Origin: Cylindrospermopsis raciborskii Cr2010
GTDB lineage: Bacteria > Cyanobacteriota > Cyanobacteriia > Cyanobacteriales > Nostocaceae
Assembly (NCBI RefSeq): GCF_003367075.2
Contig: NZ_CP065936.1
Span: 3,330,001 to 3,362,000 of the forward strand
Direction: 5' to 3'
DNA: 32,000 nucleotides
A model generated the notes under the pieces. The model saw only the letters and a list, made by a program, of their open reading frames with translations. It was not told the origin of the DNA and searched no databases. A program made the position numbers and the translations under genes. Position 1 is the stretch's first letter; each line of letters begins with the position of its first letter. Shown piece after piece: positions 1 to 32,000 of the stretch.

Positions 1-1056
1 GTGGCAAAAAAACTGGAAGCAGTTGTGAGAAAATACCCAGATGTAGAAACAGTATTTACTACAGTTGGTTCCCGTGGAGGTGAGCCCAATAAGGGCAATC
101 TTTATGTGAAATTAAAAAAAGACCGCCAGCTGAAAACTGCCCAACTACAGGATCAATTACGACAAACTTTACCTAAAATTCCTGGTGTAAATACTAGTGT
201 GGAAGATATTCAATTTGTAGATACTGGAGGAGATAAGCCATTACAAGTGGCCCTGCGCGGCAACGATTTAGCAACTTTAAGTTCAGTATCTAAAAAGATT
301 AAAGAACGTATTATTAACCTACCCGGATTTGCTGATGTGACGGTGACGGGAGATGGCAATCCAAGGAACCAAGTTTTGCAAATCGAACGACTTAATCAGC
401 AGCGAGTGGTCTATATCAGTGCTAATCTGGGTGGCAATTTAACTCTTGGTGATGCTACTGATAGAATTGTGACGGAAGCCAAATCTCTTTTACCTGCTGG
501 TGTAACTCTAGATTTAGGAGGAGACTCTGCTAGACAAAATGAGGTGGTGGGTAGTTTTGTGTCAACCTTACTCTTATCAGCTTTGTGTATTATTCTGGTC
601 TTGGTTTTATTGTTCAAAAGTTGGGTAGATCCTCTGGTTATTGGTGCTTCCTTACCTTTGGCATTAGTAGGAGCTATGTTGGCCTTATTATTCACTAAGA
701 GTGATTTTGGTATGATCTCTCTAATCGGATTTGTGTTTTTGCTAGGACAGGCAAATAAAAATGCAATTTTGTTGGTAGATTATATCAACCAACTACGCCG
801 AGCTGGAATGAAACGCACACAAGCTATTTTGCAAGCAGCACCTGTCAGACTTAGACCAATTATGATTACTACTTTTTCCACCATTTTGGGAATGTTACCT
901 ATTGCTTTGGGCTTTGGCGCAGGTTCTGAGTTACGATCCCCCATGGCAATTGCGATCGCTGGAGGTTTGGTTACTTCTACTATTCTCAGTCTAGTTGTTG
1001 TACCAGTTGTTTATGCCATTTTAGATGATTGGTTTCCCAGGAAGAGTATGAATTGA
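1..1056 (+). CDS. RND (AcrB/HAE1-type) efflux transporter permease, C-terminal ~350 aa; 5' end lies outside the window
   Basis: Frame is open from base 1, so the GTG at 1 is not a real start. A soluble porter-like segment is followed by a hydrophobic block typical of AcrB/CzcA C-termini: SWVDPLVIGASLPLALVGAMLALL, NAILLVDYINQLRRAGM, VRLRPIMITTFSTILGMLPIALG, SPMAIAIAGGLVTSTILSLVVVPVVY. Confidence 0.85.
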   Translation: MAKKLEAVVRKYPDVETVFTTVGSRGGEPNKGNLYVKLKKDRQLKTAQLQDQLRQTLPKIPGVNTSVEDIQFVDTGGDKPLQVALRGNDLATLSSVSKKIKERIINLPGFADVTVTGDGNPRNQVLQIERLNQQRVVYISANLGGNLTLGDATDRIVTEAKSLLPAGVTLDLGGDSARQNEVVGSFVSTLLLSALCIILVLVLLFKSWVDPLVIGASLPLALVGAMLALLFTKSDFGMISLIGFVFLLGQANKNAILLVDYINQLRRAGMKRTQAILQAAPVRLRPIMITTFSTILGMLPIALGFGAGSELRSPMAIAIAGGLVTSTILSLVVVPVVYAILDDWFPRKSMN

Positions 1057-1074
1057 ACTACCAGAACTAAAGAT

Positions 1075-2313
1075 ATGACTGATATTCTAATTCTTTCTAA
1101 TGGACCAGGAGAAGTAACAACTTGGGTACGTCCTGTGGTCATAGCTCTCAGAGAACAATTGGGCAATGATATTTCTCAGGTGAGAATTTCTGTGATTTTA
1201 TCACCCTGTCCCCATGCTACTGGTAAGGAAGCTAGGATCGCTAAGTCCTATCCACAGGTGAATAGGGTTCAAGCTCCTGAACACTTCTGGGAGTTTGTAT
1301 TCACGGGCAAAACTGCGGAAAATTGGGATTGGCGTAAAAAAGGTGTGGTGATATTTCTGGGGGGAGATCAGGTTTTCTCTGTAATTGTTGGCAGAAGGTT
1401 GGGATACAAAACCCTAGTTTATGCGGAATGGGAAGCTAGATGGCATGGTCTAATTGACTGTTTTGCAGTTATGAACTCCCAGGTGATGAAAAATGTTTCA
1501 CCCAAGCATATTCATAAGTTTCATGTTGTGGGCGACTTGATGTTAGAAGCTGCTAATAAGGATTATGTAACTTCAAAGTCCCCTAGTTTAGATACTGGAA
1601 CCCCCTTGGTTGGACTTTTGCCCGGATCCAAACCTGCTAAGTTGACTCAGGGTGTGCCCCTAGAATTAGCTATAGCCGAATATATTTATGCTAAAAGACC
1701 CCATACCAAGTTTTTTATACCCGTAGCACCGACTCTAGATTTACTGACCTTGGCCAGTTTTGCCAATCCTCAAAAAAACAAGTTTGCCCAATCCTTTGGT
1801 TTTCAAGGTGCATACTTAAAGGATAATTATCTAGAAACTTCTGAGGGGTTAATGGTAGAATTGACTCAAGAAAACCCCGCTTATCACTTGTTATCTTCCT
1901 GTGCTATTTGTTTAACTACGGTGGGAGCAAACACTGCTGAACTGGGAGCTTTAGGTGTACCAATGATTGTGTTATTACCTACCCAACAATTAGATGCTAT
2001 GCGCTCTTGGGATGGTCTACCGGGACTGCTGGCAAATTTACCCGTTGTGGGTTCCAGTTTGGCAAAATTGATTAATTGGTGGTTCCTCCGAAATAAGGGT
2101 TTACTGGCCTGGCCTAATATTTGGGCGGGGCGAGAAATTGTCCCGGAATTGGTTGGTAACTTGGCACCTCACGCGGTGGGAGAAATGGTTTTAGACCTGT
2201 TAGAAAATCCTCTCAAATTGGCTCAAATGAAACACCAATTGCTAATAACTAGGGGTAAAAGTGGCGCTGGGAAACGTTTGGTTCAACTGGTAGAGACTTT
2301 GTTATCTGCTTGA
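1075..2313 (+). CDS. LpxB-related GT-B glycosyltransferase (lipid-A-disaccharide synthase-related family); function not established
   Basis: 412-aa ORF starting 19 nt after the RND stop. It has N-terminal ILILSNGPGE and C-terminal LLPGSKPAKL ... TTVGANTAELGALGVPMIVLLP. This resembles the LLPGSR ... SGT.tlE ... G.PmVv pattern of LpxB-fold enzymes. Family assignment is from memory only. Confidence 0.55.
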   Translation: MTDILILSNGPGEVTTWVRPVVIALREQLGNDISQVRISVILSPCPHATGKEARIAKSYPQVNRVQAPEHFWEFVFTGKTAENWDWRKKGVVIFLGGDQVFSVIVGRRLGYKTLVYAEWEARWHGLIDCFAVMNSQVMKNVSPKHIHKFHVVGDLMLEAANKDYVTSKSPSLDTGTPLVGLLPGSKPAKLTQGVPLELAIAEYIYAKRPHTKFFIPVAPTLDLLTLASFANPQKNKFAQSFGFQGAYLKDNYLETSEGLMVELTQENPAYHLLSSCAICLTTVGANTAELGALGVPMIVLLPTQQLDAMRSWDGLPGLLANLPVVGSSLAKLINWWFLRNKGLLAWPNIWAGREIVPELVGNLAPHAVGEMVLDLLENPLKLAQMKHQLLITRGKSGAGKRLVQLVETLLSA

Positions 2314-2994
2314 TATTTGATCATATCTGTTTCTGATTTGTTGTATGTCTTGCCACATTAACCACTTGGGGGACCCTTGCTCTTTAGAAGGGTTACGTAA
2401 TAGATAGGAAGGATGAAAAATGGGCATACATAAGCGTCCTTCCCATTCTAACCACTGCCCGCGAATTTTCGTAATTGGCAGCTTGCTACCTGTAACCCCT
2501 TTTACAGCAGTAGCACCTGTTAATAAAATGATTTTTGGATCAATCAGGCGGATTTGTTCTAATAGGTACGGTCTACAAGCATCACTTTCCTCTGAAGTAG
2601 GAACTCGGTTTTCCGGTGGACGACATTTGACAATGTTGCATATATACACATCCTGCTCTGTGGTCAAATTCACGGATGCCAGGATTTTATCTAACAACTG
2701 TCCAGATTTACCCACAAATGGCAAGCCAGTTTCATCTTCATGTTGTCCTGGTGCTTCGCCAATAATCATGATTTTAGCTTGTGGGTTTCCCCTTCCTACC
2801 ACTGCATGAGTGCGATTTTTACCCAGTCCACACCGATGACAATTTTCACAGTGGAGTGTTAACTCGTTCACATTTACATAGGTTCCCACGGGAACGGGAA
2901 TTTTGGCATCAGTGGGAATCAGCCCCTTTTGGTCAAGGACTGATTCGTTAAATAGACTTAGTTGGGTGTCGCTGTTCATGAAGATGGCTTTCAA
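2302..2994 (-). CDS. Uracil-DNA glycosylase, family 4
   Basis: Cys cluster CENCHRCGLGKNRTH, motif A IMIIGEAPGQHEDETGLPFVGKSGQLL, CNIVKCRPP, and motif B FHPSYLLRNP. An alternative start is M6 at 2979. The 3' end overlaps the convergent upstream gene by 12 nt. Confidence 0.9.
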   Translation of the reverse strand: MKAIFMNSDTQLSLFNESVLDQKGLIPTDAKIPVPVGTYVNVNELTLHCENCHRCGLGKNRTHAVVGRGNPQAKIMIIGEAPGQHEDETGLPFVGKSGQLLDKILASVNLTTEQDVYICNIVKCRPPENRVPTSEESDACRPYLLEQIRLIDPKIILLTGATAVKGVTGSKLPITKIRGQWLEWEGRLCMPIFHPSYLLRNPSKEQGSPKWLMWQDIQQIRNRYDQISSR

Positions 2995-3010
2995 CTGTTC
3001 CTGGTAGTTT

Positions 3011-4087
3011 CTATAGCGCCTCGGGTGGGGAAATTTGAGGACCGAAACAACTTCCTATTTTACCATGCTGTATGGGACTTTGATGATTAACATTTGTGGC
3101 TTTTTCACCTGACCCACATGATGATGACAAGGAAGGATTAATTGATTGGAAATTTTTGATCCCTTGATTATTTGCCTGTTCGTACATCATGGATAACCCA
3201 CCTAGAGCACTAGCTACAAGAGCTGTATACCCCAAATATAAGTGAGTCGAACTAAGTTCCATGTTCAATGATCGAGAAGGCTTTTTATTTTTATACCAAG
3301 ATGGTAGAATTGATTTACAATTGTCGCTTATGGGCAAAGAATTAGCCAAATTAGCTCCATTCAATCCCAAAGCATTACCCATAATTCTAATGAAGCCCCG
3401 AATTAACACATCTTCGGGCAATTTTTCCACCTCCCCATTTTCCACTGCTGCCATCTGATTTGGTGATATATAAGTATACATAGTTAGTTTATGTAGGGTT
3501 AACCCTTGAGATTCCCTAGCTTTTTTCAGTTGTGCACCTATTTGACGTAAGGCTTCTAATCTCTCTTCCTCCGCTTTTTTTGCAACTAGTTGACTTTTGG
3601 AAAGTTTTTGATTTTGCCATGGCCACTTTTTGAATGTTTTTTGTGGATCCGGTTTGTTTTCGCCTTTCACCCTGTCTGGTTTTTGCTCGCTTTTTGGTTT
3701 TGGACTCGGATCATTTGGCTGTGATCTATTTTCCAAAACTTGTTCAGATATCTTAACCGTTTGATTGCTGAGTTCTTTTATATCATTACTATCAGTAGAA
3801 TCATTTTTGCTACTGTCCGTGCTAGTAGCGGATTGTTTGGTGACAAATCGCTCAAAAGTTAGCGCGATCGCTTCTCTACTAATAGCTTGTATTAACTTAT
3901 TAAAATTAGTGAGCTGTTCATGAGATATGTCAAATAGTTTCTGTGCTTTATCCACAACCGCACGGTAAGCATGGCTATGATACAGCTGGGATTCTACCTC
4001 TTTAAGCAGCGATCGCAATTCTTCCTTACTGATTGGCTCAGTGGGATGCCCGGGAACATTTAGGGAGTAAGCAGATGCGGTAGTCAT
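3011..4087 (-). CDS. RodZ-like helix-turn-helix membrane protein
   Basis: XRE/RodZ-type HTH: IGAQLKKARESQGLTLHKLTMYTYISPNQMAAVENGEVEKLPEDVLIRGFIRIMGNALGL. It is preceded by an S/K/P/E-rich low-complexity linker and followed by one predicted TM helix (LYLGYTALVASALGGLSMMY). It lies 16 nt upstream of the UDG gene on the same strand, so is probably co-transcribed. Confidence 0.55.
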   Translation of the reverse strand: MTTASAYSLNVPGHPTEPISKEELRSLLKEVESQLYHSHAYRAVVDKAQKLFDISHEQLTNFNKLIQAISREAIALTFERFVTKQSATSTDSSKNDSTDSNDIKELSNQTVKISEQVLENRSQPNDPSPKPKSEQKPDRVKGENKPDPQKTFKKWPWQNQKLSKSQLVAKKAEEERLEALRQIGAQLKKARESQGLTLHKLTMYTYISPNQMAAVENGEVEKLPEDVLIRGFIRIMGNALGLNGANLANSLPISDNCKSILPSWYKNKKPSRSLNMELSSTHLYLGYTALVASALGGLSMMYEQANNQGIKNFQSINPSLSSSCGSGEKATNVNHQSPIQHGKIGSCFGPQISPPEAL

Positions 4088-4190
4088 GATTTGAATCTCT
4101 TAGTTTTTTTTGTGAGAACATTACTTTTATACTGTTTATTCTGGGATTAATGGTCACATCAGGATTTTTATCCCTAGGGTCTTAAGTTAA

Positions 4191-4298
4191 GTAAGTGGGT
4201 GGAATTAAATATAAGATGAACGTAGGTTGGGTTGAAGTGTGAAACCCAACACCCGCCATCGCCAACCCGTCCTACAAATAATTGTGCCTCCCTACTTA
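4191..4298 (+). mobile_element. MITE-like dispersed repeat, copy A (108 bp)
   Basis: The sequence gtaagtgggtggaattaaatataagatgaacgtagg-ttgggttgaagtgtgaaacccaac-...-cctacaaataattgtgcctccctactta is near-identical at both ends to 31126-31230. It matches 15379-15479 and 19492-19570 in reverse complement. Termini are imperfect inverted repeats (TAAGTGGGTGG / CCTCCCTACTTA). It lies between the gatA stop and the RodZ-like gene start. Confidence 0.85.
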
Positions 4299-4331
4299 GG
4301 TCAATTAAGACTCCCGATAAAATGACTGTAA

Positions 4332-5792
4332 TTATTCGGATATCATGGCAGTTTTTAAATGCCAGTTATTTGACTGCTCATAGGCGTAGGCTACCTGAAA
4401 AAGTTGATCCTCCCTTAGCACCTTCCCAATTAATTGCATTCCAATTGGTAAACCCTTGCTATCAAAACCACAGGGCACGCTAATTGCAGGCAATCCAGCT
4501 AGATTAACAGGAATAGTCATTAGGTCATTGAGATACATACTTAAAGGGTCTGTTATTTTTTCCCCAGCTTTAAATGCTGTGGTTGGTGCTGTGGGGGTTA
4601 GTAGAACATCAACTTTAGTAAATGCCTGTTCAAAATCTTCCTTTATCAAAGTACGAACCTTTTGGGCTTTTAAGTAATAAGCATCATAATAGCCTGCACT
4701 TAAAGCATAAGTACCAATCATAATTCGTCGTTTAACTTCTGGTCCAAATCCTATGGCACGGGTGCGGTTATACATGGATAACAAATTATCCGGATCCTGG
4801 GCGCGAATCCCATATTTCACACCATCATAACGAGCAAGGTTGGCTGATGCTTCTGACGGAGCAATGATGTAGTAACTGGGAACCCCATAGCGGAAACGAG
4901 GACAGGAGATTTCCTGGATTTCTACCCCTAAATCTCTTAATTGGGCGATCGCCTGGTTGACTGCTGAGGAAACCTCCTCATCTAGACCCTCACCAAAGGT
5001 TTCCCTAATTACCCCCACTTTGAGTTTTTTCTCTTTTAAATCCGGGGTTAAATTGGCAGTGTAATCGGGAATTTCCACTTTTAAACTGGTGGAGTCATGA
5101 GGATCATAACCGGCGATCGCATTTAACAAAATTGCTGCATCTTCCACGGTTCTACCAAAAGGACCTATTTGATCCAAAGAAGAAGCATAAGCAACCAATC
5201 CGTAGCGAGAAACCAGTCCATAAGTAGGTTTCATCCCTACCACACCGCAAAAAGAAGCTGGTTGACGGATTGATCCTCCCGTGTCCGAACCCAGGGATAC
5301 CACACATTCTGCTGCTGCTACTGCTGCTGCTGAACCTCCGGAGGAACCACCGGGAACTGTGGATATATCCCAAGGGTTAGCAGTGGTTTGATAGGCGGAA
5401 TTTTCCGTAGAACTCCCCATGGCAAACTCATCCAAATTAGTCTTTCCTACTGTCACTGCTCCCATCTGATTTAACTTTTGAGTTACCGTTGACTCATAAG
5501 GGGGGATAAACCCTTCCAGAATTTTTGACCCGCAGGTGGTGACAATACCTTTGGTACATAGGTTATCTTTCACACCAATAGGTATGCCCGCCAAAATGCT
5601 AATTTCTTCCCCTGAAGCAATCTTACCATCTACATTACCAGCTTGTGCTAAAGCATGTTCCGCAGTAATATTCAAAAAACTGTGTAGCTTTGGTTCTAAA
5701 AGGTGAATCCGTTCCAGGTAGTCTTGGACAATTTCAATAGCGGAACGTTCTTTACTGACTAGCTGTTGGTGTAATTGGCGAATGGATGGCAT
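4332..5792 (-). CDS. gatA: Glutamyl-tRNA(Gln) amidotransferase subunit A
   Basis: Amidase signature [13 protein letters not shown] and [23 protein letters not shown], plus a full-length GatA-like sequence. The ORF is open to 5912, but the conserved N-terminus [22 protein letters not shown] starts at ATG 5792, giving a typical 486 aa. Confidence 0.93.
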
Positions 5793-6157
5793 AGATAAAT
5801 AAATAAAGTAATCAATAATTTTCTTTGGTCTTGTTAAGCTGACCAGTCTGGAGACCCATTGTAATTTCCCGACTGTAACATATATTTTTTCCAAAGTTGA
5901 GTAACTCTTCAAAAATTTTCCACAAACCTGGTGTGGATCACATTTAAATATATTAAATACAAATTGAATAGAATAAATTCGCTTTAGCTATTGTATCTTG
6001 ACTAATGAACACCAAGGAATTAATATTTAAAAAGGCATTAGTTAAGCATTGTGGCTATTTGTGGAAAAAGTTGAGCGAGTAGTTGAAAAAATGCGGCTAT
6101 ATGTGAGAAGATAGTTATTTGTGTTAAATTCCTCCCGGCTTTACTGTTTGTAAAATT

Positions 6158-6352
6158 ATGGCTAAGAGCAAAGGTGCCCGCATAATAGTGACACTAGAAT
6201 GCACCGAGTGTCGAACAAATCCAGACAAGCGTTCTCCAGGCGTTTCTCGCTATACTAGCACCAAGAATCGTCGGAACACCACCAGTCGGTTAGAGCTGAA
6301 AAAGTTCTGCCCCCATTGTAATAAGCATACTGTTCACAAGGAAATTAAGTAA
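6158..6352 (+). CDS. rpmG: 50S ribosomal protein L33 (Zn-ribbon form)
   Basis: 64-aa protein [64 protein letters not shown] with CxxC...CxxC. Confidence 0.95.
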
Positions 6353-6355
6353 AAA

Positions 6356-6571
6356 ATGAGCTATTATCGTCGTCGTCTGTCACCTATTAAACCAGGAGAA
6401 CCCATAGACTATAAAGATGTTGAGTTACTGCGTAAATTCATGACAGAACGTGGTAAGATCCTACCAAGAAGGATTACTGGGTTGACATCTCAGCAACAAC
6501 GGCAATTAACTTTGGCGATTAAACGAGCCCGCATTCTAGCCCTGTTGCCATTTATCAATGCCGAAGGGTAA
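6356..6571 (+). CDS. rpsR: 30S ribosomal protein S18
   Basis: 71-aa protein with [50 protein letters not shown]. It starts 3 nt after the rpmG stop, the typical cyanobacterial rpmG-rpsR pair. Confidence 0.95.
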
Positions 6572-6602
6572 AGCTGTTGGGTGATTTTACCGCGCTGAGA
6601 AT

Positions 6603-6654
6603 ACAAGCCGTGCTTCTAGGAGGGCCTTTCCTGGGAAACAGGCTTGTTATTTTG
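6603..6654 (+). terminator. Putative intrinsic terminator of rpmG-rpsR
   Basis: Outer stem ACAAGCC (6603-6609) pairs with GGCTTGT (6641-6647). An inner CTAGGA/TCCTGG stem includes one G-U pair. It is followed by TATTTTG, 32 nt after the rpsR stop. Confidence 0.5.
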
Positions 6655-6949
6655 AGTGAACCAGTGTATAGTATATAAATAGTTGGCATGAGGCGTGGGC
6701 AAGACCTTAAGCGGATGGTAAGCAATCGTAAGACTACTTAGGTAGCAAGTTTCTAACTAAAAGTTCAAGGTCAAGCCTCTAGTCAGATGTTTATAAGCCG
6801 TTAGAACGTAATATGGTCAAGTTATACTAAGTTATATAAGTTTAGATAGCTTTATCCACAAACAAACAAGCGGCAGCTGTTAGTCCAGTCAAATTGCCTA
6901 ATCGAGTGTTAAGATATAAAATTTAAAATTACTAGAAAGTAAGAAGGTT

Positions 6950-9004
6950 GTGGAGAAGGGGACGCTGGTTGAATTTAGGGTTCAAGGCGATCGCCGACTG
7001 GGAGTGGTAGATCGTCCAGACGGTAAGACTCGTTGGTTTGTGGTGGATGAAAGGGGTCAATCCCACAGCCTGGCACCCCGACAAATAACCTATATCATTA
7101 GTAACGGAGAGGGTTATAAGTCAACACAGATTCCCAGGTTTTTGGAGCAGGTTGAACCGTACTTAGATCCATCTAGTCTAGAGGTAGCCTGGGAATTGTT
7201 GGTAGCTGAGGGAGAAAGTGTCACCCCCAGTCAAATGGCAAATCTACTGTTTTCTGAGACCTTACCATACCAGTGTTATGCCGCCCATTGCTTACTATCG
7301 GATGACAAACTATTTTTCAAGCAAAAGGGAGAAGTTTATGAACCGCGTAGTGCTTCCCAGGTAGCAGAAAGAAAACACCAGATAGAAGTAGAAACCCAAA
7401 AAGCTCAAGGACAACAGGAATTTTTACTCCGAGTAGAACGGGCACTCAAAGGTGACACAGTAGAATGGCAAAAGTCTGACCGTCAACGTTTAGATGCCCT
7501 GGAAAAATATGCTACTTTAGTAGCCGATATTATACGTATGGGGGTAAATTCGGAATCTTTGGTGCGTAACTATCCACCTCCAGGTTCCGTATTAGAAACT
7601 ATGAATATGCTGGGACGTTCTGCAACTCCCCCAGCAGCTTTGCAATTACTGGTCGACCTAGGGTGGTGGAGTCCCCATGAAAACCTATTCCTGCGTCGTT
7701 CCTCAATTCCCATTCAGTTCCCTAGCAAAATATTAGAAGTGGCGCAAGAAATTTTGGATTCCCCACCAGCGGATTTAGATGTTAACCGGTTAGACCTCAA
7801 GCATCTTAAAGTCTACACTATTGATGATGAAAGCACTACAGAAATAGATGATGGTTTAAGTTGTGAATTGCTGGAGGATGGAAGACAACGGGTCTGGATA
7901 CATATTGCTGATCCCACCCGGTGGTTAATACCAGAAGACGAGCTAGATCTAGAGGCCAGGAGACGGGGTAGTACGGTTTACCTACCCACAGGAATGATCC
8001 CCATGTTTCCAGAAGTGTTGGCCACAGGTCCCATGAGTCTGATACAGGGAAGGCTTTGTTGTTCCCTCAGCTTCAGCGTAATTCTAGATGATAGTGGTGG
8101 GGTTGCAGAGTATAGTATTCATCCCTGCTTAATTAAACCTACCTATCGCCTGACCTACGAAGATGTAGATGAAATGCTAGATTTGGCAGTGCAAGCAGAA
8201 CCAGAAATTCAAGCGATCGCCGGTTTAGCACAGAAAAGGAAAACCTGGAGGAACAACCAGGGAGCAATCAGTATTACTATGCCAGAAGCGATGATCAAAG
8301 TCAAAAATGATGAGATCAGCATAGACATATTGGATGAGTCCCCATCTCGACAATTAGTGGCGGAAATGATGATTTTAGCGGGAGAAGTAGCAGCACGTTA
8401 TGCTAAAAGCCATAATATTCCCCTACCCTTTCGTGGTCAACCCCAACCGGAACTACCACCGGAAGAGGAATTACTGCAACTCCCTCCAGGGTTTGTGAGA
8501 TTTTGCGCTCTACGTCGATGTATGCCAAAAAGCGAGATGAGCACAACCCCCCTACGTCATGCAGGTTTAGGACTAGACACTTATACTCAGGCTACTTCCC
8601 CTATTCGTCGTTACAGCGACTTACTCACCCACTTTCAACTCAAAGCCCATTTAAGGGGTGAAGAACCACCTTTTTCTGCTGAACAAATCAGAGAGGTGAT
8701 GATGACTGTGAGCAATACCACCCAAGAATTAACCATGGTAGAACGGCAAACCAACAGATACTACGCCTTAGAATACCTACGTCGTCATCTAGAACAAGTA
8801 TGGGAGGTGATAGTTTTGATGTGGTTAAGGGAAGATAGTAATCTGGCATTGATTTTATTTGAGGATCTAGGTTTACAACTACCAATGATGTTTAAGCGCT
8901 CTGTAAAATTAGGTGAAAGGGTATTAGTCAAGGTAGCTCTTGCAGACCCGCAAAAAGATATCATCCAGTTTCAAGAAATAGTGTATCAAGACGTTGTAAA
9001 TTAA
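6950..9004 (+). CDS. RNase II/R-family 3'-5' exoribonuclease (RNB domain plus C-terminal S1-like domain)
   Basis: GTG start preceded by AAGAAGG. RNB motifs present: YTIDDESTTEIDDGLS, VYLPTGMIPMFPE and HAGLGLDTYTQATSPIRRYSDLLTHFQL. C-terminal S1-like segment GERVLVKVALADPQKDIIQFQEI. Confidence 0.88.
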   Translation: MEKGTLVEFRVQGDRRLGVVDRPDGKTRWFVVDERGQSHSLAPRQITYIISNGEGYKSTQIPRFLEQVEPYLDPSSLEVAWELLVAEGESVTPSQMANLLFSETLPYQCYAAHCLLSDDKLFFKQKGEVYEPRSASQVAERKHQIEVETQKAQGQQEFLLRVERALKGDTVEWQKSDRQRLDALEKYATLVADIIRMGVNSESLVRNYPPPGSVLETMNMLGRSATPPAALQLLVDLGWWSPHENLFLRRSSIPIQFPSKILEVAQEILDSPPADLDVNRLDLKHLKVYTIDDESTTEIDDGLSCELLEDGRQRVWIHIADPTRWLIPEDELDLEARRRGSTVYLPTGMIPMFPEVLATGPMSLIQGRLCCSLSFSVILDDSGGVAEYSIHPCLIKPTYRLTYEDVDEMLDLAVQAEPEIQAIAGLAQKRKTWRNNQGAISITMPEAMIKVKNDEISIDILDESPSRQLVAEMMILAGEVAARYAKSHNIPLPFRGQPQPELPPEEELLQLPPGFVRFCALRRCMPKSEMSTTPLRHAGLGLDTYTQATSPIRRYSDLLTHFQLKAHLRGEEPPFSAEQIREVMMTVSNTTQELTMVERQTNRYYALEYLRRHLEQVWEVIVLMWLREDSNLALILFEDLGLQLPMMFKRSVKLGERVLVKVALADPQKDIIQFQEIVYQDVVN

Positions 9005-9150
9005 GTCTTGTCCATACTATTACGTATAATCCAAGTAGAGGAGATGCAAATTTGATTGATTAGCCCTAGAAAATCTGACGATGGATATTTTGGGTTAGTA
9101 GGTTGTAAAATAGCCCTAAGTTTTTGTCACACAACCGTACAATCACTGAT

Positions 9151-9882
9151 ATGACCTATTGTCTGAGAATAAGTGACCTACCAGAAAATGAGCGTCCGAG
9201 GGAAAGACTAATTACCCATGGGGCGAAGGTTTTAGCTACTGCGGAACTGATTGCCATTCTACTAGGAACAGGACAAGGTCCTGGTAAACTATCCGCCGTA
9301 GGTTTGGGTCAACACATACTACAAGAACTGGGAAAAGATCAAGGGGATCCCCTAGCTGCTTTGCGGGATGCTACCCCTGCTCAGTTGACTGAAATTCACG
9401 GTGTGGGATCTGCAAAGGCCACATCGATTCTAGCTGCGGTGGAACTAGGAAAAAGAGTTTTTCTATCTCGTCCTGCGGAGGGAGCGATTATTGACAGTCC
9501 CATAGCAGCTGCGGCTACCCTGAGTCAAGACTTAATGTGGCAAAGTCAAGAAAAATTTGCAGTTTTACTATTAGACGTGAAAAATCGGTTTTTAGGAACG
9601 AAAATAATTACCATTGGTACTGCAACTGAAACCTTAGCGTCTCCCCGGGACATTTTTCGAGAGGTAATTCGACACGGTGCAACACGTATGATCATTGCCC
9701 ATAATCATCCTTCGGGTAATTTAGAGCCTAGCCAAGCAGATATAGACTTGACCAGACAATTGCTATCAGGCGCACAGCTGTTAAATATTCCCATATTAGA
9801 CCATCTGATATTGGGTAATGGCAATCATCAAAGTTTGCGAGAGATTACTAGTCTTTGGGATGATTTCCCCCAGGAGAATTAG
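9151..9882 (+). CDS. radC: RadC-family JAB/MPN domain protein
   Basis: N-terminal [10 protein letters not shown], an HhH-like [24 protein letters not shown], and the JAB motif [21 protein letters not shown]. The ORF is open from TTG 9124, but ATG 9151 ([20 protein letters not shown]) fits the family N-terminus. Confidence 0.9.
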
Positions 9883-9964
9883 TGGGTCTTTAGGATATGA
9901 TTATGTCATCCCTGGCGTGGATTTATCTTCCAGCTAGGTGAAATCAATTTATGTACTTATTGTA

Positions 9965-10705
9965 ATGGAAGTAATTCAGCTTAACCAAGTTTCCCTGTGG
10001 AGAAGAACACAAGAAGAGTTTTCCTACGATTTAAAAAGAACCCTACTTTCCATTGTGGAAGGTAAATATCGTAAACCCGTGAAAAAATTAGTTTTAGATA
10101 ATATAAATTTAGTTGTAAAACAAGGGGAGAAAATTGGAATTATTGGTGCTAATGGTTCTGGGAAATCAACACTTTTAAAAATCATTTGTGGCATTTTGCG
10201 ACCCACCCAGGGCAAGGTACGTATCAATGGCAAAATAGCACCTTTAATCGAATTAGGCGCGGGTTTTGATCCTGATATTTCCGTTATGGATAATATTGTA
10301 CTTTACGGAGTATTATTAGGATTTTCTAGATCGGAGATGAAAGCAAGAGCATATTCAATTTTAGAATTTGCCGAATTGCAAGATTATGCTTTAGTTCCCG
10401 TTAAAGGATTGTCCTCTGGGATGGTAGCAAGGTTGGGTTTTGCTATTGCTACGGATGTACAACCAGACATTTTAATTTTAGATGAAGTCTTATCTGTGGG
10501 AGATGAAAGATTTAAGCATAAATGTCAACAGCGGATTGAAAGATTTTGGAATGCGGATGCAACAGTTTTAGTGGTCTCCCATGATTTAGAGTTTGTTAAA
10601 CATTCTTGTCAAAGAATAATTTGGTTAGATCATGGACAGATAAAATATATGGGTGATGGACAGCATGCTGTTCAGTCTTATTTAACTGGTACAGGAGGAT
10701 TGTAA
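9965..10705 (+). CDS. ABC transporter ATP-binding protein, polysaccharide/teichoic-acid export type (Wzt/TagH/KpsT-like), NBD only
   Basis: Walker A GANGSGKSTLLK, signature LSSGMVARLGFAIA, Walker B ILILDEVLSVGD, H-loop VVSHD, and the ELGAGFDPD motif typical of Wzt/TagH. ATG 9965 (MEVIQLNQVSLW) is preferred over GTG 9938. No ABC-2 permease gene is adjacent. Confidence 0.85.
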   Translation: MEVIQLNQVSLWRRTQEEFSYDLKRTLLSIVEGKYRKPVKKLVLDNINLVVKQGEKIGIIGANGSGKSTLLKIICGILRPTQGKVRINGKIAPLIELGAGFDPDISVMDNIVLYGVLLGFSRSEMKARAYSILEFAELQDYALVPVKGLSSGMVARLGFAIATDVQPDILILDEVLSVGDERFKHKCQQRIERFWNADATVLVVSHDLEFVKHSCQRIIWLDHGQIKYMGDGQHAVQSYLTGTGGL

Positions 10706-10737
10706 CTCATGGGAAGACCCACGAGTTAGCGAGGAAA

Positions 10738-10974
10738 CTAATTAATCACAATATGTCTTACCAGAATACTCATAACCTCCCCAGGGTTACCAGTTGGCGT
10801 GAGATCACTCCAATCAGTTGCATTGGCATAACCAAGCACGTGTAGATAGTGAATCGTACTAATAACCGCCTTTTTCGAGCCAATCAATAGGTGTTTTAGC
10901 GGTTCCCGGTGACCAGCTTGTGAAACCACCCTAGAGTCATCAACATTGCTGATAAAGTTTCTGGTGTGTGCCAT
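10738..10974 (-). CDS. Small conserved hypothetical protein (78 aa)
   Basis: ORF on the opposite strand between the ATPase and the GT genes. The segment LLIGSKKAVISTIHYLHVLGYANATDWSDLTPTGNPGEVMSILVR resembles a multi-copy small-protein family I recall from filamentous cyanobacteria. Function unknown. Confidence 0.45.
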   Translation of the reverse strand: MAHTRNFISNVDDSRVVSQAGHREPLKHLLIGSKKAVISTIHYLHVLGYANATDWSDLTPTGNPGEVMSILVRHIVIN

Positions 10975-10999
10975 AATTTATGTGCCTCCATGTTGGGGT

Positions 11000-11044
11000 G
11001 TAAGGTGATCAGAGGTTTCCGCCAAGAAATAGAGATCACCTTAC
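11000..11044. repeat. Perfect 11-bp inverted repeat GTAAGGTGATC / GATCACCTTAC with a 23-nt spacer, followed by TTTTTCC
   Basis: Read directly: arms at 11000-11010 and 11034-11044. On the + strand it looks like an intrinsic terminator. On the - strand it lies just upstream of the 78-aa ORF start. Confidence 0.5.
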
Positions 11045-11172
11045 TTTTTCCTAATTATAAAACTATTTGAACAGACATGCAAGTAGTTTATAGAAAATAA
11101 TTAATAATTTTTGTAAAATCTTTCGACTTGTCAAGCATAAATGAAAAATGCCAGAATCTGGCACTCCCTAAT

Positions 11173-11312
11173 GGGAGATCGCCAAGCACCCCGGTTAGGT
11201 AGAGAAAACTCAATATATCCCGTGGGTTTGTTGGGTTTCGTTCCTCAACCCAACCTACAATGACCTGCGATAAGACTGCGCTTTTAGATCGGGAATTGAT
11301 TCCCGGTCTCCC
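11173..11312. repeat. Second MITE-like/composite repeat carrying the same hairpin module
   Basis: 11230-11258 (gttgggtttcgttcctcaacccaacctac) is identical over 29 nt to 15421-15449 of MITE copy B, but the flanks differ. The outer ends GGGAGATCG (11173-11181) and CGGTCTCCC (11304-11312) are 8/9 inverted repeats. An internal hairpin GATCGGGAA-ttga-TTCCCGGTC lies at 11287-11308. Confidence 0.4.
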
Positions 11313-11520
11313 CCACAGACTTAATTGGGGAATTAATGTACTTCAACACTATGATGGAAAACTAGAGTCAAAAATGGTTAAAGATTACGATTAATACATA
11401 ATATTGACTTTTTAATTAAGTGTTTATTCGGTTTGCATCTTGATTATTGATTTGCCATAACAGTACAAACAGGATATTCACAAGGATGTGTTTATCCTTT
11501 AGATAAAGAACAAAAAATTT

Positions 11521-13434
11521 ATGGTTAATCAACTGGAATTGCCCTCTCTCCATCAGATTCCTCGCCAGAAAATAGAGAACCATCATCTGCAAAATATTAT
11601 TTTTCCCACAACTACTATTTGTACAGTTGAAGAATTATTTTTTAGGAATAATGACCAGGTAATCTTTAACTATGAGCATCAAATCCTGGAGTTAAAACCG
11701 GGTAATCTTGTTAGTTTAGACACATATTTTAATGGTTTTTATGTGGATAATTGGCGAGAATATACTAGTTTAGTAGATATAAATGTCAGTTTAAAGTTTC
11801 AAGGTACTGGCAAAGTGAGTCTTTATAACATTGACAGATTAGGTGAAACTAAAACCCTCTTGGCACAAAAAATAATCAAGAGTAACACAACCAAGGAATT
11901 GGAGGAAATCCTAGTTTTTAAAAATCTGGATATATCATCCTATACGGGAATGATATATTTAGAAATCCTGGCTCTAGAAATGTGTCAGATTAGTCACGGT
12001 CACTTTTCAACTTCCGAGCAACCCAAGCAACAGGTAAAAATAGCACTGGTAATTTGTACTTACAAAAGAGAAAAGTATATTCAGAAAAATATTCAATTAT
12101 TAGGATCACATCTCTCAGAAAATCCCCAATATAGAAATCAATTAGAAGTATGGATCATTGATAATGGTAGAACATTAAATATAGAAGATATTAAAGATAT
12201 CAATAATAACCTAAAAATTCACCTTATACCTAATAAAAATGCAGGAGGGAGTGGTGGTTTTGCCAGAGGAATGCTGGAAGTAATTGAAAATTCAAATCAG
12301 TTCTCTCATATTCTGCTGATGGATGATGACATTCTCTTTCACCCAGAAATTTTTAACAGAGTCTGGGTTTTCTTGAGTTTATGCCATGGAAAATATGCAA
12401 AAGAAATTTGTCTTGGCAGTAGTATGTTAAGACTAGATAAGAAATATATACAGCATGAAAAAGGAGCATACTGGAACAGAAGTCAAGGTTTTGTACCCGT
12501 CAAGCAGAATATGGACTTAAGGAAATTAAAAGATACCTTGTTCAATGAAGTAGATGAGTATATTGATTACAGTGGTTGGTGGTTTTTTTGTTTTCCGGTT
12601 CACATAATCAAAGAGCATGGACTACCATATCCATTTTTTATCAAGGTAGACGATGTAGAATTTTGTCGAAGAATTGGTAAAAAAATCATCATTTTAAATG
12701 GTATAAGTGTATGGCATGAACCATTTGAAAATAAAAAAAATCCATCTATTGAATATTACTATTTCCGAAATAGTATGATTTACCATAGTCTATATTTTGA
12801 ACAAGAATTTAGTAGAATAAAAGCAATCAAATGGTTTTTAAAACCCTTGTTAAGGGAACTATTTTGCTATAGATATGAAACAGCAAAAAGTATTATCAAA
12901 GCCACCGTAGATTTCCTCAAAGGTCCCCATGCTTTAGTTGCTAACCATCCCGAAGAAAAGCATAAACAAGTCTGTCAATCTGAGGAAAAAACCAGTAGAA
13001 ATCCAGACCTATGCTTTGTGTATAAAAAATATTGGGAAAGTGTAGAAAAGACCGAAAGTAAATTACATAGGTTTTGGAGACTTTTAACCCTTAATGGTCA
13101 TCTTTTACCCGATTGGTTATTTTTTGAGGATGACACATTGAGCGATAAGGGATATAGTATTGTGCCATCTAATAATGGTAGACCCTTAAATACCTTTAGG
13201 GTGAAAAAAGTTTTATATTACAACTTAACAACACAGGAAGGATTCATAGTTAAATTTTGCCGGAGAGAATTTTTTAGAATTTTTATATCGGCTTTGTGGT
13301 TGGCATTATTAATGATGATTCAACTAGAAAGAACTAAACGGCAATATATAGACTCATTTACTAAATTTACCAGTCCTAATTTCTGGGAAACTTATCTAGA
13401 AATAGCCCCACAGTCATCTAAATATGGAGAATAA
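11521..13434 (+). CDS. GlfT2-like galactofuranosyltransferase (N-terminal beta-rich domain, GT-A catalytic domain, C-terminal helical domain)
   Basis: 637 aa. GT-A start KIALVICTYKREKYI, then NKNAGGSGGFARGM, DDD motif HILLMDDDILFHPE (D268-270, nt 12322-12330), FFIKVDDVEFCRR (D377/D378) and VWHEPF (H399). From memory, length and motif spacing closely parallel mycobacterial GlfT2 (DDD ~256-258, DD ~371-372, His ~396, 637 aa). glf lies immediately downstream. Confidence 0.7.
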   Translation: MVNQLELPSLHQIPRQKIENHHLQNIIFPTTTICTVEELFFRNNDQVIFNYEHQILELKPGNLVSLDTYFNGFYVDNWREYTSLVDINVSLKFQGTGKVSLYNIDRLGETKTLLAQKIIKSNTTKELEEILVFKNLDISSYTGMIYLEILALEMCQISHGHFSTSEQPKQQVKIALVICTYKREKYIQKNIQLLGSHLSENPQYRNQLEVWIIDNGRTLNIEDIKDINNNLKIHLIPNKNAGGSGGFARGMLEVIENSNQFSHILLMDDDILFHPEIFNRVWVFLSLCHGKYAKEICLGSSMLRLDKKYIQHEKGAYWNRSQGFVPVKQNMDLRKLKDTLFNEVDEYIDYSGWWFFCFPVHIIKEHGLPYPFFIKVDDVEFCRRIGKKIIILNGISVWHEPFENKKNPSIEYYYFRNSMIYHSLYFEQEFSRIKAIKWFLKPLLRELFCYRYETAKSIIKATVDFLKGPHALVANHPEEKHKQVCQSEEKTSRNPDLCFVYKKYWESVEKTESKLHRFWRLLTLNGHLLPDWLFFEDDTLSDKGYSIVPSNNGRPLNTFRVKKVLYYNLTTQEGFIVKFCRREFFRIFISALWLALLMMIQLERTKRQYIDSFTKFTSPNFWETYLEIAPQSSKYGE

Positions 13435-13437
13435 ATT

Positions 13438-14586
13438 ATGTATGACAGAATGTTTGATTTTCTGATTGTTGGAGCTGGTTTTGCTGGTTGCACTCTAGCA
13501 AATTGTATAGCTACACAGCTGGATCGTAAAGTTTTGGTAATTGATACTCGTCATCATATTGGTGGTAATGCTTTTGATTGTTATGATAATGCGGGGGTAT
13601 TAATTCATAAATATGGAGCGCATATTTTTCATACCAATAGTAAAAAAATCATTGATTACCTTTCCCAATTTACTCAATGGCGAGTTTATCAACATCAAGT
13701 TTTAGCCAGAGTTGATGGTGATTTATATCCAATTCCTATTAACTTAAATACAATCAACAAAATGTATGGTTTAAATCTTAATAATGAAGAAGTTGCAGAT
13801 TTTTATGAACAAATTAAGCAAAAATATGACAGAATTGAAAATTCAGAACAAGCTGTAATCAGTAAGGTCGGAAATGATTTATATGAGAAGTTTTTTAAAA
13901 ACTATACTTATAAACAATGGAATTTATGGCCTCACCAATTAGATGCTTCTGTGTGCGCTCGTATCCCCGTGAGAACAAATAAAGATAACCGTTATTTTGG
14001 CGATAAATATCAGTTAATGCCACTACATGGTTATACAAAAATGTTTGAAAATATGTTGGCACATCCCAATATTAAGATTATGCTCAATACAAGCTTTCAA
14101 GATGTGGAAAAGTGGTTAAAATTTGACCATTTAATTTATACAGGACCAATTGATCAGTTTTTCGATTACAAATTTGGTCAACTTCCCTATCGTTCCTTAC
14201 GCTTTGAATTTGAAACTCACGATGTTGAATATTTTCAACCTGTTGCTGTTGTCAATTATCCCAATGATTATGACTTTACAAGAATAGTAGAATCTAAACA
14301 TATCACGGGACAAAAACACCCGAAAACCACCATTTATTATGAATATCCCCAATCGGAGGGAGACCCATATTATCCCATACCTCGTCCAGAAAATCGTGAT
14401 TTATTTGAACAATATAAAACTGCTGCAGATAAACTGGCATCAGTAACTTTTGTTGGTAGGTTAGCACAGTACCAATATTACAACATGGATCAGGTGGTTG
14501 CTGCTGCTCTCACAGTTTTTGAAAACCGCATTAGTCAACTTTCTTATTATCCTCTTATTACAGGTAAAATCTCTCATGGAAACTAG
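13438..14586 (+). CDS. glf: UDP-galactopyranose mutase
   Basis: FAD fold FDFLIVGAGFAGCTLA, then VLVIDTRHHIGGNAFD, GAHIFHTNSKKIIDYLSQFTQW, a YNMDQVV-containing C-terminus, and ~380 aa length. It starts 3 nt after the preceding stop, and a GGAGAA Shine-Dalgarno sits inside the upstream gene end, suggesting translational coupling. Confidence 0.92.
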   Translation: MYDRMFDFLIVGAGFAGCTLANCIATQLDRKVLVIDTRHHIGGNAFDCYDNAGVLIHKYGAHIFHTNSKKIIDYLSQFTQWRVYQHQVLARVDGDLYPIPINLNTINKMYGLNLNNEEVADFYEQIKQKYDRIENSEQAVISKVGNDLYEKFFKNYTYKQWNLWPHQLDASVCARIPVRTNKDNRYFGDKYQLMPLHGYTKMFENMLAHPNIKIMLNTSFQDVEKWLKFDHLIYTGPIDQFFDYKFGQLPYRSLRFEFETHDVEYFQPVAVVNYPNDYDFTRIVESKHITGQKHPKTTIYYEYPQSEGDPYYPIPRPENRDLFEQYKTAADKLASVTFVGRLAQYQYYNMDQVVAAALTVFENRISQLSYYPLITGKISHGN

Positions 14587-15346
14587 AATTAACGCTCAAA
14601 TACAAAGCCAGAATTTATGGGATGGTGCCACTCTCATAGATATCATGCGTAAACAAGCAATTGAATATGATTTTAATAAGGGTAGAATGGTTATTAATTC
14701 TATTTTATTAGCTGATAAAACAGAAGTAAACAACCGAGGTTTTTTATTAGATAAAATCAGAGATTATGGTTGTGCATACCAAGGATGGAATCTTTACGCT
14801 CCTTATCAACAATATCTTAATGCTTCTGATTATGGACCATTACAAATTCCTACAGAATTAGCTGACTTTTTAATTTTCTCTATTCAAAAACAACCCCAAT
14901 CATTTTTAGAAGTGGGAGTGATGTATGGAGGATTCTCTGTTTTATGCTGCGCTGTGTTGTCTAAATTCAACAAAGATTTTCATTATATCTGTGTTGATAT
15001 AGAGGATAACTTTAGAGATTGGCAATATTTTTCATCTATTTTACCCCTAGAAAAAGCTATTCCTGCTACATCTGCTGACTTTATTGGCAAGAAATTTGAT
15101 CTGGTTTATATCGATGGAGACCATTCCTATCATGGCATGAAAAGAGATTTTATGAATGTGGGACGTCATGCTAAATTCTGTGCTTTTCATGATATTAATG
15201 CTACGGAATATGATTACCTAGATGGTGGTACAAGACGATGTTGGAATGATCTTAAATTATCCTATTGTCACTCAGCTTCTATTTGGGAAATTAGTCATAT
15301 TGCTGAAGAATGGATGGGTATTGGAATTATAGATTTTAATACATGA
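14576..15346 (+). CDS. Class I SAM-dependent methyltransferase-like protein (CmcI/Methyltransf_24-like)
   Basis: Motif I-like FLEVGVMYGGFSVL and the acidic DLVYIDGDHSYHGMKRDF motif typical of this subfamily. ATG 14576 (METRINAQ) overlaps the glf stop by 11 nt. The longer ORF from 14498 would overlap glf by 89 nt and encodes only a hydrophobic junk-like leader. Confidence 0.55.
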   Translation: METRINAQIQSQNLWDGATLIDIMRKQAIEYDFNKGRMVINSILLADKTEVNNRGFLLDKIRDYGCAYQGWNLYAPYQQYLNASDYGPLQIPTELADFLIFSIQKQPQSFLEVGVMYGGFSVLCCAVLSKFNKDFHYICVDIEDNFRDWQYFSSILPLEKAIPATSADFIGKKFDLVYIDGDHSYHGMKRDFMNVGRHAKFCAFHDINATEYDYLDGGTRRCWNDLKLSYCHSASIWEISHIAEEWMGIGIIDFNT

Positions 15347-15378
15347 TCAAGAGCAAATTTGTAATTTATTCCGTTATT

Positions 15379-15479
15379 TAAGTAGGGAGGCACAATTATT
15401 TGTAGGATCCCCATGAGGGCGTTGGGTTTCGTTCCTCAACCCAACCTACGTTCATGTTTAATTCCACTCACCCACTTAT
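15379..15479 (-). mobile_element. MITE-like dispersed repeat, copy B (inverted orientation)
   Basis: taagtagggaggcacaattatttgtagg...gttgggtttcgttcctcaacccaacctacgttcatgtttaattccactcacccactta is the reverse complement of the A/D consensus, with a different hairpin loop. It sits in the 191-bp spacer between the methyltransferase and the next GT gene. Confidence 0.85.
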
Positions 15480-15537
15480 CCTATTTATCTTTACATAGTT
15501 TGGTCTTTTAACGCCAACTTACCTTAGTCTATGATTT

Positions 15538-16929
15538 ATGAAAATCACTAAAGTCGCTGCTATTATTGTCACATGGAACAAACGTAAGGATGTTTGTGCG
15601 GTAATTAAAGACATAGAAAGTCTAGATTTACAGAACATATCTTTGGATATTTTTGTGGTTGATAATGCTTCACAGGATGGAACCCAGAATTATCTTGAAC
15701 TCCATTATCCACATATCAAAGTTTTACAAACCGGAAAAAACCTTGGTGGTTCTGGTGGTTTTTCTCAAGGGATGAATTTTGTCAGTAACCTTGATTATCA
15801 ATACATTTGGTTACTTGATAATGATGTACGGTTAGATCCTTATGCTTTAGTCCCTTTAGTGGAAACTTTAAACAGATATGCGGAAGTGGGGTTGGTAGGA
15901 TCTCAAATTAGGAAGTTAGATAATCCAGATATTATTCAAGAAATAGGGAGTTATATTCACGAACCCAAAGCTCACTTGCAAACCTATTTAGGTAATTCAC
16001 CGGTTCAATCTCCAGCAGAAATTTTAAACAGTAAGAATTATCTCACTGTAGATATTTGTGCTGCTGCTTCACTATTATTCAGAAGGGAAATTATTCACCA
16101 AATAGGCGTTTTTGAAAACTATTTTTTACACTTTGATGACGTAGAATGGTGTTTGAGAGCTAAACAATTTGGTTGGGTGATTGCTGCTCATCCCGCATCG
16201 ATTATTTGGCACTGTTCACCGGATTTTAAACAGCGTCCTTGGATTAGTTATTATGATGAACGCAATCTCCTCTATTGTTGGCACAAACACAGACCAGATC
16301 TCTTATTAAGACGCTTGAGAATATTATTTCCTAAGTTGGTTTATTATTCCTTAACTGGACGCCATTTTTGGGCATTAATTCATTTGCAAGCTATGACGGA
16401 CTTCCTGAACCTCATTCAAGGTGAAATGCCCAATTTGTTATCAAGTTTTACTTTAGGAGAAATTTTACCTCATAATGGACAGGTATTAATACAAGATTCT
16501 ATCTATCAACATATTTGCGATTTTTTAGATGTTAAGCAAGAGCAAAAATTTACTCTCTGGTATCCACCTAACAAATATAATAAGTTATGGGCTTGGGCTT
16601 ATTTATCATTTATATCTTGTTTTTCTAAACCCGTAGACTTAGCAATTGTCAGCTACTGGAAACCAAATTTTTATTATCTTCATCTGTCTAGAAAGCTTTA
16701 TTTCTTTACTGGTAACGGTTATGTTATGTCCCAAATTAGTTTCACCCAAATTATATTGGATAGTCTCGGAGTAGTGTATGGGTTTTTAAAAATATACCTA
16801 CGGATGACTCACTTGCTTAAAAAATCTGACAAATCTTTTAATAAGCTGGTTATCTCAAATCTACTTCACCCCTTTTGGGTAAATAAGGTAAAAAAATTGT
16901 TGTTGATAATTTCAACTATTTATAGTTAA
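15538..16929 (+). CDS. GT2 glycosyltransferase with GlfT-like catalytic motifs and a hydrophobic C-terminal region
   Basis: KVAAIIVTWNKRKDV, VVDNASQDGT, GKNLGGSGGFSQGM, IWLLDNDVRLDP, FLHFDDVEWCLRAKQFG and IIWH. This is the same NxGGSGGF ... DDVE(F/W)C.R ... WH pattern as the 637-aa protein, but without its N-terminal domain. The C-terminal ~130 aa contain hydrophobic helices (LWAWAYLSFISCF, IILDSLGVVYGFLKIYL, LLLIISTIY). Confidence 0.75.
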   Translation: MKITKVAAIIVTWNKRKDVCAVIKDIESLDLQNISLDIFVVDNASQDGTQNYLELHYPHIKVLQTGKNLGGSGGFSQGMNFVSNLDYQYIWLLDNDVRLDPYALVPLVETLNRYAEVGLVGSQIRKLDNPDIIQEIGSYIHEPKAHLQTYLGNSPVQSPAEILNSKNYLTVDICAAASLLFRREIIHQIGVFENYFLHFDDVEWCLRAKQFGWVIAAHPASIIWHCSPDFKQRPWISYYDERNLLYCWHKHRPDLLLRRLRILFPKLVYYSLTGRHFWALIHLQAMTDFLNLIQGEMPNLLSSFTLGEILPHNGQVLIQDSIYQHICDFLDVKQEQKFTLWYPPNKYNKLWAWAYLSFISCFSKPVDLAIVSYWKPNFYYLHLSRKLYFFTGNGYVMSQISFTQIILDSLGVVYGFLKIYLRMTHLLKKSDKSFNKLVISNLLHPFWVNKVKKLLLIISTIYS

Positions 16930-16948
16930 TCTGTCATGAGGGATAATT

Positions 16949-17905
16949 ATGTCAAGTCCAGAATTAGTATCTATAGTTATTTGCACTCTCAACCGTTGTT
17001 GTTCTTTGGAAAAAACTCTCAAGTCGTTAAATCAGATTAATTATCGATATTTTGAAGTTATTATTATAGACTCCTCTGATGATGAAAGTACCCGAAAAAT
17101 GGTGGATGACCTGAAAATGGATTTGGATTTTCCCATTCAAATATTCCGCTCCTCTGTCAAAAACATCAGCGTCTCTAGAAATATGGGCACACAAAAATCA
17201 TCTGGCAAAATAGTTGCTTTTATTGATGATGACGCAATTCCCCAAAGAGATTGGTTAGATAAGTTACTTACTACATATACTTTAAAAGGCGATAAATGTG
17301 CTGGAGTCGGTGGGAGTGTAAAAGATATGACTAAAGCCGATCTTCCTTGGCAATATTATCAGGGTATTACTAATGTTATGAGTCATACTATTCCCATTCG
17401 TTTAGGAAAGGTGCCCAACCATAATCAATCCCAGGGTTTTTGGTACAATGGAATGATGGGAACAAATTCATCCTACCGTAAAGAACTGCTGGAAAAAATC
17501 AACGGTTATGATGAGTTTTTTGACTATTTTTTGGATGAAACTGATGTTTGCTTACGATTAATTCAAGCTGGTTATGAAATTCACTACTGCGATACAATTG
17601 TACATCATTATCCTCAACCCAGCCATAACCGTTATGATCAAAAGCATCTGACCTGTTGGTACTCATTGGCAAAAAATACGACTTATTTCGCTTTAAAGCA
17701 TGGCTATAATAAAATGCCATCCTGGATATTTATATTACGTTTGAGTTCATTGTTAATTTATCGCTGTTTACTCAGAATATTACGCTTAAAATTCAGTCAC
17801 AATCTGAATAATCACATTCTATTAGATTATATTAAGCAGGCAATTAAAGGTATATATCTGGGGTGGAGTTATGGTGTTAATACGTCTGTTCACTCCTCGA
17901 ATTAA
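16949..17905 (+). CDS. Glycosyltransferase family 2
   Basis: VSIVICTLNRCCSLEKTLKSL, FEVIIIDSSDDEST and IVAFIDDDAIPQRDWL (DxD), with a GAGGG Shine-Dalgarno 6 nt upstream of the ATG. Confidence 0.85.
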   Translation: MSSPELVSIVICTLNRCCSLEKTLKSLNQINYRYFEVIIIDSSDDESTRKMVDDLKMDLDFPIQIFRSSVKNISVSRNMGTQKSSGKIVAFIDDDAIPQRDWLDKLLTTYTLKGDKCAGVGGSVKDMTKADLPWQYYQGITNVMSHTIPIRLGKVPNHNQSQGFWYNGMMGTNSSYRKELLEKINGYDEFFDYFLDETDVCLRLIQAGYEIHYCDTIVHHYPQPSHNRYDQKHLTCWYSLAKNTTYFALKHGYNKMPSWIFILRLSSLLIYRCLLRILRLKFSHNLNNHILLDYIKQAIKGIYLGWSYGVNTSVHSSN

Positions 17906-19452
17906 CCACGAATGACAGTAATACACCTCCCAGCAGGACTAACTACTTCTTGAGTAGTTGTGCGATCGCCTATAGGAGGTAGGTTAGGACGGCGATCGAA
18001 AATGACTAGCCATCCAGTTTCCAGGTTTAGTCCAGCAAGGTACTTATCCAATTGTTTCAGTCCTTGACTGAGAGGGTCTTTTCGTTTTGGATGCCAAACT
18101 TTCAGTTCTATCCCCATTACCACTTTACCATAACGTAAACAAATATCCATTCTTCCCGAACCAATAGCATATTCCCGTTCTAACCTACCACCACCATTAA
18201 CCACCCGGTGTAAAAAAGCCATTAGCACTAAATGGGGAGCAATTTCTGGATAGGGGGTGCTTTTCAGTAAGGGTTCTCCGTGTTGTCGCCAAAATTCCAA
18301 AAATACTTGTAATAATTTATCAGGCAATAATTCGCCTTGATCACTAAGCCAGTTGGGTTCTATCACCCCTATGGAAGAACGAGTAGTATATGTTAGCACT
18401 CTGGGAATAACTTCCCGATAGATGGGATTGGCAATTTCTAACCCCTGATCATTTTTATCCTGACAAAGTCCTAAATCCAGAACGTAGCGAATATCATCTG
18501 ATGGAACATCTGGTAATTCCTCCCCAGCTAAAATTGGCTCTATAATAGTTCTGACTCTGGGTTCCCGCAGTCTTTCCGCAAGACTATCCAAATGGGTGTC
18601 TTGTCGCTGAATCAGAATTTCCTTGGCTTCTTCTATAACTTCAACGGTAATGGGTTGGTTAATGTCCTTCACCACATCTTCCGTAGCTTGACGAGCTAAA
18701 GCATTAACCAACCATGGTTGTCCATCGGTTAAATAAAAGGAATATTCCAGAGCTTCTGGTGTGAAAACCTGTCCTGTAGCTGTTGTATGTTGTTCATAAA
18801 GAGTCTTTACATCTGTAAAAGTGAAGTTACCCATAGTTAAAGACTCCACCTTAATATTAAAAGGACTTGCCGTATTCAGGCGATCGCCCCCACCGGATTT
18901 AACTTTATAGTCCCGTATATCTCGCATACCAATTAAACCTAAAGAATGGGGAAATCCCTGAGGGCGGTTAGGATAACCTGAGCGCAGTTGACGGAGGATG
19001 GAAATTAAGGTTTCATCGCTTAGTGCATCGATTTCATCTAAAAAAAACACTAAGGGACGAGGAGAGGTTACTGCCCAATTACTTAAGAATATGCTTAATT
19101 GTGAGCTGTTATCAACAGCAGGCCATCGGGTGGGTTGTAGTTCTGATGGTAGACGAAAACAAATGGATTGTTGCCATTCGGTTAAAATAGCTACCTGCGC
19201 TGCTACAGGATCATGAGGGAACGCAGCACCTACTTCAGCAGAAAGCATAACAGCAGTATATTTTCCACCTTCGGTTAATTCTTGGGCTAAGGCCAACATA
19301 GCAGTAGTTTTACCCACCTGACGAGGAGCATGAATAACAAAGTAATTTTGTCTATCAATTAGAGTACGCACTTTAGGAAGGCGTTCCGTAGGAGGTAACA
19401 TGTAGTGAATATCTGATTTACATGGACCTGCTGTGTTGAACCATTTATTCAT
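17902..19452 (-). CDS. AAA-type ATPase fused to a C-terminal PD-(D/E)XK nuclease-like domain
   Basis: N-terminus FNTAGPCKSDIHYMLPPTERL, Walker A HAPRQVGKTTAML and Walker B LVFFLDEIDAL. The C-terminus has GRMDICLRYGKVVMGIELKVW (D...E.K) and WLVIFDRR. Its stop overlaps the convergent GT2 stop by 4 nt. Confidence 0.7.
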   Translation of the reverse strand: MNKWFNTAGPCKSDIHYMLPPTERLPKVRTLIDRQNYFVIHAPRQVGKTTAMLALAQELTEGGKYTAVMLSAEVGAAFPHDPVAAQVAILTEWQQSICFRLPSELQPTRWPAVDNSSQLSIFLSNWAVTSPRPLVFFLDEIDALSDETLISILRQLRSGYPNRPQGFPHSLGLIGMRDIRDYKVKSGGGDRLNTASPFNIKVESLTMGNFTFTDVKTLYEQHTTATGQVFTPEALEYSFYLTDGQPWLVNALARQATEDVVKDINQPITVEVIEEAKEILIQRQDTHLDSLAERLREPRVRTIIEPILAGEELPDVPSDDIRYVLDLGLCQDKNDQGLEIANPIYREVIPRVLTYTTRSSIGVIEPNWLSDQGELLPDKLLQVFLEFWRQHGEPLLKSTPYPEIAPHLVLMAFLHRVVNGGGRLEREYAIGSGRMDICLRYGKVVMGIELKVWHPKRKDPLSQGLKQLDKYLAGLNLETGWLVIFDRRPNLPPIGDRTTTQEVVSPAGRCITVIRG

Positions 19453-19491
19453 AGTTGATTTTTATATATCTTTGACATTCGTGCGATCGCA

Positions 19492-19570
19492 TAAGTAGGG
19501 AGGCACAATTACTTGTAGGATGGGTTGAACTATGAAACCTGTCCTACGTTCATCTTATATTTAATTCCAC
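19492..19570 (-). mobile_element. MITE-like dispersed repeat, copy C (truncated, divergent core)
   Basis: taagtagggaggcacaattacttgtagg...cctacgttcatcttatatttaattccac shares both sub-terminal blocks with copies A, B and D. It lacks the CCACCCACTTA(C) terminus and has a different central hairpin (gggttgaactatgaaacc). A HIP1 site lies immediately to its left at 19483-19490. Confidence 0.75.
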
Positions 19571-19578
19571 TGATTTGC

Positions 19579-19761
19579 ACAGCCAAAAAGATAATGTGTT
19601 TAGCACCAGAAACCCGCAAAGCCAAAATAGTCAAAGAGGTATTATATGGGGATATTTCTTCCAAATGTCCAGCTTCAATCTTACGTCGTCAACCACAGGC
19701 CAGCTTGTTTTTAGATCTCAACTCTGCTAGAGAAATCTCTCTTGAATCCTCCAACACCTAA
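19579..19761 (+). pseudogene. 3' remnant (~60 codons) of a NagB/Pgl-family gene (glucosamine-6-P deaminase / 6-phosphogluconolactonase)
   Basis: TAKKIMCLAPETRKAKIVKEVLYGDISSKCPASILRRQPQASLFLDLNSAREI matches the C-terminal pattern of this family (..ilLa.Ge.Ka.av...l.G.....PAS.L..hp...l.lD..aA..l). No N-terminal ~180 aa are present. The upstream part of the listed ORF (from 19525) is MITE sequence. Confidence 0.55.
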
Positions 19762-20450
19762 TTATCAAGCTGAGTAAGTTTACCATCTTCCATTTGAATA
19801 ATGCGATCGGCAATATCCAAAATACGATTATCATGGGTGACAATTAAAATGGCACAGTTTTGTTCTCTGGCTAATTCCTGCATGATATTGACCACATCTC
19901 GACCGGATTTACTATCTAAAGCTGCTGTAGGTTCGTCTGCTAAAACTAATTTAGGGTGACTAACTAAAGCACGTGCAATAGCAACTCTTTGTTTTTGTCC
20001 TCCCGACAGATCCTCAGGATAATAATTAATCCTGTTACCTAATTTTACGGACTCAAGGATGGATTGGGATTGCATTCTAGCTTGACCTTGAGGAATATGG
20101 GTCTGTAATTCCAAAGACATTTGTACATTTTCTCTAGCTGTTAAAAAGTCTAACAAATTATGTCCTTGAAAAATATAACCTATTTGACGACGTACTTGGA
20201 CTAACTTCCCGTTTCTAACTCCACATAATTCCTCTCCCAGAAATTTTAAACTTCCTTCTTGAACAGAACGTAAACCACCAATCAAGGTTAGTAGGGTGGT
20301 CTTTCCCGATCCGGAAGGACCTGTCATAATCACAATTTCACCAGCGTCAATTCTTAAATTAATGTCAAATAATATCTGGTTCTTTAATTTGGGTTTACCA
20401 AAATACTGATTTAAGCCCTCAATTTCTATGATGGGGTTTGAACTTTTCAT
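19758..20450 (-). CDS. devA: DevA-family ABC exporter ATP-binding protein
   Basis: Walker A GPSGSGKTTLLTLIGG, signature LSGGQKQRVAIARAL, Walker B LVLADEPTAALD and H-loop IVTHD. It is the last gene of a devB-devC-devA-ordered operon. ATG 20450 has GGAGG 4 nt upstream, so the listed start at 20483 is less likely. Confidence 0.85.
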   Translation of the reverse strand: MKSSNPIIEIEGLNQYFGKPKLKNQILFDINLRIDAGEIVIMTGPSGSGKTTLLTLIGGLRSVQEGSLKFLGEELCGVRNGKLVQVRRQIGYIFQGHNLLDFLTARENVQMSLELQTHIPQGQARMQSQSILESVKLGNRINYYPEDLSGGQKQRVAIARALVSHPKLVLADEPTAALDSKSGRDVVNIMQELAREQNCAILIVTHDNRILDIADRIIQMEDGKLTQLDN

Positions 20451-20504
20451 ATTTCCTCCGACTTGGGAAACAACTTTAGACAACTGTGAGAGATGTTAAT
20501 GTTT

Positions 20505-21677
20505 TTAAAAAATATCAGCCGGATCTAACTTTCGTAGTTTGTTAGTGGAGAAAAAACCTGAAGTTAAACACATAACCACAGCAGAGATAAATACAATAAA
20601 TGCTTTATCACCATCCATGACAATGGGTAATTGGGTAGCATTTTTGGCTATGTCGTAAAGTCCTAAAGAGATAGCAAATCCAGGAATGTATCCCAAACCT
20701 GCTAAAATTAGAGCCTGTTGAAAAACAACTCTGAGGAGATATTTGTTTTTAAATCCCATGGCTTTGAGGGTAGCAAATTCAATCAAATGGCTGGATATAT
20801 TACTATAAAGAATTTGGTAAACAACTATGACACCAACCACAAAACCCATAATTACCATCAAGTTAAATACAAAACCGATAGGTGTTCTTAAAGTCCAATA
20901 ATTTTTTTCAAATTCGATGAAGTCATGACGGTTCATAACCATCACATCTTCGGGTAAGTTAGCTGATAGTTCACCTAATACCCTTTGGGAATCAGCACCA
21001 GGTCTTAGATGAATTAACCCTATATCTATTTGATTGGCATTGCGCTCTCGAAAAACTCGCATGAAAGTAGAATCGCTGACAATTAAATTCCCATCAACCC
21101 CAAAAGATGGACCAAGACTAAATAAACCACTTACCCTAACTTTATAACCTATTAACCCCAGATAACTGAATATCTCCATGCTGACAGGTTTATTTTGGCT
21201 ATAGTGTTGGGCAATTGGACCAAACTCAGGACGAGCAGCACGGTCAAAAAATACCTGATCTGGTATTTGGAGTAATTTAAAATCTTGTTGTATTTCTGGC
21301 AACTTAAATATTGATTTAACCGGATCAAATCCCAGCACATAAATGGGATATTTCCGCCCAGTTACCGGATTTTTTAACTTAGCAAACTGTACATATAGGG
21401 GATCAACTGACTCTACATCCTTAAAACCCAGGGTTTGATATAAACGACTGCGAGGAAAACTTTGGTTAGAAGTTAAGGATTTATATTGAGCACTAATCAA
21501 AAATAAATCTCCTTCGATATTCTTATGCAATTGTGTGGCACTAGCATACAGTGCATCTTGAAACCCAATTTGCATAAACATTAAAACAGCAACAAAGGAA
21601 ATTCCTGCTAGAGCTACAAGAAACCGAACTTTTTGTTTAGCCAGTTGTAGCCAAGCCAGAGGAATATTTAGGATCAT
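20505..21677 (-). CDS. devC: DevC-family ABC exporter permease (FtsX/MacB-like)
   Basis: 390 aa. N-terminal TM LAWLQLAKQKVRFLVALAGISFVAVLMFMQIGF, then a large periplasmic domain and a C-terminal FtsX-like 3-TM bundle (ATLKAMGFKNKYLLRVVFQQALILAGLGYIPG). AAGAGG lies upstream of the ATG. Confidence 0.85.
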   Translation of the reverse strand: MILNIPLAWLQLAKQKVRFLVALAGISFVAVLMFMQIGFQDALYASATQLHKNIEGDLFLISAQYKSLTSNQSFPRSRLYQTLGFKDVESVDPLYVQFAKLKNPVTGRKYPIYVLGFDPVKSIFKLPEIQQDFKLLQIPDQVFFDRAARPEFGPIAQHYSQNKPVSMEIFSYLGLIGYKVRVSGLFSLGPSFGVDGNLIVSDSTFMRVFRERNANQIDIGLIHLRPGADSQRVLGELSANLPEDVMVMNRHDFIEFEKNYWTLRTPIGFVFNLMVIMGFVVGVIVVYQILYSNISSHLIEFATLKAMGFKNKYLLRVVFQQALILAGLGYIPGFAISLGLYDIAKNATQLPIVMDGDKAFIVFISAVVMCLTSGFFSTNKLRKLDPADIF

Positions 21678-21732
21678 TTTGAAGACCTCTTAATTTAAGT
21701 TTTTATGTGAATTGACTCCTAACTTTTAACTA

Positions 21733-22989
21733 TTACATGTTGATCCATACCTGAACCTGTAGGTTAGTTAAATCTGCAACCCTTTGGTTGTCTTTAGGAT
21801 TGTTGATCCGAATTTTGACATCAACTATTTTGTTGTCTGTATCAGCACCAGGACTATTATTAAAAATATTTTGCTGATTAACTTGCAATCCAATATCTGT
21901 AACTGTTCCTTGAATTTTCCCTGGAAAAGCATCAGCAGTAATGTCTACAGATTGTCCTAATTTTACTTTTTTAACATCAGTTTCATAAACTTCTGCTACC
22001 ACATACATTTGCTGGGTTCTCCCTAATTCAGCAATACCTTGACTACTAATTATTTCTCCTGGCCAAGCATTAATTTTTAAAACTTGTCCATCAATCGGTG
22101 AACGAATTATACTTAAATCTAATTCTGCTTGAGCTTGGGTAACTGAAGCTTTTGCGCTCGCCAGATCTGCTTTTGCTAGTTGTATATCGGTGGGACGAAT
22201 TTCTACAATACTGTTGAGTCTTGCTTGAGCTTCATTTATTTGTTTTTGCAAAGTTTCTTGAGTTCTATTTAGTGCTGCTTTTGCTTCATTTATTTGTTGC
22301 TGTAGAGTGTCTCTTCTTAGACGTTTACTCTCTGCATTTGAAGCAGAAATTGCTCCATTTTCATATAAATCTTCATATCTCTGATTTTCTCTTTGTGCAT
22401 TATTTAATTCAGCTTGCAATCTAGCAATTATGGATTTTTGTGCTGATGTTTCACCACGCAATTCTGCTTCCAATCGCCCAATGGTGGCTTTTTGGGCATA
22501 AATATCTCCCTGTTTTGCTCCAGCTTCTACTTTTTCTAGATTTGCTTTTGCTACTTCTACTTGTCTGTTAGCCTTTTCTAAAGCTGCAAGATTAGGACTG
22601 TAACTGTCTAAAAAGGCAATTAATTGACCTTGGCGAATTTTATCGCCTTTTTTGACTAGAAGTTTTGCTATTCTTATACCTCCTCCCAAGGAATTAGGAG
22701 CAGATAACCGAATTATTTCCCCTTGGGGTTCTAGTCTTCCTAAAGCAGCAACACCAGTAATTATTGGACTGGGACTATTAATAGGAATTGCCACCTTGGA
22801 TTGGGATTTAGTCTGGAAATTTGAAATACTTTGAAAAGATATGAGTAGGGTAGATATAAATGTGGTAGTCGCTAAACTAATTAACAACCAACTTCTAAAA
22901 TTGACAAGTAAATGCTTTTCTTTGTCTACCATAATTATGCCTTTAGTTATCCGTTTACTATCCCTTAAATCAGGTTTTTTAATGGCCAT
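21733..22989 (-). CDS. devB: DevB-family membrane fusion protein (HlyD-like)
   Basis: One N-terminal TM, a lipoyl-like VKKGDKIRQGQLIAFLD, a long coiled coil with an internal repeat (QQINEAKAALNRTQETLQKQINEAQARL), and a beta-barrel C-terminus (IRSPIDGQVLKINAWPGE). It is the first of three exporter genes. Confidence 0.85.
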   Translation of the reverse strand: MAIKKPDLRDSKRITKGIIMVDKEKHLLVNFRSWLLISLATTTFISTLLISFQSISNFQTKSQSKVAIPINSPSPIITGVAALGRLEPQGEIIRLSAPNSLGGGIRIAKLLVKKGDKIRQGQLIAFLDSYSPNLAALEKANRQVEVAKANLEKVEAGAKQGDIYAQKATIGRLEAELRGETSAQKSIIARLQAELNNAQRENQRYEDLYENGAISASNAESKRLRRDTLQQQINEAKAALNRTQETLQKQINEAQARLNSIVEIRPTDIQLAKADLASAKASVTQAQAELDLSIIRSPIDGQVLKINAWPGEIISSQGIAELGRTQQMYVVAEVYETDVKKVKLGQSVDITADAFPGKIQGTVTDIGLQVNQQNIFNNSPGADTDNKIVDVKIRINNPKDNQRVADLTNLQVQVWINM

Positions 22990-23106
22990 TGAGCACCTTT
23001 TAACCTTGTGGTTTGAGACAAGCTACTTATGATACGGCGGTAGATAGCATTCTTTTGATAACTGCAATTGATATGGTGAATTTTATTTAACAAGATAGAG
23101 TTTCAA

Positions 23107-23151
23107 GATATAGCTAGGAGGATGTATTTTCATCTATTCCTTAGCTATATC
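23107..23151. repeat. Imperfect inverted repeat between the 107-aa ORF and devB
   Basis: GATATAGCTAGGA (23107-23119) and TCCTTAGCTATATC (23138-23151) form 13 bp with one bulge and an 18-nt loop. It lies 26 nt downstream of the 107-aa ORF stop and ~120 nt upstream of the devB start on the minus strand. Confidence 0.4.
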
Positions 23152-23176
23152 CACCTAGAATTTGAATCAGTTCCAA

Positions 23177-23500
23177 TTATTTGTTGAGCATTAGTTCCTT
23201 TTTCTTTTTCATAATTGCCAGGTATTCATTGCGAGTTCCGTCAACACGATAGTGATCACAAATTTGACACAATTTGAGAACATCCAAGCGACTGAATACC
23301 TTTTGATGTTCAATTCCATTGTCATTACGCCACCGCCAAAATGTGGTTCTATCAATTCGACGTTCCGTGTCAGGCCATCTACGTTTTGATAGAAATCCTA
23401 CCAATTCATCCTCGTAAAAAGAGTAGCCTTTTGGTAATTTCAGCAGTTCTTCTCTCAACTCATTTAGCGGTATGAGTGGATCTAGTTCAGATAGTCTCAT
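23177..23500 (-). CDS. Hypothetical 107-aa protein, basic and Trp-rich; possible small DNA-binding protein
   Basis: Intact ORF on the same strand as and upstream of devB. The segment RIDRTTFWRWRNDNGI weakly resembles the recognition helix of AlpA/excisionase-type wHTH proteins (s.sTiyRw...g). It has a lysine-rich tail MKKKKELMLNK. I recognise no confident homology. Confidence 0.4.
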   Translation of the reverse strand: MRLSELDPLIPLNELREELLKLPKGYSFYEDELVGFLSKRRWPDTERRIDRTTFWRWRNDNGIEHQKVFSRLDVLKLCQICDHYRVDGTRNEYLAIMKKKKELMLNK

Positions 23501-24363
23501 GCCAGCAAGCCCTTATAGTTTATTTTAATTAGCATTTTGCATTTGTCAATATACAAACACCAACAATTGCATGATTTTTATTTGTAATCCTCCATAGTTA
23601 AGGGTGGATAAACTGACGAATTGGCAACCTGGATTAGGGATCAATTTGGTGTGAATTTATCTGGTCGCTTGGTTCCCTATCTATCCACCTGATAAACCAA
23701 CGGGATGGATTTACATTTACATCATTCAACCAAATACAATAAACTGATTAATGTCCAATTTCAAGCCTTATGCAACAAAATGCTATACTTAATTTTGTGA
23801 AGTTTTGTGGGCAAGTTAACTTTGATTACTATTTACTACTCAAATATCTAGATGATCTTTGTTTGATCACAAATTTTAAATTATTCTCTTTCCTTAGATA
23901 GATGCAACGCTTGACTATTTTGTTCCACAATCCCAAACCTTAATCCAAAAATTATAGTTTGAGTCAGAACCCTTTTGCTTTTTTTAGTTGTATTTAAGTT
24001 GCATAACTGTTGTCAAATATTGTTGGCAAGTTTAATATCAGAATAAATCAGCGGCAAATTAATTTATCTAAGTTACAGGGAAGAGGATAGGATTTTTTTG
24101 TTTGGGTTTCTGGAATGTATCCTCACTTTGGCCGCAAAGCATTTTACCAAATTAAACTCAGAAATAATCTATCTTGACATTAGGAACTACTTGTATCCTA
24201 AAAACTTGATTTTAAAGTTTGGGGTAAGTTTAACCCATGTAAATTGAAAAAGCAAAATATCCCCATGAATCACGCCAAACTTGAGTCAGATTTAGCACAG
24301 TTGCAGGATGAAGTTAGCAATTGTGAACGGGATTTATTAAACTTAATTAAAGGAAAAAAAACC

Positions 24364-27300
24364 ATGGAATATTCTCAAAATCATAATGGTGGTAATCAAA
24401 GTAATCAAATTGCCATTATTGGTATGGCTTCCCTATTTCCCCAGTCAAAAAACTTGCAGGAGTATTGGCAGGTAATAGTGGATAAAATAGATTGCATTAC
24501 GGATGTGCCTGCTTCCCGTTGGAGCGTGGAAGACTATTATGATCCCAATCCTAAAGCACCAGATAAAACTTACTGTAAAAGAGGTGGGTTCATCCCCGAT
24601 ATTGATTTTAATCCTATGGAATTTGGTTTACCACCAAATATTCTAGAAGTGACAGATATTTCTCAATTATTGGGTTTAGTCGTCGCCAAAGCAGCTATGG
24701 AAGATGCTGGCTATGGTGAGTCTCAACAGTTTGATCGGGATCGCACAGGGGTAATATTAGGTGTGGCAATTGGTAGACAATTGGCAGTACCTTTGGGGTC
24801 ACGATTACAATATCCCGTTTGGAAAAAAGTTTTTAAAAACTGTGGACTTTCTGATGATGAGACTGAAAAAGTAATTGAGAAACTGAAAAGTGCCTACATA
24901 CAATGGGAGGAAAATGCGTTCCCTGGAATGTTGGCTAATGTAATTTCCGGGAGAATTGCCAACCGACTTGATTTGGGCGGAACTAATTGTGTAGTTGATG
25001 CTGCTTGCGCCAGTTCCCTGGGCGCACTGAATATGGCAATCAGCGAACTGCTTGCACATCGTGCTGATATGATGATTACAGGTGGGGTTGATACCGATAA
25101 TTCCATTTTTGCCTATATGTGTTTTAGTAAAACTCCCGCAGTTTCCCCCAGTGAAAAAGTTAGACCATTCGATGTGAATTCCGATGGTATGATGTTAGGT
25201 GAGGGCGTGGGAATGTTGGTACTCAAACGTCTGGAAGATGCTGTTAAAGATGGCGATCGCATTTATGCTGTAGTTAAGGGTATTGGCAGTTCCAGTGATG
25301 GTAAATACAAAAGCATTTATGCTCCCCATTCCCAAGGACAGGTAAAAGCCATTCGTCGGGCCTATGAAAATGCTGGTTTTGCGCCCCAAACTGTGGGTTT
25401 AATTGAAGCTCATGGTACGGGAACTATGGTAGGAGACCCCACGGAATTTACTTCAATCAATCAGGTGTTTGGTGATAATAACTCTCTAAAACAACACATA
25501 GCTTTAGGAACGGTTAAATCTCAAATTGGACACACAAAAGCTGCTGCGGGTGCTGCTAGTTTAATTAAAACCGCCTTGGCATTACATCATAAGGTGTTAC
25601 CACCAACTATTAACATTACCCAACCCCATCCCAAACTGAATATTGAAAATTCTCCCTTTTATTTAAATACGGAAACTAGACCATGGATTAGCAATCAACC
25701 GAGACGAGCTGGGGTGAGCGCCTTTGGTTTTGGAGGTACAAATTATCATGTAGTTTTGGAAGAATATGAATCGGAACATCATCAATCATATAGATTACAT
25801 AATTGCGCTAAGTCAATTTTCTTGAGCGCACCCACAACACCAGAATTATTATCCCAATGTCAACATCTTTATCAACAGTTGGAATCAACAGATAAAGAAC
25901 AACATTATCAAAGAATAATTGCCGAATCTGAACAATTGATAATTCCTGCTGATCATGCTAGAGTAGGATTCACGATCCTCTCTTTAAGCCAAGCAATAGC
26001 CCATTTAGCTATCATTATTGACTTGCTAAAAAATCAACCTTCCGTTGAGTTCTGGGAACATCCTAAAGGAATTTATTATCGTCAACAGGGTATGGAAACA
26101 ACCGGAAAAGTAGTGGCCTTATTTTCCGGACAAGGTTCCCAATATTTGGAAATGGGAAGAGAATTAGTAATTAACTTTCCTTGTTTACGACAAACCTACT
26201 CTCACCTGGATGATTTATTCTCCCGCGAGGGATTAGAACCTCTTTCTCAAGTGGTCTTCCCCACTCCAGTTTTCACTCCACAGGAACGACAAGAACAATT
26301 GGAAAAACTGCAAAGAACCGAATATGCACAACCAGCAATAGGAGTATTAAGTGCAGGATTATATAAAATATTGCAGCAAGCTGGATTGAAAGTTGATTTT
26401 GTTGCTGGACATAGCTTTGGAGAGTTAACAGCTCTATGGTCTGCAGGTGTATTAACTGAAGAAGATTATTTCTTTCTGGTCAAAGCTAGGGGAAAAGCAA
26501 TGTCCACACCCCCAGCAGTGGATGCTGGAGGAATGTTAGCAGTAAAAGGTAATATTAGCCAAGTAACGGAATTAATTAAAGACTTTCCCCAAGTTGCTAT
26601 TGCTAACTATAATTCCCAACAGCAAATAGTTCTAGCTGGGAATAAATCAGAAATTACTCAAGTACAGAATGTTCTGCAATCTAAGGGATTCTCCTGTTTC
26701 TTATTAGGGGTTTCCGCTGCTTTCCACACACCCTTAGTCTCCCATGCACAAAAACCCTTTGCCCATGCGATCGCACAAGTAAATTTTCAATCACCTCGCA
26801 TTCCGGTTTATAGCAATGTGACAGGAAAATTATATCCTAATGAACCTGCATCCATGCAAAAAATTCTCCAAGAACATTTATTAAATCAGGTGTTATTTCA
26901 ACAGCAGATTGAGAATATATATCAGGCTGGTGGTAATTGTTTTATTGAGGTTGGTCCGAAAAATGTCCTTACCAATTTAGTTAAAGAAATCCTGATAGAC
27001 AAGCCTCATATTGCGGTGGCATTAAATGCTAATTATCGTCAGGATAGTGATTTATTATTACGGGAAGCTGTTACCAAATTGAGAGTTTTTGGTGTACCAT
27101 TAAAAAACTTAGATCCCTATCAGATTCCTGCTAAAATTTCTTCATCTTCCCAGAAAAATGAACAAAAAACTTTGAATATCAGATTGAATGCTACCAATAT
27201 CAATGACAGATCACAAAAAGCATTTGCCCAGGCTTTAGCAACTGGTCCAGTTATCAAAAAGTCAACAGTTAGTGAAGATAACTATCAAATTCAGCCACAG

Positions 27301-30300
27301 AAAATATTAGTGGAGAAAAATCCTCAGATAAATCCAGAAATAATCTCATCAAGTATCCTCACTTCAAAAAATAGTTCTCAAGTCAAAAACCATAGTATAG
27401 TGGAACCAAAGATGGAAATTCCCGTGGAAAACTATGATCGACTTCTTGATAGTTTAGAACAATCATTAGCGGAATTTACTCGACAGCAAAGTGAAATTAA
27501 TCAGGTACATCAACAGTCTTTACAAAATCAAATGGAGTACAATAAAACCTTTTACGAATTAATGCAGCAACAGTGTTTGTTCCTAGCTAAGGAAGAAACT
27601 AATGAATATCAAGCCCAAACACAACAGTTAGCAATTTCTAGTACGGAACGTAGCATGATGCGACTACATGACCATCAAGCTGAAACTATTCGTATTCATG
27701 AAAAATATCTCAATTATCAACAGGAGTATACCAATAATTACTTTCAATTACTTGAGCAGCACTATAGCTTGTTCGAGGTAGGATCTCCTAATGGGTATCC
27801 TCATCTTCCATCTTCCCATGTTGCACAAAGTGACCCACCAGCACAAAAGTTAATTTATCCTCTGGAACCGGAAAATAATTCCCAGAATAATCTACCTGAC
27901 ATTACAGTTGGTTTCCCCATAGCTACCTACCTTGATAAAGAAAAACTGAGGGACACCCTGATCAATATTGTCAGTGATAAAACGGGTTATCCTGTGGAAA
28001 TGTTGGACTTGTCAATGGACATTGAAGCAGATTTAGGAATTGACTCTATCAAAAGAGTGGAAATTCTGGGAGGACTTTTAGAACTTTACCCCGATCTACC
28101 CAGACCTAACCCAGAAGAATTAGCGCAATTGGCAACTCTGGAACAAATTGCTGAGTATATAAACAACTTAATTACACAGGTGTATGAAAATCAACCCGTA
28201 GAGGAGACAGTAGGGAGCGGAAAATCTCCCTTATCTCAAGAAATCCCTGTAAAAGCAATCAACGAACAGACAGCAACCATAGAAACCCCATCACCTGTTA
28301 CCGAACTTGATAATCATCCACAATTCTTGGTTTTATCCCATGAAGATTCATTAGATAGATCCCATCAACCAACAATCACCATTCCCGATAATTTAAGTCA
28401 GATCTTGCTCACTATTGTGAGTGATAAAACAGGTTATCCTGCAGAAATGTTAGACCTGTCCATGGATATGGAAGCAGATTTAGGAATTGACTCTATCAAA
28501 AGAGTAGAAATTCTGGGAGGACTTTTAGAACTTTACCCCGATCTACCCAGACCTAACCCAGAAGAATTAGCACAATTGCGGACCCTGGGAGAAATTGCTG
28601 AGTATATGCGCCATCAAGCTGAAACTGTGGAGAGGTCGAATTTATCCCCATTAGAAAAACCAGATATGTCAACCACGGAAGTAGGGGATAAAATCCTGCG
28701 CCTTCCAGTGCAATTAAAACCACTTCCTCAACCAGACAGTTTAGATTTAACCATTCCAGAAAATCACTTTGTCTTAATTACTAATGATGGTTCAGAAGTT
28801 ACCCATAGGTTAGTAGCTAAGCTCGCAGATAAAGGATGTAAAACTGTTGTTTTAACCTTTCCATGCTTGGAGTCAAACCTATCGGAGGAGATTGCTCAAA
28901 TCAGATTAAACGATTGGCATGAAGAAACTTTGCAAGAACATTTGACCGAACTTACCACCAAGTTTGGTCCTGTGGGTGGTTTTATTCATCTACATCCTAA
29001 CTCCAACAATAATTTGGGAATGGATAAAGCCATTGTTCAGCACGTGTTTTTAATTGCCAAACACCTGAAGGAAGATCTCAATCAACTGGCTAAAAAAGAA
29101 CGTGCTTGCTTTTTTGCAGTTGTGAGATTAGATGGTGAATTAGGAACGGCAAAAACTCACAACTTTAGTCCTATTAGTGGAGGATTATTTGGACTAACTA
29201 AAAGTTTAAATCAAGAATGGCCAGAAGTATTTTGTCGTACCCTGGATTTAAGTCCTGATTTAGATGCGGACACAACCGTAAAACATATTCTGGCTGAATT
29301 GCAAGATCCTAATTTATTAGTTACCGAGGTAGGATACAATAAAGTAGACAGGTTTACCTTAGTAGCAGAACCTGGTAAATCATCCATCATTCCCGATTCA
29401 TTAAATATTACTAAAAACCAGGTTTTTTTAGTTAGTGGGGGTGCTAAGGGAATTACTGCCAAATGTGTAATCAAATTGGCTGAAGAATACCAATGCAAGT
29501 TTATTCTTTTAGGACGTTCTAGTGCAGAAATTGAACCTGTTTGGTCTGAAGGATATGAAGATGAAAATGAACTGAAACGGCAAATCATGGAAGATTTTCT
29601 CGCCAAGGGAGAAAAACCCACTCCCATAATGGTGCAGAAAAAATATCAGACTATTTCCTCCCAAAGAGAAATACACAATACATTAAAAGCAATTACTGAA
29701 GCAGGAGGAAAAGCAGAATATGTCTGTGTTGATATCACCGATGGTATGATGTTGAGAGAAAAGCTAACACCTATAATTGACCAATTTGGTACTATTACTG
29801 GAATCATTCATGGTGCGGGTAACTTAGCAGATAAAAGAATTGAGAAAAAGACGGTTCAAGATTTTGAAACAGTTTATGCTGCCAAAGTCCAGGGTTTACA
29901 AAACCTACTCAATATTGTGGAAACAAATCAACTGGAATATTTAATCCTATTTTCTTCAGTAGTGGGATTTTATGGTAATGTTGGACAGACGGACTATGCA
30001 ATAGCCAACGAAATTCTTAACAAATCAGCTCATGTAATTAAACATAAACACCCTAATTGTCATGTAGTTTCCATTAATTGGGGTCCTTGGGATAGTGGTA
30101 TGGTTTCTCCAGAATTACAGACAGCATTTGCACAACGAGGAATTAAAACCATTCCCCAAGAACTGGGTAGTAGTATCTTAGTTGATCAACTAAGAAATAG
30201 TGATTCAACTATGACCCAAGTAGTAATTGGTAGTCCCTTAGTCTATATTCCTTCTACCTTGTCTAGTGAACTAAAAACCCATCAAATTACCCGTCAATTA

Positions 30301-31107
30301 AAGTTAAACTATAACCCATTTTTACAGGATCATGTGATTGCGGGTAATCCTGTTCTTCCCGCAACTTGTGGACTGTCCTGGATATCTAGCAGTTGTGAAC
30401 AACTCTATCCTGGTTTCCAAACTTTCCACTGTCCTAACTTTAAAGTCCTTAAAGGAATTGTTTTTGACCAAAATTCCCCCCATGAATATATTCTTGAAAT
30501 TCAAGAAGTTGCTAAAATTGACAATCAAGAAATTCAGCTTGCGGGCAAAATTAGTAGTGTTACCAACCATGGAAAAATCAGATATCATTTTAGTAGCAAC
30601 CTAATTTTGAAAAGACAAATTCCTTTAGCTGATAACTATGAACTTTTTAACCTAACCCAAGATGGTCAATTCCTAGCGAGCAATTCCTTACTATATCAAA
30701 CTGGTGGTGGTAGTTTATTTCATGGTAATACTTTTCAAGGGGTAAAATCTGTGTTAAATATCAGTCCCGGTAAACTGACTATGAAATGTGAACTACCCGA
30801 ACCCACATTATACCAACAGGGACAATTTAGAGTACAGACTCTTAACCCCTATATAGCAGATGTGCAGATACATTCTCTGTGGATTTGGACTCAACACTTT
30901 CATCAAGTTGGTTGTTTACCATCAGAAATTGAAAATTTTGAACAATTTGCACCCGTTCCCTTTGGAGAAACGTTTTATGTAACTTGTGAAATCAAATCCA
31001 AAACCGAATCTTATGTAGTTGCTGATGTAATTACTCACAATCAAAAAGGACAAGTTTATAATCAGATGAAGGCATCAAAAGCTACAATCTTACCCAATAG
31101 CTACTAA
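24364..31107 (+). CDS. hglE: PfaA/HglE-type iterative type I polyketide synthase (KS-AT-Q/H-rich repeat-ACP-ACP-KR-DH)
   Basis: Continuous ORF to TAA 31105-31107. All domain signatures were read directly (see domain features). Start is ambiguous: TTG 24244, ATG 24265, or ATG 24364. ATG 24364 has AGGA 9 nt upstream and leaves 15 aa before IAIIGMASLFP. The symbol is assigned from architecture plus the devBCA-like neighbour and is not verified by search. Confidence 0.85.
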   Translation: MEYSQNHNGGNQSNQIAIIGMASLFPQSKNLQEYWQVIVDKIDCITDVPASRWSVEDYYDPNPKAPDKTYCKRGGFIPDIDFNPMEFGLPPNILEVTDISQLLGLVVAKAAMEDAGYGESQQFDRDRTGVILGVAIGRQLAVPLGSRLQYPVWKKVFKNCGLSDDETEKVIEKLKSAYIQWEENAFPGMLANVISGRIANRLDLGGTNCVVDAACASSLGALNMAISELLAHRADMMITGGVDTDNSIFAYMCFSKTPAVSPSEKVRPFDVNSDGMMLGEGVGMLVLKRLEDAVKDGDRIYAVVKGIGSSSDGKYKSIYAPHSQGQVKAIRRAYENAGFAPQTVGLIEAHGTGTMVGDPTEFTSINQVFGDNNSLKQHIALGTVKSQIGHTKAAAGAASLIKTALALHHKVLPPTINITQPHPKLNIENSPFYLNTETRPWISNQPRRAGVSAFGFGGTNYHVVLEEYESEHHQSYRLHNCAKSIFLSAPTTPELLSQCQHLYQQLESTDKEQHYQRIIAESEQLIIPADHARVGFTILSLSQAIAHLAIIIDLLKNQPSVEFWEHPKGIYYRQQGMETTGKVVALFSGQGSQYLEMGRELVINFPCLRQTYSHLDDLFSREGLEPLSQVVFPTPVFTPQERQEQLEKLQRTEYAQPAIGVLSAGLYKILQQAGLKVDFVAGHSFGELTALWSAGVLTEEDYFFLVKARGKAMSTPPAVDAGGMLAVKGNISQVTELIKDFPQVAIANYNSQQQIVLAGNKSEITQVQNVLQSKGFSCFLLGVSAAFHTPLVSHAQKPFAHAIAQVNFQSPRIPVYSNVTGKLYPNEPASMQKILQEHLLNQVLFQQQIENIYQAGGNCFIEVGPKNVLTNLVKEILIDKPHIAVALNANYRQDSDLLLREAVTKLRVFGVPLKNLDPYQIPAKISSSSQKNEQKTLNIRLNATNINDRSQKAFAQALATGPVIKKSTVSEDNYQIQPQKILVEKNPQINPEIISSSILTSKNSSQVKNHSIVEPKMEIPVENYDRLLDSLEQSLAEFTRQQSEINQVHQQSLQNQMEYNKTFYELMQQQCLFLAKEETNEYQAQTQQLAISSTERSMMRLHDHQAETIRIHEKYLNYQQEYTNNYFQLLEQHYSLFEVGSPNGYPHLPSSHVAQSDPPAQKLIYPLEPENNSQNNLPDITVGFPIATYLDKEKLRDTLINIVSDKTGYPVEMLDLSMDIEADLGIDSIKRVEILGGLLELYPDLPRPNPEELAQLATLEQIAEYINNLITQVYENQPVEETVGSGKSPLSQEIPVKAINEQTATIETPSPVTELDNHPQFLVLSHEDSLDRSHQPTITIPDNLSQILLTIVSDKTGYPAEMLDLSMDMEADLGIDSIKRVEILGGLLELYPDLPRPNPEELAQLRTLGEIAEYMRHQAETVERSNLSPLEKPDMSTTEVGDKILRLPVQLKPLPQPDSLDLTIPENHFVLITNDGSEVTHRLVAKLADKGCKTVVLTFPCLESNLSEEIAQIRLNDWHEETLQEHLTELTTKFGPVGGFIHLHPNSNNNLGMDKAIVQHVFLIAKHLKEDLNQLAKKERACFFAVVRLDGELGTAKTHNFSPISGGLFGLTKSLNQEWPEVFCRTLDLSPDLDADTTVKHILAELQDPNLLVTEVGYNKVDRFTLVAEPGKSSIIPDSLNITKNQVFLVSGGAKGITAKCVIKLAEEYQCKFILLGRSSAEIEPVWSEGYEDENELKRQIMEDFLAKGEKPTPIMVQKKYQTISSQREIHNTLKAITEAGGKAEYVCVDITDGMMLREKLTPIIDQFGTITGIIHGAGNLADKRIEKKTVQDFETVYAAKVQGLQNLLNIVETNQLEYLILFSSVVGFYGNVGQTDYAIANEILNKSAHVIKHKHPNCHVVSINWGPWDSGMVSPELQTAFAQRGIKTIPQELGSSILVDQLRNSDSTMTQVVIGSPLVYIPSTLSSELKTHQITRQLKLNYNPFLQDHVIAGNPVLPATCGLSWISSSCEQLYPGFQTFHCPNFKVLKGIVFDQNSPHEYILEIQEVAKIDNQEIQLAGKISSVTNHGKIRYHFSSNLILKRQIPLADNYELFNLTQDGQFLASNSLLYQTGGGSLFHGNTFQGVKSVLNISPGKLTMKCELPEPTLYQQGQFRVQTLNPYIADVQIHSLWIWTQHFHQVGCLPSEIENFEQFAPVPFGETFYVTCEIKSKTESYVVADVITHNQKGQVYNQMKASKATILPNSY
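24406..25767 (+). other. PKS domain: ketosynthase (active)
   Basis: IAIIGMASLFPQ, active-site VDAACASSL (Cys255 counted from TTG 24244, codon 25006-25008), EAHGTGT (His390), GHTKAAAG (His430) and GFGGTNYHVVLEE. Confidence 0.9.
26107..26988 (+). other. PKS domain: acyltransferase (malonyl-type)
   Basis: LFSGQGSQYLEMG, GHSFGE (Ser724, codon 26413-26415), an Arg in VKARGKAM, and SAAFHTPLV. Confidence 0.85.
27424..27774 (+). other. Q/H/Y-rich predicted helical segment with two internal repeats, between AT and ACP1
   Basis: QVHQQSLQNQMEYNKTFYELMQQQ (from aa 1087) and RIHEKYLNYQQEYTNNYFQLLEQH (from aa 1150) align as x(V/I)Hxx.LxxQxEYxxx(F/Y)(Y/F)xL(M/L)xQ. Confidence 0.6.
27925..28167 (+). other. 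PKS domain: ACP1
   Basis: DLGIDSIKRVEILGGL with phosphopantetheine Ser1268 (codon 28045-28047). This is a PUFA-synthase-type ACP signature. Confidence 0.9.
27967..28160 (+). repeat. Direct repeat unit 1 (ACP1 core), 447-bp period
   Basis: It aligns without gaps to 28414-28607, with about 17 mismatches in 194 nt by hand count. The central ~110 nt (gcagatttaggaattgactctatcaaaagagt ... gaagaattagc) differ at only one position. Confidence 0.9.
28372..28614 (+). other. PKS domain: ACP2
   Basis: DLGIDSIKRVEILGGL with Ser1417 (codon 28492-28494), exactly 149 codons after ACP1. Confidence 0.9.
28414..28607 (+). repeat. Direct repeat unit 2 (ACP2 core)
   Basis: See unit 1; the offset is exactly 447 nt. 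Confidence 0.9.
28756..30228 (+). other. PKS domain: ketoreductase (structural plus catalytic subdomains)
   Basis: Rossmann motif VFLVSGGAKGITAKCVIKLAEEYQCKFILLGRS, then IIHGAGNLADK, and the catalytic region LFSSVVGFYGNVGQTDYAIANE (Ser/Tyr/Asn). Confidence 0.85.
30277..31104 (+). other. PKS domain: PKS-type dehydratase (double hot-dog), catalytic residues intact
   Basis: HxxxGxxxxP motif LQDHVIAGNPVLPA (His2030, codon 30331-30333), LFHGNTFQGV, and the DxxxH/Q motif ADVQIHSL (Asp2206). Confidence 0.75.
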
Positions 31108-31125
31108 TAAGCAAATTCAGTCAAG

Positions 31126-31230
31126 GTAAGTGGGTGGGTGGAATTAAATATAAGATGAACGTAGGTTGGGTTGAAGTATGAAACCCAACACCACGGGTTA
31201 CGCTACCAAATAATTGTGCCTCCCTACTTA
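31126..31230 (+). mobile_element. MITE-like dispersed repeat, copy D
   Basis: gtaagtgggtgggtggaattaaatataagatgaacgtaggttgggttgaagtatgaaacccaac...ccaaataattgtgcctccctactta. It sits in the 168-bp spacer between the PKS stop and the next PKS-cluster ORF. Confidence 0.85.
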
Positions 31231-31275
31231 ATTGGGCTTTGTAAGACTCGTCAAATTTAAAAATGGAGAATTGTC

Positions 31276-32000
31276 ATGCAGGAGTTAATAGAAAATCTAT
31301 TTCAGAAAATGGCAATTGTGGGGTTAGATTGCCTAGTGAGTGGTTCTCAGGAACTAGATAGTTTTGAACGTAGTATTTATGAAGGAAAGCAGAATTTTAC
31401 ACCTATTAACTATAATCTTGAGCCATCATGGAAAATTCCTTTACCACAGATAGAAAATTTATCACCACCACAAAAACTAATGTTAAAGGTGGCTGAGAAT
31501 ACTCTCAAAACTGCTAACTTAAGTCAAGAAACTCAAATAGCAGTGATATTGGTGAGTAGGTTCCAAAGTGACCACCAAAATAAATTGGCTAGTTATATTT
31601 CCCAGTTATGGAATGCAACAAGTCCAGCATTCGCTGAAGAAAAATCGGTCTTTTCAGCATTAGATTTAGCACAAAAACTACTCACTAAAAATCAAGTAAA
31701 TGCTGTTTTAATAGCAGCAATAGATTGGGATCACAAAAATTCTGAAAATTTTGAGACTCATACAGGTCAACAGACTCTCAGCTATGACCAAAATGCTACT
31801 AAGACTTTGTCAGGAGAAGGAATAGCAACAATAATTTTGCAACTGGAAGAAACGGCCAAACAACAAAATTCTCACATTTATGCAGTAATTGATGCTGTCA
31901 GTATGGTGGATCAGTATCCAGACCAAGCACAAGCAGTTACCCGCTGTTGTCAAGCAGCTTTTGAGATAGCAGAAGTTACAGCTCAAGATATTGGTTATAT
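31276..32000 (+). CDS. KS-like (ketosynthase-fold) protein lacking the active-site cysteine; 3' end outside the window
   Basis: Not in the supplied ORF track because no stop falls within the window. I translated it by hand and it is open from ATG 31276 to 32000: MQELIENLFQKMAIVGLDCLVSGSQELDSFERSIYEGKQNF ... SPAFAEEKSVFSALDLAQKLL ... SGEGIATIILQLEETAKQQNSHIYAVIDAV. It has KS-like N-terminal IVG, a G.G..vvvL...A......iYAvI pattern, and the position of DTACSSSL reads EKSVFSAL. Confidence 0.7.
   Translation, partial: MQELIENLFQKMAIVGLDCLVSGSQELDSFERSIYEGKQNFTPINYNLEPSWKIPLPQIENLSPPQKLMLKVAENTLKTANLSQETQIAVILVSRFQSDHQNKLASYISQLWNATSPAFAEEKSVFSALDLAQKLLTKNQVNAVLIAAIDWDHKNSENFETHTGQQTLSYDQNATKTLSGEGIATIILQLEETAKQQNSHIYAVIDAVSMVDQYPDQAQAVTRCCQAAFEIAEVTAQDIGY

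Follow-up and report, generated by a model that had tools for sequence, protein, structure and literature searches.

A predicted galactofuranose-glycan gene cluster with a GlfT2-type polymerase in the cyanobacterium Cylindrospermopsis raciborskii

We have analysed a 32-kb stretch of DNA (hereafter, the window) from Cylindrospermopsis (Raphidiopsis) raciborskii and found in it a real and intact gene cluster. With a probability of roughly 70%, its genes specify the enzymes dedicated to making a galactofuranose (Galf)-rich cell-surface glycan by an ABC-transporter-dependent route. The product would most likely be an O-antigen-like, polyprenyl-diphosphate-linked polysaccharide. The features of the locus are as follows:

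9895–19563: strain-variable block (wzt, Galf cluster and AAA gene), between radC and devA
9965–10705, plus strand: wzt, ABC ATPase, ORF of 246 aa
10706–11520: non-coding spacer of 815 bp between wzt and the polymerase gene
11521–13434, plus strand: gene of the predicted GlfT2 orthologue, ORF of 637 aa
13438–14586, plus strand: glf, ORF for the predicted UDP-galactopyranose mutase
14576–15346, plus strand: predicted class I SAM-dependent methyltransferase gene, ORF of 256 aa
15379–15478, minus strand: copy of a dispersed hairpin repeat of about 100 bp, in the methyltransferase/GT463 spacer
15538–16929, plus strand: GT463, second glycosyltransferase of GlfT2 fold, ORF of 463 aa
16949–17905, plus strand: GT2-318, classical GT2 glycosyltransferase, ORF of 318 aa
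17902–19452, minus strand: P-loop/AAA-like ATPase gene (‘CyrO-like’), weak AAA Pfam matches

The ORF listing agreed with the gene positions and junctions of a preliminary description of this DNA: glf starts 3 nt past the stop codon of the 637-aa gene, whose last codons contain a GGAG. The first 11 nt of the methyltransferase gene, counted from its ATG at 14576, are shared with glf, and this start gives the annotated 256-aa form. GT463 and GT2-318 are 19 nt apart, a GAGG preceding the ATG, and the wzt reading frame is open from a GTG at 9938, with the ATG at 9965 giving the 246-aa product as in NCBI. The genes had been called tightly packed, which holds for these close junctions, but not for the 815-bp gap after wzt or the 191-bp gap before GT463. 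The dispersed repeat inside the latter aligns with copies at 4187–4298, 31127–31230 and 19485–19570, the last sitting on the right edge of the strain-variable block. The 815-bp spacer has no ORF longer than 78 aa (the antisense ORF of that length at 10738–10974 matched no Pfam family), gave no match in an Rfam search and carries, near 11229–11258, a hairpin of GTTGGGTT...AACCCAAC type; it is probably the site of a predicted promoter for the five-gene block.

The 637-aa protein, predicted to act as a processive UDP-Galf:galactofuranoside galactofuranosyltransferase (Galf polymerase), is a true GlfT2-family enzyme, because it scores above the cut-off of Pfam Glft2_N (36.7 vs 26.1 bits), matches Mycobacterium tuberculosis GlfT2 (PDB 4fix) with E 6.9e-31 over residues 60–472 in phmmer and has the GlfT2 fold over its full length. 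Pfam also recognised the GT2 core and, weakly, GlfT2_domain3. With the AF2 model (pLDDT 90.5) as query, Foldseek retrieved 4fix, 9dtp and 9nj1 at E 1e-41 with TM 0.75–0.80 over approx. 645 columns, and the next match after the GlfT2 structures had a TM of 0.27. Residues D268-D269-D270, D377-D378 and W398-H399 are invariant among 38 homologues, the catalytic ones aligning in phmmer against 4fix to D256–258, D371/372 and H396 of the mycobacterial enzyme. The likeness to GlfT2 proposed earlier was therefore recovered both by the profile-HMM search (Glft2_N) and by Foldseek against GlfT2 structures. A generic GT2 identity is ruled out by the Glft2_N and 4fix matches together with the full-length GlfT2 fold.

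From its sequence, the glf product is assigned as a bona fide UDP-galactopyranose mutase, the predicted source of the UDP-Galf donor: it scored 398 bits against the equivalog model TIGR00031 (cut-off 304), matched Pfam GLF at 1.9e-79 and PDB 3hdq (UDP-galactopyranose mutase) at E 2.5e-163, and is 89–91% identical to the orthologues of relatives. These three matches uphold the original call and contradict the alternative that the gene encodes a different flavoprotein. The 256-aa enzyme is a class I SAM-dependent methyltransferase, with 39.5 bits against Pfam Methyltransf_24 (cut-off 26.3), a weak RMNT_CmcI score under its cut-off (21.5 bits) and no NCBIfam or PDB match, profile search included. 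It is 74–81% identical in each of the six syntenic clusters and invariant over long stretches, and this conserved co-location suggests a role in O-methylation of the glycan.

The second GlfT-like glycosyltransferase of the preliminary description does have a GlfT2-type fold. GT463 matched 4fix with E 3.7e-13 (phmmer), and its AF2 model (pLDDT 90.2) retrieved GlfT2 as the best Foldseek match (E 2e-22, TMq 0.66, approx. 488 columns; next fold 5e-14). It consists of the GT-A and helical/C-terminal domains without the N-terminal beta-sandwich, and N68-x-G70-G71-x-G73-G74-F75, D94/D96, D200-D201 and H225 are invariant among homologues. In both enzymes, the motifs said to be shared (N-x-G-G-S-G-G-F/Y, DDVE..C/L.R and WH) can be aligned with GlfT2, and they are likewise invariant in homologues. 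The last gene product, GT2-318, matched Pfam Glycos_transf_2 (79 bits). In Microcoleus, the 759-aa protein P0272 joins a homologue of GT463 (58% identity over 1–406) to a C-terminally fused GT2-318 homologue (61% over 443–753), and many other cyanobacterial matches are approx. 750–780 aa long. As the two are fused in other cyanobacteria, they work together; context and fold suggest GT463 as a Galf transferase for priming or adaptor synthesis, with GT2-318 as its functional partner.

The same fusion can be read differently. GT463 and GT2-318 might polymerise a disaccharide repeat to which the GlfT2 orthologue adds a second Galf domain or a cap, and the product would then be a composite, heteropolymeric glycan resembling the T1 antigen of Salmonella with its two domains, or Klebsiella O1, in which one glycan caps another. 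The architecture of the fused proteins, found in many cyanobacteria, is typical of dual-module polymerases, the T1 antigen provides a case of two polysaccharide components made from one locus, and known cyanobacterial Galf is a branch residue in a heteropolysaccharide. However, in characterised systems of GlfT2 type the extra glycosyltransferases make an adaptor and not a polymer, and the cluster has no second nucleotide-sugar synthesis gene; we regard the composite glycan as possible but rather unlikely.

The ATPase gene had been described as Wzt-like, and its product indeed resembles the polysaccharide-export type. It matched Pfam ABC_tran (86 bits), its best NCBIfam models were the galactan Wzt/RfbE model NF050108 (196 bits, cut-off 400) and TagH, and its 246 aa are without a C-terminal carbohydrate-binding extension. 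An identical sequence is annotated in C. raciborskii, and the gene is 77–85% identical to the wzt genes located behind wzm by the cluster in six Nostocales genomes. On this similarity, it is assigned as the nucleotide-binding subunit of an ABC transporter for polysaccharide export of the Wzt/TagH type. In the six genomes with the syntenic cluster, wzm lies directly upstream of wzt, whereas no wzm permease gene was found anywhere in the 32-kb window, and the transporter is incomplete at the Galf locus. The sole C. raciborskii wzm homologue seen is at a different locus, in strain CS-508, where it adjoins GT4 and methyltransferase genes and has no wzt beside it; such an unlinked Wzm could pair with this Wzt. 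As wzm is unlinked to wzt here, we can only infer intact export. The ABC-dependent route to a Galf polymer proposed earlier is still the best reading, its enzymes being supported and its exporter being incomplete in place, with wzm elsewhere.

The wzt-glfT2-glf-methyltransferase-GT-GT order is kept in six or more further Nostocales genomes, with all ORFs intact and 62–91% amino-acid identity, so that the synteny comparison suggested in the preliminary description gave a positive answer. Within and around C. raciborskii the locus varies. In two strains, R. brookii D9 and C. raciborskii CENA303, about 1.1 kb takes the place of the 9.7-kb block 9895–19563, in R. curvata NIES-932 positions 10285–14239 and 14993–17899 are deleted and fragments of glf and the methyltransferase gene remain, and C. 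raciborskii strains G7 and DSH have truncated polymerases of 336 aa and 546 aa. Since the polymerase is truncated in some strains and the cluster is missing in some lineages, the latter is dispensable, and certain strains may have an inactive version. These losses, along with the lack of wzm in the window, would also fit a decaying remnant that has lost its own wzm, exports no polymer and is heading for deletions of the Raphidiopsis type. We consider this improbable: all six ORFs of the window are intact, their full-length products are recorded at ≥90% identity in many C. raciborskii strains, and the CS-508 wzm homologue without adjacent wzt offers a possible partner.

The AT-richness and lack of HIP1 sites noted previously were confirmed, with a GC content of 0.335 in 11521–17905 vs 0.396 in the remaining window, and no HIP1 site in 8221–17961 vs 5.25 expected from the rest-of-window density (Poisson P about 0.005). 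Low GC and HIP1 depletion are common to the cluster in relatives too. The Galf cluster is thus a low-GC, HIP1-poor, strain-variable cassette, which is the usual pattern of surface-antigen loci. The CyrO-like AAA gene is of normal GC, contains HIP1 sites (17962 and 18880), does not lie beside the cluster in any of seven cyanobacterial relatives, is kept in R. curvata with its eroded cluster and is missing in D9 and CENA303; it is part of the strain-variable block and not of the Galf pathway.

The heterocyst-type neighbourhood pointed out earlier exists, in that the cluster adjoins devBCA and a 2287-aa HglE-like PKS in the window. A developmental envelope polysaccharide (heterocyst, akinete or sheath) tied to these glycolipid genes is nevertheless very unlikely: although the close relatives with the entire cluster are all heterocystous Nostocales, no devBCA, PKS, radC or RNase II gene adjoins the cluster in any of the seven cyanobacterial relatives, polymerase and fused-GT homologues are found in cyanobacteria that form no heterocysts, too (Leptolyngbya, Microcoleus, Oculatellaceae, Coleofasciculaceae and Hydrococcus), and the idea is left without support because the adjacency is specific to the C. 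raciborskii lineage and because D9 and CENA303 lack the block and R. curvata has it eroded, all three retaining devBCA and PKS.

In the Galf-glycan pathway that we favour, Glf would convert UDP-Galp to UDP-Galf (homology at equivalog level), and a phosphoglycosyltransferase, presumably encoded elsewhere, would attach the first sugar to the lipid carrier. GT2-318 and GT463 would then jointly build a short adaptor, their partnership being shown by the gene fusion and the sugars of the adaptor, with its Galf end, being putative. The GlfT2 orthologue, judging from its family, fold and residues, would use a single active site to elongate this primer processively, yielding a Galf chain. The methyltransferase, conserved at this position, may O-methylate the glycan, and the lipid-linked chain would be exported by the local Wzt with a Wzm from a second glycan locus. 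Neither an initiating transferase nor a ligase or outer-membrane export component was found in the window.

Among known systems, the mycobacterial arabinogalactan pathway (WbbL, GlfT1, GlfT2, Glf, Wzm/Wzt) shares the adjacency of glf and glfT2, three GT2-type transferases in series and a Wzt/RfbE-type ABC exporter, and its polymerase has the same domain architecture, the same length of 637 aa and the conserved DDD, DD and H. However, identity between the two polymerases is about 20% (Foldseek), GT463 fails the GlfT1 model (38 bits, cut-off 330), and the C. raciborskii locus has no arabinosyltransferases and an added methyltransferase; since C. raciborskii is a Gram-negative phototroph, an arabinogalactan core is excluded as the product. 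The label ‘mycobacterial-style’, taken as peculiar to mycobacteria, does not stand, as GlfT2 orthologues with glf and wzm/wzt have been characterised in Salmonella (PMC11294581) and Kingella (PMC12269835). The T1-antigen locus STM0719–STM0726 of Salmonella enterica (Kelly et al. 2024; PMC11294581) encodes Glf, Wzm/Wzt, adaptor glycosyltransferases and the GlfT2 orthologue STM0724. Compared by description, it resembles our locus as a Gram-negative, wzm/wzt-dependent route with glf, in which a Galf polymerase with a single active site acts on a short adaptor from separate glycosyltransferases, and as a strain-variable locus with pseudogenised alleles. It differs in that its adaptor is made by WbbN/WbbO instead of a truncated GlfT2-fold glycosyltransferase and a GT2, and in having the ribofuranose polymerase STM0726 and an invertible promoter, neither of which was seen in the C. 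raciborskii locus, whereas the latter has the methyltransferase and an unlinked wzm. In Kingella kingae, pamABCDE encodes a comparable pair, PamB (Glf) and the GlfT2-like GT2 PamC1/PamC2, which makes a Galf homopolymer on LPS (PMC12269835), but its priming enzyme PamA, of GT111 fold, has no counterpart seen at our locus. Because the Kingella GlfT2-like alleles give different linkages, that of C. raciborskii is not predictable. Klebsiella pneumoniae O1/O2 D-galactan I (wzm-wzt-wbbM-glf-wbbN-wbbO) has glf adjoining wzm/wzt, Galf in the O antigen and a short Wzt without carbohydrate-binding domain; unlike here, WbbM is a GT111/GT8 dual-module enzyme making a Galf-Galp disaccharide repeat and is not of GlfT2 type.

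Cyanobacterial glycans are rarely reported with Galf, one case being an EPS of Nostoc sphaeroides (PMC12266578). In line with the preliminary description, no characterised cyanobacterial Galf-polymer pathway turned up in the literature searched, those of GlfT2 type and ABC dependence being known from Salmonella and Kingella. As this kind of pathway is established in other Gram-negative bacteria, the C. raciborskii locus would represent a new example of it, rather than a new mechanism.

The 637-aa protein encoded by the second gene of the block is a GlfT2 orthologue, and the possibility that it shares just a generic GT2 core with that family fails on both sequence and fold. In addition to a GT2 core recognised by Pfam, residues 24–158 match the beta-sandwich domain Glft2_N (PF17994) at 36.7 bits, above the gathering cut-off of 26.1. 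The solved structures matched by its sequence are GlfT2 proteins only, with E 6.9e-31 for that of M. tuberculosis (4fix) and E 3.6e-28 for that of Nocardia (9dtp). An AlphaFold (AF2) model built on homologues (pLDDT 90.5, pTM 0.88) superposes on 4fix, 9dtp and 9nj1 over approximately 645 columns (TM 0.75–0.80, E 1e-41), the next fold being that of K4 chondroitin polymerase with a TM of 0.27. This full-length match takes in the Glft2_N sandwich, which is visible in the model, as well as the helical domain 3 and the C-terminal domain of the four-part GlfT2 fold. By sequence, GlfT2_domain3 (PF19320) is sub-threshold in the 637-aa protein (20.2 bits, cut-off 27) and is precomputed for most of its close homologues. 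Residues D268–D270, D377–D378 and H399 align to D256–258, D371/372 and H396 of the M. tuberculosis enzyme, the chain numbering of whose structure carries a 20-residue tag. These residues, corresponding to the donor/metal-binding DXD (here DDD), the catalytic DD and the metal-binding His, are invariant across 38 homologues; that the DXD and DD motifs matter for function has been documented for GlfT2 and PamC (PMC12269835). Processive UDP-Galf polymerisation on a lipid-linked Galf acceptor is predicted, with the adjacency of glf, 3 nt downstream, as supportive context.

The block consists of six ORFs on the same strand, located where the preliminary description had placed them. Translation from ATG 9965 and ATG 14576 gives a 246-aa ATPase and a 256-aa methyltransferase, both equal to the products recorded in NCBI. 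The genes, together with two neighbouring ORFs on the opposite strand, are as follows:

9965–10705 (+), wzt, ABC ATPase
10738–10974 (-), 78-aa antisense ORF in the wzt/polymerase spacer, no Pfam family, treated as non-coding
11521–13434 (+), GlfT2 orthologue, 637 aa
13438–14586 (+), glf
14576–15346 (+), methyltransferase, 256 aa
15538–16929 (+), GT463, glycosyltransferase of 463 aa
16949–17905 (+), GT2-318, GT2-type glycosyltransferase of 318 aa
17902–19452 (-), 516-aa P-loop protein with weak AAA-family Pfam matches only (the AAA gene)

As first described, glf starts 3 nt past the stop codon of the polymerase gene, with a GGAG within the final codons of the latter, and overlaps the methyltransferase gene by 11 nt; GT463 and GT2-318 are separated by 19 nt. 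The tight packing attributed to the genes holds at these junctions, but not at two gaps of 815 and 191 bp, the former being a non-coding spacer 3' of the ATPase gene and the latter the methyltransferase/GT463 spacer, which contains a dispersed hairpin repeat. Judging from accession numbering, the annotation of strain CS-505 may include two small genes (EFA68882 and EFA68883) located between wzt and that of the polymerase. The AT-richness noted by eye was confirmed by a GC content of 0.335 (11521–17905) versus 0.396 in the remaining window. The reported lack of HIP1 also stood: none of the window's 12 sites falls within 8221–17961, where the density elsewhere predicts 5.25 (Poisson P ~0.005), and the clusters of relatives are likewise low-GC and HIP1-poor. 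The convergent 516-aa P-loop gene, which overlaps the GT2-318 stop by 4 nt and whose product is named ‘polyketide biosynthesis operon protein CyrO’ in some strains, differs from the Galf cluster in its normal GC and in having HIP1 sites. A search of positions 9000–20000 against Rfam found no family; a promoter/terminator scan of 9000–19600 was uninformative (52 promoter-like sites versus approximately 40 by chance) and gives no basis for drawing operon boundaries. Every tested protein was identical, residue for residue, to entries in Cylindrospermopsis (Raphidiopsis) raciborskii genome records, bearing names that include ‘family 2 glycosyl transferase’ (EFA68881) and ‘UDP-galactopyranose mutase’; the genes have thus been annotated already, though only generically.

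The identification of glf was upheld: its product is a UDP-galactopyranose mutase at equivalog level over its full length, FAD-binding fold included (TIGR00031, 398 bits, cut-off 304), matching PF03275 (1.9e-79), NAD_binding_8 and the solved mutase 3hdq (E 2.5e-163, residues 4–363). GlfT2 is also the sole strong solved relative of GT463 (E 3.7e-13). The GT463 model (pLDDT 90.2) matches GlfT2 with E 2e-22 and TMq 0.66 over approximately 488 columns, compared with 5e-14 for other GT-A folds, and GT463 is, as modelled, a GlfT2 fold minus the N-terminal sandwich. It may work like GlfT1 despite failing the GlfT1 model NF050113 (38 bits versus a cut-off of 330, with just the N-terminal 124 profile positions matched). 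An identity as WbbL was rejected, the rhamnosyltransferase model giving 60 bits, far under its cut-off. GT2-318 is an ordinary GT2. In many other cyanobacteria the two glycosyltransferases form a single protein of approximately 755 aa; in that of Microcoleus (P0272), residues 1–406 are 58% identical to GT463 and residues 443–753 are 61% identical to GT2-318. The fusion directly indicates that both act together. The fused pair could also be viewed as a dual-module polymerase yielding a composite or heteropolymeric product, which we regard as rather unlikely.

The methyltransferase belongs to class I and is strongly conserved within the cluster. Neither its own sequence nor a profile of 7 sequences retrieved anything useful from the PDB, and NCBIfam gave zero matches. 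WbdD-type chain terminators, as in E. coli O8/O9a, have a coiled-coil ruler alongside a methyltransferase, either alone or combined with a kinase, and are defined by their pairing with a Wzt bearing a C-terminal carbohydrate-binding domain. Such an identity was rejected for the window, the methyltransferase having 256 aa and a single Methyltransf_24 domain, and the 246-aa Wzt, with approximately 70 residues past its ABC_tran match, having no room for a carbohydrate-binding domain.

In its complement of parts, the pathway corresponds to characterised ABC-dependent systems for Galf glycans. In Salmonella, the T1 antigen depends on glf, wzm/wzt, adaptor glycosyltransferases and a GlfT2 orthologue, STM0724, whose role as the Galf polymerase has been demonstrated in vitro, and the authors of that study consider GlfT2-like enzymes widespread (PMC11294581). 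Kingella employs PamB (Glf) and the GlfT2-like PamC1 and PamC2, which yield different linkages (PMC12269835). On the model of these systems, Glf would supply UDP-Galf, an unlinked initiator would provide a lipid-linked primer, GT2-318 and GT463 would assemble on it a Galf-terminated adaptor, the GlfT2 orthologue would polymerise Galf, the methyltransferase would O-methylate the chain and Wzm/Wzt would export the finished product. The enzyme families, folds, catalytic residues, glycosyltransferase partnership and conserved co-location come directly from the present data; the acceptor, step order, linkages, methylation site and final attachment are what we infer.

The order wzt-glfT2-glf-methyltransferase-GT463-GT2 is kept in six other genomes (Sphaerospermopsis kisseleviana, Anabaena cylindrica UHCC 0172, Anabaena WFMT, Anabaena UHCC 0451, Trichormus NMC-1 and a MAG), with every ORF intact and 62–91% identity, and a rearranged version of the cluster was detected in Nostoc indistinguendum. 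Intact ORFs at this level of identity were taken to suffice as evidence of constraint. Such integrity and wide conservation argue against a decaying, non-exporting remnant, an explanation we consider improbable. Homologues of the polymerase with 44–56% identity occur in Nodularia, Gloeotrichia, Leptolyngbya, Oculatellaceae and Coleofasciculaceae, and others with approximately 35% identity in Clostridia; at E 1e-30 or better, the family numbers 1,501 representatives of 50%-identity clusters. A locus of the alphaproteobacterium Gluconobacter sp. Gdi (L008, 5600–12819) encodes a wzt-like ATPase, glf (39% identity) and two tandem glycosyltransferases with GlfT2 cores (29% identity), and is, from its gene content, a further, uncharacterised instance of the cluster's apparent pathway logic.

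The window ATPase, with an ABC_tran match at residues 53–184 of the 255-aa ORF translation, scores best with the galactan Wzt/RfbE (196 bits) and TagH (183–186 bits) models, far under all of the respective equivalog cut-offs (320–538). Its probable assignment to the Wzt/TagH type is supported by the wzm-wzt pair directly upstream of the cluster in relatives, where a 270-aa ABC-2 permease gene immediately precedes wzt. In the window, radC and wzt are 82 bp apart; no cognate Wzm permease gene was found in its 32 kb, and a tblastn search of it for a wzm remnant with the Sphaerospermopsis Wzm gave chance-level matches only. A second wzm-wzt pair follows the cluster in four of the six relatives (L001, L003, L004 and L005), and at a further locus, L006, the downstream pair alone lies within the fetched stretch. 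The sole C. raciborskii Wzm among the top matches (P0435, strain CS-508) is encoded separately, at a second glycan locus, miaA-wzm-GT4-Methyltransf_21-GT4-Methyltransf_21 (L012, from MBQX01000111; 10001–15137 of L012), with no wzt in the 4.8 kb after wzm, up to the contig end. The CS-508 wzm consistently shows greater similarity to the relatives' downstream wzm (83–85%) than to the upstream copy (80–81%), whereas the window wzt is closer to their upstream (79–85%) than to their downstream wzt (77–82%). These opposite affinities, resting on differences that are small but consistent, suggest that two ancestral wzm-wzt pairs have each retained a single member and that the transporter was put together from what remained; we infer that the split transporter would be competent. 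Cyanobacteria are already accepted to have Wzm/Wzt-dependent routes to O-antigen and EPS (PMC4390846).

In S. kisseleviana (L001), three paralogous ORFs of 234–276 aa, each starting MALTAQEIEALMPDC (6853–7557, 16438–17268 and 18527–19315), bracket both wzm-wzt pairs and the Galf cluster, one of them lying between the second wzm and the second wzt; the rearrangements between genomes may have used these ORFs as substrates. Just past the second pair, a 381-aa ORF (20241–21386) without counterpart in the window looks, by eye, methyltransferase-like at the N-terminal end and coiled-coil-like over a long C-terminal region, which is reminiscent of WbdD-type chain-length regulators, and probably belongs to an adjoining glycan cluster.

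Within the Cylindrospermopsis/Raphidiopsis group, the cluster block is variable. R. curvata NIES-932 shares the flanks at 92–99% nucleotide identity and lacks 10285–14239 and 14993–17899, with a glf/methyltransferase fragment remaining; 9895–19563 is wholly missing from R. brookii D9 and C. raciborskii CENA303, and strains G7 and DSH have truncated polymerase variants. In every relative, radC, RNase II, the AAA gene, devBCA and PKS are absent from the immediate surroundings of the cluster. A heterocyst- or akinete-specific role, which the preliminary description had thought conceivable from the neighbouring genes, thus finds support neither in synteny nor in distribution; NIES-932, D9 and CENA303 also speak against it, and we hold it to be very unlikely. 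Variability extends to the interval that separates the AAA gene from devA (window 19452–19758 versus 9168–9882 at L010 and 13024–14230 at L013): R. curvata, D9 and CENA303 carry there a 263-aa Glucosamine_iso (6-phosphogluconolactonase-like) gene, mostly without counterpart in the window, and the latter two an additional 100-aa DUF6881-like gene.

Copies of a dispersed repeat of approximately 100 bp, which has a GGTTGGGTT...AACCCAAC hairpin at its centre and whose conserved end reads CAAATAATTGTGCCTCCCTACTTA, are found at:

4187–4298, repeat copy
15379–15478 (-), repeat copy in the methyltransferase/GT463 spacer
19485–19570 (-), repeat copy situated precisely at the right edge of the block missing in D9 and CENA303
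31127–31230, repeat copy

A related hairpin is located near 11229–11258, and another copy of the repeat occurs at the wzm locus of CS-508 (15205–15329).

The most far-reaching interpretation, to which we assign a probability of roughly 0.3, combines an O-methylated galactofuranan layer, a GlfT2 subfamily, a hybrid exporter and an effect on phages and grazers. The glycan would be a strain-variable, O-antigen-like surface layer in C. raciborskii and many other cyanobacteria, possibly synthesised by a dedicated cyanobacterial GlfT2 subfamily primed by a truncated GlfT2 paralogue. Its export might depend on a Wzt and a Wzm left over from two ancestral pairs and now residing at two glycan loci, and whether a Cylindrospermopsis/Raphidiopsis strain has an intact or eroded cassette, or none, could set phage and grazer susceptibility in this harmful-bloom species.

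In line with the preliminary description, a search of the literature on cyanobacterial galactofuranose, GlfT2 and galactopyranose mutase found no characterised GlfT2 or Galf-polymer pathway. Galf has been reported in one Nostoc sphaeroides polysaccharide (EPS; PMC12266578), and a glf-containing ‘galactose/polysaccharide’ cluster was noted in 2010 in N. punctiforme and ‘Nostoc azollae’ (PMC2900214). Some homologues have already been labelled galactofuranosyl transferases by automated pipelines. Other systems have already established the enzyme family, the logic of ABC dependence and the scheme of adaptor plus polymerase, and the mechanistic addition is little; the annotation of the cluster is correct and useful, its mechanism unsurprising.

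Galactofuranose polymers have been well studied in pathogens, and the sugar form is, to our knowledge, absent from animals and plants. The glf gene and the GlfT2 orthologue provide a concrete, widely conserved genetic handle for Galf polymers in cyanobacterial lipopolysaccharide or exopolysaccharide, and strains in which the cluster is intact (the window), eroded (R. curvata NIES-932) or missing (R. brookii D9 and CENA303) represent natural knock-outs. A strain-variable surface glycan in a toxic bloom-former is a plausible determinant of resistance to phages and grazers, and could double as a strain marker.
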